This document shows, piece after piece, positions 1 to 64,000 of a stretch of 64,000 nt of DNA. Location of the stretch: the NCBI GenBank assembly GCA_031261285.1, contig JAISKM010000087.1:4516-68515 (forward strand), read 5' to 3'. This DNA is from Candidatus Symbiothrix sp. (GTDB taxonomy: Bacteria > Bacteroidota > Bacteroidia > Bacteroidales > Azobacteroidaceae). The notes under the pieces were generated by a model, which saw only the letters and a program-made list of their open reading frames with translations, was not told the DNA's origin and made no database searches. A program made the translations under genes and the position numbers. Every line of letters begins with the position of its first letter. The stretch's first letter is position 1.

Positions 1-401
1 ACATTAAAATGGCATAATTAAAAATACGAAATATTTAAAACTTTGATTTACAACGCTTTACATTCATAAAATAAATAGTGGATAGTCAAATATCCGTTTT
101 GTCAAAAATTTATATCATTAACTATACCGACTACTTTGCTCTACTCTGCAGGCAGTTATTCCTATTTTTCTATTTTTTTGCCCAAAAATTTGGCAGTCTC
201 AAAAAAAATGCCGTACTTTGCAACCTCTCTAAATCACAAAACTGTTGACAAAGCGTTGTCAATAGGTTTAGAGGGGCTTTTATCATATCTCGATTCAGAA
301 TGTGGAAATTCAATTAGTCGCGGGGTGTGAGCAAAAAGCAATCACGTTTTTTTCTGTATATAATTTTGAATTCTATGAATTCTATTTTATATGGGATTGA
401 C

Positions 402-480
402 GCGTGAGGTGACTATTGCTCTCTGCGACTTGGGCTTTCCACAGCCTTGAATCAAGAGAGCGTATAATAGTTCCTCACGC
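402..480 (+). ncRNA. Candidate structured RNA with C4-antisense-like architecture
   Basis: Nested stems gcgtgagg/cctcacgc, actatt/aatagt, gctctct/agagagc; inner segments gcgact and tttccaca are complementary to upstream agtcgc (316-321) and tgtggaaa (301-308); T-rich tract follows. Confidence 0.4.
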
Positions 481-543
481 TCTTTTCATTTTAAAAATTG
501 CCGAACTTGAGGGACAGGGAGGCGAAAAAAACATTATGTACAA

Positions 544-1446
544 ATGAAAACATTTAATTTCAGGAGATTGCGGAGCAAGTCCGCAATGACATTTGCGTTA
601 GCGATTGCCTGTGTTCTGGTAACCGGTAACTGTTCACCGGTAACTGCCCAAGTAGCCATTGGTGGGGATGGCACCGTAACACCCGGTGCGTTGTTAGATT
701 TATCACAAGCCACTAATGCCGGCGGCTTGTTGTTACCCCAAATTGTAAGTGCAGACACAGCTACTGCCGTATTGAAAAAGCCGGGGATGCTGGTTTACAA
801 CAAAACGGACGGAAAAATTTATGCCTACAACGGTTCTGCCTGGAGTGCCGGCGGTGGAGGTAGTGAGCCTTATCCCAACCCCTGGCCCAAAACTTGCGGC
901 GGTTATGTAAAGGGTGCGTCAGGTACTCGTTATCCGATTGGTAGTTATCCTTATGCCCAAAATGACTTGAAAAACTTGTGCTGGACGCTAACGAACCTTG
1001 TTGAGGCTGGCGCGTCTTATACTTCTTATTCAGGACAGGACAATTCTCGTGGATATTATTACAGTGCAGATGTGGCTTCCGATCCGGAAACCGATATTTG
1101 CACGCAAAAACTTGGTGGCACTTGGCGAATGCCTAACATTGACGACTGGGAATTGTTACAGATCGGTGCTGTTGACGTGAATTATAACGACCTACTAAAC
1201 AACTGGGTATATGATAGACCTGCGCTAGGAGGAAATGTGCAAGACTGGGCGGGTTCATATTCTAGCGGGACGCGATATAATGATTGGGGCGTTGCATCCT
1301 ATTATAGGGTACGCGATCGGACTGACTTGTGGCGTATTCCAATGGATAACCTTGCCGGTGCCAATCTTGCCGCTGCTGACGGGTTGCAAGCAGGTATTCA
1401 AATGAATCATTTTCACGGGAATATACGTTGTGTACGTGATTTGTGA
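544..1446 (+). CDS. Secreted FISUMP (Fibrobacter succinogenes major paralogous)-like domain protein
   Basis: Signal peptide, GALLDL...GGLLLP N-terminal motif, GYYY, WRMPNIDDW and terminal IRCVRD motifs. Confidence 0.7.
   Translation: MKTFNFRRLRSKSAMTFALAIACVLVTGNCSPVTAQVAIGGDGTVTPGALLDLSQATNAGGLLLPQIVSADTATAVLKKPGMLVYNKTDGKIYAYNGSAWSAGGGGSEPYPNPWPKTCGGYVKGASGTRYPIGSYPYAQNDLKNLCWTLTNLVEAGASYTSYSGQDNSRGYYYSADVASDPETDICTQKLGGTWRMPNIDDWELLQIGAVDVNYNDLLNNWVYDRPALGGNVQDWAGSYSSGTRYNDWGVASYYRVRDRTDLWRIPMDNLAGANLAAADGLQAGIQMNHFHGNIRCVRDL
563..590 (+). repeat. CGTC-type REP palindrome, in frame in signal peptide
   Basis: ggagattgcggagcaagtccgcaatgac (stem ttgcgga/tccgcaa) encodes RRLRSKSAMT. Confidence 0.8.
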
Positions 1447-1570
1447 GTTTAACCCAGAAAAATAAATCTTTATAATTACGATTTTTGCATTTTTTCAGAA
1501 AATAGTTGGTAGTTTCTAAAAAAATGCTTCACCGCGTGTTTGGCGATGACAATGGGGGGGTGATTAGTTT

Positions 1571-1696
1571 CATCCCGTTGGGGATGATACCAGCCCCCCC
1601 AACCCCCCTCAAGGGGGAAATGGTTGCATACCTCCGGCATGCGGGAATGGTCGACGAACATTGTTTTCTACCGAGCTACTATTCCTATCGGAATGC
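1571..1696. repeat. Intergenic nested REP cluster
   Basis: catcccgttggggatg, cccccccaacccccctcaaggggga and attcctatcggaatgc palindromes. Confidence 0.7.
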
Positions 1697-1734
1697 AGAG
1701 AACAAACAAATTAAATTTATAAAATTACAAACAA

Positions 1735-2125
1735 ATGAAAAAAATAAAATTAGTTATGGGATTGCGGGTCAAGCCCGCAATGACATCATCATCGCTGCGG
1801 ATCTGCTCCGCAATGACATCATCATTGGTGCGGATTACATCCGGGATGACACTGTTCGCGATAATCTGCTTGTTGGTAACTGGTAACTGTTCACTGGTAA
1901 GGCTATGCGTCGTTGACGGATGAAGAAAAAGCCGGCTGGCAAGGAACATCTTCTCTGGCAGGTTTTCGTCATAGCAGCGGCACGTGGGTAAGTTGGGGTT
2001 ACAGCGGTTGGTGGTGGAGTAGTTCGGCAGCAAATAAAGGCTTCACTAATGACGATGGCTCCTGGACTACCCCAGCGAACGCGACCGGCTCGTGGTTCAC
2101 GGTGCGCTGTGTGCGTGACATCTAA
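1735..2125 (+). pseudogene. FISUMP paralog remnant: leader fused out of frame to the C-terminal tip
   Basis: 1735-1900 resembles the 544 leader (LLVTGNCSLV vs VLVTGNCSPV); from 1901 another frame reads GYASLTDEEKAGWQG...GWWWSSS...FTVRCVRDI. Confidence 0.7.
1758..1850 (+). repeat. Three tandem CGTC-type REP units
   Basis: gggattgcgggtcaagcccgcaatgac / tgcggatctgctccgcaatgac / tgcggattacatccgggatgac. Confidence 0.8.
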
Positions 2126-2332
2126 AACATACTAAGAAGAAAGAAGACCCGCACGGGTTGTTTTTAAGTCGTTTCATTTTTTGCCTGGACGGGCGCTTCT
2201 TTCTTTTTTAAAAATTCCCGGAAACCTCGTTACTCGATTTTTTTCGTTTCGTTTCATTTTCAATTGGGTAATGAGGTGGATGGGAATTATTTTTATACGC
2301 TTATCCGCATATTCTAATAGCAACGCCTTGGG

Positions 2333-3115
2333 CTATTGGAGTGCCGACGCAATGGTCTCGCGCGACTGATCACTAAGCATTTGCAACCGGGCAATCACTT
2401 CCCGGCGATCGTTCCTCTCCCCGTCTGCTTCGAAGCCACCCATTTCCATGTTGGAGATGGGATGGGAGTGAGGTGGAATCGGCGGATGAATTGTCAGCTG
2501 CATCCGGTGCGGATGAATGCGGTAAGTGGTGCGCGGCATCACGTTATATGCGCCATTGATTGTGAGTGGCACAATCGGGAGTTGCAAATCGAGCGCCAGT
2601 TGGAAAGCCCCTTTCTTGAATTTAGTCATTTGACCGTCGTAAGTGCGCGAACCTTCCGGGAAAATGACCACCGAATTGCCGTTTTGCAATTTTTCCTCGG
2701 CGTCACGAAGCGTTTTGGCAATCGCTTTGGGTGAGGAGTTGTCCACAAAAATGAATCCTGCCGATTCACACGCTTTGCCTACAACCGGAATTTTGCGCAA
2801 ACTTTGCTTCATCATCCATTTGATTGGCATGTTTAAGTAGCCGAATATCAGCCAAATATCGAACGCACTTTGGTGATTCGACACAAAAATATAGGATTGT
2901 TTGGGGTCTAAATATTCGCGTCCCACCACTTTTACCGGACAAAAAGTAATCATACAAACTGCCATTGACCACCATTTGGCAGGAAAATAGCTGAAAAAGC
3001 GTTCGCCTCCAAAGGCGCATCCGACAATGGTTACTACCGCTGTCAACATCGTGATTGCCAACAGGATAGGAAACCAAATAAAAATTTCGTACAAAAGGAT
3101 AAGCGTCTGTTTCAT
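2333..3115 (-). CDS. plsC: 1-acyl-sn-glycerol-3-phosphate acyltransferase
   Basis: NHQSAFD (HX4D) and FPEGSRT motifs. Confidence 0.9.
   Translation of the reverse strand: MKQTLILLYEIFIWFPILLAITMLTAVVTIVGCAFGGERFFSYFPAKWWSMAVCMITFCPVKVVGREYLDPKQSYIFVSNHQSAFDIWLIFGYLNMPIKWMMKQSLRKIPVVGKACESAGFIFVDNSSPKAIAKTLRDAEEKLQNGNSVVIFPEGSRTYDGQMTKFKKGAFQLALDLQLPIVPLTINGAYNVMPRTTYRIHPHRMQLTIHPPIPPHSHPISNMEMGGFEADGERNDRREVIARLQMLSDQSRETIASALQ
2439..2473 (-). repeat. Degenerate C-rich/G-rich palindrome, in frame in plsC
   Basis: Minus strand cctcactcccatcccatctccaacatggaaatggg, encoding PHSHPISNMEMG; resembles the cccct...agggg elements in purL. Confidence 0.45.
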
Positions 3116-3126
3116 GTCTAATGGGA

Positions 3127-3134
3127 CAAAAGTA
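3127..3134 (-). promoter_or_regulatory. Bacteroidetes -7 promoter box for plsC
   Basis: TACTTTTG on minus strand (TAnnTTTG). Confidence 0.6.
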
Positions 3135-3177
3135 CATAATTTATTGCAAATGTAGTTATTTTTTCAAATATTTTTCG

Positions 3178-3185
3178 TATTTTTG
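3178..3185 (+). promoter_or_regulatory. Bacteroidetes -7 promoter box for purL
   Basis: TATTTTTG about 30 nt upstream of ATG. Confidence 0.6.
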
Positions 3186-3217
3186 CAGCGAATATTAGAT
3201 TAAAAAGCACATTTTAG

Positions 3218-6200
3218 ATGATTTTATTCTTTAAAACGCTGAATGATACTATTTTAGCAGTTGATGCGACGCAAAGATTAGAGTCGGCGGACTTGAAAAA
3301 ATTACTGTGGCTTTTTGGCGATGCCGAATTGCTGAAAGATGAAAGTGTAAAAGGCTTTTTGGTAGGTCCTCGTGCCGAAATGGTGACGCCGTGGAGTACG
3401 AATGCGGTAGAAATCACGCAAATCATGGGTATTGAAGGCATTGTGCGCATCGAGGAATTTCAGATAGTAGCCCCCTCTAACTCCCCCACAGGGGGAGAAC
3501 CGGAGAGAGAGATTGAGTATGATCCAATGTTGCAGCGTGTGTATAATGGTATTGGTCAGGATATTTTTACTATCAATAAAACTCCCGAAGCTATCATTGA
3601 GCTGACTGATATTCAGGCATATAACGAAAAAGAAGGCTTGGCTTTAAGTCCCGAAGAGGTAGATTATCTGAATGATGTGAGCCAAAAAATCGGTCGTTTG
3701 CTGACCGACAGCGAAGTGTTTGGATTTTCACAAGTCAATTCGGAACATTGCCGTCACAAGATTTTTGGTGGCACATTCAAAATCGACGGCGTGGAAAAAG
3801 AACTATCGCTGTTTGAGTTAATTAAAAAGACATCCAAAGAGCATCCTAATTTCCTGATTTCCGCCTACAAAGACAATGTCGCCTTCAATCAAGGTCCCAA
3901 AATAGAACAATTTGCACCGGCAAGTCCCGAAAAACCTGATTTTTTCCAAACGGAAACCATCGAATCGGTGATTTCGCTGAAAGCAGAAACGCACAATTTT
4001 CCAACCACGGTTGAGCCGTTTAACGGTGCTGCAACAGGCACGGGCGGCGAAATCCGCGACCGCTTAGGTGGAGGAAAAGCATCGCTTCCGATTGCGGGAA
4101 CGGCAGTTTACATGACAAGCCCCCCAACTCCCCTCAAGGGAGGCATGAAACCTCGCAAATGGTTGTATCAAACGCCCGAACAAATCCTGATCAAAGCTTC
4201 AAACGGAGCATCTGATTTTGGGAATAAGTTTGGACAACCTTTGATTTGTGGCTCTGTGTTGACGTTTGAACACGAAGAAAATGGGAAGCAATACGGCTAT
4301 GATAAGGTGATTATGCTCGCCGGAGGGGTTGGATACGCAAAGAAAAGCGATGCCTTGAAAGGCGAAGTAAAGCCGAACGAAGAAGTCGTCCTGCTGGGTG
4401 GCGATAATTACCGTATTGGCATGGGTGGAGGTGCCGTAAGTAGTGTGGACACAGGCAAATACACCAGCGGCATTGAACTGAATGCCGTCCAGCGTGCCAA
4501 TCCGGAGATGCAGAAACGCGTGGCTAACGTGATTCGCGCGCTCTCGGAATCAAAAAATAATCCGATTGTGTCAATTCACGACCATGGTGCCGGCGGACAC
4601 TTGAACTGCCTGTCGGAATTGGTCGAAACAACCGGAGGAAAAATCCAAATGGATGCGCTCCCGGTGGGCGACCCAACGCTGTCGGACAAAGAAATCATCG
4701 GCAACGAAAGTCAGGAACGCATGGGGATGGTGATGAAAAAAGATGCCGTCGACTTTGTGCAAAAAATTGCTGACCGTGAACGCTCGCCGATGTATGTCGT
4801 GGGCGAAACGACCAACGATGAACGCTTTGTGTTTGAACGCAAAAACGGACAAAATCCGCTGGATATGCAGTTGAGCGATTTCTTTGGAAAGCCGCCGCGC
4901 ACGATTATGGCGGATGTGACGGTGGAAGAAACATATAAATCCCCACAATACAATGGGATAGACGTAGGGGCGACCCTTGTGGTCGCCCACAACGGCGGCA
5001 ATCCCCTACAGACATACATTGAAAATGTATTGCAGTTGGAAGCCGTGGCGTGTAAGGATTGGTTGACAAACAAAGTTGACCGTTCGGTGACGGGCAAAGT
5101 GGCTCGTCAGCAATGTCAAGGCGAGATTCAGTTGCCGTTGAGCGATTTGGGTGCGGTGGCACTCGATTATCAAGGCAAAGCAGGTATCGCAACGAGTATT
5201 GGTCACGCGCCGCAGGTGGCGTTAGTGGATGCGGCTGCGGGTTCGGTGATGGCGATTGCGGAGGCGTTGACAAATTTGGTTTTTGCACCGTTGACGCACC
5301 AACTGAAAGGTGTGTCGTTGAGCGCGAATTGGATGTGGCCATGTCGCAACAAAGGGGAAGATGCTCGTCTGTATCAGGCCGTTGAGGCGTGTTCGGACTT
5401 TGCGATTGCGCTCGGCATCAACATTCCGACCGGCAAAGATTCGCTGTCGATGACGCAAAAATATAGCCTCTCCCCGACCCCCTCCACAAGAGGGGGAGTA
5501 GAGAAAGTAATGGCTCCCGGCACAGTAATTATTTCGGCTGCTGCGGAAGTGTCTGATATTAAAAAGATTGTATCTCCTGTGTGGGTCAATAATCCTGCAT
5601 CGGCTCTTTATTATATAGATTTCTCCTCTGATAATTTGCAGTTGGGCGGTTCGGCGTTTGCACAATCGCTGAATGCGGTGGGCGAAGTTGCCCCAACAGT
5701 GAAAGATGCTAATTATTTCAAAACGGCTTTCAACACGATTCAAAACCTGATTGAAAACGGTTTAGTGCTGGCAGGTCACGATATTTCGGCAGGCGGTTTG
5801 GTAACAGCCTTGCTGGAAATGACTTTTGCAAACGTGAAAGGCGGTTTGGATGTTAATTTGGAGGGCATCAACGAATCCGATTTAATAAAAATTTTGTTTG
5901 CAGAAAATCCGGGTGTATTGTTGCAAACAGCAGATATTCAGGCATTTGAGAAATTGCTAACAGACAACGGCATTGGTTTTGCAAGAATTGGTAAACAAAT
6001 TGACAAACGACAAATTACCCTCACAAAAGGCGCTGTGACGCAAGATTTGGACATTGATGCTTTGCGTGATGTTTGGTATAAATCCTCCTATTTGTTAGAT
6101 CGCAAACAATCGGGCGAAGCAAAAGCCGAAGAACGGTTTGACAATTACAAAAAACAACCGTTAGCGTTTGATTTCACAAATTTGCAGGGGATTGCGGATC

Positions 6201-7075
6201 AAGTCCGCAATGACGATACCGTCGTAGGGGCGAACCCTTGCGGTCGCCCAATTCTTCCATCCATCCGCCCCATTCTTTCATCCACCCGCCCTATTCATCC
6301 ATCCGCCCACCCAATTAAAGCGGCAATCATCCGCGAAAAAGGCACGAATGGCGAACGCGAAATGGCATATTCGCTGTACCTTGCAGGATTTGACGTAAAA
6401 GATGTGCACACAACGGATTTGGTTACAGGACGTGAAACATTGGAGGATGTGAATTTCATTGTCTTCTGCGGCGGATTTTCTAACTCTGACGTACTTGGTT
6501 CGGCGAAAGGCTGGGCGGGTGCGTTGCTTTACAATGAAAAGGCAAAATCGGCATTGGATAAATTTTATGCGCGTCCCGACACATTGAGTTTGGGCGTTTG
6601 CAACGGCTGTCAGTTGATGGTCGAACTGAATTTGTTGCAGTTGAAAGGCAATCATGAGTCCAAAACGCTGCCAAAAATGTTACACAACGATTCACATAAA
6701 TTCGAGTCGGAATTTGTGTCGGTAGCGATCCCGGAAAATAAATCAGTCATGTTTGGCAGTTTGTCAGGCTCAAAATTAGGTATCTGGGTGGCTCACGGCG
6801 AAGGAAAATTCAGTTTGCCGTTGGCGGAAAATCAATACAATGTGGTGGCGAAGTACGCTTATCATAGTTATCCTGCCAATCCGAATGGCTCGGATTATGA
6901 TGTCGCAGCGTTGGCATCGCCGGACGGTCGCCATTTAGCAATTATGCCGCACTTGGAACGGTCGATTTTCCCGTGGCAATGGGCGCATTATCCGGCAGAG
7001 CGCAAAGACGATAAAGTTACTCCATGGATTGAAGCATTCACGAATGCACGCCAATGGATTGAAAAACAACCGTAG
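3218..7075 (+). CDS. purL: Phosphoribosylformylglycinamidine synthase (large, single-chain)
   Basis: NSEHCRHKIF, KAETHNFPT, IHDHGAGG, GVCNGCQ and MPHLER motifs; 1285 aa. Confidence 0.97.
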   Translation: MILFFKTLNDTILAVDATQRLESADLKKLLWLFGDAELLKDESVKGFLVGPRAEMVTPWSTNAVEITQIMGIEGIVRIEEFQIVAPSNSPTGGEPEREIEYDPMLQRVYNGIGQDIFTINKTPEAIIELTDIQAYNEKEGLALSPEEVDYLNDVSQKIGRLLTDSEVFGFSQVNSEHCRHKIFGGTFKIDGVEKELSLFELIKKTSKEHPNFLISAYKDNVAFNQGPKIEQFAPASPEKPDFFQTETIESVISLKAETHNFPTTVEPFNGAATGTGGEIRDRLGGGKASLPIAGTAVYMTSPPTPLKGGMKPRKWLYQTPEQILIKASNGASDFGNKFGQPLICGSVLTFEHEENGKQYGYDKVIMLAGGVGYAKKSDALKGEVKPNEEVVLLGGDNYRIGMGGGAVSSVDTGKYTSGIELNAVQRANPEMQKRVANVIRALSESKNNPIVSIHDHGAGGHLNCLSELVETTGGKIQMDALPVGDPTLSDKEIIGNESQERMGMVMKKDAVDFVQKIADRERSPMYVVGETTNDERFVFERKNGQNPLDMQLSDFFGKPPRTIMADVTVEETYKSPQYNGIDVGATLVVAHNGGNPLQTYIENVLQLEAVACKDWLTNKVDRSVTGKVARQQCQGEIQLPLSDLGAVALDYQGKAGIATSIGHAPQVALVDAAAGSVMAIAEALTNLVFAPLTHQLKGVSLSANWMWPCRNKGEDARLYQAVEACSDFAIALGINIPTGKDSLSMTQKYSLSPTPSTRGGVEKVMAPGTVIISAAAEVSDIKKIVSPVWVNNPASALYYIDFSSDNLQLGGSAFAQSLNAVGEVAPTVKDANYFKTAFNTIQNLIENGLVLAGHDISAGGLVTALLEMTFANVKGGLDVNLEGINESDLIKILFAENPGVLLQTADIQAFEKLLTDNGIGFARIGKQIDKRQITLTKGAVTQDLDIDALRDVWYKSSYLLDRKQSGEAKAEERFDNYKKQPLAFDFTNLQGIADQVRNDDTVVGANPCGRPILPSIRPILSSTRPIHPSAHPIKAAIIREKGTNGEREMAYSLYLAGFDVKDVHTTDLVTGRETLEDVNFIVFCGGFSNSDVLGSAKGWAGALLYNEKAKSALDKFYARPDTLSLGVCNGCQLMVELNLLQLKGNHESKTLPKMLHNDSHKFESEFVSVAIPENKSVMFGSLSGSKLGIWVAHGEGKFSLPLAENQYNVVAKYAYHSYPANPNGSDYDVAALASPDGRHLAIMPHLERSIFPWQWAHYPAERKDDKVTPWIEAFTNARQWIEKQP
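3471..3502 (+). repeat. In-frame palindrome in purL (1)
   Basis: ccccctctaactcccccacagggggagaacc, stem ctccccc/gggggag; encodes PSNSPTGGEP. Confidence 0.8.
4120..4144 (+). repeat. In-frame palindrome in purL (2)
   Basis: ccccccaactcccctcaagggaggc; encodes PPTPLKGG; similar to intergenic copy at 1594-1618. Confidence 0.75.
4964..4988 (+). repeat. In-frame GTAG-type REP in purL (3)
   Basis: gtaggggcgacccttgtggtcgccc, stem gggcgacc/ggtcgccc; encodes VGATLVVAH. Confidence 0.85.
5467..5498 (+). repeat. In-frame palindrome in purL (4)
   Basis: cctctccccgaccccctccacaagagggggag; encodes LSPTPSTRGG. Confidence 0.75.
6187..6312 (+). repeat. Composite in-frame insert in purL (5,6): CGTC REP + GTAG REP + 3x21-bp tandem repeat
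   Basis: ggggattgcggatcaagtccgcaatgac (6187-6214), gtaggggcgaacccttgcggtcgccc (6224-6249), then ILPSIRP/ILSSTRP/IHPSAHP. Confidence 0.85.
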
Positions 7076-7096
7076 GGGCAACCCTTGTGATTGCCC
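7072..7096 (+). repeat. GTAG-type REP supplying the purL stop codon
   Basis: gtaggggcaacccttgtgattgccc; TAG at 7073-7075. Confidence 0.8.
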
Positions 7097-7103
7097 GTTA
7101 AAT

Positions 7104-7197
7104 AACCAAATCCATATTCCTGTTTAAGGCGTATTGATTTGGTGTTAAAAAATAGATGATACATGGGGACACCCCTCATGTAGCGAAGCTTTTGTGT
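7104..7197 (+). promoter_or_regulatory. Polysaccharide-operon leader with ops/JUMPstart-like element
   Basis: Hairpin catggggacacccctcatg followed by gtagcgaagcttttgtgt; near-duplicate at 18023-18114. Confidence 0.6.
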
Positions 7198-7225
7198 TTA
7201 ACGCACGCGGCGTTATAGAATAACA

Positions 7226-8374
7226 ATGAATATTCAACTGGTTGACCTGAAAGGTCAATATACAAAAATACAGCAAGAAATTGATGCTGCGGTACTGCAA
7301 GTAGTTCGCAGCGGGTACTATATTAATGGTGCCGAAGTGGATACGTTTGCTGAAGCGTTGCGAAATTACACGGGTGCGAAACACGTGATTCCGTGCAGCA
7401 ACGGGACGGATGCGTTGCAGATGGCTCTGATGGCACTCGAATTGAAACCGGGCGATGAGGTGATTGTGCCGGCTTTTACTTATGTGGCGCCGGCGGAAGC
7501 GATTGGATTATTGGGGCTTATGCCCGTGATGGTAGATGTGGATCCCGATTCGTTCAATGTGACGGCGAAAAACATTGAAAAAGGCATTTCTGCCAAGACA
7601 AAAGCGATTATTGCCGTGCATTTGTTCGGTCAAAGTTGCGACATGGCTTCGATTATGGCGTTGGCGAAAAGGAATCATTTATATGTCATTGAAGACAATG
7701 CGCAGTCGATAGGGGCTTGGTACACCATTCCTCCTCCGCCTCTCTATGACGATTGGAAAGATAAAAAACAGACAGGGACGCTTGGTCATATTGGCTGTAC
7801 GTCGTTTTTCCCAACGAAAAATTTGGGTTGCTATGGCGATGGCGGTGCGATGATGACCAACGGCGATGATTTGGCACAGAAACTAACAATGATTGCCAAT
7901 CACGGACAAAAGCAGAAATATCATCATGAAGTATTAGGCTGCAATTCGCGTTTGGACACTTTGCAAGCGGCTATTTTGAATGTGAAATTAAAACATTTGG
8001 ACGATTATACGGCTGCACGGCAGAAAGCGGCACAAATTTATACGCAAGGCTTGAAAGGCGTTGAAGGGATCGTGACACCGAAAGAGATGTCGTTTTCGAC
8101 CCATGTCTATCATCAATACACGATTAAAGTAGAAGGCGGCAAACGCGATGCGTTGAAACACTATTTAGCTGAACAGGGCATTCCAACGATGATTTATTAT
8201 CCATCGCCGTTGCAAGAGCAGCCTGCTTTTAAGTACATTGCACGTGCCGGCGAACCGCTGACGGTTGCCAAAGAATTGTCGCAGTCCGTTCTTTCGTTGC
8301 CAATGCATACGGAATTGACGGCGGAGCAGCAAACATACATCATTGATAAAATAAAAAAATACCAAGTAGGCTGA
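7226..8374 (+). CDS. wbpE: DegT/DnrJ/EryC1/StrS aminotransferase, WbpE-like
   Basis: EDNAQS, SFFPTKNLGCYGDGG and NSRLDTLQAA motifs; adjacent to wbpD/wbpB-like genes. Confidence 0.85.
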   Translation: MNIQLVDLKGQYTKIQQEIDAAVLQVVRSGYYINGAEVDTFAEALRNYTGAKHVIPCSNGTDALQMALMALELKPGDEVIVPAFTYVAPAEAIGLLGLMPVMVDVDPDSFNVTAKNIEKGISAKTKAIIAVHLFGQSCDMASIMALAKRNHLYVIEDNAQSIGAWYTIPPPPLYDDWKDKKQTGTLGHIGCTSFFPTKNLGCYGDGGAMMTNGDDLAQKLTMIANHGQKQKYHHEVLGCNSRLDTLQAAILNVKLKHLDDYTAARQKAAQIYTQGLKGVEGIVTPKEMSFSTHVYHQYTIKVEGGKRDALKHYLAEQGIPTMIYYPSPLQEQPAFKYIARAGEPLTVAKELSQSVLSLPMHTELTAEQQTYIIDKIKKYQVG

Positions 8375-8501
8375 AAGCCTTACATAACCTAGCCCAACGG
8401 CAACGCCTTGGGTTTTTGTTATTGGTAGAATTATTAATTGGGGGATTGCGGATTCCTGAATCAAGTTCAGGACAGGCACGGCTTCGCCGTCCCGCAATGA
8501 C
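8366..8501. repeat. Intergenic REP cluster including a nested element
   Basis: gtaggctgaaagcct (contains the wbpE stop), agcccaacggcaacgccttgggt, and gggattgcgg[..tcctgaatcaagttcagga..]cccgcaatgac. Confidence 0.75.
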
Positions 8502-8509
8502 AAAAAAAT

Positions 8510-9067
8510 ATGAATTATTTCTCACATGAAACAGCAGTTGTAGACCCCGATTGCACGATAGGTGACGGCACCAAGATATGGCATTTCTCACATTTGATGG
8601 GTGGATGTACGTTGGGCAAAAATTGTGTGATTGCGCAAAATGTGTATATTGCGCCGCAGGTGGTGCTTGGAAATAATGTCAAGGTGCAAAATAATGTGTC
8701 GCTTTACACGGGTGTGACATGCGACGATGATGTGTTTTTGGGTCCGTCGTGTGTGTTTACGAATGTGATTAATCCGCGTGCAGCGATTTGTCGCAAAGAT
8801 GAATTTCAACAAACGCATGTGGGACGCGGGGCGACTATTGGTGCCAATGCCACGATTTTGTGTGGTATCACGATTGGCAACTATGCGTTCATCGGTGCAG
8901 GCGCGGTAGTGACAAAAAATGTACCTGACTATGCCTTAGTAATGGGTAATCCGGCACGTCAAACAGGTTGGATGAACGAAGAAGGCTACAAAACGGAGGG
9001 GATTCCCGCCTGCGCGGGAATGACAGCCATACAATCCTGCGCGGGAATGACAGGTCACAATGAATAG
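8510..9067 (+). CDS. wbpD: Hexapeptide N-acetyltransferase, WbpD/WlbB-like
   Basis: [18 protein letters not shown] and [13 protein letters not shown] motifs; C-terminus is REP-derived. Confidence 0.88.
8998..9051 (+). repeat. CGTC-type REP (ATTCCC-N8-GGGAAT) plus partial copy forming the wbpD C-terminus
   Basis: ggggattcccgcctgcgcgggaatgac ... cctgcgcgggaatgac encodes GIPACAGMT...CAGMT. Confidence 0.85.
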
Positions 9068-10109
9068 GATAAAATTCGCCGTAGTCGGCTACGGACACAT
9101 TGGCAAACGTCATGCAGAGATGATTTCGCGCAATTCCGATGCCGAATTGGTTGGTTTGTGTGACATTGACCCGTTGGCAATAACCCGTAGGGGCGAACCC
9201 TTGCGGTCGCCCAATCCCTCGCAGTTGCCCAATTACCAATTATCGGCAATCCCGTTTCATTCATCAATTGATGAGTTGTTGCAAAAAACGGATGCAGATG
9301 TTGTAAATATTTGTACGCCAAACGGGTTTCATGCTGCGTATGCCGTCAAAGCCTTAGAAGCAGGCAAGCACGTGGTGATTGAAAAACCGATGGCACTCAC
9401 GACGCTCGATGCCGAACAGGTGATTGAGGCATCAAAAAAAGTCAATAAACACATTTTTTGCGTGATGCAAAACCGCTATTCTCCGCCTTCGGTGTGGATC
9501 AAAGATTTAGTAGCATCAGGCAAATTGGGACAGATATATATGGTGCAGCTGAATTGCTATTGGAATCGCGATGCGCGCTATTACAAACAAGGCAATTGGC
9601 ACGGCACAGCCGATTTGGATGGCGGCACGTTGTTTACGCAGTTTTCGCACTTTATTGACATATTATATTGGTTGTTTGGTGATATTACGAATATTCAAAC
9701 TCGGTTTAACGATTTCAATCATAGCGATTTAACGGCATTTGAGGATTCCGGCATTGTTAATTTTGACTTCGTCAACGGCGGAATGGGTTGTTTGAATTAT
9801 TCGACGGCTGTGTGGGATAAAAATTTGGAAAGCAGTCTGACGCTAATTGCCGAAAATGGCAGCGTCAAAATTGGCGGACAATACATGAATGAAGTGAAAC
9901 AGTGTCATGTCAAAGATTACGAAATGCCAAATTTGGCGCCAACCAATCCGGGCAATGATTATGGTGCCTACAAAGGTTCGGCGCAAAATCATCACTTTGT
10001 GATTGAGAACGTGATCAATGTTTTGAATGGGAAAGCAGAAATTACAGCGACAGCCCAAGAGGGTTTGAAAGTGGTGGAGATAATAGAAAATATATACAAA
10101 TTAAAATAA
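9060..10109 (+). CDS. wbpB: Gfo/Idh/MocA oxidoreductase, WbpB/WlbA-like
   Basis: [24 protein letters not shown] and [14 protein letters not shown] motifs. Confidence 0.85.
9187..9212 (+). repeat. In-frame GTAG-type REP in wbpB
   Basis: Identical to 6224-6249 but read as RRGEPLRSP. Confidence 0.88.
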
Positions 10110-10124
10110 AATAATACACAATAT

Positions 10125-12512
10125 ATGAAGAAAATCATTTTATTTTCATTATGCTTTATGTTTTTTGTGACGGCGGGATTGGCTCAGATGTCGGATTCGC
10201 AGGTCTTGAATTATGTGAAGCAGGAACATACGAAAGGGACTTCGCAAGATCAGATTGCGACGGATTTAGTGAAGCGAGGTGTGACGAAAGCACAACTGGA
10301 GCGCATCAATAAGACTGTGAATGGCGCCGGAGAGGCTACCACAACTGCAAACACCGGTACATTCAACCTTGATCAGTCGCGGGAGCGTACTCAAATGCCC
10401 AATGAAACGGGTCTGCTTCTTTCGGGCACGATGGATGTTCCGACAAGTGGTGGCAAGCAAGTGTTTGGACGTACTATTTTTAATGCACAAAATTTGACGT
10501 TTAGTCCGAATGCGAATATTCCAACGCCTGCCAATTACCGTTTGGGTCCTGGTGACGAGGTGATTATTGATATTTGGGGTGTTTCTCAAGCATCCTTTCG
10601 GCAGACGATTTCTCCGGAAGGCCGGATTACGGTGGATCGTCTCGGACCGCTTTATTTGAATGGCATGACCATTCAGGAGGCCAATAACTATGTGCAACGG
10701 AAATTTGCTGAGGTCTATGGCGGTCTTGGTGAGGGCGGCGATTCGCAGATTCAGTTGACGTTGGGACAGATTCGCACGATACAAATTCAAGTGATGGGCG
10801 AAGTGGTGCGTCCGGGTACGTATGCTATCTCGTCGTTGGCATCTATTTTTCATGCTTTGTATATTGCCGGTGGCGTCAATGATATTGGGTCGTTGCGTGC
10901 GATTACCCTGGTGCGAAATGGCAAACCGCTACGCACGTTGGATGTGTATAAATACCTGTTGGAAGGCAAGTTAAATGAGGATATTCGCTTGACGGATAAC
11001 GATGTGGTGATGGTGCCGCCGTATATTTCATTGGTGGACATCGAGGGCAATGTGAAGCGCCCGATGTATTACGAAATGAAAGACAATGAAACGGTGGCGG
11101 ATTTGTTGATGTTTGCAGGCGGTTTTGCCGGCAATGCTTATGCCGACAAAGTGCGGTTAGCACGGAGTGGAGGGGCTGAAAATCAGTTATTTACACTCCT
11201 AAGTGATCAGTATAAAACATTCAAATTGGCAGATAAAGATGTCGTGACGGTAAGTCAGGGTTTGGATGAATATAAAAACAGGGTCGAAATTATAGGAGCC
11301 GTTTATAGAGAGGGCTATTATGAAATAGGCAACGACATCCAGACCGTTAAACAGTTGATTGCAGCAGCCGATGGCGTGCGTGGGGATGCGTTTTTGAATC
11401 GTGCTATTTTGACACGCGAAAAGGCGGATTTGACAACGGAAATTCTTCCGATAGATGTCCAAGGCTTGTTGAATGGTACTGTTTCGGATATTGTCTTGCA
11501 CAAAAATGATGCGTTGTTTATTCCTTCTGCCAACGCATTGAAGCGGCAAGGCGACTTTGTTGTGTTTGGAGCTGTGACGCGTCCGGGTGGATATAAATAT
11601 GCCGATAATACCACTTTGGAAGATTTGTTGGTGCAAGCCGGCGGTTTGTTGGAGTCGGCGTCTATGGTGCGTGTGGATATTGCACGTCGCGTTATTGATC
11701 CGCGTAGTATGACGACTACGAACACGTTGGCTCAAACGTTTTCGTTTGGCATCAAAGATGGTTTAGTGGTCGATGGCACATCCGGTTTTATTTTGCAACC
11801 TTACGACCAAGTGTATGTGCGTCAAAGTCCGGGTTATCATGTGCAGCAAAATGTGCATATAGATGGAGAAGTCTTATTTCCTGGCACTTATGTTTTGAAT
11901 AAAAAGACCGAACGTCTGTCGGATATTGTGAAGCGAGCAGGCAATTTGACGCCGGATGCGTATGCCAAAAGTGCCCGTTTGATTCGTCAACGAAGTTCGG
12001 ATGAGAATTTTCGAGCACAGCAAGCATTTAAGTTGGCTCAAAAAAGTGTAAATGATTCGATTGATGTAGCAGAATTGGATCTTGCTCCAACTTTTACGAT
12101 TGGTATAGAATTGGATAAGGCGGTGCAAAATCCGGGATCGGATTATGATGTCGTCTTAAAAGAAGGCGACCGTTTGGTGATTCCCGAATATGACAACATA
12201 GTGAAGATTGATGGCGCGGTCATGTATCCGAACACGGTAGTGTATAAGGCGGGACAGAAAGCAAGCTATTACATCAATCAGGCAGGCGGTTATAGTGATA
12301 ATGCCAAGAAAAACAAAGGATATGTCATTTATATGAATGGTACGGTGGCGAAAATCAAAGGTTCGGACAAAAATTTGATTCAGCCGGGTAGTGTCATTAT
12401 TGTGCCGACGAAAGAGGAAAAATCCAAAATGTCGACGGGTGAAATAATCAGCATAAGCTCTTCTGTGGCATCTATGGCGACGGTGATTGCTTTACTCATT
12501 AACTCTTTTTAA
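10125..12512 (+). CDS. wza: SLBB-domain polysaccharide export protein (Wza/KpsD-like)
   Basis: Signal peptide, YRLGPGDEVIIDIWG, repeated SLBB G-x-V-x-x-PG motifs. Confidence 0.9.
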   Translation: MKKIILFSLCFMFFVTAGLAQMSDSQVLNYVKQEHTKGTSQDQIATDLVKRGVTKAQLERINKTVNGAGEATTTANTGTFNLDQSRERTQMPNETGLLLSGTMDVPTSGGKQVFGRTIFNAQNLTFSPNANIPTPANYRLGPGDEVIIDIWGVSQASFRQTISPEGRITVDRLGPLYLNGMTIQEANNYVQRKFAEVYGGLGEGGDSQIQLTLGQIRTIQIQVMGEVVRPGTYAISSLASIFHALYIAGGVNDIGSLRAITLVRNGKPLRTLDVYKYLLEGKLNEDIRLTDNDVVMVPPYISLVDIEGNVKRPMYYEMKDNETVADLLMFAGGFAGNAYADKVRLARSGGAENQLFTLLSDQYKTFKLADKDVVTVSQGLDEYKNRVEIIGAVYREGYYEIGNDIQTVKQLIAAADGVRGDAFLNRAILTREKADLTTEILPIDVQGLLNGTVSDIVLHKNDALFIPSANALKRQGDFVVFGAVTRPGGYKYADNTTLEDLLVQAGGLLESASMVRVDIARRVIDPRSMTTTNTLAQTFSFGIKDGLVVDGTSGFILQPYDQVYVRQSPGYHVQQNVHIDGEVLFPGTYVLNKKTERLSDIVKRAGNLTPDAYAKSARLIRQRSSDENFRAQQAFKLAQKSVNDSIDVAELDLAPTFTIGIELDKAVQNPGSDYDVVLKEGDRLVIPEYDNIVKIDGAVMYPNTVVYKAGQKASYYINQAGGYSDNAKKNKGYVIYMNGTVAKIKGSDKNLIQPGSVIIVPTKEEKSKMSTGEIISISSSVASMATVIALLINSF

Positions 12513-12514
12513 TT

Positions 12515-13573
12515 ATGGAAGAACAAGAAATTGATTTGATGGAGATTGTCAAGAAGATTTGGGCACAGCGCAAATTTATTTTGACTGTTTGTGGTATTGG
12601 CTTGTTAATCGGCATTGTTGTGGCGATAAGTATTCCGAAAGAATACACGACTACGGCGATTTTAGCACCCGAAGCAGGCAGTGGTGGTCAAGGCAATATG
12701 GGTGCTCTGGCAGCGATGGCCGGCATTAATTTGTCATCGGGTGGTGAAAATCAGGAAATTTCGCCTGAGTTGTATCCGGATATTGCACGTTCTACACCTT
12801 TTCTTGCGGGTTTGTTCAATATTCCGGTGATTGATTCCCGGCAAAAAATCAATACTACGCTTTATGATTATCTCAAAGAAGATCAAAAAAGTCCTTGGTG
12901 GTCAGCAATTTTTGGCTTGCCGGGCAAGTTGATTGGTTTATTTTCGTCCGGAAAAGCAGTATCTGTGCCGCAAGAATCTACTTTTGCTGCACGACCCATT
13001 AAATTGACAGGCGAGGAATCGGGTATTTTGGATAATTTAAGTGGACGTATTGGGGTGTCTGTTGATAAAAAAACGGGAGTTATCAAATTGTCGTCGACCA
13101 TGCAAAGTTCAGAAATTTCGGCTTTGATTGCCGACACGGTCGTTTCTTATTTGCAGTCCTATATTATCAGTTATCGTACACAAAAAGCGCGTCAAGATTT
13201 GGCTTACACACAAAAACTGCACGATGAGGCGCAGGAGCAGTATTATCAGGCGCAAAAAAATTATGCCGGTTATCAGGATGAGAATTTTGGAGTTGTCTCC
13301 ATGCGCTACGGCATGACGCGCGAACGTTTGCAAAACGAGATGACGTTGGCGTATGGGCTCTACAATCAGATGGCGCAGCAATTGCAAATGGCAAAAGTGA
13401 AGGTACAAAATAATACGCCCGTCTACACCGTCATTCAACCGCCGGTTGTGCCGTTGAGAGCTGCCAGTCCAAAAAAATCCATGATTTTAATTGGCTTTTT
13501 GTTCCTGTCTTTTATTGGGGCTTGTGGCTGGATTTTTGTGAAAGATTATTTGTTGAAGCAAAAAGAAGCGTAA
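12515..13573 (+). CDS. wzz: Chain-length determinant
   Basis: EIDLMEI start, two terminal TM helices, VIQPPVVP...SPKK. Confidence 0.88.
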   Translation: MEEQEIDLMEIVKKIWAQRKFILTVCGIGLLIGIVVAISIPKEYTTTAILAPEAGSGGQGNMGALAAMAGINLSSGGENQEISPELYPDIARSTPFLAGLFNIPVIDSRQKINTTLYDYLKEDQKSPWWSAIFGLPGKLIGLFSSGKAVSVPQESTFAARPIKLTGEESGILDNLSGRIGVSVDKKTGVIKLSSTMQSSEISALIADTVVSYLQSYIISYRTQKARQDLAYTQKLHDEAQEQYYQAQKNYAGYQDENFGVVSMRYGMTRERLQNEMTLAYGLYNQMAQQLQMAKVKVQNNTPVYTVIQPPVVPLRAASPKKSMILIGFLFLSFIGACGWIFVKDYLLKQKEA

Positions 13574-13577
13574 CCGG

Positions 13578-14798
13578 ATGCCTCACTCGCAAGAAATAAA
13601 AATTGCAGTCATCGGATTAGGCTATGTCGGACTGCCTTTAGCACGCTTATTTGCAATCCAATACTCCGTTGTGGGTTTTGATATTAATGAAAAACGCGTG
13701 GACGCGTTGGCAACGAATCGTCATTGCGTTGCGGGCTGCGACCCGCAATCTTACCCGCAATCCCCTGATGGCTTGTCTTATTCCGGCAACATAGACCACA
13801 TTAAGGACTGTAATTATTACATCATCACCGTCCCAACACCTGTAGACAAAGATAATCGTCCCGATTTAACAATTTTGTTGAACGCCACTCAAACCGTTGG
13901 TCAGGTGCTCAAAAAAGGCGATACTGTGATTTATGAATCGACCGTATATCCGGGCTGCACGGAAGAAGAATGCGTGCCTGTGTTAGAAAAAACGTCGGGG
14001 TTAAAATTCAATGTGGATTTTTTTGTGGGCTACAGTCCGGAGCGCATCAATCCGGGCGACAGAGAGCACACGGTGGAGCGGATAAAAAAAGTAACGTCAG
14101 GATCCACGCCGGAAACAGCCGAGCAGGTGGATGCACTTTATTCTTCTGTGATTTTGGCAGGTACGCATTTAGCGCCGAGTATTCGCGTGGCTGAAGCAAG
14201 TAAAGTGATTGAAAATGCTCAACGCGACATCAATATTGCGTTTGTCAATGAGGCGAAAAAGATTTTTGACACACTGGGGATTGATACCAACGCTGTGTTG
14301 GAAGCAGCCGGCACGAAATGGAATTTTATGCCTTTCAAGCCGGGATTAGTTGGCGGTTATTGCATTGGTGCAGCGACTTATTATCTGGCTCATAAGGCTC
14401 AAAACAGCGATTATTATCCCGAAATTATTTTGGCGGGTCGACAAATGAACGAAAGTATGGGTGCCTATTTTGCTTCGGAAGTGGTAAAAAAAATGATTCG
14501 GCAAGGTATTCCGGTCAAAGGGGCAAACATCCTTGTTTTGGGCATCACTTTCAAAGAAAACAATCCCGATGTGCGTAATAGTAAGGTCGTAGATGTGATT
14601 AAGGCGTTGCAAGAGTATGGTATGAACATTACGATTTACGATCCAATCGCAAATCCTGCAAACGTGCAGCGCGAATATGGCTTGGTGAGTCTGTCCGAAA
14701 TGCCCACAGAAAAATTTGATGCGGTAGTGAAAACTGTGGCACACCAAGCGCTTGAGAATATACCGTTGAATAGTGAGGTAGTTTATTTTATCAAATAA
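13578..14798 (+). CDS. wbpA: Nucleotide-sugar (UDP-GlcNAc) 6-dehydrogenase, WbpA/VipA-like, with divergent motifs
   Basis: GLGYVGLP, YSPERINPGD and KVIENAQRDINIA; catalytic region reads GGYCIGAATY. Confidence 0.8.
   Translation: MPHSQEIKIAVIGLGYVGLPLARLFAIQYSVVGFDINEKRVDALATNRHCVAGCDPQSYPQSPDGLSYSGNIDHIKDCNYYIITVPTPVDKDNRPDLTILLNATQTVGQVLKKGDTVIYESTVYPGCTEEECVPVLEKTSGLKFNVDFFVGYSPERINPGDREHTVERIKKVTSGSTPETAEQVDALYSSVILAGTHLAPSIRVAEASKVIENAQRDINIAFVNEAKKIFDTLGIDTNAVLEAAGTKWNFMPFKPGLVGGYCIGAATYYLAHKAQNSDYYPEIILAGRQMNESMGAYFASEVVKKMIRQGIPVKGANILVLGITFKENNPDVRNSKVVDVIKALQEYGMNITIYDPIANPANVQREYGLVSLSEMPTEKFDAVVKTVAHQALENIPLNSEVVYFIK
13720..13765 (-). repeat. In-frame CGTC-type REP in wbpA (opposite orientation)
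   Basis: gtcattgcgttgcgggctgcgacccgcaatcttacccgcaatcccc; encodes RHCVAGCDPQSYPQSP. Confidence 0.8.
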
Positions 14799-14813
14799 AT
14801 AAAATTTTATACT

Positions 14814-16253
14814 ATGAGCGAACTGTTGAATCCTTGGGATGCGCCGATTACTTCTATTTGTTGTATTGGGGCGGGCTATGTCGGTGGACCGACGATGGCT
14901 GTGATTGCTCAAAAATGTCCACATATCAAGGTTACGATTGTAGATGTTAATGCACAGCGCATTGCGGCTTGGAATGGAGACGATTTGGATGCGCTTCCCG
15001 TTTATGAACCTGGATTGAAGGACGTTATCCGGGCTACTCGAGGAAAAAATTTGTTTTTTTCGACCGGTATAGAACAGGCGATTCGCGAGGCTCAAATGAT
15101 TTTTATCGCGGTCAATACGCCAACTAAGACTTACGGCGTGGGTAAAGGGATGGCTGCTGATTTAAAATACATCGAATTATGTGCCCGTCAGATTGCCAAG
15201 GTCGCCAATGGGAATAAGATTGTAGTAGAAAAATCCACTTTGCCTGTGCGCACAGCGGAAAGTTTAAAAATAATTCTCGAATCGGAAAGCACAACACATC
15301 GCTTTAAAATATTGTCTAATCCCGAATTTTTGGCAGAAGGCACGGCGGTAAACGACTTGCATCATCCCGATAGAGTGTTGATTGGTGGAGATTCTGATGC
15401 AGAGGGTCAAAAAGCCATTCAGGCTTTGGTGGCTATTTATGCCAACTGGGTGCCACGAGAAAAGATATTAACAACCAATGTGTGGTCGTCCGAATTGTCT
15501 AAATTGGTGGGCAATGCCTTTTTAGCTCAACGTATTTCGTCGATCAACGCCATTTCGGCGTTGTGTGAAAAAACGGAAGCCGATGTGGACGAAGTGGCAG
15601 GAGCCATTGGGATGGATAGTCGTATTGGCCCGAAATTCTTAAAAAGTTCAGTGGGATTTGGCGGAAGTTGTTTCCAAAAAGATATTCTGAACTTGGTTTA
15701 TTTGTGCCGGCATTTCAATTTGCCGGAAGTAGCCAATTATTGGGAACAGGTGATTTTGATTAATGATTATCAGAAAAAACGTTTTGCACAACAGATTGTC
15801 GAATCTTTATTTAATACCGTCAGCGGCAAAAAAATTGCATTCCTTGGTTGGGCATTCAAAAAAGATACGAATGATACCCGCGAATCGGCTGCTATTTATG
15901 TGGCTTATGAATTGCTGAAAGAAACGGCAGAAATTCACATTTATGATCCAAAAGTGTCAAAAGAGCAGATTGAAAAGGATATCACCTATCTGTTGCACCA
16001 AAAAGGGCACGATGAGACAGTTGCTTCGTTTTTGAAGCAAATTCATGTCTATGATGAGCCTTATTCCGCATTGAATCAATCGCATGCCATAGCGGTGTTG
16101 ACCGAATGGGATGTGTTTACAACATTGGATTGGACGACTGTCTATCAAAATATGCACAAGCCGGCATTTGTTTTCGATGGACGCAATATTTTAGATGCTC
16201 CCGCATTGCAAAAAATTGGATTTGAAGTGAAAAGTATTGGCCGGAAAAATTGA
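14814..16253 (+). CDS. ugd: UDP-glucose 6-dehydrogenase
   Basis: [27 protein letters not shown] and [10 protein letters not shown] motifs. Confidence 0.93.
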
Positions 16254-16260
16254 AATATAG

Positions 16261-17199
16261 ATGAAGCGAATTTTAGTGACCGGAGGTGCCGGATTTATTG
16301 GTTCTCATTTGTGCACGCGATTAGTTGCGGAGGGACATGATGTTATTTGCTTGGATAACTTTTTTACCGGCTCGAAAGCCAATGTCGCACATCTCATAGG
16401 TAATTATCGCTTTGAATTGGTTCGTCACGACGTGATTAATCCGTATCATGTGGAGGTCGATGAAATATACAACTTGGCTTGTCCGGCTTCGCCTGTTCAT
16501 TATCAATACAATCCTATCAAGACCATCAAAACGTCGGTGATGGGTGCCATCAATATGTTGGGTTTAGCCAAACGGGTGAATGCAAAAATATTGCAGGCCT
16601 CGACCAGCGAAGTGTATGGCGATCCGGCGATTCATCCTCAGCCGGAGTCGTATTGGGGCCATGTCAATCCGATCGGGATTCGTTCCTGTTACGACGAAGG
16701 GAAGCGCTGTGCGGAAACTCTTTTCATGGATTATCACCGTCAAAACAATGTACGCATCAAAATTATTCGCATCTTCAACACGTATGGTCCGAACATGAAC
16801 GTAAACGACGGGCGGGTGGTTTCTAACTTTATCGTGCAGGCGTTGAAGGGTGAAGACATCACGATTTACGGCGACGGCACACACACCCGGAGTTTTCAAT
16901 ATGTCGATGATTTGGTAGAAGGCATGATGCGCGTCATGGCAACCGGTGATTCGTTTACCGGCCCCGTGAATCTGGGCAATCCGGAAGAATTTACCATGCA
17001 GGAATTGGCAGAAGTCGTTTTGCGATTAACTAATTCCAAATCAAAAATTATCCATTTACCTTTGCCGGCCGATGATCCCAAACAACGCAAGCCGGACATT
17101 GCTTTGGCGAAAGAAAAGTTGAATTGGGAACCGAAAATCAAGTTAGAACAAGGCATTAAAAATTCGATTGCCTATTTTTCAGAGAAAATAGAGGGATAA
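16261..17199 (+). CDS. uxs: UDP-glucuronate decarboxylase (UDP-xylose synthase)
   Basis: [27 protein letters not shown] and YDEGKR motifs. Confidence 0.93.
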
Positions 17200-17474
17200 G
17201 AACCAGGTGCGTTGGAAACATCGCTATTCGGAACTTGTTTCGCATATTTTCGGCTTTTTGTGCCGACAAACACAAACCTTTCAAACACACTGTGTCGATA
17301 TTCCCTTCCAATCGGCAATCTTTCCCCGTTACTCATAAAAAGAATGTTTCCTTCTATCTCATCCACATGTTGTAAATTGATCATATACGCACGATGGATA
17401 CGTATAAAGTCGCTTTTTAAATTGAACGTCAATCCGTTGGCAAAAGCGTTGGGGATCATAAAATAGCGCAACAA
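17172..17474 (-). pseudogene. LytTR-domain 3' fragment
   Basis: FIRIHRAYMIN...LPIGREY; lacks receiver domain; converges on and overlaps the uxs end. Confidence 0.7.
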
Positions 17475-17482
17475 ATCGTTTT

Positions 17483-17844
17483 CGGCATACTCTCCTGACC
17501 TGCTTTGACGGCAATGTCGAGTGTGTATTCGACACTGTACTTGGAATCCTGCATCGCTTTGGAGTCTTTCTTGCTCGAGTAGGAAGCCGATGCCTCCAAC
17601 GATGCGCTGAACGGACCAAATCCAACTTTTGCATTGAATTTGCCGGCAGCGGTGGTGTCACTGCTTTCTTTTCGCCGGTTGTCGGATCGGTGTTTAACAC
17701 TTCCTGAATAAATTTCCAGGTTGTTTCGGCTGCCATAGCCTGTGCTTCAATCGCCGCTTTCAGAGGAGACCCGATGATCTGACTGAAAGGGAGTCCCGCC
17801 AAAGCGTTGCTTGCGACTTGTGACGGAGTGGTGTCAATTGCCAT
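17483..17844 (-). pseudogene. DUF2589-like gene with internal deletion and frameshift, joined to the LytTR fragment
   Basis: MAIDTTPSQVAS...IEAQAMAAETTWKFIQEV, then a second frame GPFSASLEASASYSSKKDSK...YSVEYTLDIAVKAGQESMP. Confidence 0.65.
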
Positions 17845-18001
17845 ACTGTTTAAATTTTTAATTAATGAATAAAATGAACTAATTCGTGGAATATTTCGAC
17901 ACAAAAATAGTCCCAACCAATCCCCTCCGACAACTTTATTCTCCCAACAACCGATTTCGCCCGATGAACAGCATCTTTTTGGATTTTCACAAATTTTTGT
18001 A

Positions 18002-18114
18002 TACCTTTGCACCGGTCTATACAACCAAATGAGCGTTCCTGTTTAAGGCGCGCTGATTTGGCGCAATTTTTTTTGAATACGTGGGGCACACCTCATGTAG
18101 CGAAGCTTTTGTGT
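18002..18114 (+). promoter_or_regulatory. Promoter (-7 TACCTTTG) plus second ops/JUMPstart-like leader
   Basis: TAnnTTTG at 18002-18009; 18023-18114 matches 7104-7197 in several blocks. Confidence 0.65.
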
Positions 18115-18255
18115 AAAAATAGATGCAGAAAATTCAAAAAACATAGGTGCAGAAATCTGTAAGTGCTCAAAATCAGCATATTTAGAGGTGAAAATGGGGT
18201 TAAAAAACAATATATTAGCACTTACAAATTCAAAGTCGGATGCGATTAGATTCTA

Positions 18256-18435
18256 AGCTGGCAGGGCGGTTATTACACAACAACCATTAACGGCAAAGGC
18301 GAGCCCACGTTGAAAGATATTTTGCAAGTAGCATCGGACGCAGAAATTTCCGTTAAAAAAGCCAATGAAATCATCGAATCGGTCGTTGAAACATGCCGTT
18401 CGGCAAAAAACATACAGATATATCTAAAATTTTAG
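18256..18435 (+). pseudogene. HipA-family C-terminal remnant
   Basis: YTTTINGKGEPTLKDILQVASDAEISVKKANEIIESV; no start codon. Confidence 0.55.
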
Positions 18436-18476
18436 AATTATTTGGAGAATAATACAAATATATCTATATTTGTAGC

Positions 18477-18779
18477 ATGAACATGAATCGGCAAAATAAA
18501 TTATACGAGCAATCGGACAGTGAGATTATCCAACAAATTGGAAAAAATTATCGTCTATATCGCAAGCGGATGGGTTTTACTCAAAAAGAAGTCGCCAATC
18601 AGTCGGGATTAAGCGTTTTTACGATTAGCTCGTTTGAAAGCGGTGCTGCGACCGGTATTACATTTGCATCGTTCGTGAAACTCTTACGTGCAATTAACTG
18701 CTTAGACGAGATTGAAAAACTGTTGCCTGAACTGCCGGCAAGCCCGCGAGCCTTGTTTTTGAAACAACATGGAAACTAA
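18477..18779 (+). CDS. XRE HTH antitoxin (HipB-like)
   Basis: FTQKEVANQSGLSVFTISSFESG; overlaps hipA start; -7 box at 18465-18472. Confidence 0.85.
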   Translation: MNMNRQNKLYEQSDSEIIQQIGKNYRLYRKRMGFTQKEVANQSGLSVFTISSFESGAATGITFASFVKLLRAINCLDEIEKLLPELPASPRALFLKQHGN

Positions 18780-20022
18780 TACAGTAAAAGTAGAACTCTG
18801 GGGAATGACGGTGGGCTATCTCTCGTGGGATAGCAAACAAACTGTTGCTGTTTTCGAGTATGAACCGGCATTTTTGAAACAAAGCTTAGATATAGCTCCA
18901 TTGACCATGTCTATTTGTGCACCTCGCAGCGAAAAACAAATACCTTGGACGGGTAATAAAGATAAACTCTATCAAGGATTACCTCCGGCAATTGCCGATT
19001 CGTTGCCCGACAAGTGGGGTAATTCAATTTTTAAAGCGTGGTTGCGAGATAATCATATTTCCACAAGTAAAGCAACTCCGGTCGACCAATTGTCGTTTAT
19101 TGGAAGTCGGGCTATGGGAGCATTAGAATATAAGCCTGCACAGAAAATAGGAGGTAGTACGGTGTTTTCTGTGGATGTTCAGCATCTTTACGATTTTGCC
19201 AAACAAGTGTTAAATGAACAGCAAACTACCGTACTGAATGCTGAAAATTCAATTTTGTGGCAAGACTTAATTAAAATCAGTTCGTCTCCCGGAGGGAAAC
19301 GACCCAAAGCTATTGTTGCTATTAGTTCAACGACTAAAGAGGTTATTTCCGGTCAGGGAGACATCCCGGATGGTTTTGAGCATTATATATTAAAATACGA
19401 TGACAATTCGGTCTATCCGTTTACCAAATTAGAATATATCTACTACCGTATGGCTTTGGATGCCGGAATCACGATGATGCCTTCGGAATTGCTTGATTAT
19501 GGGGATGCTACACACTTTTTGACACGCCGGTTTGATCGCATTGGAAATCAGCGAATACACGTTCAGACATTGGCTGCTATGGCACCGGAGGCGACTGCTT
19601 ACGAAGATATTTTTGCGGTTATTCGTCAGTTGAATTTGCCTTATGAAGACAGTCGGCAACAGTATTTGCGCATGGTTTTCAATGTGATTGCTCGCAATGT
19701 GGATGATCATTCAAAAAATTTTGCTTTTTGCATGACCCCTGACGGCGTTTGGAGATTGTCTCCCGCTTACGATTTGACCTATAGTGTGGACAATTCAGCA
19801 CCTGCTTATTCAAATAGACATTCTTTGACTGTGCATGGGAAAAATGAAACAATTACTCGGGCTGATTTGGAGATAGTGGCGCAAGAAAATGCCATTAAGG
19901 ATTATAAAAATTTGATTGATAATGTTTTACGAGCAGTTGATAAGTTTAGTGAATATGCCAATGAACTGGCTATTGATCAGCGATTAATAGAGACTATTCA
20001 GAACGATTTTGTAAAAATATAA
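18769..20022 (+). CDS. hipA: HipA-family kinase toxin
   Basis: SPGGKRPKA, RRFDR, NVDDHSKNF and LSPAYDL motifs. Confidence 0.92.
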   Translation: METNTVKVELWGMTVGYLSWDSKQTVAVFEYEPAFLKQSLDIAPLTMSICAPRSEKQIPWTGNKDKLYQGLPPAIADSLPDKWGNSIFKAWLRDNHISTSKATPVDQLSFIGSRAMGALEYKPAQKIGGSTVFSVDVQHLYDFAKQVLNEQQTTVLNAENSILWQDLIKISSSPGGKRPKAIVAISSTTKEVISGQGDIPDGFEHYILKYDDNSVYPFTKLEYIYYRMALDAGITMMPSELLDYGDATHFLTRRFDRIGNQRIHVQTLAAMAPEATAYEDIFAVIRQLNLPYEDSRQQYLRMVFNVIARNVDDHSKNFAFCMTPDGVWRLSPAYDLTYSVDNSAPAYSNRHSLTVHGKNETITRADLEIVAQENAIKDYKNLIDNVLRAVDKFSEYANELAIDQRLIETIQNDFVKI

Positions 20023-20138
20023 TCCGTACGGTCAGATATTGACAGAAGTTCAGAAACAAATTATACAAAATATAATAGACAATCCTAAAATATCAAGAAA
20101 CGAATTGTCCAATTTTGAAATAGTTAAAACACATCAAA

Positions 20139-20231
20139 ATGATGCAAGGAGCCAGAATAATTCAGTTACCAAAAATATTAGATAAACGAGGTAATTTATC
20201 TTTTATTGAAAGCGAATTATTATGTTTGTGA
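20139..20231 (+). pseudogene. 5' stub of FdtA/WxcM-like sugar isomerase
   Basis: MMQGARIIQLPKILDKRGNLSFIES then stop inside a duplicated attatgtttgtgaaa. Confidence 0.6.
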
Positions 20232-20408
20232 AAAATTATGTTTGTGAAACATAATAAATTAAAATAATAAAATTTCATCCATTAGCCGATGTGCAATCGG
20301 AAAAGATGAAAAAGCAATGATCGAATCAGACGTTGAAATGTGCCGGGTAGCAAATAAATTGAATTATAAGATAGGGTGAAATTTCTTGAGTTTACAAAAA
20401 AAAAATAA

Positions 20409-21139
20409 ATGCAAACTGAAACACAATACATAGAATTTAAATCGGGTTTTAATGAAGATGTCATTGAAACGTTGGTCGCTTTTGCTAACAGCCGTATGAT
20501 ATTCAAATCAAAATTTTTGACAAGGAAATTGCAATTTATAATCCTGGAAAACTATCGGGCAACCTAACCTTTGAAGATCTGAAAACAGATAATTATCAGG
20601 CGTATGCAAGGAATAAACTGCTCGCCGAAGCATTTTATCTTACAGGTGATATAGAAAAATACGGAAGCGGTTTTCGCCGCATCAGAGAACATCTTGAAGT
20701 ATATCCAACAATGAAAACCGAATTTAAGAAAGTCCCTAATGGATTGCTTTTTACTTATTTGTACGTTGTACAAAAAAATTCGACATTTTTTCCCTACTAT
20801 ACCCCTGAAATGCTTGATGATGACACAAGAAAAGGAGTGTTGAAAGAGAACGATACTCCAGATACAGAACAAGTCAGGGCGGAAGTTACAGGACAAGTTA
20901 CAGGACAAGTTACAGGACAAGTAGAAAAATTACTTTTAATACTCAAAAATCAAGAACTTTCCGTAAAAGAAATGATGGAGTATTTGTTATTAAGTGGTAG
21001 AGATAATTTTTTGACTTTATACTTACAGCCTGCAATAGAACAGGGTTTTGTAGCAATGAAATATCCACAAAGTCCCAACCACCCCAAGCAACGCTATTGC
21101 TTGACGGAAAAAGGGAAAAGTATAATTACTGGAAAATGA
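20409..21139 (+). pseudogene. AlbA_2/HATPase_c_4/wHTH protein with internal deletion
   Basis: MQTETQYIEFKSGFNEDVIETLVAFANS joined near 20490 to frame-shifted DIQIKIFD...RNKLLAEAFY...IEKYGSGF; GQVT x3 repeat; PQSPNHPKQRY end. Confidence 0.7.
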
Positions 21140-21150
21140 AAAAAGAATAA

Positions 21151-22695
21151 ATGTTAGAACCACAAAATAATCATAGCAATAACAAACGCATAGCGAAAAA
21201 CACGTTATTTCTTTATTTTCGTATGCTATTTATGATGGCGGTAACTCTTTACACTTCCCGTATTGTATTGGCTACGTTAGGAATTGAAGATTATGGCATT
21301 TACAATGTGGTTGGTGGCGTTGTTATCATGTTTTCATTTATAAATAGTGCGATGTCTACAGCCACACAGCGGTATTTGAGCTATGAATTAGGTACCAACA
21401 ATTTGGACAGGTTAAAAACTGTTTTTAGCATTAGTATTATTATTCATTTCGCTATTGCGTTCATCGTATTGATTTTGGCAGAAACTGTAGGGTTATGGTT
21501 TTTAGAAAACAAATTGGTAATACCGGAGAATCGGATGGATGCCGCCTTTTGGGTCTATCAAATATCTATTGTTTCGTGTATGATAAGCATTGTTAGTTTG
21601 CCTTACAATGCTGCGATTATTGCACGTGAACGGATGAGTGCCTTTGCTTATATTTCAATTTTTGAGGTAGTTGGCAAGTTGCTTTTAGTTTATCTGTTAG
21701 TGTTAATTGCTTCTGATAAACTGATTTTTTATGCTATATTCGTCTGCATAGTTCAAATTATCATTCGGATTATTTATGGTTGGTATTGTAAGAAAAACTT
21801 TCAGGAAACGAGTTTCTCTTTTGTATGGGATAAGAAACTTTTTAGCACTATGATGTCTTTTAGTGGATGGAACATGTTTGGATGCATTGCCGGTGTTTGT
21901 CTTACGCAGGGAACAGATATTTTGTTAAATTTGTTTTTTGGTCCTGTCGTCAATGCCGCAAAGGGAATAAGCACCCAAGTTCAAGCAGCTATCAATAGTT
22001 TTTGTGCTAATTTTCAAACTGCCATCAATCCTCAAATTGTTAAAAGTTATGCCTCAAATAATATGACATACGTTCACAATTTGCTTTTTACCAGTTCCCG
22101 CCTATCCTTTTATTTGGTACTACTGTTTTCTATACCCATTATGTTGGAAACCAATCAAATACTTCATTTGTGGCTCAAAGACGTCCCCAATTATTCGGCA
22201 TTATTTGTACAGTTATCCATGGTAATATCACTTTCAGGTGCATTGTCAAATACACTTATTATGGCAAATGGGGCAACAGGGGATGTTAGAAAGTTGATGA
22301 CGACAGTGGGGTTACTGTTTTGGTCGGTGATTCCATTGTCTTATGTTTGGCTAAAACTTGGTGGAGAGCCTCCTGTCGTATTTTTTGTACAGATAGGTTT
22401 GCTGATGATTGCACATATCATAAGGCTCAAAATAGTTGGTAAACAGTTAGCATTTTCTTTTCTTGATTATTGTAGAAAAGTGTTGTTCCAAATAGTTTTG
22501 GTTTTAATAATTTGCTTTATTCCTCCTTATGTCTTGAAAACTAATATGGATGAATCTTGGTTACGTCTTGTTTTGGTAACGATTATATCTACTATTTCGG
22601 TCTTAGTTACAGTCTTTTTTGTTGGTATAACCACTGAAGAACGAAATCTGGCTAAGAACTTCATTGTAAATAAATTCAAAAAAATCAGAAAATGA
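21151..22695 (+). CDS. wzx: Polysaccharide flippase
   Basis: NKRIAKNTLFLYFRM start, about 12-14 TM segments. Confidence 0.9.
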   Translation: MLEPQNNHSNNKRIAKNTLFLYFRMLFMMAVTLYTSRIVLATLGIEDYGIYNVVGGVVIMFSFINSAMSTATQRYLSYELGTNNLDRLKTVFSISIIIHFAIAFIVLILAETVGLWFLENKLVIPENRMDAAFWVYQISIVSCMISIVSLPYNAAIIARERMSAFAYISIFEVVGKLLLVYLLVLIASDKLIFYAIFVCIVQIIIRIIYGWYCKKNFQETSFSFVWDKKLFSTMMSFSGWNMFGCIAGVCLTQGTDILLNLFFGPVVNAAKGISTQVQAAINSFCANFQTAINPQIVKSYASNNMTYVHNLLFTSSRLSFYLVLLFSIPIMLETNQILHLWLKDVPNYSALFVQLSMVISLSGALSNTLIMANGATGDVRKLMTTVGLLFWSVIPLSYVWLKLGGEPPVVFFVQIGLLMIAHIIRLKIVGKQLAFSFLDYCRKVLFQIVLVLIICFIPPYVLKTNMDESWLRLVLVTIISTISVLVTVFFVGITTEERNLAKNFIVNKFKKIRK

Positions 22696-23507
22696 AAAAA
22701 ACATTAAGACGTATTAAGGGAATTATTGCTTTTTGTATAATTAGTGCTGACGGCTTTCCGAGACTTGATATTATAAAAACCATTTATTATAATTTTCGGC
22801 TTTTCCCATTTTCTATTGCAAAAAAACTACCTATATTTATTCATAGTGGAGTGAAAATTTATGATATAGGAAAGGTTGTGATTGATGGGAAAGTCACAAG
22901 AGGTATGATTTCCATTGGAAATTATAATATGAGAGCACAAGGAGCTACAAAAATTCGGAATAGAGGTGAAATCATTTTTAAAGGGAAAGTTTTTATATTT
23001 GGAGGCGTTAATTTAATGAATTCAGGAAAAATTGTATTTGAAGGTGATGACCTCTTGGGTGAAAATACAGTTGTCATAATTAGCAGACAATTAACTATTG
23101 GAAAATGTACACGCATTGCTTCTTTATGCTATATTATGGATTCGGATGCTCATTATATGGTAAATGTTCAAACTGGAGAAATAAAGGATAATACAAAAGA
23201 GATAATCATAGGAAAATGTAATTGGCTTGCTAATGGAACTGTAGTGAAAAAAGGAACTCATACGCCCGATTATACAATTGTAGCATCTGCCAATGCTCTT
23301 TTATCAAAAGATTATACCAACCTTCCTCCCTATAGTATTATTGGAGGGATGCCTGCAAAATTGATTGCTTCGGGCTATCGTCGCATTTATAACAAGATAG
23401 AAGAAAGTCGATTAGAAAAAATCTTTAATGAAACTAAGATACAAGCAGTAACGATTGATTTAGACAATATAGATATTGATTCTTATTGTACAGAAAATGC
23501 AATATGA
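22692..23507 (+). CDS. Hexapeptide-repeat (LbH) acyltransferase-like protein
   Basis: IMDSDAH, IIIGKCNW and IIGGMPAK motifs. Confidence 0.7.
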   Translation: MKKTLRRIKGIIAFCIISADGFPRLDIIKTIYYNFRLFPFSIAKKLPIFIHSGVKIYDIGKVVIDGKVTRGMISIGNYNMRAQGATKIRNRGEIIFKGKVFIFGGVNLMNSGKIVFEGDDLLGENTVVIISRQLTIGKCTRIASLCYIMDSDAHYMVNVQTGEIKDNTKEIIIGKCNWLANGTVVKKGTHTPDYTIVASANALLSKDYTNLPPYSIIGGMPAKLIASGYRRIYNKIEESRLEKIFNETKIQAVTIDLDNIDIDSYCTENAI

Positions 23508-23543
23508 AGCATAATTTATTTGTGAAAACATAGAAGAACAGAA

Positions 23544-24422
23544 ATGAATGTTGTAATTATTTTTAATGGCTTGGGAAATCAAATGTCTCAATACGCATTT
23601 TTCTTAAGGAAGAAAAGTATAGATCCATCTACTATATGCATATATGATAAAAGGACATCTGAGCAACATTTTGGATTTGAATTAAAACGTGCGTTCAACA
23701 TTAATTGTAATAATTACGGGTTTAAATATAAAATGTTGTATTTTTTGTATAGTACGTCCTTTCTCCAGAGGCGACCAATAAGTAAGTTGTTATCTCTTAT
23801 TGGTATTAGATTCATAGTAGAGCGAAAGGACGGTTATTATGTTGAAGCGAATCTTTTAAATCGGAGAGGGATAAATTTTTATTATGCTGGCTGGCATTCG
23901 GAAAAGTATTTTTTGCCAATTGAAGAAGAAATTATAAGAACATTTAAATTTAATATAGATAACAAAAACAATACTCCTCAATTCAAATTTTATGAAAATG
24001 AAATCAAACAGAATAATAATAGTGTTTCAATTCATATTAGAAGAGGAGATTATTTAACCACTGGTGGATATTATCAATTTACAGGTGTTGCAACATTAGA
24101 GTATTATCAAAAGGCGATTGCCTATATTGAAAGTAAAATTGATAATCCCCAATATTTCGTATTTTCTGATGATTTGAATTGGTGTAAAGAAAACTTGACT
24201 CTATGTTCCGCGACGTTTGTTGATTGCAATACTGGTGAAAATTCATGGAAAGATATGTATTTGATGAGTGTGTGCAAACACAATATTAATGCTAATAGTA
24301 CATTCAGTTGGTGGGCAGCATGGTTAAATCCCAATAAAAATAAAATCACCATTGTTCCGAAAGAATTTATACGTAATGTTATTCCAAAAGATTTTTATCC
24401 TGAAAATTGGGTGAAAATATAA
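23544..24422 (+). CDS. GT11 alpha-1,2-fucosyltransferase
   Basis: GLGNQM, SIHIRRGDY, FSDD and NSTFSWWAAWL motifs. Confidence 0.9.
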   Translation: MNVVIIFNGLGNQMSQYAFFLRKKSIDPSTICIYDKRTSEQHFGFELKRAFNINCNNYGFKYKMLYFLYSTSFLQRRPISKLLSLIGIRFIVERKDGYYVEANLLNRRGINFYYAGWHSEKYFLPIEEEIIRTFKFNIDNKNNTPQFKFYENEIKQNNNSVSIHIRRGDYLTTGGYYQFTGVATLEYYQKAIAYIESKIDNPQYFVFSDDLNWCKENLTLCSATFVDCNTGENSWKDMYLMSVCKHNINANSTFSWWAAWLNPNKNKITIVPKEFIRNVIPKDFYPENWVKI

Positions 24423-24605
24423 ATTGACACTTCTTGGAAAAATCTATGCATATATTGATCTTTACTCCCCTCTTTTTTGATACCTATCGGTCATTTTTGA
24501 CTTTTTAAGGGGTGACTATTTAAATAATAGCATTCTAATATGCTGATAATCATCATATTAAGAGCTTAATCTATTGCACACAAAATATTTTTGATTTTGA
24601 AAATT

Positions 24606-25553
24606 ATGAAACAGGTAAAATTTATTTTTGCAGCATTTTTGTTACTGTCAACATCTTTTATTTATAGCTGTGAGCAAGCGAAAAACTCATTTTTAAAAGT
24701 TGGCGTTTTTGGTGGTTCTGTAAGTGTTTATACCGAGTCAGAAACGGCAAAAAATGTATGGAGAGATAGTTTGAATATCACAGTAGAATCTTGTGGCGTG
24801 TCGGGTGGCGGATTTAGTTCGTTGACAACAAACAATGTTCCGATGCAGATAAGGCAGGCAAAAACTTTTGATATCTATATTCTTTGGTGCTCAACAAACG
24901 ATGTCGCGACTTCTACTGTGGGTGAGGTAAATTCTGATGATTTATCCACACAGAATGGAGGTTTGCGCAAAAGTATTGAATTGATCAAGCAAAAAAATGA
25001 TAAAGCACTTATTCTTTTGTTTACTTCATTACCACGCTTTGACCAAGATATTTATTATAATAGGATGCAATCTTTTGTGGATGGACAAATAGCAGTTTGC
25101 CAAGCAAATCAAATTCCATACTTAGACCAATGGTCACTTTGTGGGTTTGATAAAAATAATTTTACCCCGTATTATCTTGACGATAAAACGCATTTAACTA
25201 ATGCCGGTTATGCACATATTGCTCAGATGCAAATGGAATTTATTCGTGAAAACATAGAAAAATATTGGGATACATCAGCAATAATAGATACTCCTGTAGT
25301 GGCTTCTTGTTTAAAAATTCAATACAATCCCGTGACTGACAATTTAGTTTTTGAACCCAATGGAGCCAATACACAAACTATTGGAGTTCAAATTATTGAC
25401 ATTGCCGGGCAATTAATATTTTCTATGAATGATTTTGTTCTTCAGAGAACAGTCGCAAGAACCATTTCTGTCAATGGAATCGCTAAAGGCATTTATCTAC
25501 TTGTTGCTCAAACAGAAGAAGAGCGATTGGTTAAGAAGTTTATGAAAAAATAA
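24606..25553 (+). CDS. SGNH/GDSL hydrolase with T9SS-like C-terminal domain
   Basis: FGGSVS, STND and DKTHL motifs; tail GIYLLVAQTEEERLVKKFMKK. Confidence 0.7.
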   Translation: MKQVKFIFAAFLLLSTSFIYSCEQAKNSFLKVGVFGGSVSVYTESETAKNVWRDSLNITVESCGVSGGGFSSLTTNNVPMQIRQAKTFDIYILWCSTNDVATSTVGEVNSDDLSTQNGGLRKSIELIKQKNDKALILLFTSLPRFDQDIYYNRMQSFVDGQIAVCQANQIPYLDQWSLCGFDKNNFTPYYLDDKTHLTNAGYAHIAQMQMEFIRENIEKYWDTSAIIDTPVVASCLKIQYNPVTDNLVFEPNGANTQTIGVQIIDIAGQLIFSMNDFVLQRTVARTISVNGIAKGIYLLVAQTEEERLVKKFMKK

Positions 25554-25564
25554 AATTTAAACAG

Positions 25565-26653
25565 ATGAAACAATATGATTATCTAATAGTTGGATCGGGT
25601 CTTTTTGGAGCAACATTTGCTTACAAAGCAAAACAGCGAGGCAAAAAATGTTTGGTCATAGATAAGCGTATTCACTTAGGGGGGAATATCTATTGTGAGA
25701 ATATCGCAAATATTAATGTGCATAAATATGGAGCTCATATTTTTCATACTTCTAATAAAGAAGTTTGGAATTTTGTTAATTCAATTGTTGAGTTTAATCG
25801 ATACACCAATTCTCCTATAGCCAATTATAAAGGTAAATTGTATAATCTCCCTTTTAATATGAACACCTTTTATGCACTTTGGGGTGTGAAAACACCCGAA
25901 GAGGCAAAAGCAAAAATAGAAGAGCAGAGAAAGGCGTCAGGAATCACATATCCTAAGAATTTGGAGGAACAGGCCATATCGTTAGTCGGAAAAGATATTT
26001 ACGAAATTCTTGTTAAAGAATATACCGAAAAACAATGGGGAAGAAAATGTACAGAACTGCCGGCCTTTATCATCAAACGGCTTCCGGTTCGCTTTACTTT
26101 CGATAATAATTATTTCAATGACATTTATCAAGGTATTCCCGTTGGTGGTTACAATAAATTGATTGATGGTTTATTGGCTGGAATAGATACAAAATGCAAT
26201 ACAGACTTTTTTGAATGTCGAGAATATTTTGAGAGCATAGCCGATAAAACAGTATTTACAGGGAAAATAGATGAATTTTATAACTATCGGTTTGGGAAAT
26301 TAGAATATCGTACCGTACAGTTTGAAACAGAAACGTTGGATTGTGAAAATTATCAGGGGAATGCAGTGGTAAATTATACGGAACGGGCAGTGCCCTATAC
26401 TCGGATTATTGAACATAAGCATTTTGAATTTGGGACTCAATCGAAGACGGTTATTTCCAAAGAATATTCTTCTGAATGGCGAGAAGGCAGCGAACCGTTT
26501 TATCCGGTTAATGATGAAAAGAATAATGCTCTGTACCAGCAGTATAAGGAATTAGCTGATCAAGAAAAAAGAGTTGTCTTTGGAGGTCGATTGGCTGAGT
26601 ATAAATATTATGATATGGATAAAGTTGTGGAACAGGTTTTAAGAATAAAATAA
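25565..26653 (+). CDS. glf: UDP-galactopyranose mutase
   Basis: GSGLFG, HKYGAHIFHT and GRLAEYKYYDMD motifs. Confidence 0.95.
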   Translation: MKQYDYLIVGSGLFGATFAYKAKQRGKKCLVIDKRIHLGGNIYCENIANINVHKYGAHIFHTSNKEVWNFVNSIVEFNRYTNSPIANYKGKLYNLPFNMNTFYALWGVKTPEEAKAKIEEQRKASGITYPKNLEEQAISLVGKDIYEILVKEYTEKQWGRKCTELPAFIIKRLPVRFTFDNNYFNDIYQGIPVGGYNKLIDGLLAGIDTKCNTDFFECREYFESIADKTVFTGKIDEFYNYRFGKLEYRTVQFETETLDCENYQGNAVVNYTERAVPYTRIIEHKHFEFGTQSKTVISKEYSSEWREGSEPFYPVNDEKNNALYQQYKELADQEKRVVFGGRLAEYKYYDMDKVVEQVLRIK

Positions 26654-26663
26654 ATAATAAAAA

Positions 26664-27698
26664 ATGATAAAAATATATCCCAACACAAAGGTATATGTGT
26701 ATGCTCCCCTAAATTATACAACAGGAGGAGCCGAATTATTGCACCAGTTAGTACATTGTTTAAATAGCAATAATATTGATTCTTATATTGTCTATTTTGA
26801 TAGAGCAGGCATAACAAAGGGAGATGTCCCGCAAGCATATTCAAAATATATGATTAAAGTCTCCGATCATGTAGAAGATACACAAAATAATATAATTGTG
26901 ATCTATGAAGGAGAATTTAACAAAATGTATTTAACCCAAAATGCACAAAAACTATTATGGTGGTTAAGTGTAGATAATTTCTTTCTTTATTCGATATCTT
27001 TTTTGGCGATTAGCGATTTAATGCATTGGAATATTACGATGGGAATAAAGCAGTTGATAAAGCGATCGATAAATAAGATTTTAAGAAAACCTCCTATTGC
27101 AACTATTTCCATCAAACAATTAGTATCATTAGATGCACTTCATTGTTATCAATCGGAATATGCTCAGAATTTTTTAGAAAATAGAAATGTTCCAGAGTTA
27201 TTACCTTTATCTGATTTTATCAATTCAGATTTTTCAACAAATAATATACAGCTTGCGAGGGAGAAAAAAGTATTGTATAATCCGGCAAAAGGATTTAAAT
27301 ACACTTCAAAATTAATACGAAAAACGCCTGAAATTACTTGGGTTCCTTTAGTGAATTTAACAAGAGAACAGTTAATAAACGAGTTCAAAACAAGTATGTT
27401 ATATGTTGATTTTGGATATCATCCGGGAAAAGATAGAATTCCTCGTGAAGCAGCTATAAATGGGTGTTGTATATTAACCAACAAGGCGGGCTCGGCAAAG
27501 TTTTTTGAAGATGTAGCAATCTTAAAAAAATACAAAATTGATGAGAAAAATACTTCTGTTAAAGAGGTCATAAATAGGATTAAATTTATGTTGGATCATT
27601 ACGATAAAATAAATGAAGATTTTGACTTTTATCGGAATCGAATATTAAAAGAAAAAGAAATTTTTGAACAACAAGTGAAAGATATTTTTCAAATATAA
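26664..27698 (+). CDS. Hypothetical protein, probable GT-B glycosyltransferase
   Basis: TGGAELLHQL N-terminus; HPGKDRIPREAAINGC C-terminal motif; operon context. Confidence 0.55.
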   Translation: MIKIYPNTKVYVYAPLNYTTGGAELLHQLVHCLNSNNIDSYIVYFDRAGITKGDVPQAYSKYMIKVSDHVEDTQNNIIVIYEGEFNKMYLTQNAQKLLWWLSVDNFFLYSISFLAISDLMHWNITMGIKQLIKRSINKILRKPPIATISIKQLVSLDALHCYQSEYAQNFLENRNVPELLPLSDFINSDFSTNNIQLAREKKVLYNPAKGFKYTSKLIRKTPEITWVPLVNLTREQLINEFKTSMLYVDFGYHPGKDRIPREAAINGCCILTNKAGSAKFFEDVAILKKYKIDEKNTSVKEVINRIKFMLDHYDKINEDFDFYRNRILKEKEIFEQQVKDIFQI

Positions 27699-27720
27699 TT
27701 TAAAATAAGAAAATATCAAG

Positions 27721-28365
27721 TTGAAAATATTATTACATAAAATTATCCATCTTATAGTTCTATTGATAAGCCATATTGGGCTTGTCCTGTTTCCTTATTC
27801 TGTTGCAGAAAGAATCAAATTATTTAAAAGGCAGATATATACATATTGGTTAGCCCCTAATTTTAGGAAATTTGGGAAACTGTCTATGATACATTATCCA
27901 GTTTGCTTGCTTGGTTGTAAATATATATCAATTGGCGAAAAAGTTGGGATAGGGACACGAAGTGTTATTACAGCTTGGGATAATTATGAAGGAGATACTT
28001 TTTCTCCTGAAATTACGATTGGTAATAATGTTTGGATCGGTGATGAAAGTCATATTACTGTAATTAATTCAGTTAAAATAGGCAATAATGTTCTGATGGG
28101 AAAAAAAATTACTATAACAGATAATTCTCATGGTAATAATACTTTAGAGGAAGTCAATACAGCCCCTAATAAACGACAACTCTATTCAAAAGGCCCAGTC
28201 ATCATTGAAGATAATGTTTGGATTGGTGATAAAGCAACGATTTTACCAGGAGTTCATATTGGATATGGTGCGGTCATTGCTGCGAATACTGTTGTTACTA
28301 AAGATGTACCCACTATGGCCATAGTGGGAGGGAATCCAGCAAGATTAATAAAAATTATTGAATAA
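27721..28365 (+). CDS. LbH O-acetyltransferase
   Basis: [17 protein letters not shown] and VGGNPAR motifs. Confidence 0.88.
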
Positions 28366-28368
28366 AAT

Positions 28369-29499
28369 ATGGAATCAAATAAAAGGGCGAGAGTCATAGC
28401 GATTTATCTTCCTCAGTTTCACCCAATTCCTGAGAATGATAAATGGTGGGGAAAAGGCTTTACCGAATGGACGAATGTTGGAAAAGCAAAGCCTTTGTTT
28501 AAAGGTCATTACCAACCTAAAGTGCCGGCTGATTTAGGTTATTATGATTTGCGTATACCTGAGGTAAGAAAAGCTCAAGCCGATATGGCTAAAGAAGCTG
28601 GCATAGAGGGTTTTATGTATTATCATTATTGGTTTGGAAATGGTAAAACGTTGTTAGAGCGTCCCTTTCAAGAGGTACTTAAAAGTGGAGAGCCGGATTT
28701 TCCCTTTTGCTTGGCATGGGCCAATCATAGTTGGGAAGATAAATCATGGGTGATAAAAAATCAGTATCAAAAAAATAGAATGCTTATTGAACAGTTGTAT
28801 CCTGGTGAAAAGGATTATCGGGATCATTTTTTCTATCTCTTAAATGCATTCAAAGATAAACGTTATATCCGCATTGATGATAAGCCCCTGTTTTATATAT
28901 ATAATCCATTGCATTTTAAAGACGTTAGTCTTTTTATTGCTATTTGGCAACAATTGGCAAAAGAAAATGGTTTGAATGGAATTTATTTTATTGGACAAGC
29001 CAATCACAAGGAAGATTGCTCAAAAATACTTAATTTAGGTTTGGATGGAGCCGCTCGTATCGGGGTGAGTGACGTTGAAGAAACAATGGGAGGAGCTAAA
29101 GGCAAATTTATCAATATATGGCTAAGTCGATTAAAACGCTACTTGCCAATTAAGATTCTGCAAACTAAGATTTTATCAAAATATAATTATAGTGATATTG
29201 TTAATAATTGGACCATACCTGATTTGGATAGTAATGAACAGATATATCCTACTATTCTTCCTAATTTTGATCATTCTCCACGTTCGGGAAATATTGGATT
29301 AATTTATGACAATAGTACCCCGGCCTTATTTAAAAAACTGATAAGAAAAACAATAAATACGATTGAGGCTAAAAAGGATGAACATAAGGTAATTATCCTA
29401 AAATCATGGAATGAGTGGGGTGAGGGTAATTATGTAGAGCCGGATTTAAAATATGGGCATGGTTATTTAGATGCCTTGAGAGATGAAATTTTTGAGTAA
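28369..29499 (+). CDS. WbsX-like / GH99-like domain protein
   Basis: AIYLPQFHPIPENDKWWGKGFTEW and SWNEWGEGNY motifs. Confidence 0.88.
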   Translation: MESNKRARVIAIYLPQFHPIPENDKWWGKGFTEWTNVGKAKPLFKGHYQPKVPADLGYYDLRIPEVRKAQADMAKEAGIEGFMYYHYWFGNGKTLLERPFQEVLKSGEPDFPFCLAWANHSWEDKSWVIKNQYQKNRMLIEQLYPGEKDYRDHFFYLLNAFKDKRYIRIDDKPLFYIYNPLHFKDVSLFIAIWQQLAKENGLNGIYFIGQANHKEDCSKILNLGLDGAARIGVSDVEETMGGAKGKFINIWLSRLKRYLPIKILQTKILSKYNYSDIVNNWTIPDLDSNEQIYPTILPNFDHSPRSGNIGLIYDNSTPALFKKLIRKTINTIEAKKDEHKVIILKSWNEWGEGNYVEPDLKYGHGYLDALRDEIFE

Positions 29500-29508
29500 G
29501 GGTAAATC

Positions 29509-30528
29509 ATGTCTGCACAATATCCATTAGCTTCAATAATAATTCCTGTTTATAATGCGGAAAAAGATCTGCCTCGTTGTCTTGATAGCATTTTAAATCA
29601 AACGATGAATGATTTTGAGCTGTTTTTAATAAATGATGGTTCAAAGGATTCCAGTGCTGCTATTTGCCGTCAATATGAGCAGATAGATGACCGTATTCGT
29701 TTTTTTGACCAAATCAATCAAGGTGTATCTGTTGCGAGAAATGTTGGTTTAGATAATGCTTTAGGGGAATACATTGTATTTGTAGATAGTGATGACTGGT
29801 TAGAGCCGGAATTTATATCCGCTTATATTGATTCTCAACAGGTTCAACCCGTAGATCTTGTATATCAGGGATTTATCAATGAATTTCAAGAAAACTCTAT
29901 AAAACAATTATTGCCGTTAAAAATTGATTCTCCAGTTACAGAAACATTGCTTGTTGTTGAAACGCAAAACTGTTTGGGTGGTGCTTGTAATAAATTGTTT
30001 AAAAGGTCGATCATAGAAAATTATCACATAAGATTTAACCCTGCGATAAGTTACGGCGAAGATAAAATATTTGCTTTAGAATATTGTCAATACATATCTT
30101 CCATTAGTTTATTGGATACGGCATATTATCATTATAATAGATCAACAGAGGATTCTTTATCAAAAAAACACCATACGAGTGAAGAATTCCTGATTTTAGC
30201 TGAGTCAGAATACAAGTTATTCTTAGAGATCAATCAAAAATATCCTAATGATAAGTTTCTAAAGGCTATAAAGGGAAGTTATATTACGAATAATAAATAT
30301 GCTTTATTGTCATTGTACCGTCCTGAGATGCTGAAATCTAAAAGGGAAAGATTGAAACAACTGAAAAAGATAGCCGGCTTACAAAGAACTTTGGACTATG
30401 ATAGAGCATTTGATCGACATACGCCTAAATTTCTTAATTCAATCATTCGGTTTCAACTGGATTCAGTTCTATTAGCTTTACTTTATTTGCGTACCAATTT
30501 TTCTGTGTTATATACTAAATTGAAATAA
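29509..30528 (+). CDS. GT2 glycosyltransferase
   Basis: SIIIPVYN, NDGSKD and FVDSDD motifs. Confidence 0.9.
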   Translation: MSAQYPLASIIIPVYNAEKDLPRCLDSILNQTMNDFELFLINDGSKDSSAAICRQYEQIDDRIRFFDQINQGVSVARNVGLDNALGEYIVFVDSDDWLEPEFISAYIDSQQVQPVDLVYQGFINEFQENSIKQLLPLKIDSPVTETLLVVETQNCLGGACNKLFKRSIIENYHIRFNPAISYGEDKIFALEYCQYISSISLLDTAYYHYNRSTEDSLSKKHHTSEEFLILAESEYKLFLEINQKYPNDKFLKAIKGSYITNNKYALLSLYRPEMLKSKRERLKQLKKIAGLQRTLDYDRAFDRHTPKFLNSIIRFQLDSVLLALLYLRTNFSVLYTKLK

Positions 30529-30549
30529 TCAGAAAAAGATTCTTTTAAA

Positions 30550-31923
30550 ATGAGATTAGATAAAAACCAATTATTATTTCTTCTCCTATTAATAGAGGCT
30601 ATTGTTGTCTATTTATTAGCACCTAAAGTTTCTAATTATGGATTTAATGTTTTTTGTGCTATTCAGTATATTTTGAGTTGTGTGTTGTTTTTTATTTTAA
30701 AAAAGAAGAAGAATTACTTAGATTTTGATGTCATTTTTATGATAACTTATTTCTTTGCCTTGTTTTTCTACCCAGTCTTCTTATTCGAGAATGATCCTAC
30801 GCGTTTTTTTATGTTTAATTTAGAATTTAATCACGATGTCATATCCAGAGCGACTGCTTTATCATTACTTGGCATGAATGCCTACATTTTTGGAAGTTTT
30901 TTGTGTAAGCAAAAAGGGGGGAGGGAGAATGTTATGCAAAATGTTGGTAAAATTCCAGTGACAAATTTGTTGATGATTGTTATACTGTCATTCTTGGGCT
31001 ATGTCGTATTTGGTGGTTATGGGCAACTGGCAGGAGAGTATTCTGAAGAGGTTCAACAAGGATCATCCATTGCTAAATATGTTTTTATGTTTGTCCCGTC
31101 TTTCCTTTATGCAGCTATAATTATAGGATTTTACAATCTTGTAATAAAGAATCCGAATAAATTTCATTTTATTAATTTAAATAAATTTCTTTTATTTGTT
31201 GTATTAAGTCTTTTTCTTTTAATGTTAGCGACCGGTAGTCGAACAATACCTTTACAAATACTACTAATAATCGCGGGTTTGTACACATTATTTTATAAGC
31301 AATTATCTTTTTTTAAATTAATTCCACTAATTTTTCTTGGAATGATAGGAATGTTTTTCATAGGTATAATGAGAGACCCCAATTCAAGTACAGGAAATTT
31401 TCAATTGATTGATATTTTTATGGATTTAGTGATATGTAACAGAAATTCATTTGTCGCGGCTGATTATGTAGATCAAAATGGGTTAACGTGGGGGCGTTCA
31501 ATGTTAGGGTCTTTTCTCGCTCCTATTCCATTCCTACAGAATATTGTCTGTAGTTTGTTTGGAATTGAAACTTGGACGATTGCATCATCAATGATTATTA
31601 CAATGTTCACTTTTGATGGTGGAGAAGGGTTTGGATTGGGTACTAATATAATTGCGGATATTTATATGTCATTTGGAATGATTGGCGTTATTGTATTAAT
31701 GGCTGCGCTCGGTTATTTTATAAACTATCTACTATATAAATCAAAGTCGAGTATTTATGCCTTGGCAGGCTATGCAATAATGATGTCGTATTCTATATTT
31801 TTAGTTAGAGCTGAATTTACTTTCTTTTTAAGAGTTCTAATATGGACACTTTGCATTATAAATATAGCTAAATTACATAGAATTTCTTATAGTTTTAATT
31901 TAAAGAAACATCTGCAAAATTGA
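30550..31923 (+). CDS. wzy: O-antigen/polysaccharide polymerase
   Basis: Multi-TM protein with GSR and GLGTNIIADIY motifs. Confidence 0.75.
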   Translation: MRLDKNQLLFLLLLIEAIVVYLLAPKVSNYGFNVFCAIQYILSCVLFFILKKKKNYLDFDVIFMITYFFALFFYPVFLFENDPTRFFMFNLEFNHDVISRATALSLLGMNAYIFGSFLCKQKGGRENVMQNVGKIPVTNLLMIVILSFLGYVVFGGYGQLAGEYSEEVQQGSSIAKYVFMFVPSFLYAAIIIGFYNLVIKNPNKFHFINLNKFLLFVVLSLFLLMLATGSRTIPLQILLIIAGLYTLFYKQLSFFKLIPLIFLGMIGMFFIGIMRDPNSSTGNFQLIDIFMDLVICNRNSFVAADYVDQNGLTWGRSMLGSFLAPIPFLQNIVCSLFGIETWTIASSMIITMFTFDGGEGFGLGTNIIADIYMSFGMIGVIVLMAALGYFINYLLYKSKSSIYALAGYAIMMSYSIFLVRAEFTFFLRVLIWTLCIINIAKLHRISYSFNLKKHLQN

Positions 31924-32999
31924 AAGTTTTAATTATAACATCTAATATTGTTCCTACTGGAGGAACGGAGAGAGCTATCTCCAATCTTGCTAATATGTTG
32001 GCTGATAAGGATGTTGATGTGTCAATTATAAGCGTTTCGAGTTTGACTACACAGTCAGCCTATTATCCAATATCTTCAAAAGTAGAGATAACTCATCTTG
32101 AACAACCAGCTATACCTATTGGCGTTAAAAATAAATTAGCTTGGTACTTAAAAACTATTAAGCTATTGAGGAAAGAAATTAAAAGGAGGAATGCAAAGGT
32201 CATTATTGGTGCAGGGCATAATATTAATTCATTACTGCCTTTCTGTAAAGGGAACTCTCAGAGTAAAATTATCGGATGTGAGCATATAGTCTTAAAAACC
32301 ATACCTCTCTTTTCAAGACTGCTCATGAAAACGACGTATCGCTTTCTTGATCAAGTTGTAGTTCTTTCCGAACAAGCCCGAACACAGATGTTATGCTATA
32401 CGTCACATGTTTCTGTTATACCGAATACATTGCCCTTTTTCCCTGAGCAAGCAGCCTTTCTATCTTCAAAGAGAATAATTATGGTAGGGCGTTTAAGTGC
32501 TGAAAAGGGATATGATAGAGTAGCGTCTATAGCAGAGAAATTAAAACTTGATTATCCAGATTGGCATATTGATATATTTGGCAATGGAGGAATGCACGAT
32601 GAATTAGTTGCTTTGTATAAAAATAACGCATTAGATAATTTTATTACAATTCATCCAATTTCAACAAATATTGAACAGGAATATTTGCAAAGTTCAATTT
32701 GTATGATGACCTCATATTCCGAAGCTATGCCAATGGTATTACTTGAGGCAAAAGCCTGTGGCTTGCCTATTATTGCTTATAACTGTGAGGGAACTCAAAG
32801 GTTAATTAATGATGGTAGTGATGGTTATGTCATTGATAATGACTCTCTGGAGGACTTTATAATGAAGGTCGAAAGTCTAATATCAAATCGCACGTTAAGA
32901 TTTAAGATGGGTTCCAAAGGGCGCGAAAATTGTAAACAATTTTTGCCAGACAATATTGCCAAATTATGGATAAATCTTTTTGAAACAATAAAGGACTGA
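31920..32999 (+). CDS. GT4 glycosyltransferase
   Basis: GGTERA, GRLSAEKG and EAMPMVLLEAKACGLP motifs. Confidence 0.88.
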   Translation: MKVLIITSNIVPTGGTERAISNLANMLADKDVDVSIISVSSLTTQSAYYPISSKVEITHLEQPAIPIGVKNKLAWYLKTIKLLRKEIKRRNAKVIIGAGHNINSLLPFCKGNSQSKIIGCEHIVLKTIPLFSRLLMKTTYRFLDQVVVLSEQARTQMLCYTSHVSVIPNTLPFFPEQAAFLSSKRIIMVGRLSAEKGYDRVASIAEKLKLDYPDWHIDIFGNGGMHDELVALYKNNALDNFITIHPISTNIEQEYLQSSICMMTSYSEAMPMVLLEAKACGLPIIAYNCEGTQRLINDGSDGYVIDNDSLEDFIMKVESLISNRTLRFKMGSKGRENCKQFLPDNIAKLWINLFETIKD

Positions 33000-33026
33000 T
33001 TTTATATAAAAACAATAGTAAACAAT

Positions 33027-34091
33027 ATGAATCAAAGTAAATTGCCAATAATTTTTGACAATATTATTTTTTCCTTGCAACGAGCCGGAGGGGCGTCGGC
33101 TTACTGGTTTGAACTTTGTAAACGGGTAATCGTTGACGAAAGTTTTCAATGTCTGTTTTATGAATACAAAAACGCAGAACACAATATTTGTAAACAACAG
33201 TTGCAAATTCCGAAAGATATACTCATCAAAAAAGAAAATAAGCCAATAATTCTCGAACGATATTCTGATTTGCACAGCAAAACCGGCGGTGTTTTCCATT
33301 CCAGTCATTACCGTGATATATGTTCTACGGCGAAGACAAAAGAAGTGACTACAGTACATGATTTTACATACGAAAAATTATTTTCCGGCTTAAGAAAACA
33401 GGTGCATATTTGGCAAAAAACAAAGGCAATTGCCCATTCCGACATTGTGATATGTGTGTCGGAAAGCACGAAAAAAGATTTGTGCACCATGTATCCACAG
33501 TACCAGAACAAAGACATTCGAGTTGTTTACAATGGCGTTTCTGAAGATTATTATCCGCTGTTTCCGAAGACAGATTCTGCAATCCCTTATATTTTGTGGG
33601 TGGGTGCGCGAAACGATTATAAAAATTTTGATTTTGCCGCAAAATGGGTGAGCTCTTTGAAAGATTACGAATTTTGGATTGTTGGGCAACCTCTGTCACA
33701 TGAAGAACAGTTGTTGCTTGATAAGATGTTACCGAATAGAGTTAAATTCATCGGTTCAGTCACCAATGAAATGTTAAATCAACTATACAATAATGCGGTT
33801 TGCTTCTTGTATCCTTCGTCATACGAAGGGTTTGGTATCCCTGTAATCGAAGCTATGCGTGCCGGTTGTCCTGTTATTACTCTCAACACATCTTCGCTGC
33901 CGGAAGTATGCGGGGATGCGGGATTGATGGCCGAAAAATTGGATACAGATAATTTTACCGAATTATTGAATGATGTTGTAGCCCATCGGGAGCAAATTGT
34001 AGCAAAGGGACTGATACAATCAGCTAAATTTTCGTGGGACAAGTGTTATAGTGAAACCTCAGCCATTTATAAGGAATTAAGCAATGATTAA
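33027..34091 (+). CDS. GT4 glycosyltransferase
   Basis: YPSSYEGFGIPVIEAMRAGCP motif. Confidence 0.9.
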   Translation: MNQSKLPIIFDNIIFSLQRAGGASAYWFELCKRVIVDESFQCLFYEYKNAEHNICKQQLQIPKDILIKKENKPIILERYSDLHSKTGGVFHSSHYRDICSTAKTKEVTTVHDFTYEKLFSGLRKQVHIWQKTKAIAHSDIVICVSESTKKDLCTMYPQYQNKDIRVVYNGVSEDYYPLFPKTDSAIPYILWVGARNDYKNFDFAAKWVSSLKDYEFWIVGQPLSHEEQLLLDKMLPNRVKFIGSVTNEMLNQLYNNAVCFLYPSSYEGFGIPVIEAMRAGCPVITLNTSSLPEVCGDAGLMAEKLDTDNFTELLNDVVAHREQIVAKGLIQSAKFSWDKCYSETSAIYKELSND

Positions 34092-34182
34092 AAACAAATA
34101 CACAATCATCCAGAAAATACGTTTAGCGTATTGCTTAGTACGAACAAAATTACTGTGTCGGCAAGCACGCCTTATCCGTTAA
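34084..34182 (+). pseudogene. 5' stub of the acetyltransferase whose full copy starts at 35207
   Basis: MIKNKYTIIQKIRLAYCLVRTKLLCRQARLIR*; 12 mismatches in 93 nt versus 35213-35305. Confidence 0.8.
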
Positions 34183-34192
34183 AAAATGAGAA

Positions 34193-34390
34193 ATGAAAAA
34201 TAACAAATTGAAAAAACTCAATCCGGAGTTGGCGGTTGAATATCGGGATTTTTTGCGGGAAATCCTTACAAAAATTCAATCGGCACGCTACGAAATGCTC
34301 ATGTCCGTAGGCAAACAAAGGAGAGTTGTCATTTCTTGCATCGTGTCCAAAAACAGAAATGAACCCTCCCTATGCTTCTTCATGGCATGA
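34193..34390 (+). pseudogene. YhcG/DUF1016 N-terminal fragment
   Basis: YRDFLREILTKIQSARYEML...; similarity is lost after about 42 aa. Confidence 0.5.
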
Positions 34391-34436
34391 AATTTTCGCT
34401 CTTCTTTTACAATAAACAAATAATATAACGAAAAAA

Positions 34437-35206
34437 ATGAGAAAGACTAATACCATTGTTGTTCAGGAAACCAACATTTCTATAACCAAGGTTAATGATG
34501 AAGATTATATTTGCCTGACTGATATGGTCAAGGCAAACAAAGAAAGTAGTCGAACAGAAATACTAATTCAGAGTTGGATGCGACGCAAAGACACGATTCT
34601 TTTTTTAGCGGCATGGGAAAGTTTATATAATCCGGTTTTTAATTACATCGAATTCGATGTAATTAAAAATAAAGCCGGCGTTAATAGTTTTATATTGACG
34701 CCAAAAGAATGGAATATCAAAACCAATGCCATTGGTGTTATCGCAAAAACGGGAAGATATGGTGGTACGTATGCGAATGGGGTATAAAACGAGTGTTGAG
34801 CAAAGTGAACTATACATTACATACAGATGCTATAAAAGACTTTGTAATTCCAAAAATAGATGTAGAGCAACAAAAATTATATGTGTATGCCGATGAAGCC
34901 GATTTATTAAATCTTGCTTTGTGGAAATGCACCGCAAAACAATGGCGTGAAGCTAATATTAATCATGCACAAAAGGGATTGAATATTCGGGATGTGGCAA
35001 GCATAAATGAATTAGTTGTGCTTTCAAATATGGAATCATTTAATGTGGAATTGTTAAAAAGAGGTATAGATAAGTCTAAACGTTATGCCTATTTGAGTGA
35101 AATGGCACAAAACCAATTGACGCGTTTAAATGCGATAGATGCAGAAAAAGGTTTTAGAGCGATAGAAACAACACCAAGAGTGAAGGTTCTTAATAATTTT
35201 AAAAGA
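34437..35206 (+). pseudogene. KilA-N domain gene with internal deletion and frameshift
   Basis: DYICLTDM...GRYGGTYA joined near 34775 to frame-shifted EWGIKRVLSKVNYTLHTDAIK...YADEADLLN. Confidence 0.75.
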
Positions 35207-35800
35207 ATGGCAATTAAAAACAAATACTCAATTTTCCAGAAAATACGTTTAGCGTATTTTTTAATGCGAACAAAATTACTGTGCCGGCGAGCACGAATTA
35301 TCCGCTTCCCATTTGAAATAAGAGGGAAAGAATACATTGATTTAGGAACTGATTTGACAACAGGCGTTGGATGCCGGTTAGAAGCGTTTTCTGAAACAGG
35401 CGAAAAAACAATGCACTTCGGGAACAATGTGCAAATAAACGACTATGTGCATATTTGTTCCATGCAAAATGTTACTATAGGCAACAATGTTCTAATCGCC
35501 GGCAAAGTTTATATTTCAGATAATAGTCATGGGAGTTATAAAGGAGACGAGTTTGATACCTCTCCGGAAATAGAACCGATTAAACGTGCATATTATAAAA
35601 ATCCGGTCGTTATTGAAGATAATGTATGGATTGGCGAAGGCGTAGTAATTTTACCGGGCGTTACGCTTGGGAAAGGTTGTATCGTTGGTGCAAATTCTGT
35701 AGTATCTAAAAGTATTCCGCCTAATGTCATTGCCGTTGGAACTCCTGCAAAGCCAATAAAGCGTTTTAATTTTGAAATACAAAAATGGGCAAAAATATGA
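35207..35800 (+). CDS. LbH O-acetyltransferase
   Basis: [17 protein letters not shown] and VGTPAK motifs; in frame with the upstream KilA C-terminal region. Confidence 0.85.
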   Translation: MAIKNKYSIFQKIRLAYFLMRTKLLCRRARIIRFPFEIRGKEYIDLGTDLTTGVGCRLEAFSETGEKTMHFGNNVQINDYVHICSMQNVTIGNNVLIAGKVYISDNSHGSYKGDEFDTSPEIEPIKRAYYKNPVVIEDNVWIGEGVVILPGVTLGKGCIVGANSVVSKSIPPNVIAVGTPAKPIKRFNFEIQKWAKI

Positions 35801-36891
35801 TATTTGAGCAGTTAACACAACAAATAAAACAAACGCATGATGCGTTACAATGCTACGCGGCGAAAGCCATCAATGCCAGTTTGACTGTCAGAAATTGGTT
35901 AATTGGTTATTATATCGTTGAATATGAACAGAATGGTGAAGACAAGGCAATTTATGGTGGACATCTAATGGAAAAAATGGCGAAAAATTTGCTTAGACAA
36001 GGATTGAAAAATGTATCGGCTGCAGAATTGTCGCGATTTAGACAATTTTACTTTGCCTATCCTCAAATTTCTGGGACACTGTCCCAAAAATCATTGCATC
36101 TGCCGGAATCAATTCTTGGGACATTGTCCCAAGAATTAGTAATTGTTGAAAAGGAGAACTTATTAATAGACCCATTAAAGTTGTTATCTAATTTGTCTTT
36201 TTCTCATTTTGCTGAATTGATAAAAATTAATGATCCCCTGAAACGCACATTTTATGAAATAGAATGTATCAGAGGTACATGGGGAGTCAGGGAATTAAGA
36301 AGACAAATCAATTCATTGTTTTTTGAGCGAACCGGACTAAGTAAAAATCCCGGAAAATTAATTGCTCTTGCGCAAACGGATAATGAACATATCAGTATCA
36401 ACGAAATTATAAAATCTCCGTTTTCATTGGATTTTTTAGGATTAAATGCGAGAGATATTGTCCTTGAATCCGATATTGAGGTGGCGATTATGGAAAACAT
36501 ACAACATTTCTTGTTAGAATTAGGAAATGGGTTTTGTTTCGAAGCTCGTCAAAAAAGGATTCTGATAGAAGATGAATATTTTTTCATAGATTTGGTGTTT
36601 TATCACCGGATTTTGCATTGTCATGTGCTTATTGAAATCAAAGCCGATGAATTTAAGCATGAATACATTGGACAGTTGAATGCCTATTTGGAGCATTACA
36701 AACGAAAAGAGATGCAGGTAGGCGATAATCCACCTGTAGGTATTTTACTGGTTACAAACAAAAACAATACATTGGTGGAATATGCCAAAGGCTCAATGGA
36801 TAATCATCTTTTTGTGTCAAAGTATTTATTGGAGCTACCGGCAAAAGAAGTCTTGGAAGCTATTATTGAAAGTGAAATACTACAACATTAA
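35797..36891 (+). CDS. YhcG/DUF1016 PD-(D/E)XK nuclease-domain protein
   Basis: RNWLIGYYIVEYEQ, FCFEARQKR, DLVFYHRILHCHVLIEIK and GQLNAYL motifs. Confidence 0.9.
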   Translation: MIFEQLTQQIKQTHDALQCYAAKAINASLTVRNWLIGYYIVEYEQNGEDKAIYGGHLMEKMAKNLLRQGLKNVSAAELSRFRQFYFAYPQISGTLSQKSLHLPESILGTLSQELVIVEKENLLIDPLKLLSNLSFSHFAELIKINDPLKRTFYEIECIRGTWGVRELRRQINSLFFERTGLSKNPGKLIALAQTDNEHISINEIIKSPFSLDFLGLNARDIVLESDIEVAIMENIQHFLLELGNGFCFEARQKRILIEDEYFFIDLVFYHRILHCHVLIEIKADEFKHEYIGQLNAYLEHYKRKEMQVGDNPPVGILLVTNKNNTLVEYAKGSMDNHLFVSKYLLELPAKEVLEAIIESEILQH

Positions 36892-36914
36892 AAGTTTAAT
36901 TCCGACACTCAAAA

Positions 36915-38060
36915 ATGGACAAAAATATGAATATTTTAATTACCGGAGGTGCCGGATTTATCGGCTCAAACCTCGCATTGGCATTAATAAGTAAAGGCTA
37001 TACGGTGACCGTATTGGACAATTTATCGCCACAAATACACGGCGAAAATCCGAAAGAGACCTCTCCGTTGTACAAATCCATACAAGGGAAAGTTAATTTT
37101 ATAGCGGGTGACGTGACTTCCAAAACAGATTGGGAACGCGCGTTGGTCAATCAAGATGTGGTCGTGCACTTAGCGGCAGAAACCGGTACAGGGCAAAGTA
37201 TGTATGAAATAGAAAAATACACTCGTGTCAATATTGGAGGCACTGCGCTACTATTGGATATTCTCACTAATCAAAAACACACGGTAAAAAAGGTAGTTGT
37301 GGCGTCATCAAGGGCTATTTATGGCGAGGGGAAATACCTGTGTCAAAAATGTGGCGTGGTATATCCAACTGCCCGCAAAGATGAGGATATGAAGCGTGGT
37401 GATTTTGAATGTAAATGTCCTCAATGTAATGGTGAACTGACCTTGCAGGCGACAAGTGAAGACAGCAAAATACATCCTACTTCTGTTTATGGAATTACCA
37501 AACAAAATCAGGAACAGATGGTCATGACTGTTTGCCCCACTATCGGCGTAGCAGGAGTGGCTTTCCGTTATCAAAATGTGTATGGACCGGGGCAGTCATT
37601 GTCAAACCCTTATACCGGAATATTGTCGATATTTTCAACGCAAATAAAAAACAATAACCCAATCAATATCTTTGAAGATGGAAGGGAAACGCGTGATTTT
37701 GTTTATATAGATGACGTTGTTGCAGCTACAGTATTGGGAATAGAACGTGGAGAAGCAAACAATCACGTGTTTAATGTGGGAACGGCCGAAGCAATAGATG
37801 TGATAACTGTAACCGAAGAATTGCAAAAAAACTACGGCGTGCGTGTCCCGACCAACATCTCAGGCAACTATCGCTTAGGAGATATTCGACATAACTATGC
37901 AGACCTGACATTGATAAAGCAGCGATTAGGCTTTGTACCCAAAATAAATTTTGTTGAAGGAATAAAAAAATTCGCAGCATGGGTAAGCGAACAAGCGGTA
38001 CAGGTCGACAAATACACCGAGTCTATTGAAGAATTAAAGTCAAGAGGATTATACAAATGA
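36915..38060 (+). CDS. NAD-dependent epimerase/dehydratase
   Basis: GGAGFIGS and YGITK motifs; CxxC...CxCxxC insert. Confidence 0.88.
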   Translation: MDKNMNILITGGAGFIGSNLALALISKGYTVTVLDNLSPQIHGENPKETSPLYKSIQGKVNFIAGDVTSKTDWERALVNQDVVVHLAAETGTGQSMYEIEKYTRVNIGGTALLLDILTNQKHTVKKVVVASSRAIYGEGKYLCQKCGVVYPTARKDEDMKRGDFECKCPQCNGELTLQATSEDSKIHPTSVYGITKQNQEQMVMTVCPTIGVAGVAFRYQNVYGPGQSLSNPYTGILSIFSTQIKNNNPINIFEDGRETRDFVYIDDVVAATVLGIERGEANNHVFNVGTAEAIDVITVTEELQKNYGVRVPTNISGNYRLGDIRHNYADLTLIKQRLGFVPKINFVEGIKKFAAWVSEQAVQVDKYTESIEELKSRGLYK

Positions 38061-39046
38061 GCATTTTTGCAAATAAAAAAATCCTGTTTTTTTCATCGCA
38101 ATTATTTGGATATGAAATAGATATAAAATCCAAAATGGAAGCATTAGGAGCGAGTGTTGATTATTTTGACGATCGTCCTTCTAATACTTTTTTTACCAAA
38201 GCATGTATTAGGATAAATCCTAAAATCTTGGATAAAAAAATAACTGACTACTATAATAACATTGTTGAAAAAGTCAAGGAGAAAGACTATGATTATATAT
38301 TTTTTATTAAAGGAGAAGCGATTTCTAAGACGATATTGAAGCGGTTAAAACAGGAACATCCTCGTGCCAAAATGATATTGTATTTATGGGATTCTATCCG
38401 CAACAATAGAAATGCACTTAATAATTTGGACTGTTTTGATAAGATATTGTCTTTCGACAAAGACGATGTGCAAAAATATGGATTTGTTTTTAGACCATTG
38501 TTTTACACCGATGCCTACAAAGGTCTTGCAACAGGAACTTCGTTTGTTTACGATGCCCTTTTCGTAGGGACGGTACATAGTGACAGATACCTCTTTATAG
38601 AAAATATTAAGCAACAAATGTCAGCTTTTGCGAAAACTCTGTATACCTATTATTTCTTTCCGAGCATTATTTTATATTACAGAAAAAAAATAGTCGATCG
38701 AACATTCAAAAAAACAAAAAGTTCCAATTTCCAATTTTCTGCTCTTTCAAAAGAAAAATTGCTCACATTGGTAAATCAATCTTTTTGTTTGGTTGACGTC
38801 CAACATCCGAAACAAACCGGATTAACTATGCGTACGATTGAAGCCCTTGGTGCGCACAAAAAATTAATCACAACTAATGAAACTATCAAGGATTATGATT
38901 TCTATAATCCTCATAATATTTTGGTTGTTAACAGAGAAAATCCAATCATAAAAGTAGAGTTTTGGAATACGCCTTATCAGAATATAGAATCCGATATTTA
39001 TAAGAAATATTCCATTGAATCTTGGTTAAATGATATTGTACACTAA
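38057..39046 (+). CDS. Polysaccharide biosynthesis protein (glycosyltransferase-like)
   Basis: LYLWDS, FVGTVHSDR and GLTMRTIEALG motifs; operon context. Confidence 0.6.
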   Translation: MSIFANKKILFFSSQLFGYEIDIKSKMEALGASVDYFDDRPSNTFFTKACIRINPKILDKKITDYYNNIVEKVKEKDYDYIFFIKGEAISKTILKRLKQEHPRAKMILYLWDSIRNNRNALNNLDCFDKILSFDKDDVQKYGFVFRPLFYTDAYKGLATGTSFVYDALFVGTVHSDRYLFIENIKQQMSAFAKTLYTYYFFPSIILYYRKKIVDRTFKKTKSSNFQFSALSKEKLLTLVNQSFCLVDVQHPKQTGLTMRTIEALGAHKKLITTNETIKDYDFYNPHNILVVNRENPIIKVEFWNTPYQNIESDIYKKYSIESWLNDIVH

Positions 39047-39055
39047 TTTAAAATC

Positions 39056-39205
39056 ATGAAACAATTCCTTTTTACCGGTGCCAACGGCTTCCTTGGCAGA
39101 AATATCCAGCTGTTTTTAGAAGCAGACGGCTATGCTATTTCTAAATTGGATATTGCAAATGCCGACATCGAATGTAATATCAGTAACAATGTTGATAACT
39201 TTTAA
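39056..39205 (+). pseudogene. 5' stub of the epimerase whose full copy starts at 41326
   Basis: MKQFLFTGANGFLGRNIQ...DIECNISNNVDNF*; 13 mismatches in 118 nt versus 41363-41480. Confidence 0.82.
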
Positions 39206-39267
39206 ACTATAAAAACGTCCAATGGGTGGTTATAAATTCGCATCAAAAAAACGTAATACTCTCTCTC

Positions 39268-39329
39268 TGCCAAAACAGGGAATGAAACGTTGCCAAAACA
39301 GGGAATGAAATGCTGCCAAAACAGGGAAT
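39268..39329 (+). repeat. 23-bp tandem repeat (2.7 copies) upstream of AAA gene promoter
   Basis: tgccaaaacagggaatgaaaYGY units. Confidence 0.8.
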
Positions 39330-39386
39330 TTGTTTTGTAAATTGCTTATAATATGTTATCTTTGCTCTTTAAAAAAAAGAATATAA

Positions 39387-39968
39387 ATGGAAGAAAAAAA
39401 ATACCTGAATAGAATTTGTGATGACTTGCTACAGCAGTCCTTACAATCTTCCGGCGCAGTGCTTATAGAAGGAGCAAAGTGGTGTGGGAAAACAAGTATG
39501 GCAATGAAAGCTGCAGCAAGTTCGCTGTTTATGCAGGACCCCGACAAATCAAAATCATATCAAAATCTTGCCGACAATGTAACTGCTCATACAGGCACAG
39601 GCAGGATTTCGCGCTTATTGATGCGCCCAATGAGTCTGTACGAATCGTTGGAATCGAACGGCTCTGTTTCACTACAAGATTTATTTGAAGGAAAAACAAA
39701 TATAGAGGCAATGAGTACTTTGAGTATTGAACAAATGGCCTTTGTTATATGTCGTGGTGGCTGGCCCCAATCGGTAAAACAAAAACCCGGTTCAGCATTG
39801 CGCATGGCTGCCAATTATGTTGATGCGGTAATAAACCTTGATGTGCAAAGGGTTGACGGCATAGAGAAAAATCCGGAAAAAGTGCGCGTGTTGCTGCGTT
39901 CCTTAGCACGAAATATAGCCGTTATTGTAATAGCTGTTACAGTAACTGTGGTTACAATTCAAAAATAA
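39387..39968 (+). pseudogene. AAA ATPase (DUF4143 family), internally deleted and 3'-truncated
   Basis: GAKWCGKTS Walker A; Walker B segment missing between YQNLA and DNVTAHTGTGR; ends after LARNI. Confidence 0.75.
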
Positions 39969-40000
39969 TTTGTATCTTTGCAGCGAATAAAAATAGTTGA

Positions 40001-41320
40001 ATGATGTTGAAGTTTTATGACCGCGAAAAAGAAATAGCTCTTTTGGAGAAGATTGAGCAAAAATCGTTGGAATCTGCTCAAATGACTTTCATTGTGGGAC
40101 GGCGACGTATTGGAAAAACGGCTTTGCTTACGAAAACATTTCAGGGAAAGTCGGCATTGTATTTTTTTGTGGAAAAAAAGAACGAGGCTTTACTTTGTGA
40201 AGAATTTGCGAACGAAATTCGCAACAAATTGGCAGTAACTATTTTTGGCGAGATGCGTTCTTTCAAAGAGGTATTTGGTTATTTGATGGAACTTTCGCAA
40301 GCGCGACATTTTACACTGATTATTGATGAATTTCAGGAGTTCCGAAACATTAACGCGTCAATTTACAGCGAAATGCAGAACGTTTGGGATGCCAATAAAG
40401 ATAAAAGTAAAATCAACCTGATTCTTTCTGGCTCGATTTATTCACTGATGAAACAGATTTTTGAAAATTCCAAAGAGCCGCTGTTTGGCAGAGCAACGGC
40501 CAGAATTCATATTAAAGCATTTGATATTGACACAATTAAAGGCATTATGCGTGATTATCGTCCCAATTTTTCAAATGAAGATTTACTGGCATTTTATCTT
40601 TTTACCGGCGGTGTAGCAAAATATGTTGAATTGTTGGCTGATGCGAAAGCATTTACGCTACGCAGCATTGTAAATGAGATTTTTTCGGATAACTCTCTTT
40701 TTCTTGACGAAGGCAAAAATGCCTTGATAGATGAGTTTGGCAAGGATTATGGAAACTATTTTTCAATACTTTCGCTTATTGCTTCGTCCAAAACCTCGCG
40801 CTCGGAAATAGAATCAATTTTGAATATGAATATCGGCGGTTTTTTGGAAAAATTGGAGAATGAATACGGCTTGATTACTAAGGTACGCCCTATTTTGTCG
40901 AAACCTGCTGGTAAAAATGTGAAATATCGAATCAACGACAATTTTCTGAATTTTTGGTTCCGATTTATTTATAAATATCGTGGTGCCGTGGAAACGGAAA
41001 GTTTTGATTATCTGAAAGATATAGTTAATAGAGATTATAAAACTTATAGTGGACAAATTTTGGAGCGGTATTTCCGTGAAAAAATCAGAAAGGAAGAAAA
41101 TCTTTCGGCAATTGGTGCGTATTGGGAAAGCGGCAATCGGAATGAAATTGATATTGTGGCAATTAACGAATATGAGAAGCGCGCCATAATCGCCGAAGTA
41201 AAACGCAATGCTGAAAAAATAAACCTGAATATATTGCAGGAAAAAGCAGAAACACTTGTGAGTAAACAACTCGTGGGCTACACAATAGAATATCGCGGAT
41301 TGTCAATGGAGGAAATGTAA
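40001..41320 (+). CDS. ATPase_2 (archaeal-type) ATPase with DUF234 nuclease-like C-terminus
   Basis: GRRRIGKT, IIDEFQ, DNFLNFWFRF and EIDIVA...EVK motifs. Confidence 0.88.
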   Translation: MMLKFYDREKEIALLEKIEQKSLESAQMTFIVGRRRIGKTALLTKTFQGKSALYFFVEKKNEALLCEEFANEIRNKLAVTIFGEMRSFKEVFGYLMELSQARHFTLIIDEFQEFRNINASIYSEMQNVWDANKDKSKINLILSGSIYSLMKQIFENSKEPLFGRATARIHIKAFDIDTIKGIMRDYRPNFSNEDLLAFYLFTGGVAKYVELLADAKAFTLRSIVNEIFSDNSLFLDEGKNALIDEFGKDYGNYFSILSLIASSKTSRSEIESILNMNIGGFLEKLENEYGLITKVRPILSKPAGKNVKYRINDNFLNFWFRFIYKYRGAVETESFDYLKDIVNRDYKTYSGQILERYFREKIRKEENLSAIGAYWESGNRNEIDIVAINEYEKRAIIAEVKRNAEKINLNILQEKAETLVSKQLVGYTIEYRGLSMEEM

Positions 41321-41325
41321 AAATT

Positions 41326-42255
41326 ATGGGTGATTATAAATTCGCATCAAAAAAATTTAATCTCCTTTTTACCGGTGCAAACGGCTTCCTCGGCAAAAAT
41401 ATCCAGCCGCTTTTAGAAGCAGACGGTTACGTCATTTCTAAGTTAGACATTGCAAATGCCGACATTGAATGTAATATCAGCAAAGAAATCCCCAATTTCA
41501 ATACGCGCCATTATGATCTTGTGCTTCATGCTGCCGGTAAAGCCCACGTTGTGCCGAAAACGGAAGCCAAGAAGCAAGCCTTTTTCGACATCAATTATCA
41601 AGGAACAGTTAATCTGTGTAAGGCATTAGAAAAAATCGGTTTGCCTCAATCTTTTATATTTATTAGCACCGTAGCGGTTTATGGTTGCGATTTTGGCGAA
41701 AACATTACGGAAGAGCATCCATTAAATGGTGATACACCTTACGCGTTAAGCAAAATTCAAGCAGAAAAATACCTGACAGAATGGTGTCGTGAGCACCATG
41801 TGATTCTGTCGATCATTCGTCCATCGTTGATTGCGGGACCAAACCCTCCGGGTAATTTGGGCGACATGATTAAAGGAATAAAAACAGGACGCTATGTAAA
41901 TATTGCCGGCGGTAAAGCAAAGAAAAGTGTGCTGATGGTGCAAGATATTGCTCGTTTAGTGCCTTTGTTGGCTGAAAAGGGAGGTGTCTATAATGTGTGT
42001 GACGATGAACAGCCGACCTTTGCCCAATTAGCCGAATTAATTGCACAACAACTGAATAAAAACTCTCCTTTGAATATTCCCTATTGGTTGGCAAAATCAA
42101 TGGCGTTGGTTGGCGACTGTCTTGGCAAAAAAGCTCCCATCAATTCGTTGAAACTGAAAAAGATAATGGCGTCTTTGACTTTCAACAATGCAAAAGCAAA
42201 AAGAGAGTTGAATTGGCAGCCACTTTCGGTGTTGGATAATTTCAAAATAAAATAA
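41326..42255 (+). CDS. NAD-dependent epimerase/reductase
   Basis: TGANGFLG, HAAGKAH and YALSK motifs. Confidence 0.85.
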   Translation: MGDYKFASKKFNLLFTGANGFLGKNIQPLLEADGYVISKLDIANADIECNISKEIPNFNTRHYDLVLHAAGKAHVVPKTEAKKQAFFDINYQGTVNLCKALEKIGLPQSFIFISTVAVYGCDFGENITEEHPLNGDTPYALSKIQAEKYLTEWCREHHVILSIIRPSLIAGPNPPGNLGDMIKGIKTGRYVNIAGGKAKKSVLMVQDIARLVPLLAEKGGVYNVCDDEQPTFAQLAELIAQQLNKNSPLNIPYWLAKSMALVGDCLGKKAPINSLKLKKIMASLTFNNAKAKRELNWQPLSVLDNFKIK

Positions 42256-42299
42256 ATTTGATGAATCTGTTATTCTTTAAAGATTTTTTATTACCTTTG

Positions 42300-42358
42300 C
42301 ACTGCAAAATTACATGATAATTTGCAGCAACACTGCAAAATTACATGATAATTTGCAG
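42300..42358. repeat. Two copies of a 28-bp palindromic operator-like sequence
   Basis: cactgcaaaattacatgataatttgcag x2, immediately after -7 box 42292-42299. Confidence 0.8.
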
Positions 42359-42381
42359 TATAAAAATTAAAAATAATCGAC

Positions 42382-43521
42382 ATGTATAACAGAAGGCAGG
42401 TTTTGGAAGGGTCTGAAAATGAGAGCGTATTTTTATGGGGTGCGCGGCAAACGGGTAAAAGTACATTGATTAAATCATTGTTTCCTGATGCGTTGATGTT
42501 CGATTTATTGCTCAATAGCGACTATGAAAAGTTGCTAAACAATCCTTCGCTGATTCACGAAATGATTGAAGCAGATACGTCAATTCAAACAGTTGTCATT
42601 GATGAAATACAACTTTTGCCTCAATTGTTGAACGAGATTCATTGGCTGATTGTCAATAAAAACATTCGATTCATAATGAGTGGTTCAAGCACTCGTAAAA
42701 TTTTACGTGCCGGTGTCAATTTATTGGGAGGTAGAGCGTTGCGCTACGAACTATACCCTTTGGTTAGCACTGAAATACCTGATTTTGATTTGTTGAAAGC
42801 GTTAAACAACGGTTTATTGCCACGACTTTACGATGCAACGAATGCAAAAAAAATGTTGTCGGCATATATAGGTAGCTATTTGCGTGATGAAATTGCAGCC
42901 GAGGCACAAGTCAGAAATATGCCTGCTTTCGGACGTTTTCTCGAAACGACGGCTCTCACAAATGGCGAAATGGTCAACTATACAAATATTGCATCTGATA
43001 CAAGTGTAAGTGTGAATACAGTCAAAACGTATTTTCAAATCTTGGAAGAAACACTGTTAGGACGTTATTTGCCGTCATTTCAGAAAAGACCTAAACGGCG
43101 GGTGATTTCTGCACCCAAATTTTATCTGTTTGATGTGGGGGTGGCTAATTCGTTGCTTAACAGAGGGAAAATAGAATTTGGGACGGAGCTTTTTGGCAAA
43201 GCTTTTGAACATTTCATTTATCAGGAAATTTATGCCCACAGTCGCTATTCCGACAGCAATTACCCGATTTATTATTGGCGGACAGCCTCGCAATTAGAAA
43301 TTGATTTTGTGCTCGGCGACCATGAAGTAGCGATAGAAGTGAAATCCACCACGCAAGCCAACCCGCACCATTTGAAGGGACTAAAAGCATTTGCCGAAGA
43401 ATACAATGTAAAGCATAAAATACTGATTTCCAACGACCCTCATCCACGTTTGGTCGACGGTATAATGATTTATCCGTGGAATGTTTTTTTACAAAAACTG
43501 TGGGCAGGTGAAATAATTTAA
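42382..43521 (+). CDS. AAA_14 ATPase with DUF4143 domain
   Basis: GARQTGKS, IDEIQ, PKFYLFDVG and EIDF...IEVKS motifs. Confidence 0.9.
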   Translation: MYNRRQVLEGSENESVFLWGARQTGKSTLIKSLFPDALMFDLLLNSDYEKLLNNPSLIHEMIEADTSIQTVVIDEIQLLPQLLNEIHWLIVNKNIRFIMSGSSTRKILRAGVNLLGGRALRYELYPLVSTEIPDFDLLKALNNGLLPRLYDATNAKKMLSAYIGSYLRDEIAAEAQVRNMPAFGRFLETTALTNGEMVNYTNIASDTSVSVNTVKTYFQILEETLLGRYLPSFQKRPKRRVISAPKFYLFDVGVANSLLNRGKIEFGTELFGKAFEHFIYQEIYAHSRYSDSNYPIYYWRTASQLEIDFVLGDHEVAIEVKSTTQANPHHLKGLKAFAEEYNVKHKILISNDPHPRLVDGIMIYPWNVFLQKLWAGEII

Positions 43522-43590
43522 TATACGCACACTTTAAAGTGCTATTTTTGATATAAATTGCACAATATTTAATACAATTTTTTTATACCT

Positions 43591-44934
43591 GTGATGCAAA
43601 CACCCGGAGTTTATAGCGTTGAAAAGAACGCATTCCCTAATTCTGTTGTAGAAGTGGCAACCGCCGTTCCTGCCTTCATCGGTTATACCGAAAAAGCCCT
43701 CAATGGGGACAAATCCTTGCTCAATAAGCCTTTCCGAATTACTTCCATAGCGGAATTTCGTGCCTGTTTTGGCGAAGCGCCTCGACCTAAATTTAGCTTC
43801 GAAGCGTTGGCAGATGGAATTTATGTCCTCAAACGGGTCGATTCTTTTACACTGTATTACAACATGTTGCTGTTTTATGCGAACGGTGGTGGTCCCTGCT
43901 ACATTGTTTCTGTAGGCGACTATACGAGCGATGACATTGACAAGGCAAAATTGCAAGCCGGTATTGACACACTTGTAAAAGAGCAGGAGCCGACTTTATT
44001 AGTGATACCCGAAGCGGTGAACCTCAAGGCAAGTAAGGATTGTTACGCTTTACAACGAGCGATGTTAGCGCATTGCGGAAGTGTCATGAAAAATCGTTTC
44101 GCCATATTGGATATTTACGATGGAGCAAAAGATAGCAAAGGTCATCAGGGAGATGTGATAAACGCATTTCGCGAACAGGTAGGAAATGAGTTTCTTGATT
44201 ATGGTGCAGCTTATTATCCCTGGATCAATACTTCTATCGTGCAGGAAAAGGAACTCAGTTTTCAGAATTTGGATATTGTCACGCAGAATGGTTTGTTGAC
44301 GGATGAATTAAGTCCGCTTTATGCTCGAATTATCGGAGAGATGCGTTTTATGCTCAATTTGCTTCCCATATCAGCCGCCATGGCAGGTGTTTACGCCTTG
44401 ACTGACAGTACAAAAGGCGTATGGAAAGCTCCAACTAATGTCGGTATTGCGAAGGCTGTTAGTCCGGCGGTCAGTATTTTGCACGAAGCGCAAGAAGAGT
44501 TGAATGTGTCTGTCAGCGGCAAATCTGTCAATGTCATCCGTTCTTTTATCAGTGAAGGAATAATAATTGGGGGAGCGCGCACTTTGGACGGCAACTCCTT
44601 GAATTGGAGGTATATAAATGTACGCCGCACGATGATTATGTTGGAAGAATCGATTAAGAACGCTTTGAAAGCATACGTTTTTGAGCCGAATGTTGCCACT
44701 ACATGGGTAAACGTGAAAGGTATGATTTCCAACTTTCTTAATGGAATATGGAAGCGTGGAGGGTTAGCAGGTGATAAGCCTGACAATGCGTATCGCGTAC
44801 ACGTGGGGTTGGGTGAAACAATGACATCCACAGACTATCTCGAAGGCATCATGCGTATTACTGTCTTGGTGGCACTTGTTCGTCCAGCAGAATTTATCGA
44901 GATTACCTTCCAACAACAAATGCAGAAAAGTTAA
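43591..44934 (+). CDS. Contractile tail sheath protein (eCIS Afp2/3-like), orphan
   Basis: TPGVYSVEKNAFPNSVVEVATAVPAFIGYTE, GAAYYPW, WRYINVRR and RPAEFIEITFQQ motifs. Confidence 0.88.
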   Translation: MMQTPGVYSVEKNAFPNSVVEVATAVPAFIGYTEKALNGDKSLLNKPFRITSIAEFRACFGEAPRPKFSFEALADGIYVLKRVDSFTLYYNMLLFYANGGGPCYIVSVGDYTSDDIDKAKLQAGIDTLVKEQEPTLLVIPEAVNLKASKDCYALQRAMLAHCGSVMKNRFAILDIYDGAKDSKGHQGDVINAFREQVGNEFLDYGAAYYPWINTSIVQEKELSFQNLDIVTQNGLLTDELSPLYARIIGEMRFMLNLLPISAAMAGVYALTDSTKGVWKAPTNVGIAKAVSPAVSILHEAQEELNVSVSGKSVNVIRSFISEGIIIGGARTLDGNSLNWRYINVRRTMIMLEESIKNALKAYVFEPNVATTWVNVKGMISNFLNGIWKRGGLAGDKPDNAYRVHVGLGETMTSTDYLEGIMRITVLVALVRPAEFIEITFQQQMQKS

Positions 44935-44988
44935 CGTAATTACAAATTAAAAATTTGTATAATTCAAATAAAAACACTATCTTTGTAC

Positions 44989-45273
44989 ATGCCACGCTCA
45001 CAAGACATAAAAGATTTTATCCGCGAACACCAAGCTCTGTTTTGGTATTCGCCCGAAGACAAGTGCGAAACGGTAAGCGACGAACTGCTGGTGGAAACGA
45101 TATTGAATTACGGCGATATGTCTGCCGTAGTAAAATTATTTCGACTTATGGGAATAAAAAAAGTGGCAAAAATATATTTTTCCTCTATCAATCGTAGTGA
45201 AAGAAGTAAAAATAATTACCATGAATTGACATCAAATTATTTCACTTTATTATTTAATCGCTATGCACATTGA
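44989..45273 (+). CDS. Small protein, putative antitoxin partner of the AbiEii-like gene
   Basis: LFWYS...LVETILNYGD motif; overlaps the downstream gene; -7 box at 44978-44985. Confidence 0.6.
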   Translation: MPRSQDIKDFIREHQALFWYSPEDKCETVSDELLVETILNYGDMSAVVKLFRLMGIKKVAKIYFSSINRSERSKNNYHELTSNYFTLLFNRYAH

Positions 45274-45703
45274 GATATTATCAGATAAACAGCAAGAATT
45301 GTTGTCGTTTGTTTCACAATTCAAACGTAGTTTTTATTTGGTTGGAGGCACGTATCCGGTAACTCATCCTGTTAAATTGGATACCATCATTTCGATGCCA
45401 TCCTTGTTGTCGCTGGCGGCAATGAAGGCGTTTGCTTTGGGCAGGCGAACCAAATGGAAAGATTATGTTGATCTTTATTTTTTGTTGAGAGATTCTTTTA
45501 CGGTACAGGAAATTTCTGATGAAGCCGAAAAGATATTTGGAGATCTATTTTCTGAAAAATTGTTTAGGCAACAATTAGCTTTTCACGCAGACATTGATTA
45601 TCGTGAGCAAGTGGATTTCTTGCCGGGCTTTGAAGTCGGTGCAGAAGAAGTAAAAGATTTTTTGATTGATAAGTCGTTAGAACTAAATCTTGGTGTTGCA
45701 TAA
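45263..45703 (+). pseudogene. AbiEii-type nucleotidyltransferase with in-frame internal deletion
   Basis: FYLVGGT directly followed by YPVTHPVK; HRxSxDxD region absent; MKAFALGRR..KDYVDLY retained. Confidence 0.7.
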
Positions 45704-45722
45704 TTTTAAAATAGAAAAAATA

Positions 45723-45788
45723 TAACAACAGTATTTTCAATGGTTATCGACCAAAAAACCACTTAACAACAGTATTTTCAATGGTTAT
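45723..45788. repeat. 25-bp direct repeat x2, operator-like
   Basis: taacaacagtattttcaatggttat at 45723 and 45764, upstream of -7 box 45816-45823. Confidence 0.8.
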
Positions 45789-45844
45789 TTTATTGTTTTA
45801 TCCAAGAAAAATGACTACCTTTGCAGCATGAAAAACAAAGAAAC

Positions 45845-46156
45845 ATGGATTGGCAAAATTTAAGTAATGCAGCTGCAATAGCAGAAATCGGAAAGCGATT
45901 AAAAGCTTACCGCCTGAAGAAAAAACTGACGCAAAAAGATTTGGCTGAACGAGCTGGAATCAGTTTGTTTACAGTGGCGCAAATGGAAAAAGGAAGACCC
46001 GTTTCCATCACTATGTTGCTCCCTGTGCTACGAGTACTGCGTTTGTTGGATAATTTGGAGCAACTTGTGCCCGAAATTGGCATAAGCCCAATAGAACTGA
46101 TGAAACTGAAAGGCAAAACGCCCCAACGAATAAAACCACCTAAAGAGAAATTGTGA
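45845..46156 (+). CDS. XRE HTH antitoxin (HipB-like)
   Basis: LTQKDLAERAGISLFTVAQMEKG; similar to 18477 protein. Confidence 0.85.
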   Translation: MDWQNLSNAAAIAEIGKRLKAYRLKKKLTQKDLAERAGISLFTVAQMEKGRPVSITMLLPVLRVLRLLDNLEQLVPEIGISPIELMKLKGKTPQRIKPPKEKL

Positions 46157-46161
46157 GTTAA

Positions 46162-46236
46162 GTTCGACCCCTTTGGGGTCGCATATTTATAGGGGAGCAT
46201 ATCATCTATAAACATCCTGACCCCGTAGGGGTCGAC
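46162..46236. repeat. Paired REP palindromes between hipB and hipA
   Basis: cgacccctttggggtcg and gaccccgtaggggtc. Confidence 0.75.
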
Positions 46237-46249
46237 TAATTAATAATTG

Positions 46250-47542
46250 ATGGAAACGGTATTAAAAGTGGTTTTGTGGGGCAAGGACGTGGCTGCGGTG
46301 GTTTGGGACAAAGCGCGCACTTGCGCCACGCTGGAGTTTTACGATTCGTTTGTCAACGAGCGATTGAACGTTGCGCCGCTCGCTATGCCGTTACACGATA
46401 TTGTGAGGGGGGATAAGGTGTTTACTTTCCCTTCATTGAGCGAAAAAACATTCAAGGGATTACCGGGATTGTTAGCGGATTCACTTCCTGACGATTATGG
46501 TAATAAAATTCTGGACGAGTGGTTTGCCAGCCAAGGGTTGAGTTTTGCCGAATTTACTCCCATTGACCGTTTGTGTTATGTGGGTAAACGTGGGATGGGT
46601 GCTTTAGAATACGAGCCTGCCAATAAAGATACCGCTTTGAATGAGTCTGCAAAAATTGAAATCGAACAACTAACGACATTGGCAAGAGAAGTGCTGAATC
46701 AACGCGAAGCCTTTTGCGCCGATTTGCTCAAAGACGATAAACCCGTTTTAGATATATTAAAAGTAGGCACTTCCGCCGGCGGTGCTAAGCCCAAAGCCAT
46801 TATTGCCATCAATGAACAGACCGGAGAAATCCGTTCGGGACAAGTGAAAGCCCCCGATGGTTTTACCTATTGGCTACTCAAATTTGACGGAGTAGAAGAT
46901 CACAAATTAAGAGATAACCCTTTGGGAATCGGACGAATAGAATATGCCTACTACCAAATGGCAACTGATTGCGGCATTGAAATGACAGATTCTAAATTGC
47001 TGGTCGAAGGCGATTATGCCCATTTTATGACCAAACGTTTTGATCGGACGGATTTAGGCGAAAAACGGCATACGCAAACGCTCTGTGCCATTGCCCATTT
47101 CGATCGCGACGATCGCCATTCCTACGAACAAGCGTTTCAAGTGATGCGTCAACTGCATCTGCCGTATCCCGAAATGGAACAAATGTATCGTCGAATGGTC
47201 TTCAATGTCATCGCTCGCAACCACGATGATCACACCAAAAACCACTCATTCATCATGAGCAAAACAGGCGAATGGTCATTAGCTCCCGCCTACGATTTGT
47301 GCTACTCCTATTCGCCGTCAGGCAAGTGGACAAATCAGCACCAGTTGTCGCTCAACAACAAACGCGACAATTTCACGCAAGAAGACCTCCTTTCGGTGGC
47401 AAAAAACATGGACATAAAAAATGCCTCCGCAATTGTTCAACAAGTCACGGAAGTGGTCGCTCATTGGGAAACTTACGCACAAAAAGCAGATGTGAAAAAA
47501 GAGGCTATTCAACAAATAAAAGCAACGTTAAGACTATTTTAA
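46250..47542 (+). CDS. hipA: HipA-family kinase toxin
   Basis: SAGGAKPKA, KRFDR, NHDDHTKN and LAPAYDL motifs. Confidence 0.92.
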   Translation: METVLKVVLWGKDVAAVVWDKARTCATLEFYDSFVNERLNVAPLAMPLHDIVRGDKVFTFPSLSEKTFKGLPGLLADSLPDDYGNKILDEWFASQGLSFAEFTPIDRLCYVGKRGMGALEYEPANKDTALNESAKIEIEQLTTLAREVLNQREAFCADLLKDDKPVLDILKVGTSAGGAKPKAIIAINEQTGEIRSGQVKAPDGFTYWLLKFDGVEDHKLRDNPLGIGRIEYAYYQMATDCGIEMTDSKLLVEGDYAHFMTKRFDRTDLGEKRHTQTLCAIAHFDRDDRHSYEQAFQVMRQLHLPYPEMEQMYRRMVFNVIARNHDDHTKNHSFIMSKTGEWSLAPAYDLCYSYSPSGKWTNQHQLSLNNKRDNFTQEDLLSVAKNMDIKNASAIVQQVTEVVAHWETYAQKADVKKEAIQQIKATLRLF

Positions 47543-47621
47543 AATGAAATATAGTGCACTTTTTGCTTGTTTTATAAAATAAAAGCAGTATCTTTGTGCC
47601 GAAAGAGTAATTTATTGCACT

Positions 47622-47828
47622 ATGAAATTTGCTAAACAGATTAAAGAAAGACGTTCTGTGCTCGGAATCAACCAACAAGATTTGGCTGATATTTCCGGTG
47701 TGGGCTTGCGCACGATTAAGCAAATAGAGGTAGGAAAAGGGAATCCGTCTATTAAAACACTTTCGGCAATTTTAGATGTGTTGGGAATGGAATTAGTCAC
47801 AAAAATTAAAACAACATCTGAATTATGA
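47622..47828 (+). CDS. HTH antitoxin (HipB-like)
   Basis: INQQDLADISGVGLRTIKQIEVG; -7 box at 47589-47596. Confidence 0.85.
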   Translation: MKFAKQIKERRSVLGINQQDLADISGVGLRTIKQIEVGKGNPSIKTLSAILDVLGMELVTKIKTTSEL

Positions 47829-48154
47829 AGCAAGCTCAAGTGTATATGAATAAGCTATTGGCTGGAACGTTGAGAAAACAGGATGATGGAACTTATTTAT
47901 TTCGTTATAACGATGTTTATTTTGTAAACCCGGATTTGTCTGCCATAAGTTTAACATTACCTAAGACCAAACAGGAGTATCATTCCAGTGTGCTATTTCC
48001 TTTTTTCTTTAATATGCTTTCGGAAGGGGTGAATAAACAGGTGCAGTTACGGCAATTCAAATTAGACGAAGATGATTATTTTGGCTTGCTTTTGGCTACA
48101 GCAGGCAATGATACGATTGGAGCCATTACCGTCAAAGAATTGAAAGAAGCATGA
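47825..48154 (+). CDS. Stand-alone HipA N-terminal domain protein (HipS-like)
   Basis: ISLTLP, LFPFFFNMLSEG and DTIGAITV motifs. Confidence 0.82.
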   Translation: MKQAQVYMNKLLAGTLRKQDDGTYLFRYNDVYFVNPDLSAISLTLPKTKQEYHSSVLFPFFFNMLSEGVNKQVQLRQFKLDEDDYFGLLLATAGNDTIGAITVKELKEA

Positions 48155-49116
48155 TTGCCGCACCTGATACATATACTCCCATAACGCTCAAAAGAGTGTT
48201 TGACACTAAAAAAGTCAGCCCTCTGCTTGCTTTTTCCAATGTGGCAAGTCAGCGCAAAGTCATTGATGAAAATATTGGCAAAATCTCCATCTCCGGCGTG
48301 CAGGAAAAATTGTCTGTGATTATTGACCATGAGAAAATCATTTTAACGCCCGAAGGTGTGCAGGGGACGCATATTATTAAAGCTGCACCTGATTATAAAC
48401 GATTGAAAAATCGCAATCAATTACCTGCCAATGAACACCTTACGATGCAAATTGCGCAACAGGTTTATGGACTTTCGGTAGCTGAAAATGCCATGGTTTT
48501 TTTCCGAAATGGCGAAGCCGCGTATATCACGAAACGATTTGATATTGACAAAAATAAGTGTAAAATCAAGCAAGAGGATTTTGCTTCTTTGTCACAAAAA
48601 ACCAAAGAAACGGATGGCGACAATTTCAAATATACAGGCGATTATGTCACTGCCGGACAACTTATTAAACAGTTTGTAGCGGCTTGGCAAATTGAAACTG
48701 TCAAGTATTTTCGCCTGATAGTGTTCAACTATCTTTTTGCCAATGGCGATGCCCACTTAAAGAATTTTTCTTTACAGCAAACGACGACCGGCGATTATCT
48801 TTTAACGCCTGCTTATGATTTGTTGAATACTTCATTACACGTTAATGATGAAGATTTTGCGTTAAGCGGAGGGTTGTTTGATAAACAACATTGTTCTGAA
48901 ATATATCTGCAAACGTCGCATCCATGTCAGGAAGATTTTATGACGTTTGGGACGTTGTTGGAGATTCCGAAAGTAGTCATAAACAAGACGCTCAATAAAT
49001 TTACAACCCCACAAGGTTTAGTAACAGAATTAACGGAAAGATCATTCCTTAATGAGCAATTAAAACGCATGTACTTGAGAAGCTATCAAGAGCGATTGAG
49101 CCGGTTACAACGCTAA
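48151..49116 (+). CDS. HipA C-terminal kinase (HipT-like)
   Basis: SISGVQEK, ANEHLTMQ, KRFD, NGDAHLKNFS and LTPAYDL motifs. Confidence 0.85.
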   Translation: MIAAPDTYTPITLKRVFDTKKVSPLLAFSNVASQRKVIDENIGKISISGVQEKLSVIIDHEKIILTPEGVQGTHIIKAAPDYKRLKNRNQLPANEHLTMQIAQQVYGLSVAENAMVFFRNGEAAYITKRFDIDKNKCKIKQEDFASLSQKTKETDGDNFKYTGDYVTAGQLIKQFVAAWQIETVKYFRLIVFNYLFANGDAHLKNFSLQQTTTGDYLLTPAYDLLNTSLHVNDEDFALSGGLFDKQHCSEIYLQTSHPCQEDFMTFGTLLEIPKVVINKTLNKFTTPQGLVTELTERSFLNEQLKRMYLRSYQERLSRLQR

Positions 49117-49143
49117 ATTTATCAGATAAAAAACATAGTGTAA

Positions 49144-50160
49144 ATGGAAAATAATTTATTGCAATATTTATTAGTAACAATCATCCTCTTCGCAGGGATG
49201 CTCCTGTACTTCAAACTTGCTGATAAATACAACATCATCGACAAGCCCAACGAACGGAGTTCGCACAACTATATCACGTTGCGCGGCGGCGGCATCGTGT
49301 TTTGGCTGGCAGGCGTGCTTTATGCCGCATTTAACTTGCCCGAAAGCCTCTATTTTCTCATTGGGCTGACGCTCATTTGCGGTGTCAGTTTTTGGGACGA
49401 TGTGTCGTCGTTGCCTAATAAAGTCCGCATAGTGATTCATTTTCTGTCTATCTCGCTGGTATTCTATGGGTTAGGACTGTTTGTATTGTTGCCTTGGTGG
49501 CTGATAGTGATCGCCTACATCTTTTTCGTCGGCATCATGAATGCCTACAATTTTATGGATGGTATCAATGGCATGATCGGATTGTACAGTTTGGTGGTGT
49601 TAATCGCGCTCCAGTATGTTAATTATCAGGAGGCATTTCATTGCGGGCACCCACAAGGGATGCCCCTACGCCTGCAATCCCCTGCCATTAATCCTGATTT
49701 CATTAATTACGCCATCCTCGCTTGCATCGTCTTTCTCTTTTTCAATTTCCGAAAGCGTGCCAAATGTTTTGCCGGCGATATAGGTGCTTTGGGTCTCGCT
49801 TTTTGGATGGTTACTTTGTTGATACAGTTGATGTTAGCAACCAATTCTGTCATTTGGATTTTGTTTTTGGCAGTTTACGGCGTCGACACTGTTTGCACGA
49901 TTTTACATCGTTTATACTTGAAACAGAATATTTTTCAAGCGCACCGTTTGCATTTTTATCAGATATTAGTCAACGAACGGAAACAGTCGCACCTGACAGT
50001 GGCTGCGGGTTATGCAGGCGTTCAGTTACTCATTTGTGGTATCGTCATTTATGCGTATGAATGCGGTAACGAAATCGAACAATGGTGCATTGGAGCAGCG
50101 ATTATTATGGTATTATTGCTTGTTTATTTATTGAAATTCAAAAAAACAGATGAAAAATAG
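49144..50160 (+). CDS. MraY/WecA-family undecaprenyl-phosphate sugar-1-phosphate transferase
   Basis: DKPNERSSH, FWDD, NAYNFMDGING and FAGDIG motifs. Confidence 0.9.
   Translation: MENNLLQYLLVTIILFAGMLLYFKLADKYNIIDKPNERSSHNYITLRGGGIVFWLAGVLYAAFNLPESLYFLIGLTLICGVSFWDDVSSLPNKVRIVIHFLSISLVFYGLGLFVLLPWWLIVIAYIFFVGIMNAYNFMDGINGMIGLYSLVVLIALQYVNYQEAFHCGHPQGMPLRLQSPAINPDFINYAILACIVFLFFNFRKRAKCFAGDIGALGLAFWMVTLLIQLMLATNSVIWILFLAVYGVDTVCTILHRLYLKQNIFQAHRLHFYQILVNERKQSHLTVAAGYAGVQLLICGIVIYAYECGNEIEQWCIGAAIIMVLLLVYLLKFKKTDEK
49643..49669 (-). repeat. In-frame GTAG-type REP in the WecA-like gene (opposite orientation)
   Basis: Reverse complement gtaggggcatcccttgtgggtgcccgc; encodes CGHPQGMPL. Confidence 0.82.
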
Positions 50161-51337
50161 CCGTATCTATCTCTCTTTGGCACATATAGGTGGTCGCGAA
50201 CAAGAATTTATTCAACAAGCGTTCGACACCAATTGGGTCGTACCTATGGGACCCAATGTGAGCGGTTTTGAACAGGATTTAGTGCAGTTTTTGGGCAACG
50301 ACGCACAAGTCTCGGCGTTGTCTTCGGGTACTGCTGCCTTGCATCTTGGACTGATTTTGTTGGATGTAAAACCCGACGATGAGGTTCTTTGTCAAAGTTT
50401 CACTTTCGCAGCCTCCGCCAATCCAATCGTTTATTTGGGTGCTAAACCCGTATTCGTGGACAGTGAACGCGATACCTGGAATCTATCGCCCGAACACTTG
50501 GAACGCGCCATTCAAGACCGAATCGCCAAAGGCAAAACCCCTAAAGCAATCATCGTTGTGCATGCCTATGGCATGCCGGCGAAAATGGATGAAATCCGAA
50601 CGATTGCCAATCGCCACAAAATACCTCTGTTAGAAGATGCAGCGTCGGCTTTAGGCTCGACTTACAAGGGTATTCATTGCGGCACCTTGGGCGAATTGGC
50701 AGCCTTGTCGTTCAATGGCAATAAAATTATTACCACATCGGGTGGTGGTGCGTTGGTGGCTACCCATCAGAGGATTGCGTGTAAAATTGTAGGGCAATGC
50801 CCGCAACGCAATGACGGCAATCTAATTAAAAAAGCACGCTTTCTGGCAACTCAAGCGCGGGATGCCGCACCGCATTACCAACATTCTCAAATTGGCTACA
50901 ACTACCGCATGAGCAATATAGTGGCAGGAATCGGACGTGGACAAATGTTAGTGCTGCCCGAACGAATTGCCCAACGCCGGGCAAATAACCAATTCTATCG
51001 AAAGCATTTAGCCGGCATTGAGGGCATCACATTCCAAACAGAACCCAATTCAGACTTTTATTCCAACTATTGGCTGACATCCATTCTGATTGACCCCGAA
51101 AAAACAAACGGCATCACTCGCGAAACCCTGCGCCTCGCCTTAGAAGCCGCCAACATCGAATCACGCCCCCTCTGGAAACCGATGCACCTGCAACCCATCT
51201 TTGCCGATTGCCCCTTTTACGGCGACGGTACCGGCGAAGACCTCTTCAACAAAGGTCTCTGCCTCCCCTCCGGCTCTATCCTCACCGAACAAGATTTGCA
51301 ACGTGTAGTAAAAGTAATCAAACAAATACTTGTATAA
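50150..51337 (+). CDS. DegT-family aminotransferase (PglE/EpsN-like)
   Basis: LSSGTAALHL, EDAASALG, SFNGNKIITTSGGG and GYNYRMSN motifs. Confidence 0.9.
   Translation: MKNSRIYLSLAHIGGREQEFIQQAFDTNWVVPMGPNVSGFEQDLVQFLGNDAQVSALSSGTAALHLGLILLDVKPDDEVLCQSFTFAASANPIVYLGAKPVFVDSERDTWNLSPEHLERAIQDRIAKGKTPKAIIVVHAYGMPAKMDEIRTIANRHKIPLLEDAASALGSTYKGIHCGTLGELAALSFNGNKIITTSGGGALVATHQRIACKIVGQCPQRNDGNLIKKARFLATQARDAAPHYQHSQIGYNYRMSNIVAGIGRGQMLVLPERIAQRRANNQFYRKHLAGIEGITFQTEPNSDFYSNYWLTSILIDPEKTNGITRETLRLALEAANIESRPLWKPMHLQPIFADCPFYGDGTGEDLFNKGLCLPSGSILTEQDLQRVVKVIKQILV
50772..50815 (+). repeat. In-frame CGTC-type REP in the PglE-like gene
   Basis: ggattgcg...cgcaatgac with an inner insert; encodes RIACKIVGQCPQRND. 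Confidence 0.7.
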
Positions 51338-51377
51338 TTCAAAAAAAACATATACCTTTGCGAAAAAGAAATAGGTT

Positions 51378-51674
51378 ATGAAACAAGCAACAGTTAATAA
51401 ATTGCAGAATTTTTTTACCATGCAGCCTGTTGAAAAAGCATGGGTGTTTGGTTCTTATTCGCGAGGAGAAGAAACGCGCAAAAGTGATATTGATATTCTT
51501 GTGCGATTTAACCGCGAAGCTCATATTTCTTTATTTGATTATGTAAGAATTATGCACTCGCTTGAGGATGTATTGCACAAAAAAGTAGATTTGGTACAGG
51601 AAGGGAGTCTGAAAAATTTTGCTCAAGAATCGGTAGACCGTGATAAAATTTTAGTTTATGAGAGAGAAAATTAG
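51378..51674 (+). CDS. MNT (minimal nucleotidyltransferase) antitoxin
   Basis: FGSYSRGE...SDIDILV and KKVDLV motifs; -7 box at 51353-51360. Confidence 0.88.
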   Translation: MKQATVNKLQNFFTMQPVEKAWVFGSYSRGEETRKSDIDILVRFNREAHISLFDYVRIMHSLEDVLHKKVDLVQEGSLKNFAQESVDRDKILVYEREN

Positions 51675-52005
51675 AGACAAAGGGCGATTAGAGCATATTC
51701 TTGAGGCGATTGAAAACGTTTTTGAATTTATGGCAGGAGTGAGTTTTGAAGAATATCAGTCAAATAAAATGCTGCGTTTTGCCGTTGTCAAAAATTTGGA
51801 AATTATAGGAGAAGCAAGTTATCATTTGACCCCTAATTTGAAAGATAACTCTCCTGAAATTGAATGGAGGGTTATCATAGGTATGCGTCATGTTTTGGTA
51901 CATGATTATTTTCTTATCGGAGATGAGGTGGTTTGGAATGTTGTTCAAAAAGACCTCCTACCGCTAAAAGAAAATATAAGCCTTTTGTTGGATACAATAG
52001 ATTAA
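51658..52005 (+). CDS. HEPN/DUF86 (HepT-like) ribonuclease toxin
   Basis: LEIIGEA and MRHVLVHDY (R-X4-H-X-Y) motifs. Confidence 0.88.
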   Translation: MREKIRDKGRLEHILEAIENVFEFMAGVSFEEYQSNKMLRFAVVKNLEIIGEASYHLTPNLKDNSPEIEWRVIIGMRHVLVHDYFLIGDEVVWNVVQKDLLPLKENISLLLDTID

Positions 52006-52010
52006 ATTCA

Positions 52011-52613
52011 ATGTACCCCCACTATCTCAAATGTCCCCTCGATTTCATTCTGTCCCTCGCGGGTCTAATCCTCCTGTCACCTCTCGTTCTACTCATCACG
52101 ATCTTCCTATTTTTTGCCAATCAAGGCAAGCCTTTCTTCACACAAATGCGTCCGGGCAAAGACGAAAAAAGATTCAAAGTCATCAAATTTAAGACGATGA
52201 ACGACAAAACAGATGCTGACGGAAATCTATTGCCCGATTTTGAACGCCTGACGCCCATCGGTCGCTTTATCCGAAAAACGTCTTTGGACGAAATTCCCCA
52301 ACTCATCAACGTCCTGAAAGGCGATATGTCGCTCGTGGGACCGCGTCCACTATTGGTCGAATACCTCCCATTGTACAACGAAACGCAAAAACGACGTCAC
52401 ACCGTGCGCCCCGGCATCACAGGCTGGGCACAAATAAACGGGCGCAACGCCATCTCTTGGCAACAAAAATTTGATTATGACGTCTGGTACGTCGATCATC
52501 TGTCGCTGGCATTAGATGCAAAAATCCTCTACCTAACCATCCTGAAAGTCTTTCAATCGGAAGGCATCAATGCCTCCGACCAAACTACAATGGACAAATT
52601 CGCCGGGAAATAA
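52011..52613 (+). CDS. PglC-like bacterial sugar transferase
   Basis: KFKTM, RKTSLDEIPQ, GDMSLVGPRP and RPGITGWAQ motifs. Confidence 0.9.
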   Translation: MYPHYLKCPLDFILSLAGLILLSPLVLLITIFLFFANQGKPFFTQMRPGKDEKRFKVIKFKTMNDKTDADGNLLPDFERLTPIGRFIRKTSLDEIPQLINVLKGDMSLVGPRPLLVEYLPLYNETQKRRHTVRPGITGWAQINGRNAISWQQKFDYDVWYVDHLSLALDAKILYLTILKVFQSEGINASDQTTMDKFAGK

Positions 52614-52679
52614 AATCTTTTCAATTGTAGCAAAAAATCTCGTTTTTATTTGTTTATTCAAAAAAATGTTGTACCTTCG

Positions 52680-52760
52680 TGCTGTCGGGACTGCGTGTTC
52701 GGGCAATGCCACAGCGGTGATACTTCGGTATTGTCGCTGTGATGATTTTAAACCTTTCCT
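52680..52760 (+). ncRNA. Candidate small RNA
   Basis: TTTG (52649)-19 nt-TACCTTCG (52672) promoter; 14-bp hairpin 52710-52741 with cUUCGg loop and G-U pairs that work only on the + strand. Confidence 0.35.
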
Positions 52761-52890
52761 TCTTTGATAAATGCACTCATGGCTCTCAAATTGCCTTCCG
52801 TTTCACCGGATCCGTGCATCACATTAATGTTGATTTTCGGATTTTTAGCAAATATGATGTACCATGAGCGCATAGTGTTCAGTTCAGACT

Positions 52891-53865
52891 TTACTTCACA
52901 ACCACCGGCTTCTTAAACTGCTGCACATTGCCCAGCGAATCAAATGCTTCCATGTAGAGGATGTAAACGCCGGAGCGAAGATTGCTGCCGAAACTGCGAT
53001 AAATCACGCCGCTGCTGCTCAAAACTTCATTGTTAAGCACCGTTTCCACTCTCCTTCCCATCAAATCATAGATCAACAGTCGACAATTGTAGCCCGCTCG
53101 ATCTAATTGGTAGTGAATCCCGTACTGATCGCTTCCAAGCGCCGGATATTCAATTCGCAACGCATTGGGGTTGTCTAACGGATCAATGCCCGTAGGCGCA
53201 TCCGGATCCAATGTTTGCACCACAAAATCATCGAATGAAAAAGCTGTGGCATTTGACTTCGTGGCATAACAAACAATACCAAACCAATTGTCTGTCGCAG
53301 GAATATCCTGAATAACACAAGTGCCTTCCGTCGTAAAGGATTCTTCTCCTTCCAAGCGCGAATAGAGTGTAAAGTTGCCCAAATAATCCCATGTCGCTCG
53401 AATATCTACGGACACAGAACTCATTTTTACACGATCTTTTGCACCTGTAATCAAAGATTTGTTACTTTTACCCTTCAAGGCTTGCCATAAACTAATCTGA
53501 TCATCGGAAGATCCGCCGATACGAACGAACAATCCGTTGGGATCAAGCAAATCTTCTTCTTCACTCAGTAAAAAGATACGCAAATAATTACTCGTGGATG
53601 GATCAAAATTCATTTTTACGGAAAATGACCATTCACCGTTTCGGGCTACACTTGTTGGCGTTCGTAATTGGGCAATTACGTCTGCTTTCTTGGAGCCGTT
53701 TAGCTGCAATCGACCGTCATTGACTGCAAACGAATCGACATCACCTGTCCAGTTAACACTTCGATCCGTGCCCGTGAAGGCACCATCGTTGAAATTCTCA
53801 GTAAACTGAGCACTCGCAATCATTGATTGCATGAACACACACAAAAACAAACTAATTTTCTTCAT
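52891..53865 (-). CDS. Secreted hypothetical protein with T9SS-like C-terminal domain
   Basis: Signal peptide (ASA-Q); C-terminal IYDLMGR...GVYILYMEA...KKPVVVK. Confidence 0.7.
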   Translation of the reverse strand: MKKISLFLCVFMQSMIASAQFTENFNDGAFTGTDRSVNWTGDVDSFAVNDGRLQLNGSKKADVIAQLRTPTSVARNGEWSFSVKMNFDPSTSNYLRIFLLSEEEDLLDPNGLFVRIGGSSDDQISLWQALKGKSNKSLITGAKDRVKMSSVSVDIRATWDYLGNFTLYSRLEGEESFTTEGTCVIQDIPATDNWFGIVCYATKSNATAFSFDDFVVQTLDPDAPTGIDPLDNPNALRIEYPALGSDQYGIHYQLDRAGYNCRLLIYDLMGRRVETVLNNEVLSSSGVIYRSFGSNLRSGVYILYMEAFDSLGNVQQFKKPVVVK

Positions 53866-54068
53866 GATGAAAAAATTGTTTTAGTTATTTATTATTCGTA
53901 CTTTTGCAGGCTCAAACCCTGCGTTGTTTGTGGAATTATATAAGAAAAGGCATTTGTAGGTTTGGTCACTACATTTGCATTTGGTTTGCAATTCCTTTGC
54001 AAAGGTAAGTGGTTTTTTTGAGATACACAAGAAAAAAGCAAACTATTTTTAATAAAATTTGAAAAAAA

Positions 54069-55085
54069 ATGAAAGTGGCTATTGTTGGCGCAAGTGGTGC
54101 AGTCGGTCAAGAATTTTTACGCGTGCTGGACGAACGGAATTTTCCAATAGACGAATTACTCCTTTTTGGGTCATCTCGCAGTGCAGGAACAACGTATAAA
54201 TTTCGTGAAAAAGATATTGTGGTTAAAGAACTCAAACACGGCGATGATTTCAAGGGGGTAGATATTGCCTTTACGTCGGCCGGAGCAGGCACTTCCAAAG
54301 AATTTGCCGAAGATATTACCAAATACGGTGCGGTGATGATCGACAATTCCAGTGCATTTCGCATGGATGCCGGTGTGCCTTTGGTGGTGCCGGAAGTGAA
54401 TGCCGCTGATGCAAAAAACCGTCCGCGGGGCATCATTGCTAACCCCAATTGCACCACAATTCAGATGGTGGTGGCATTGAAACCGTTAGAAGAACTGTCG
54501 CACATCAAGCGTGTCCATGTTTCAACGTATCAAGCAGCGTCCGGTGCCGGTGCGGCTGCTATGGCAGAATTAGAAAATCAATACAGGCAAATCGTGAATG
54601 GCGAAACACCGACCGTAGAAAAATTTGCGTATCAATTGGCCTACAATTTAATTCCTCAGGTAGACGTATTCACCGACAATGGCTATACCAAAGAAGAAAT
54701 GAAAATGTATCACGAAACGCGTAAAATCATGCACTCCGATGTGGAAGTGAGCGCGATGTGCGTGCGTGTGCCCTCGTTGCGTGCCCATTCCGAAGCCGTT
54801 TGGGTGGAAACGGAACGTCCGATTTCTGTGGACGAAGCACGTGCGGCTTTTGAAGCTGCCGAAGGCGTGATTGTATACGATAATCCCGAAAAGAAAGAAT
54901 ACCCGATGCCGTTGTTCCTGGCGGGAAAAGATCCGGTGTATGTGGGACGTATCCGCAAAGACATTTCCAATCCTCACGGCTTCTCATTCTGGTGTGTGAG
55001 CGATCAAATCAAAAAAGGCGCCGCGCTCAATGCCGTTCAAATCGCTGAATACCTCATTAAAGAAGAATTAAAAATTAAAAATTAA
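54069..55085 (+). CDS. asd: Aspartate-semialdehyde dehydrogenase
   Basis: [23 protein letters not shown] and [10 protein letters not shown] motifs. Confidence 0.96.
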
Positions 55086-55148
55086 AAATTACGAAAAATA
55101 ATAAACGTTGTTTCGTAATTCGTAATTTTTAATTTTTAATTTTTAATT
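55066..55148. terminator. Heptamer-built inverted repeat between convergent genes (probable bidirectional terminator)
   Basis: (aaaatta)n-cgaa ... ttcg-(taatttt)n. Confidence 0.6.
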
Positions 55149-56421
55149 ATTGGGGGTAACACCCCATATAGCCTCCGTCAGGCAACAAAGCGGGGGAATC
55201 GTCTTGCAAGCGGAAATCGTAAATGAATTCCGCTTTGTTTTTGTCCTCCGACTGAATGATGCGAAATTTCGGGTCTTCTTCGGTCATGCAATGGATGATC
55301 GTAGCGTTGTCCATTTGGGACGTTGAATTACCATTTGCGCCCCAAATAATAGAATAATTAAATTCTGCTTGCGTATCCTCGCTCAAAAAAACGGTCGCGT
55401 CTTTGGTGTTGCCCCAACCGTATTCCGCTTTTCCGTTGAAATAGTAATTTGCTAACGTACAATGAATGAACGAGTAGTATCCGCCGTTCAACGATACTAA
55501 TCCGTCCTTGGCATTACTCAATTCGCACTGTTCAAAGAATATCCGGCAATCGTTGGCAGAAGTTAGCATTCCCTTAAAATTGGTCACCACCGTGTTGTGC
55601 ATCGACAATTTCAGAAAAGCAGGATCGGACGGTGCGAAAAATAGTCCGGTAGAGCCGTTCCGTATCCGGGCGTGCTCAATCACATTGTCGTAACTGTCTG
55701 CATCAAACTGAATGCCACCCCACTGTCCCGGAATACGGTCGTAGGGAATACCCACCATTTGGTCGAAGCGATCGCCCCGAATAATGACCGGATTTTCGGC
55801 CGTCCCCGATACGATGAGCGTGCCGTGAACAATGATGTTGGCGTTAGCATGCATATATAAACGTGCGCCTGCCGGAATTGTCAATGTTGCGCCTGCCTGC
55901 ACCACCAAACTATCATATATCAGGTAAGGCTTTATACGATTGAGCGTGCTGTCTACTGTGACAAAAATCGCGTCCCGAATCTCAGCATCTTGCGCAACAG
56001 CCTGCAGCACAACAGATTGCTTCACGCCATTGGTCACAAACACGATGTGGTCAATGATTTCAGCCGGAATATCCGATTGATTTTCAGACGGTTGCGCCTC
56101 CACCAAAATATAAAGGCTATCTTTTGATAGAATTTCAATATCCGAAAACGAATTGCCCGCTCGTCCGTCCACATTAATCTTAAAATTATCACCATTTTCA
56201 AGCGTAATCGACGAAATCAGCAAATCTTTTTTTGAAGGATTGTAAATCGTAAATGCCGCAAAAGGCGTCCGAACCGTCGACACAACAGTATCAAACGCCA
56301 CCGTGTCTGTTGAAAAAGTCAACACATCACCGGGACTATAAGAATAGTCTTCAAAGCCATCGCTGCAAGCCGCAAAAATCGCAGCCAGCGCAATAAAGAG
56401 TACAAAACGTAATCTACCCAT
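55147..56421 (-). CDS. Hypothetical lipoprotein with Ig-like and beta-helix regions
   Basis: Lipobox FAAC; LTFSTDTVAFDT, PGQWGGI and DFRLQDDSPA motifs. Confidence 0.75.
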   Translation of the reverse strand: MGRLRFVLFIALAAIFAACSDGFEDYSYSPGDVLTFSTDTVAFDTVVSTVRTPFAAFTIYNPSKKDLLISSITLENGDNFKINVDGRAGNSFSDIEILSKDSLYILVEAQPSENQSDIPAEIIDHIVFVTNGVKQSVVLQAVAQDAEIRDAIFVTVDSTLNRIKPYLIYDSLVVQAGATLTIPAGARLYMHANANIIVHGTLIVSGTAENPVIIRGDRFDQMVGIPYDRIPGQWGGIQFDADSYDNVIEHARIRNGSTGLFFAPSDPAFLKLSMHNTVVTNFKGMLTSANDCRIFFEQCELSNAKDGLVSLNGGYYSFIHCTLANYYFNGKAEYGWGNTKDATVFLSEDTQAEFNYSIIWGANGNSTSQMDNATIIHCMTEEDPKFRIIQSEDKNKAEFIYDFRLQDDSPALLPDGGYMGCYPQ

Positions 56422-56746
56422 ACATATATGAACGTAGAAAAGTCAATTTTATTTTGCAAGCACTTCTCTTTTACCTGGAAATTAAACCAAATGCTGCCAC
56501 AAAAGAGCCTTGTCCTGCGGCGTTGGTAGTATGATTGATACTCATTAGATAAAAAATTATCACCCACATCAACGTTATAGAGCCATATTGCGATATATTT
56601 GCCCCGAAAAGGATTTTTTATGTTGTTAAACATATTTATTTTTTTGTTTTTTTTATAATTATTTCACTATCTTTGTCCCCAAGTTCAGCACAGTGCAGGA
56701 CAGGATAGTAAAATTCGATAAATATAAATTTAAAATATTATATATC

Positions 56747-58582
56747 ATGAAAAAGAATCACTTTTTAGTTTTAGCAGCGATGTTTGCAGTCTTTACTGTA
56801 AAAGCGCAGATGAATTTCAAAGATAGTGAATCGAACTATCTTCAGGCTGGAGTTGTGAAGACTATTCTCCAAGAAAATCCGGATGATGCTGCGAAGCCGC
56901 TCATTTCATTCCTTTGGAATTTTAACACAAACAAAGCGATTACCGCGATGGAAAATCCGGACAAACCCGGTTATTTGGGAACCCCTCAAAAAGCATCCAC
57001 CCGTAGAGGATGGCGTGGTGTAGCATTAAACGAATATGGCAAAGAAGTTGGTTATAATAACGATAATGTGGGTAGATGTAACAACTATCAAGCAGGTGGC
57101 GATCCGGTTCATTTTGCCGACGTAAATGCTCTAAAGGCCTATGTAAGTTCTTCTTTGAAATATTCGGATGAAGTAGGAAAAGAATCAATGAACAACGCTA
57201 TTGATACGGCTGCTGTGTGTGTCTTTGACATGCCGGAAGGTGGTGCCGCTTGGGCGGTATATCCCGGTAAATACAAAAAAGTGGATACGCGCTGGGGTTA
57301 TAATTTTGCTAATTCTACGGTAACTTCCGATATCGAATTTGATTTATGTACTTACGATCCGGGTAATACGGGAAAAACGGCTGCTTATAAATTGGTTGTA
57401 ACTATCGTTGACGGAACAAAAGCCGGTCAGGATTTCAGAAATATCAGCGGTAACGCAGCCAATACAGGTGTGGATAAAACAGACAGTGCTTCGGTATATG
57501 GAAGTGCAGGAACATTGATCGATGGCGTTAGACGTTATGAATTTGCAAATCTCTTCACATCAAGTGCTACTCCTTTCACCGATAAAGTGCAGGTCAAAGT
57601 GGCTCAATTGTGTGGATTACAACCTTCCGATTTTACTGCTAAAAAGATTTTGATTGCATTGATTACCGAAGGCACCGGCGATCCTATCACTCCGGGCAAA
57701 TACGATCCGGTAGTTGCTTTGGATAATGTAAAAGTAGAATTTTGGTTAGAAACATTGACTCCTCCTGCTACAGTGTCTGACACGTGGTTAGCTCCTCTGG
57801 GTTCAGTGGATGGCGATTTGATTGATGTTGCCAAAGGAGGTACGATTGCTGAGATAGAAGGTGTTACAATAGTAAGCGGCTTTGATACAAATGTGAAAAA
57901 TAAAAGTGATGATTCTGCTCCGGCAGTAACTTTTAATCACATTACATATCAACCCAAATCGATAGTACAATCCGATGGCGCAAATGGACAACCTATTATT
58001 ATGGCAGTAACTAAAACCGGATTCTTGGATGTAGCCGGTAAAATGAGTGATGGCAAGAAAACCTATGTGTTTGAAACGGAAACCCCATTAGCAACTCTGG
58101 TTACTTATACAACTAAAAACGGTGGCGATATTATTGACAAAACTACTCCTACCGTTATGGCTGTTGGTGTGAAAGCAGACGGTAGCCCAATGGGAACAAT
58201 CCCCACACAAGAATGGAATGCCACTGTTGCTATCAATACTACAGGTGCTAATGCTTATGTAGTGATGTCATTCCCTGTTACGGCAGGTAAAAACTATGTA
58301 GTAGGCGTTGACGGCTCAAAAATGCAGTTGGTAGGTGCTCATTTCGGCACAAGTGCTCCCACCGCTATAAGTACTATAAAAGCAGCCGCTTCTTCCACCA
58401 AAGTAATCGGAGAAAAAGGACAAATCGAAATTATCGGAGCACAAGCACCCGTAAGCATCTATAACATCACCGGTCAAAAAGTCGCGACTGTTGATCAAGG
58501 AGTTCAAGTGGTTTCAGTTCCTGCCGGCGTTTATTTGGTTGTAGAACAAAATCAACGAACAGTGAAAGTAATTGTAAAATAA
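56747..58582 (+). CDS. T9SS-secreted protein of unknown function
   Basis: Signal peptide (VKA-Q); CTD VSIYNITGQ...AGVYLV...VKVIVK; -7 box at 56668-56675. Confidence 0.8.
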   Translation: MKKNHFLVLAAMFAVFTVKAQMNFKDSESNYLQAGVVKTILQENPDDAAKPLISFLWNFNTNKAITAMENPDKPGYLGTPQKASTRRGWRGVALNEYGKEVGYNNDNVGRCNNYQAGGDPVHFADVNALKAYVSSSLKYSDEVGKESMNNAIDTAAVCVFDMPEGGAAWAVYPGKYKKVDTRWGYNFANSTVTSDIEFDLCTYDPGNTGKTAAYKLVVTIVDGTKAGQDFRNISGNAANTGVDKTDSASVYGSAGTLIDGVRRYEFANLFTSSATPFTDKVQVKVAQLCGLQPSDFTAKKILIALITEGTGDPITPGKYDPVVALDNVKVEFWLETLTPPATVSDTWLAPLGSVDGDLIDVAKGGTIAEIEGVTIVSGFDTNVKNKSDDSAPAVTFNHITYQPKSIVQSDGANGQPIIMAVTKTGFLDVAGKMSDGKKTYVFETETPLATLVTYTTKNGGDIIDKTTPTVMAVGVKADGSPMGTIPTQEWNATVAINTTGANAYVVMSFPVTAGKNYVVGVDGSKMQLVGAHFGTSAPTAISTIKAAASSTKVIGEKGQIEIIGAQAPVSIYNITGQKVATVDQGVQVVSVPAGVYLVVEQNQRTVKVIVK

Positions 58583-58657
58583 TAAGTTTTGGCTGGGCTG
58601 ATTCACAGCATGGTGGCTCGGGTACATTCGATCCTTTGGCTGAATAACCGGTTTAAA

Positions 58658-60373
58658 ATGATGAAGCAAAAGTTTTTTTATTTCATGATAGCAGTTTGTA
58701 TATCCGTACTTAGTACGGGTATGCAAGCTCAAATTAAGGCTTTCCCAACGGCTGAAGGCTTCGGGCAGAATGCGTCCGGTGGGCGCGGAGGTAAAGTGGT
58801 GGAAGTGACTAACTTGGACGACAATCCTGCCAATCCGTCGGCAGGCAGTTTGCGCTGGGCTTTGGCGCAATATCCGGGAGAACCTATAACGGTTGTGTTT
58901 CGCGTGTCCGGGATTATCAATCTGGCAGGTGCCAAAGCGGGCGAACTGCGTTGTAAACGCGATAATTGGACGATAGCCGGACAAACAGCACCCGGCGACG
59001 GCATTTGCATTATGGGCAATAAAGTCAACTTTGGCGGATCAAACAATCTGATTATCCGTCATCTGCGTTTTCGCATCGGCACCATGGTTGACCCCACTAC
59101 CGGTGAACCGGATGCCAGTGGAAAAGGTTCTATCGGCATCGAAAATGCCAGCAACTGGATTATGGATCATTGCACGTTTGGCTGGTCGGGCGAAGAAAAT
59201 ACCACTATCTACGACAACGTCAATACCACCGTTCAATGGTGTATCGTTCACGAAGGTTTGTATCGTTCGGGACACGGCAAAGGTGACCGCGGATACGGCT
59301 GTCAGTGGGGCGGACAAAATGCTACATTCCATCATAACCTGTTGGCACACAATTACAACCGCAGTTCCCGTTTAAACGGTGCGCGGAGTAATGACATCAA
59401 TGTGCTGATAGATTATGTCAACAATGTGAATTATAACTGGGGCAAATCCAATTCATGTTATGGCTCTGATATTGAAAAGACAAGTAATCGTACCAATTTT
59501 GTCAATAATTATTACAAACCGGGTCCTGCCCGTCCGGGTACACAATCATCTGTCTTTACGTATGCCACGAAATCATCTAATCAAACTCCGGGTGCGTATG
59601 CCAAAGGGTATATGAGTGGCAATTATATGGAAGGCTCAGCCAATACGGCTAAAAATACGAATAATTATTTAGGATTGGATATGAATGCTTTTTCGGCAGA
59701 CGTAAGAGCGGATTCTGCACTTTATATATCTAAAACTCCGTTTCCCATTGCTTATCCAGTGACCACCCAAACCGCACAAGAGGCTTATGAGAGTGTTTTA
59801 GCCGGTGCAGGCGCCTTTCCTCGCGATGCCGTAGATACGCGCATTGTGAACGAAACACGTACGGGAACGGCTTCCGGCTCGGGAGTGTTGGGTGCGAACA
59901 AAGGGATTATCGACAGTCCCGATGCAGTAGGAGGTTATCCCACGTATGTGACGGGCACGGTTCCAGCCGATTCCGATCACGACGGCATGCCCGATGCTTG
60001 GGAAACAACCAACGGTCTGAATCCCAACGATCCGACAGACGGCAATCTGGTGACAAAATCCGGCTACACGGCGTTGGAAGTCTATCTGAACGCATTGGTG
60101 GGCGAAACTATTGCATTGGATTTCGCAACAGCTATCCATCCGGTAAAAAACAATCCTTTGACTATCTCCAAACGGGATAATCAACTGTATGTTTCTGCCG
60201 GAAATACGGCTGTTTCGAGTGTCAAAATTTATAATGCAACGGGAAAAATCGTGAAAGTTAAAACAACAGGAAATCTTTCCACGATTGACTTATCCGGTCT
60301 GTCAACAGGCATTTACATTGCCGAAGCAAAGACGGTCAATAAAGAAAAACAAGTGCTAAAGTTCACGCTGTAG
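58658..60373 (+). CDS. PL1-type pectate lyase with T9SS CTD
   Basis: AFPTAEGFG..ASGGRGG, AGQTAPGDG, MDHCTFGW and DSDHDGMPD motifs; C-terminal CTD. Confidence 0.9.
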   Translation: MMKQKFFYFMIAVCISVLSTGMQAQIKAFPTAEGFGQNASGGRGGKVVEVTNLDDNPANPSAGSLRWALAQYPGEPITVVFRVSGIINLAGAKAGELRCKRDNWTIAGQTAPGDGICIMGNKVNFGGSNNLIIRHLRFRIGTMVDPTTGEPDASGKGSIGIENASNWIMDHCTFGWSGEENTTIYDNVNTTVQWCIVHEGLYRSGHGKGDRGYGCQWGGQNATFHHNLLAHNYNRSSRLNGARSNDINVLIDYVNNVNYNWGKSNSCYGSDIEKTSNRTNFVNNYYKPGPARPGTQSSVFTYATKSSNQTPGAYAKGYMSGNYMEGSANTAKNTNNYLGLDMNAFSADVRADSALYISKTPFPIAYPVTTQTAQEAYESVLAGAGAFPRDAVDTRIVNETRTGTASGSGVLGANKGIIDSPDAVGGYPTYVTGTVPADSDHDGMPDAWETTNGLNPNDPTDGNLVTKSGYTALEVYLNALVGETIALDFATAIHPVKNNPLTISKRDNQLYVSAGNTAVSSVKIYNATGKIVKVKTTGNLSTIDLSGLSTGIYIAEAKTVNKEKQVLKFTL

Positions 60374-60640
60374 CCCGTAGGGCTCACATTTTACACCCGT
60401 GAGTTTTAAACACGGGATTGATTATGGCACAAAAAGCCTGTAGGGCTGACATTTTTGTAGTCGTGGGTGTAAACCCACGGTAATGATTATAGCGAAAAGG
60501 TGTTTTGTTTGGAAAATTAGGTAGAAATGAGGTTTCAAATAAGCAACAAGGTTTAAAGCTCTTGTCAAAACATGAACGAATAAAAAAATAACCCCTAAAT
60601 CCCCTGAAGGGGACTTAAGCCCCCTAGGGGGAATGGGGGA
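60372..60640. repeat. Intergenic REP cluster
   Basis: agcccgtagggct, cccgtgagttttaaacacggg, agcctgtagggct, cgtgggtgtaaacccacg, cccctaaatcccctgaaggggac, cccctaggggg. Confidence 0.75.
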
Positions 60641-60660
60641 TAAACAAATAAAAAAATAGA

Positions 60661-62352
60661 ATGACAATGAAAAGGAATTTTTTTATTTCGGCGATTGCCT
60701 TTTTGGCATTCAGTGTGAGTGCTTTTGCGCAATACCCGAAAATCACGGACGAAGTCGCCAAACAATCCGGCGAATTGCTGCGCAAAGCGCAAGAATCGTC
60801 TGATGCTGCTTGGGCAAAAGCGTTGCCCATTATCGAACAACAAGCAAAAGAAGGAAAACCCTATATTCCTTGGGCATCTCGTCCGACGGATTTGCCACAG
60901 GCAAAAATTCCCGCATTCCCCGGAGCGCAAGGTGGTGGTGCCTATAGTTTTGGCGGTCGCGGCGGCAAAGTGATCGTGGTAACCAATTTGAACGACAGCG
61001 GTCCCGGTTCGTTCCGTGAGGCTTGCGAACAAGGTGGTGCTCGCATCATCGTATTCAATGTGGCAGGCATCATTAAATTGTCAAGTCCGGTCATTATTCG
61101 TGCACCGTATTTGACGATTGCCGGACAAACAGCTCCCGGTGATGGTATTTGTATTGCAGGCGAAACGGTTTGGTGCAACACACACGATGTCGTGATTCGT
61201 CACGTCCGTTTTCGTCGAGGCGAAACTTGGGTGGGACGTCGCGATGATTCCTTTGGCGGAAATCCTGTGGGAAATATCATGATCGACCATGTGTCAGCCA
61301 GTTGGGGCTTGGACGAAAATATCTCGTTCTATCGCCACATGTTCAATCCGGGCGACGGATCGAAAGAATTGAAATTGGGTACCGTGAACGTGACCATCCA
61401 AAATTCAATATCTGCTCAAGCATTGGATACCTACAACCATTCATTCGGAAGCACCTTGGGCGGAGAAAACGCGACGTTCATGCGTAATCTTTGGGCGAAT
61501 AACGCCGGACGAAATCCTTCTATCGGATGGAACGGTCAATTCAATTTCGTCAACAATGTGATTTATAACTGGGTGCATCGTTCTGCCGACGGCGGCGATT
61601 ACACGGCTCTCTACAACTTCATTAACAATTACTACAAACCGGGTCCTTTGACACCGAAAACGTCTCCTGTCGGATATCGTATTGTGAAACCGGAGTCGGG
61701 ACGGAGCAAGTTGGGTTACTATGTTTTTGGCCGGGTGTATGCCAACGGAAACTATGTGGACGGATTCCCCGAAGTGACTGCCGATAACTGGAATGGCGGC
61801 GTTCAAGTGCAGGAACAACCCAACACGGATGGTTACACGGCCAACATGAAATGGAACGAACCGTTACCAATCCAAAATCAGTTCCCGATTATGCCGGCAC
61901 AAGACGCTTATGCTTTCGTGCTGGATAATGTAGGGGCTAATTTCCCCAAACGGGACATCGTTGACCAACGTATTGTGGAACAAGTGCGCACCGGCAAAGT
62001 CTATTATGACAAAAGCATCGACAACGAAGACTTTTATCAATTTGAACACCGTCGCCTTAAACCCGATTCTTACAAATACGGAATCATCACCGATGTGCGT
62101 CAAGTAGGCGGTTATCCCGAATACAAGGGCACGCCTGTGCAGGATAGCGACAACGATGGGATTCCCGATGCTTGGGAAAAGAAATACGGATTGAATCCGA
62201 ATGATGCTTCCGACGCCGTAAAAGACTTGAACGGCGATGGTTATAGCAACATCGAAAAATACATCAACGGCATTGACCCCACTAAAAAAGTGGATTGGAC
62301 GAAGCCGGAAAATAATCACGATACTTTAATTGGTAAAAAAAGTTTATTTTGA
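60661..62352 (+). CDS. PL1-type pectate lyase
   Basis: AFPGAQGGG...GGRGG, AGQTAPGDG, IDHVSASWG and DSDNDGIPD motifs. Confidence 0.9.
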   Translation: MTMKRNFFISAIAFLAFSVSAFAQYPKITDEVAKQSGELLRKAQESSDAAWAKALPIIEQQAKEGKPYIPWASRPTDLPQAKIPAFPGAQGGGAYSFGGRGGKVIVVTNLNDSGPGSFREACEQGGARIIVFNVAGIIKLSSPVIIRAPYLTIAGQTAPGDGICIAGETVWCNTHDVVIRHVRFRRGETWVGRRDDSFGGNPVGNIMIDHVSASWGLDENISFYRHMFNPGDGSKELKLGTVNVTIQNSISAQALDTYNHSFGSTLGGENATFMRNLWANNAGRNPSIGWNGQFNFVNNVIYNWVHRSADGGDYTALYNFINNYYKPGPLTPKTSPVGYRIVKPESGRSKLGYYVFGRVYANGNYVDGFPEVTADNWNGGVQVQEQPNTDGYTANMKWNEPLPIQNQFPIMPAQDAYAFVLDNVGANFPKRDIVDQRIVEQVRTGKVYYDKSIDNEDFYQFEHRRLKPDSYKYGIITDVRQVGGYPEYKGTPVQDSDNDGIPDAWEKKYGLNPNDASDAVKDLNGDGYSNIEKYINGIDPTKKVDWTKPENNHDTLIGKKSLF

Positions 62353-62371
62353 TCTAATATAATTTATTTTT

Positions 62372-64000
62372 ATGAAAAAAAATCTCAAATTTTTATTTTC
62401 GTTGTTGTTGATTGTTGTTTCGATGACAACTATGGCTATTGGTGCTTCGGCGCAGCAAAGCCGAACGGTATCGGGCGTTGTGTTCGATGATGAAACTAAA
62501 GAGTCGATCATTGGAGCAAGCGTTGCTGTCCCAGGGACTTCTATCGGTATGCCTACAGATGTAGATGGAAAATTCCAGTTGTCTGTTCCATCCGATAAAT
62601 CTACTATTGTGGTTACTTACCTGGGGTATCAATCTCAAACAGTAACACTTACTGCAGGACAATCCTCTGTAACTATCAACTTAGTACCGGATGTGAAAAC
62701 GTTGGACGAATTTGTTGTGGTTGGATACGGTTCACAAAGAGTAAAGGATTTAACCGGTGCAGCATCGACGGTTCAGATGAATGAAATCGCCAATCTGCCC
62801 GGAGCTTCTATCCTTGATGCGTTAGCCGGTCAGGTTATTGGACTAAATGTGACCCAAAGCAACGGTCGTCCCGGTGCTACAGGTTCGTTTACAGTCAGAC
62901 ATCCGGCTCCTATTATGGGTTCTTCCGTAGATGGTGTGGTCAAATTCGGACCATTAATTGTCATCGACGAAGTAGTGCAGGTAAACTCTGATGGAGAACC
63001 CGATATGACTGCTTTTAACATGTTGGATCATTCTGAAATTGAAAGCATTACCGTGCTGAAAGATGCTTCTGCGGCTATTTACGGTTCGCGTGCTTCACAA
63101 GGGGTTATTTTGGTGAAAACCAAAAGAGGGAAAATTGGTAAACCAAAAATCTCTTATTCAGGTAAGTTTGATTTCTCGAATGCAGTTAGTCATGCTAAAA
63201 CAATGAGTGCGTATGAAACGGGCGTTTTTACCAATAGAATGTTTAACCAAATATACGCTAATAATGGTACGAATAACACAGCTTATAATTATTCGGATAG
63301 TGAACTGAACGCGATGAAAGGTTTGGATTACAACTGGTTGGATCGTGCTTGGCATTCGGCTTCCTCGCAGCGTCATTCGTTGTCAGTGGATGGAGGTACG
63401 GAACGGATGACCTATTTCGCCGGAATCACTTACCAAGATCAAGGAACGAATTTGGGGAGTGTACAAGATTTTGATAAATGGACGTTCCGTACAGGAGGAG
63501 AAATAAATGTGGCTGCCGGATTGAAATTATCCGCTTCTATTTCTGGTTACGGCAACACAAAAACGAATCAAAACTATCAGGCAAAAATACCCGCCGGTCC
63601 GTGGGGTAGCCAGAGTGGCGATGATGAGTATGTGCAGTTACGACACATGCCCAAGTTTATTCCGATGGAAGTGACCACCAATGAAGGTACGTTCTTTACT
63701 GCTCCGTGGGCAGGACCACATACAGTATTTAATTACACGGATGATGATCATTTCTCAGGTTATTCCCAGTGGAACTTTTTCGCTAACGAAGCTTCCAAGG
63801 CAAGAAAATACACAGATGAGAACGGGTTTAACTCAAACTTCTCACTAAGCTATGACGTTCCATTTATTAAAGGTTTGTCTCTGAAAGGAACGTATGCGAT
63901 TAGTTATACCAATACATTCAATAATGAAGTGGGCGATTACTATAAATTGGCACTTGCAACTAATACCAATGTTGCCGGTCAGCATTTGATTGGGGATTAC
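62372..64000 (+). CDS. susC: SusC/RagA TonB-dependent transporter (truncated by window end)
   Basis: Open frame from ATG 62372 to the end: carboxypeptidase-like domain, LDEFVVVGYG, LKDASAAIYGSRASQGVILVKTKRG. Confidence 0.92.
   Translation, partial: MKKNLKFLFSLLLIVVSMTTMAIGASAQQSRTVSGVVFDDETKESIIGASVAVPGTSIGMPTDVDGKFQLSVPSDKSTIVVTYLGYQSQTVTLTAGQSSVTINLVPDVKTLDEFVVVGYGSQRVKDLTGAASTVQMNEIANLPGASILDALAGQVIGLNVTQSNGRPGATGSFTVRHPAPIMGSSVDGVVKFGPLIVIDEVVQVNSDGEPDMTAFNMLDHSEIESITVLKDASAAIYGSRASQGVILVKTKRGKIGKPKISYSGKFDFSNAVSHAKTMSAYETGVFTNRMFNQIYANNGTNNTAYNYSDSELNAMKGLDYNWLDRAWHSASSQRHSLSVDGGTERMTYFAGITYQDQGTNLGSVQDFDKWTFRTGGEINVAAGLKLSASISGYGNTKTNQNYQAKIPAGPWGSQSGDDEYVQLRHMPKFIPMEVTTNEGTFFTAPWAGPHTVFNYTDDDHFSGYSQWNFFANEASKARKYTDENGFNSNFSLSYDVPFIKGLSLKGTYAISYTNTFNNEVGDYYKLALATNTNVAGQHLIGDY

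What the first reader, a model, noticed from the sequence alone, without database searches (positions are those of the whole stretch)
39056..42255. 5' stub + cargo + full replacement allele (site 2: epimerase) with a shared 30-nt boundary motif
Same architecture as site 1. The stub MKQFLFTGANG... lies 9 nt after the upstream stop, followed by two AAA-ATPase genes and the full epimerase (13 mismatches in 118 nt, mostly synonymous). The full copy begins with atgggtgattataaattcgcatcaaaaaaa (41326-41355), unrelated to the start of the stub. A copy with one mismatch sits at 39222-39251, just after the stub, so this 30-mer brackets the cargo as a direct repeat and supplies a new N-terminus (MGDYKFASKK). 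It is a candidate recombination or attachment site for a cassette system. Two independent occurrences of the stub/replacement pattern suggest a mechanism.
Basis: partly seen in the sequence, partly recalled or inferred. Interest (0 to 1): 0.75.

Follow-up and report, generated by a model that had tools for sequence, protein, structure and literature searches.

The report
Recombination scar around inserted defence-candidate genes
Two ATPase genes of a suspected anti-phage type sit inside the start of a sugar-epimerase gene in a termite-gut bacterium, leaving a dead 5' stub and a rebuilt working copy; this looks like a footprint of homology-guided recombination, seen next to the same ATPase gene in other genomes, and not a dedicated cassette system with a 30-base docking site.

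Summary

- **Repeats:** The stub repeat H1 (39066-39186) matches H2 (41363-41483) at 107 of 121 bases. The 30-mer A (39222-39251) matches A' (41326-41355) with one mismatch. A' supplies the only usable start codon of the full epimerase.
- **Assembly:** Independent contigs from the source metagenome support both junctions at flank depth.
- **Docking-site idea not supported:** The 30-mer has no real match in three public collections, is absent from site 1, and no recombinase gene lies between 27.7 and 51.3 kb.
- **General pattern supported:** H1 and H2 differ mostly at synonymous sites (pN/pS 0.16), so they are two alleles that diverged as working genes, not a decayed local duplicate.
- **Other genomes:** Direct repeats flank the same ATPase gene in 18 of 50 other loci, against 21 of 155 control genes. 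Where coding, they are gene-end stubs with allele-like divergence, for example a 449-nt Ugd stub with pN/pS 0.15.
- **Second sample:** It holds an uninterrupted site in a related strain and a head-to-tail junction of the 2,297-nt unit.

Best reading: nested, homology-anchored insertion with duplication of defence-candidate genes that carry no integrase.

The parts
38057..39046 (+). Upstream polysaccharide-locus gene (329 aa, no Pfam match). Its stop lies 9 nt before the stub ATG.
   Evidence: A 94%-identical strain in run X2 has this gene followed, at the same 9-nt spacing, by an uninterrupted different epimerase allele.
39056..39205 (+). 5' stub of the epimerase gene (49-aa ORF). Codons 1-44 are epimerase, followed by NNVDNF and a stop.
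   Evidence: The same protein is on an independent 5,020-nt Logan contig.
39066..39186 (+). H1, the left copy of the outer direct repeat (121 nt, 88% identical to H2).
   Evidence: pN/pS against H2 is 0.16.
39187..39221 (+). X, a 35-nt spacer with no homologue in the full gene. It holds the stub's stop codon.
   Evidence: In run X2 the same X follows an H2-type repeat.
39222..39257 (+). A, the left copy of the inner direct repeat (the 30-mer plus 6 nt).
39268..39336 (+). Three tandem 23-nt repeats (TGCCAAAACAGGGAATGAAA..) at the left border of the first ATPase module. Homology with metagenome paralogues starts here.
39387..39968 (+). Remnant of ATPase 1 (AAA_14/DUF4143 type, PADLOC PDC-S01). 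Walker A is kept. It has an internal deletion at 39568/39569 and is cut off at 39923.
   Evidence: Loose ends at 39569 are.
39924..39958 (+). 35-nt palindrome ATTGTAAYnnnnGTTACAGTAACnnnnGTTACAAT. It forms the conserved left end of the ATPase 2 module and is followed by a Bacteroidota-type promoter (TAtcTTTG).
40001..41320 (+). ATPase 2, intact (439 aa): ATPase_2 (PF01637) plus DUF234 (PF03008), PADLOC PDC-S27. In other genomes the module homology runs from 39924 to 41320-41322.
41326..41361 (+). A', the right copy of the inner repeat, 5 nt after the ATPase 2 stop codon. It supplies the ATG and 12 N-terminal codons of the full epimerase.
41363..41483 (+). H2, the right copy of the outer direct repeat.
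41326..42255 (+). Full-length NAD-dependent epimerase/dehydratase (309 aa).
34084..35304 (+). Site 1, with the same layout. The parts in order: a 5' stub of a hexapeptide acetyltransferase (34084-34182); a YhcG 5' fragment (34181-34319); a frameshifted KilA-N-like gene (PDC-S22, from 34437); and the start of the full acetyltransferase (ATG 35207, repeat 35213-35304).
42228..42257 (+). 3' end of the epimerase gene. A 30-nt, 87% match lies at 45692-45721, so this may be a short 3'-end repeat flanking the next insert (third ATPase through the AbiEii fragment).
   Evidence: The evidence is weak (E = 3.5e-5).

Best explanation
The region is a nested recombination scar in a polysaccharide-synthesis operon of a termite-gut Bacteroidota bacterium.

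**What is there.** Small accessory genes with their own promoters sit at the 5' end of the epimerase gene. They are ATPases fused to PD-(D/E)XK nuclease domains, of the PADLOC 'phage defence candidate' types PDC-S01 and PDC-S27. They did not arrive by a site-specific enzyme.

**How they were probably inserted.** I propose recombination anchored in homology with the neighbouring conserved gene. This would be either a single crossover of a circular piece carrying a short gene fragment (Campbell-type insertion with duplication) or a one-sided homologous exchange whose other end joins illegitimately. Either route duplicates the end of the gene:
- one copy stays attached to the intact gene;
- the other copy is left as a stub on the far side of the cargo.

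**The two repeats.**
- The outer repeat H1/H2 (121 nt) is the gene-end duplication.
- The inner repeat A/A' (the '30-mer', 36 nt) is a second, smaller duplication of the same kind. It flanks the ATPase pair and happens to provide an in-frame ATG that keeps the epimerase translatable.
- H1 and H2 are two alleles that diverged as working genes in different lineages. At least one exchange with a diverged strain, ending at the border of homology, was therefore involved.

**Shown.**
- The anatomy and the read support.
- The absence of the 30-mer elsewhere and of any recombinase gene nearby.
- The allele-like divergence of the repeats.
- The recurrence of gene-end repeats around the same module in other genomes.
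- A filled-versus-empty pair (L012 against L031).
- A head-to-tail junction of the unit.

**Inferred.**
- Which of the two recombination routes acted.
- The order of the nested events.
- Any role of the ATPase-nuclease itself.
For: 1. **The arrangement is real.** In run X1 a 5,020-nt contig spans 36000-39659 with one mismatch (none over 38700-39420) and a 654-nt contig spans 41152-41805 exactly. Their depths (10.8 and 9.5) match the flanks at 10-13. Site 1 is spanned in the same way.

2. **The cargo genes are defence candidates.** All hit PADLOC single-gene candidate families: PDC-S01, S27, S02 and S22. DUF234, DUF4143 and DUF1016 are classed as PD-(D/E)XK nucleases (PMC3424549). PDC-S01 and S27 are described as ATPase plus PD-(D/E)XK, still unvalidated (PMC12988326).

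3. **The repeats are alleles.**
 - H1 against H2: pS 0.38, pN 0.06, ratio 0.16, P = 4.5e-4 for synonymous excess.
 - Site 1: ratio 0.36, P = 0.04.
 - Decay of a local duplicate predicts a ratio near 0.5.

4. **The module has sharp limits.** In many genomes its homology starts at window 39924 and ends at 41320-41322. Copies 98.8% identical sit in different contexts and share only 13 nt to the left and about 56 nt to the right.

5. **Direct repeats lie close to both borders of the module more often than expected.**
 - 16 of 44 loci against 5 of 83 shifted windows, P = 2.6e-5.
 - 18 of 50 loci against 21 of 155 neighbouring genes, P = 8e-4.

6. **Where the repeats are coding, they are gene ends with allele-like divergence**.
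 - L031: Ugd 3' end, 449 nt at 87%, ratio 0.15, P = 1e-11.
 - L058: YegS-like 3' end, 120 nt, 4 synonymous and 0 non-synonymous differences.
 - L029: 44 nt directly abutting the module.
 - L045 shows the same.

7. **Other cargo shows the pattern too.**
 - In L014 a Schlafen/AlbA_2 gene lies between Ugd and a Ugd 3' stub.
 - L012 carries a 145-nt repeat of a sequence that is single-copy in L031, a filled-versus-empty pair.

8. **The right-hand repeat begins just after the module's stop codon.** The gap is 5 nt in the window (A'), 7 nt in L058 and 3 nt in L029. This places A/A' in the same class.

9. **Run X2 adds two forms.**
 - A 94%-identical strain has the upstream gene, 9 nt, then an uninterrupted different epimerase allele.
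 - A 436-nt contig reads ATPase 2 end, A', TTTAATC, H2-type repeat, X, A, start of ATPase 1 module. This is a head-to-tail junction of the 2,297-nt unit.
Against: - **The two recombination routes cannot be told apart here.** No microhomology could be assessed, because no donor sequence is known.
- **H1 and H2 could hardly recombine with each other.** They share no identical run longer than 17 nt. The H2-type repeat next to X in run X2 therefore needs an extra event, such as originally identical repeats later overwritten on one side.
- **The X2 junction is weak evidence.** It rests on one low-depth (3.9x) de Bruijn contig. It could be a tandem copy, a circle, or a wrong path through identical repeats.
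- **Part of the repeat excess is not gene-end duplication.** Some loci (L053, L054, L063, L016/L019) have non-coding or microsatellite-like repeats that may be ordinary intergenic repeats. The control genes also include other accessory genes.
- **The borders look too tight for random joining.** Repeats begin 3-7 nt after the stop codon in independent insertions. That hints at something more specific.
- **The origin of A and X is unknown.**
Confidence: 0.6

Rival explanations
1. Element-driven mobility. The ATPase plus PD-(D/E)XK module is itself a selfish mobile unit with defined ends, from the palindrome to the stop codon. Its nuclease, or a trans-acting enzyme that recognises the 35-nt palindrome, would cut target or donor DNA. 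Repair would then produce the variable gene-end duplications.
For: - The left border is sharp and conserved at ATTGTAAC.
- In some independent insertions the right border is the stop codon plus 3-7 nt (W, L029, L058); in L012 the right-hand repeat begins about 51 nt after the stop.
- The family is highly multi-copy in the metagenome, at 30-100x against a 10x flank.
- It carries a nuclease fold (PMC3424549, PMC12988326).
- Repeats are enriched around the module.
Against: - Unrelated cargo shows the same stub pattern: KilA-N-like and YhcG genes at site 1, and a Schlafen-like gene in L014.
- The palindrome overlaps the promoter and is more simply read as an operator.
- Sharp borders between copies 90% identical can also arise from neutral decay of the flanks.
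- No identical (newborn) repeats were seen.
- The repeats are allelic.
Confidence: 0.15
2. The 30-mer is the attachment or recombination site of a dedicated cassette system, acted on by a site-specific recombinase encoded elsewhere.
For: - The 30-mer brackets the cargo as a near-perfect direct repeat.
- A head-to-tail junction of the unit exists in run X2.
Against: - There are no true matches in the metagenome, genome or viral collections.
- The motif is absent from site 1 and from the 80 related loci.
- No recombinase gene was found among the ORFs scanned between 27.7 and 51.3 kb.
- The X2 junction joins at the H repeat (A'-H2-X-A), not at the 30-mer.
- The motif has no marked dyad symmetry.
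Confidence: 0.06
3. Local tandem duplication of the gene start, followed by decay of the stub and later insertion of the cargo. No foreign allele would be involved.
For: The repeats are direct and lie close together. The stub keeps the native start and its spacing from the upstream gene.
Against: - pN/pS is 0.16 at site 2 and 0.15 for the 449-nt L031 pair, against about 0.5 expected if one copy decays freely.
- pS of 0.38 is far above the 0-1 mismatches between the X1 and X2 strains elsewhere.
Confidence: 0.07
4. Metagenome assembly artefact. Two strains would have been joined through the multi-copy ATPase interior, so that the stub and the full gene are not on one chromosome.
For: - The ATPase interior is multi-copy.
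- In X1 it is covered only by short exact unitigs, with gaps at 40010-40360 and 40720-40860.
- No long read spans the unit.
Against: - Both junctions and both flanks have the same depth (9.5-13x) in an independent k=31 assembly.
- The exact unitigs in the interior have the same depth.
- Run X2 independently contains A'-H2 and X-A joined to the same cargo ends.
- Site 1 is spanned by overlapping exact contigs.
Confidence: 0.05

Closest known systems
Campbell-type insertion with duplication and homology-facilitated illegitimate recombination. The latter is from de Vries & Wackernagel 2002 and Prudhomme et al. 2002, listed as refs 67 and 69 in PMC2884548. Those papers were not held, so their content is from my own knowledge.
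   Same: - Foreign DNA enters next to a homologous anchor without any recombinase of its own.
- The exchange ends at the border of homology.
- Repeats of the anchor flank the insert.
- The repeat length is set by the event, not by an enzyme.
   Different: - Those systems were defined experimentally in naturally transformable bacteria, and mostly give deletions or engineered duplications.
- Here the outcome is a natural, recurrent gene-end duplication that keeps the gene intact.
- It is associated with particular accessory gene modules in Bacteroidota.
- The route of DNA entry is unknown.
Genomic islands that integrate into gene ends and carry a replacement end, such as tRNA- or tmRNA-targeting integrative elements with tyrosine recombinases.
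   Same: The cargo sits inside the end of a gene. The gene is restored by an element-borne copy, and the displaced or duplicated end forms a direct repeat.
   Different: - There is no recombinase gene.
- The repeats are long, variable in length (36-449 nt) and diverged (87-97%).
- Targets differ from genome to genome.
Integron gene cassettes.
   Same: Small single-gene units are inserted in the same orientation into an operon. A circular or head-to-tail form is possible.
   Different: - There is no IntI, attI or attC.
- The cargo has its own promoter and operator.
- The bracketing repeat is unique to this locus.
Small variable segments or 'islets' in bacterial genomes (PMC2884548).
   Same: These are short accessory segments at gene borders. 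In that study 10-18% were flanked by direct repeats.
   Different: There the repeats were mostly shorter than 30 bp. Here they are 36-449 nt, made of gene ends, with allele-like divergence.
PADLOC phage defence candidates PDC-S01, S27, S02 and S22.
   Same: The cargo proteins match these HMMs strongly, for example PDC-S27 at 2e-46 and PDC-S02 at 1.5e-120.
   Different: Membership rests on sequence only. Defence activity is unproven for these families (PMC12988326), and ATPase 1 and the KilA-N-like gene are degraded here.

Membership tests
   The 30-mer core gave 4 chance hits in metagenome contigs, 0 in one genome for each of 185,579 species and 0 in viral contigs. It is absent from site 1 and from the 80 related loci.
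   The main ORFs between 27721 and 51337 (about 24) were scanned against Pfam or PADLOC. None is an integrase, resolvase or transposase. The rest of the genome was not available.
   A head-to-tail junction exists in run X2, but it is joined through the H repeat (A'-H2-X-A), not at the 30-mer. It rests on one 3.9x contig. An uninterrupted site exists in a 94%-identical strain.
Transposon / insertion sequence | Transposase gene, terminal inverted repeats, and a short target duplication of fixed length. | tested here: not met
   There is no transposase. The only palindrome lies at one end. Flanking repeats range from 36 to 449 nt and are diverged.
Homology-anchored insertion with duplication (Campbell-type or homology-facilitated illegitimate recombination) | The insert is flanked by direct repeats made of the adjacent homologous gene segment. 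| tested here: met
   Seen for H1/H2, site 1, L031, L014, L058, L029, L045 and L012.
Homology-anchored insertion with duplication (Campbell-type or homology-facilitated illegitimate recombination) | The repeat copies derive from different alleles (donor and recipient), not from local copying. | tested here: met
   pN/pS is 0.16 at site 2, 0.36 at site 1 and 0.15 in L031 (P = 1e-11). L058 has 4 synonymous and 0 non-synonymous differences.
Homology-anchored insertion with duplication (Campbell-type or homology-facilitated illegitimate recombination) | Microhomology at the illegitimate junction, dependence on RecA, and a route of DNA uptake. | not testable with these tools
   No donor sequence is known, and these points need genetics.
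PADLOC PDC-S27 (ATPase_2 + DUF234) | Full-length match to the family HMM and to its Pfam domains. | tested here: met
   PDLC04985 scores 2e-46 over residues 4-422. PF01637 scores 6e-18 and PF03008 scores 1.2e-14.
PADLOC PDC-S27 (ATPase_2 + DUF234) | Protection against phage. | not testable with these tools
   The family is a candidate found by 'guilt by embedding'. Validation is pending (PMC12988326).

The most novel reading that the evidence does not exclude
Single-gene ATPase plus PD-(D/E)XK modules (PDC-S27 and PDC-S01 type, and perhaps YhcG, KilA-N-like and Schlafen-like genes) would form a class of mobile cassettes without an integrase. Each would travel with a short fragment of the neighbouring host gene as a homology arm. 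It would alternate between a circular or tandem form and an integrated form by host recombination, possibly helped by its own nuclease. It would restore the target gene on insertion, which would explain both the high copy number of these genes in Bacteroidota and the gene-end stubs beside them.
Probability: 0.2. Interest if true: 0.75.

Novelty: new variant of a known kind. Interest (0 to 1): 0.45.

Why it matters
[quoted passage not shown] They are scattered through Bacteroidota genomes without recognisable mobile-element machinery, and how they spread is unclear.

This locus and its relatives point to one route. The gene enters by recombination anchored in homology, duplicates the end of a conserved neighbouring gene, keeps that gene working, and leaves a datable allele 'fossil' as a stub.

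If this proves general, three things follow:
- Stubs could be used to find and date such insertions.
- It would explain why polysaccharide operons collect defence and toxin-antitoxin genes.
- The mobility of integrase-free defence genes would become experimentally testable.

For genome annotation, it also warns that short ORFs after operon genes can be displaced gene ends, and that the true start of the neighbouring gene may be supplied by the insert.

Tried and rejected
- **Protein search with the hypothetical 58-aa X2-type stub** returned only the window's own stub, so it was uninformative.
- **Exact-protein look-ups of ATPase 2**, with starts at 40001 and 40004, found no record. Look-ups of the stub and of the upstream gene returned only the source-run contig.
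- **A 76-aa ORF before an AAA_21/RloB pair** in the related locus L006 was tested as a possible stub. No repeat was found.
- **The third weak copy of the 30-mer** at 28741-28776 was rejected as chance, because it lies in frame inside WbsX.
- **The YhcG fragment at site 1** is not a copy of the full YhcG gene at 35785-36891, at DNA or protein level. A simple duplication of acetyltransferase plus YhcG is therefore rejected.
- **No tandem copies of the ATPase 2 module** were seen in any of the 80 loci.
- **The module is rare in viral contigs**, with 1 locus, so phages are not an obvious vector.
- **Other runs from the X2 study** hold none of the sequence.
- **The two 2002 PNAS papers** on illegitimate recombination were not held.
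- **A single import of 35208-39186** from one diverged donor would explain the equal 88% identity at both sites. I could not test it. The exact matches of the X2 strain inside that segment neither support nor exclude it.


Full report
**1. Observation**

The finding is accurate as a description.
- The upstream gene ends at 39046.
- A 49-codon ORF (39056-39205) starts 9 nt later.
- Its bases 39066-39186 (H1) match 41363-41483 (H2) at 107 of 121 positions.
- The 30-mer lies at 39222-39251 (A) and 41326-41355 (A') with one mismatch, or 33 of 36 with the next six bases.
- A 27-nt core allowing three mismatches occurs only at these two places in the window, and in none of 100 shuffles.
- A 75-83% look-alike at 28741-28776 is in-frame coding sequence of a WbsX glycosyltransferase. 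I take it as chance.

The order along the strand is: upstream gene, stub (H1), 35-nt spacer X, A, cargo, A', TTTAATC, H2 plus the rest of the epimerase. Site 1 has the same layout (34087-34178 against 35213-35304, 92 nt at 88%).

**2. Gene content**

The window is a polysaccharide-synthesis operon with Wzy, several glycosyltransferases, epimerases, DegT aminotransferases and hexapeptide acetyltransferases.

*The epimerase.* The full gene (41326-42255) is a complete NAD-dependent epimerase. Its homologues are 297-302 aa and start M-x(1-4)-LLFTGANG, exactly like the stub. The full copy has no start codon other than the ATG of A'. A' therefore does supply the start and a 12-residue extension (MGDYKFASKKFN) seen in none of the eight homologues read.

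*The cargo.*
- The first gene is a remnant of an AAA_14/DUF4143-type ATPase (39387-39968). It has an internal deletion at 39568/39569 and is cut off at 39923.
- The second is an intact ATPase_2 + DUF234 gene (40001-41320).

*PADLOC matches.* Every inserted gene at both sites, and the neighbouring inserts, matches a single-gene 'phage defence candidate' family:

| Gene | Family |
|---|---|
| ATPase 1 remnant and third ATPase (42382-43521) | PDC-S01 |
| ATPase 2 | PDC-S27 |
| YhcG (35785-36891) | PDC-S02 |
| KilA-N-like gene (from 34437) | PDC-S22 |

DUF234, DUF4143 and DUF1016 are classed as PD-(D/E)XK nuclease domains (PMC3424549). PDC-S01 and S27 are described as ATPase plus PD-(D/E)XK candidates without experimental validation (PMC12988326).

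*Other points.*
- None of the ORFs scanned between 27.7 and 51.3 kb is a recombinase or transposase.
- All inserts point the same way as the operon.
- No terminator-like site separates the cargo from the epimerase.
- The operon resumes only at 49144 (Glycos_transf_4). The stretch 42256-49143 is a further 6.9 kb of inserts: the third ATPase, a sheath-like protein, an AbiEii fragment and two HipA-type loci.

**3. Is the arrangement real DNA?**

The sequence comes from a termite-gut metagenome. In an independent k=31 assembly of run X1:
- a 5,020-nt contig covers 36000-39659 with one mismatch (none over 38700-39420), spanning upstream gene, stub, X, A and the start of ATPase 1;
- a 654-nt contig covers 41152-41805 exactly, spanning the end of ATPase 2, A', H2 and the epimerase;
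- both have flank-level depth (10.8 and 9.5, against 10-13).

The ATPase interior is multi-copy in the community (30-100x at 85% identity). It is represented only by short exact unitigs of single-copy depth, with two gaps. The link through the interior therefore rests on the original assembly. Site 1 is covered by overlapping exact contigs. I rate an assembly artefact as unlikely but not excluded.

**4. Test of the 30-mer as a site**

- The 22-nt core gave four hits in 241 million metagenome records, none with flank similarity.
- A codon-degenerate 30-mer gave no hit in one genome for each of 185,579 species.
- The core gave none in viral contigs.
- It is absent from the 80 related loci and from site 1.
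- In the X1 contigs it appears only in its two known contexts.

**5. What the stub and the full copy are to each other**

H1 and H2 differ by 10 synonymous and 6 non-synonymous changes: pS 0.38, pN 0.06, ratio 0.16, P = 4.5e-4 for synonymous excess. Site 1 gives a ratio of 0.36, P = 0.04.

If one copy had decayed freely after a local duplication, the ratio should be about 0.5. The two copies are therefore alleles that diverged while both were parts of working genes in different lineages. They share no identical run longer than 17 nt, so they can hardly recombine with each other now.

**6. The same pattern elsewhere**

Relatives of ATPase 2 were fetched from species-representative genomes (80 loci).

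*Module limits.*
- DNA homology to the window starts at 39924 in many genomes and ends at 41320-41322.
- Position 39924 is the first base of a 35-nt palindrome, ATTGTAACnnnnGTTACAGTAACnnnnGTTACAAT, which precedes a Bacteroidota-type promoter. The right limit is the stop codon.
- Copies 98.8% identical (L012 against L014 and L031) sit in different contexts and share only 13 nt to the left and about 56 nt to the right.

*Flanking repeats.* Direct repeats lie within 400 nt of both module borders in:
- 16 of 44 loci against 5 of 83 shifted control windows (P = 2.6e-5);
- 18 of 50 loci against 21 of 155 neighbouring genes (P = 8e-4).

Some of these repeats are non-coding or microsatellite-like (L053, L054, L063, L016/L019) and may be ordinary intergenic repeats. 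I therefore put most weight on the coding cases.

*Coding cases.* In each, the repeat is the end of the adjacent gene: one copy completes an intact gene and the other is a stub beyond the cargo.

| Locus | Adjacent gene end | Repeat | Divergence |
|---|---|---|---|
| L031 | UDP-glucose dehydrogenase (Ugd), 3' end | 449 nt, 87% | pN/pS 0.15, P = 1e-11 |
| L058 | YegS-like lipid kinase, 3' end | 120 nt | 4 synonymous, 0 non-synonymous |
| L029 | LutB-like gene, 3' end | 44 nt, abutting the module | too short to test |
| L045 | DUF354 gene | about 126 nt compared | ratio 0.24 |

*Further observations.*
- In L014 the cargo between Ugd and its 3' stub is a Schlafen/AlbA_2 gene. The pattern is therefore not tied to one cargo family.
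- L012 carries a 145-nt repeat, the last 45 codons of a DUF4143 gene. It flanks an HTH fragment plus the module, and the same sequence is single-copy in L031. This is a filled-versus-empty pair.
- The right-hand repeat starts 3-7 nt after the module's stop codon in L029 and L058. In the window, A' starts 5 nt after it. By this analogy A/A' is an inner duplication of the same kind, flanking the ATPase pair, and H1/H2 is the outer one.

**7. The second sample**

Run X2 (another study, different host label) holds about a quarter of the region at 2-4x depth, from two strains.

*Uninterrupted site.* In the 94%-identical strain the upstream gene is followed, at the same 9-nt spacing, by ATGAACACACTTCTTTTCACCGGC... 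This is a different epimerase allele that continues for 360 nt without matching X, A or the cargo. It is an uninterrupted version of the site.

*Head-to-tail junction.* In the near-identical strain a 436-nt contig reads 41140-41483 (end of ATPase 2, A', TTTAATC, H2 type), then X, then A, then CGTAAT..CTGCCAAAACAG up to 39278. This is the head-to-tail junction of the 2,297-nt unit.

It could be a tandem copy, a circle, or a wrong path through two identical repeats in a thin graph. Its repeat is H2-type up to the last diagnostic base (39184 C). It therefore cannot come from a crossover between the window's H1 and H2. Either the repeats were once identical (H2/H2) and the left one was later overwritten together with the upstream genes, or the unit exists independently. 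Both X-with-H1 (in X1) and X-with-H2 (in X2) exist in nature.

**8. Mechanism**

*Shown.*
- Accessory gene modules without a recombinase sit at the end of a conserved gene.
- The gene end is present twice, as two alleles.
- The intact copy is kept functional, here by an ATG inside A'.
- The pattern recurs with other genes, other cargo and other genomes.

*Inferred.* Insertion was by recombination anchored in the homology of the conserved gene. Two routes are possible:
- (a) a single crossover of a circle that carries the module plus a gene-end fragment, which by itself yields 'gene end, cargo, gene end';
- (b) a one-sided homologous exchange whose non-homologous end joins illegitimately inside the recipient gene, which leaves the recipient's gene end as a stub.

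Route (a) fits the head-to-tail junction and cases in conserved housekeeping contexts (L058). Route (b) fits polysaccharide loci, where only a few genes are shared between donor and recipient. Later exchanges that stop at the border of homology can replace one repeat copy by another allele.

The nested structure here implies at least two events. I cannot order them, and the origin of X and A is unknown.

**9. Rivals**

- **Dedicated cassette system with the 30-mer as its site.** Largely refuted by sections 2 and 4.
- **Local duplication with decay.** Contradicted by the substitution pattern.
- **Assembly artefact.** Unlikely, as set out in section 3.
- **The module promotes its own movement.** This is the rival I cannot dismiss. 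It has sharp ends, repeats abutting the stop codon, a nuclease domain and a very high copy number. Against it, unrelated cargo shows the same stubs, and the palindrome is more simply an operator.

**10. Comparison with known systems**

- It works like Campbell-type insertion with duplication, or like homology-facilitated illegitimate recombination. The latter is my own knowledge of de Vries & Wackernagel 2002 and Prudhomme et al. 2002, which are cited in PMC2884548 but were not held.
- It looks like gene-end-targeting integrative islands, but it lacks their recombinase and their identical core site.
- It is not an integron or a transposon, because their defining features were tested and not met.
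- Small variable segments flanked by direct repeats are known (PMC2884548), but those repeats were mostly shorter than 30 bp.
- In the papers I searched I found no description of allelic gene-end repeats as a recurrent companion of PDC-S27-type genes. The searches were limited.

**11. Verdict**

The locus is best seen as an ordinary kind of event, a recombination scar, in an unusually clear and nested form. It carries a modestly novel generalisation about how integrase-free defence-candidate genes settle next to conserved genes. Interest is 0.45.

Noticed in passing
window 42256-49143: The polysaccharide operon is interrupted by about 6.9 kb of accessory genes. These are a third AAA_14/DUF4143 ATPase, a protein with phage tail-sheath domains (43591-44934), an AbiEii fragment, and two HTH/HipA-type toxin-antitoxin loci. 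The operon resumes at Glycos_transf_4 (49144). A further HipA gene lies at 18769-20022.
   Followed up: partly
window 42228-42257 and 45692-45721: The last 30 nt of the epimerase gene recur at 87% identity at the end of the AbiEii-fragment ORF. This may be a short 3'-end stub bracketing the third ATPase and its neighbours (E = 3.5e-5 in a 2.5 kb by 2.5 kb comparison).
   Followed up: partly
window 42300-42358: Two perfect 28-nt copies of CACTGCAAAATTACATGATAATTTGCAG, each itself a near-palindrome, lie between the promoter-like TACCTTTG and the start of the third ATPase. This is probably an operator. The first ATPase module has instead three 23-nt tandem repeats (39268-39336), and ATPase 2 has a 35-nt palindrome (39924-39958).
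   Followed up: partly
window 558-601, 1752-1828, 6182-6257, 9186-9220: There are short dispersed repeats with hairpin potential: TGCGGATCAAGTCCGCAATGAC and CGTAGGGGCGAACCCTTGCGGTCGCCC. They look like REP-type intergenic elements.
   Followed up: no
window 7099-7197 and 18018-18114: A block of about 100 nt is repeated at 77-94% identity, upstream of a DegT aminotransferase gene and upstream of a HipA locus. It may be a shared leader or regulatory region.
   Followed up: no
window 58589-62352: Two adjacent paralogous genes (58589-60373 and 60661-62352) share several 73-90% identical segments, including a GDSDxDGxPDAWE-like motif region.
   Followed up: no
L058:7578-10850: In another genome, the leucyl-tRNA synthetase gene next to the ATPase module carries a DUF559 (Vsr-like endonuclease) domain inserted at residues 325-429.
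   Followed up: no
L015, L016, L019 flanks of the module: In three genomes the module is embedded between microsatellite-like arrays of AGTGA-containing units on both sides. These repeats may travel with the module or may be regulatory.
   Followed up: no
window 34199-34312: The 5' fragment of a YhcG/DUF1016 gene at site 1 belongs to a family present at 70-200x depth in both metagenomes, far above the 10x flank. The paralogue homology has sharp borders at 34181/34191 and 34301/34319.
   Followed up: partly
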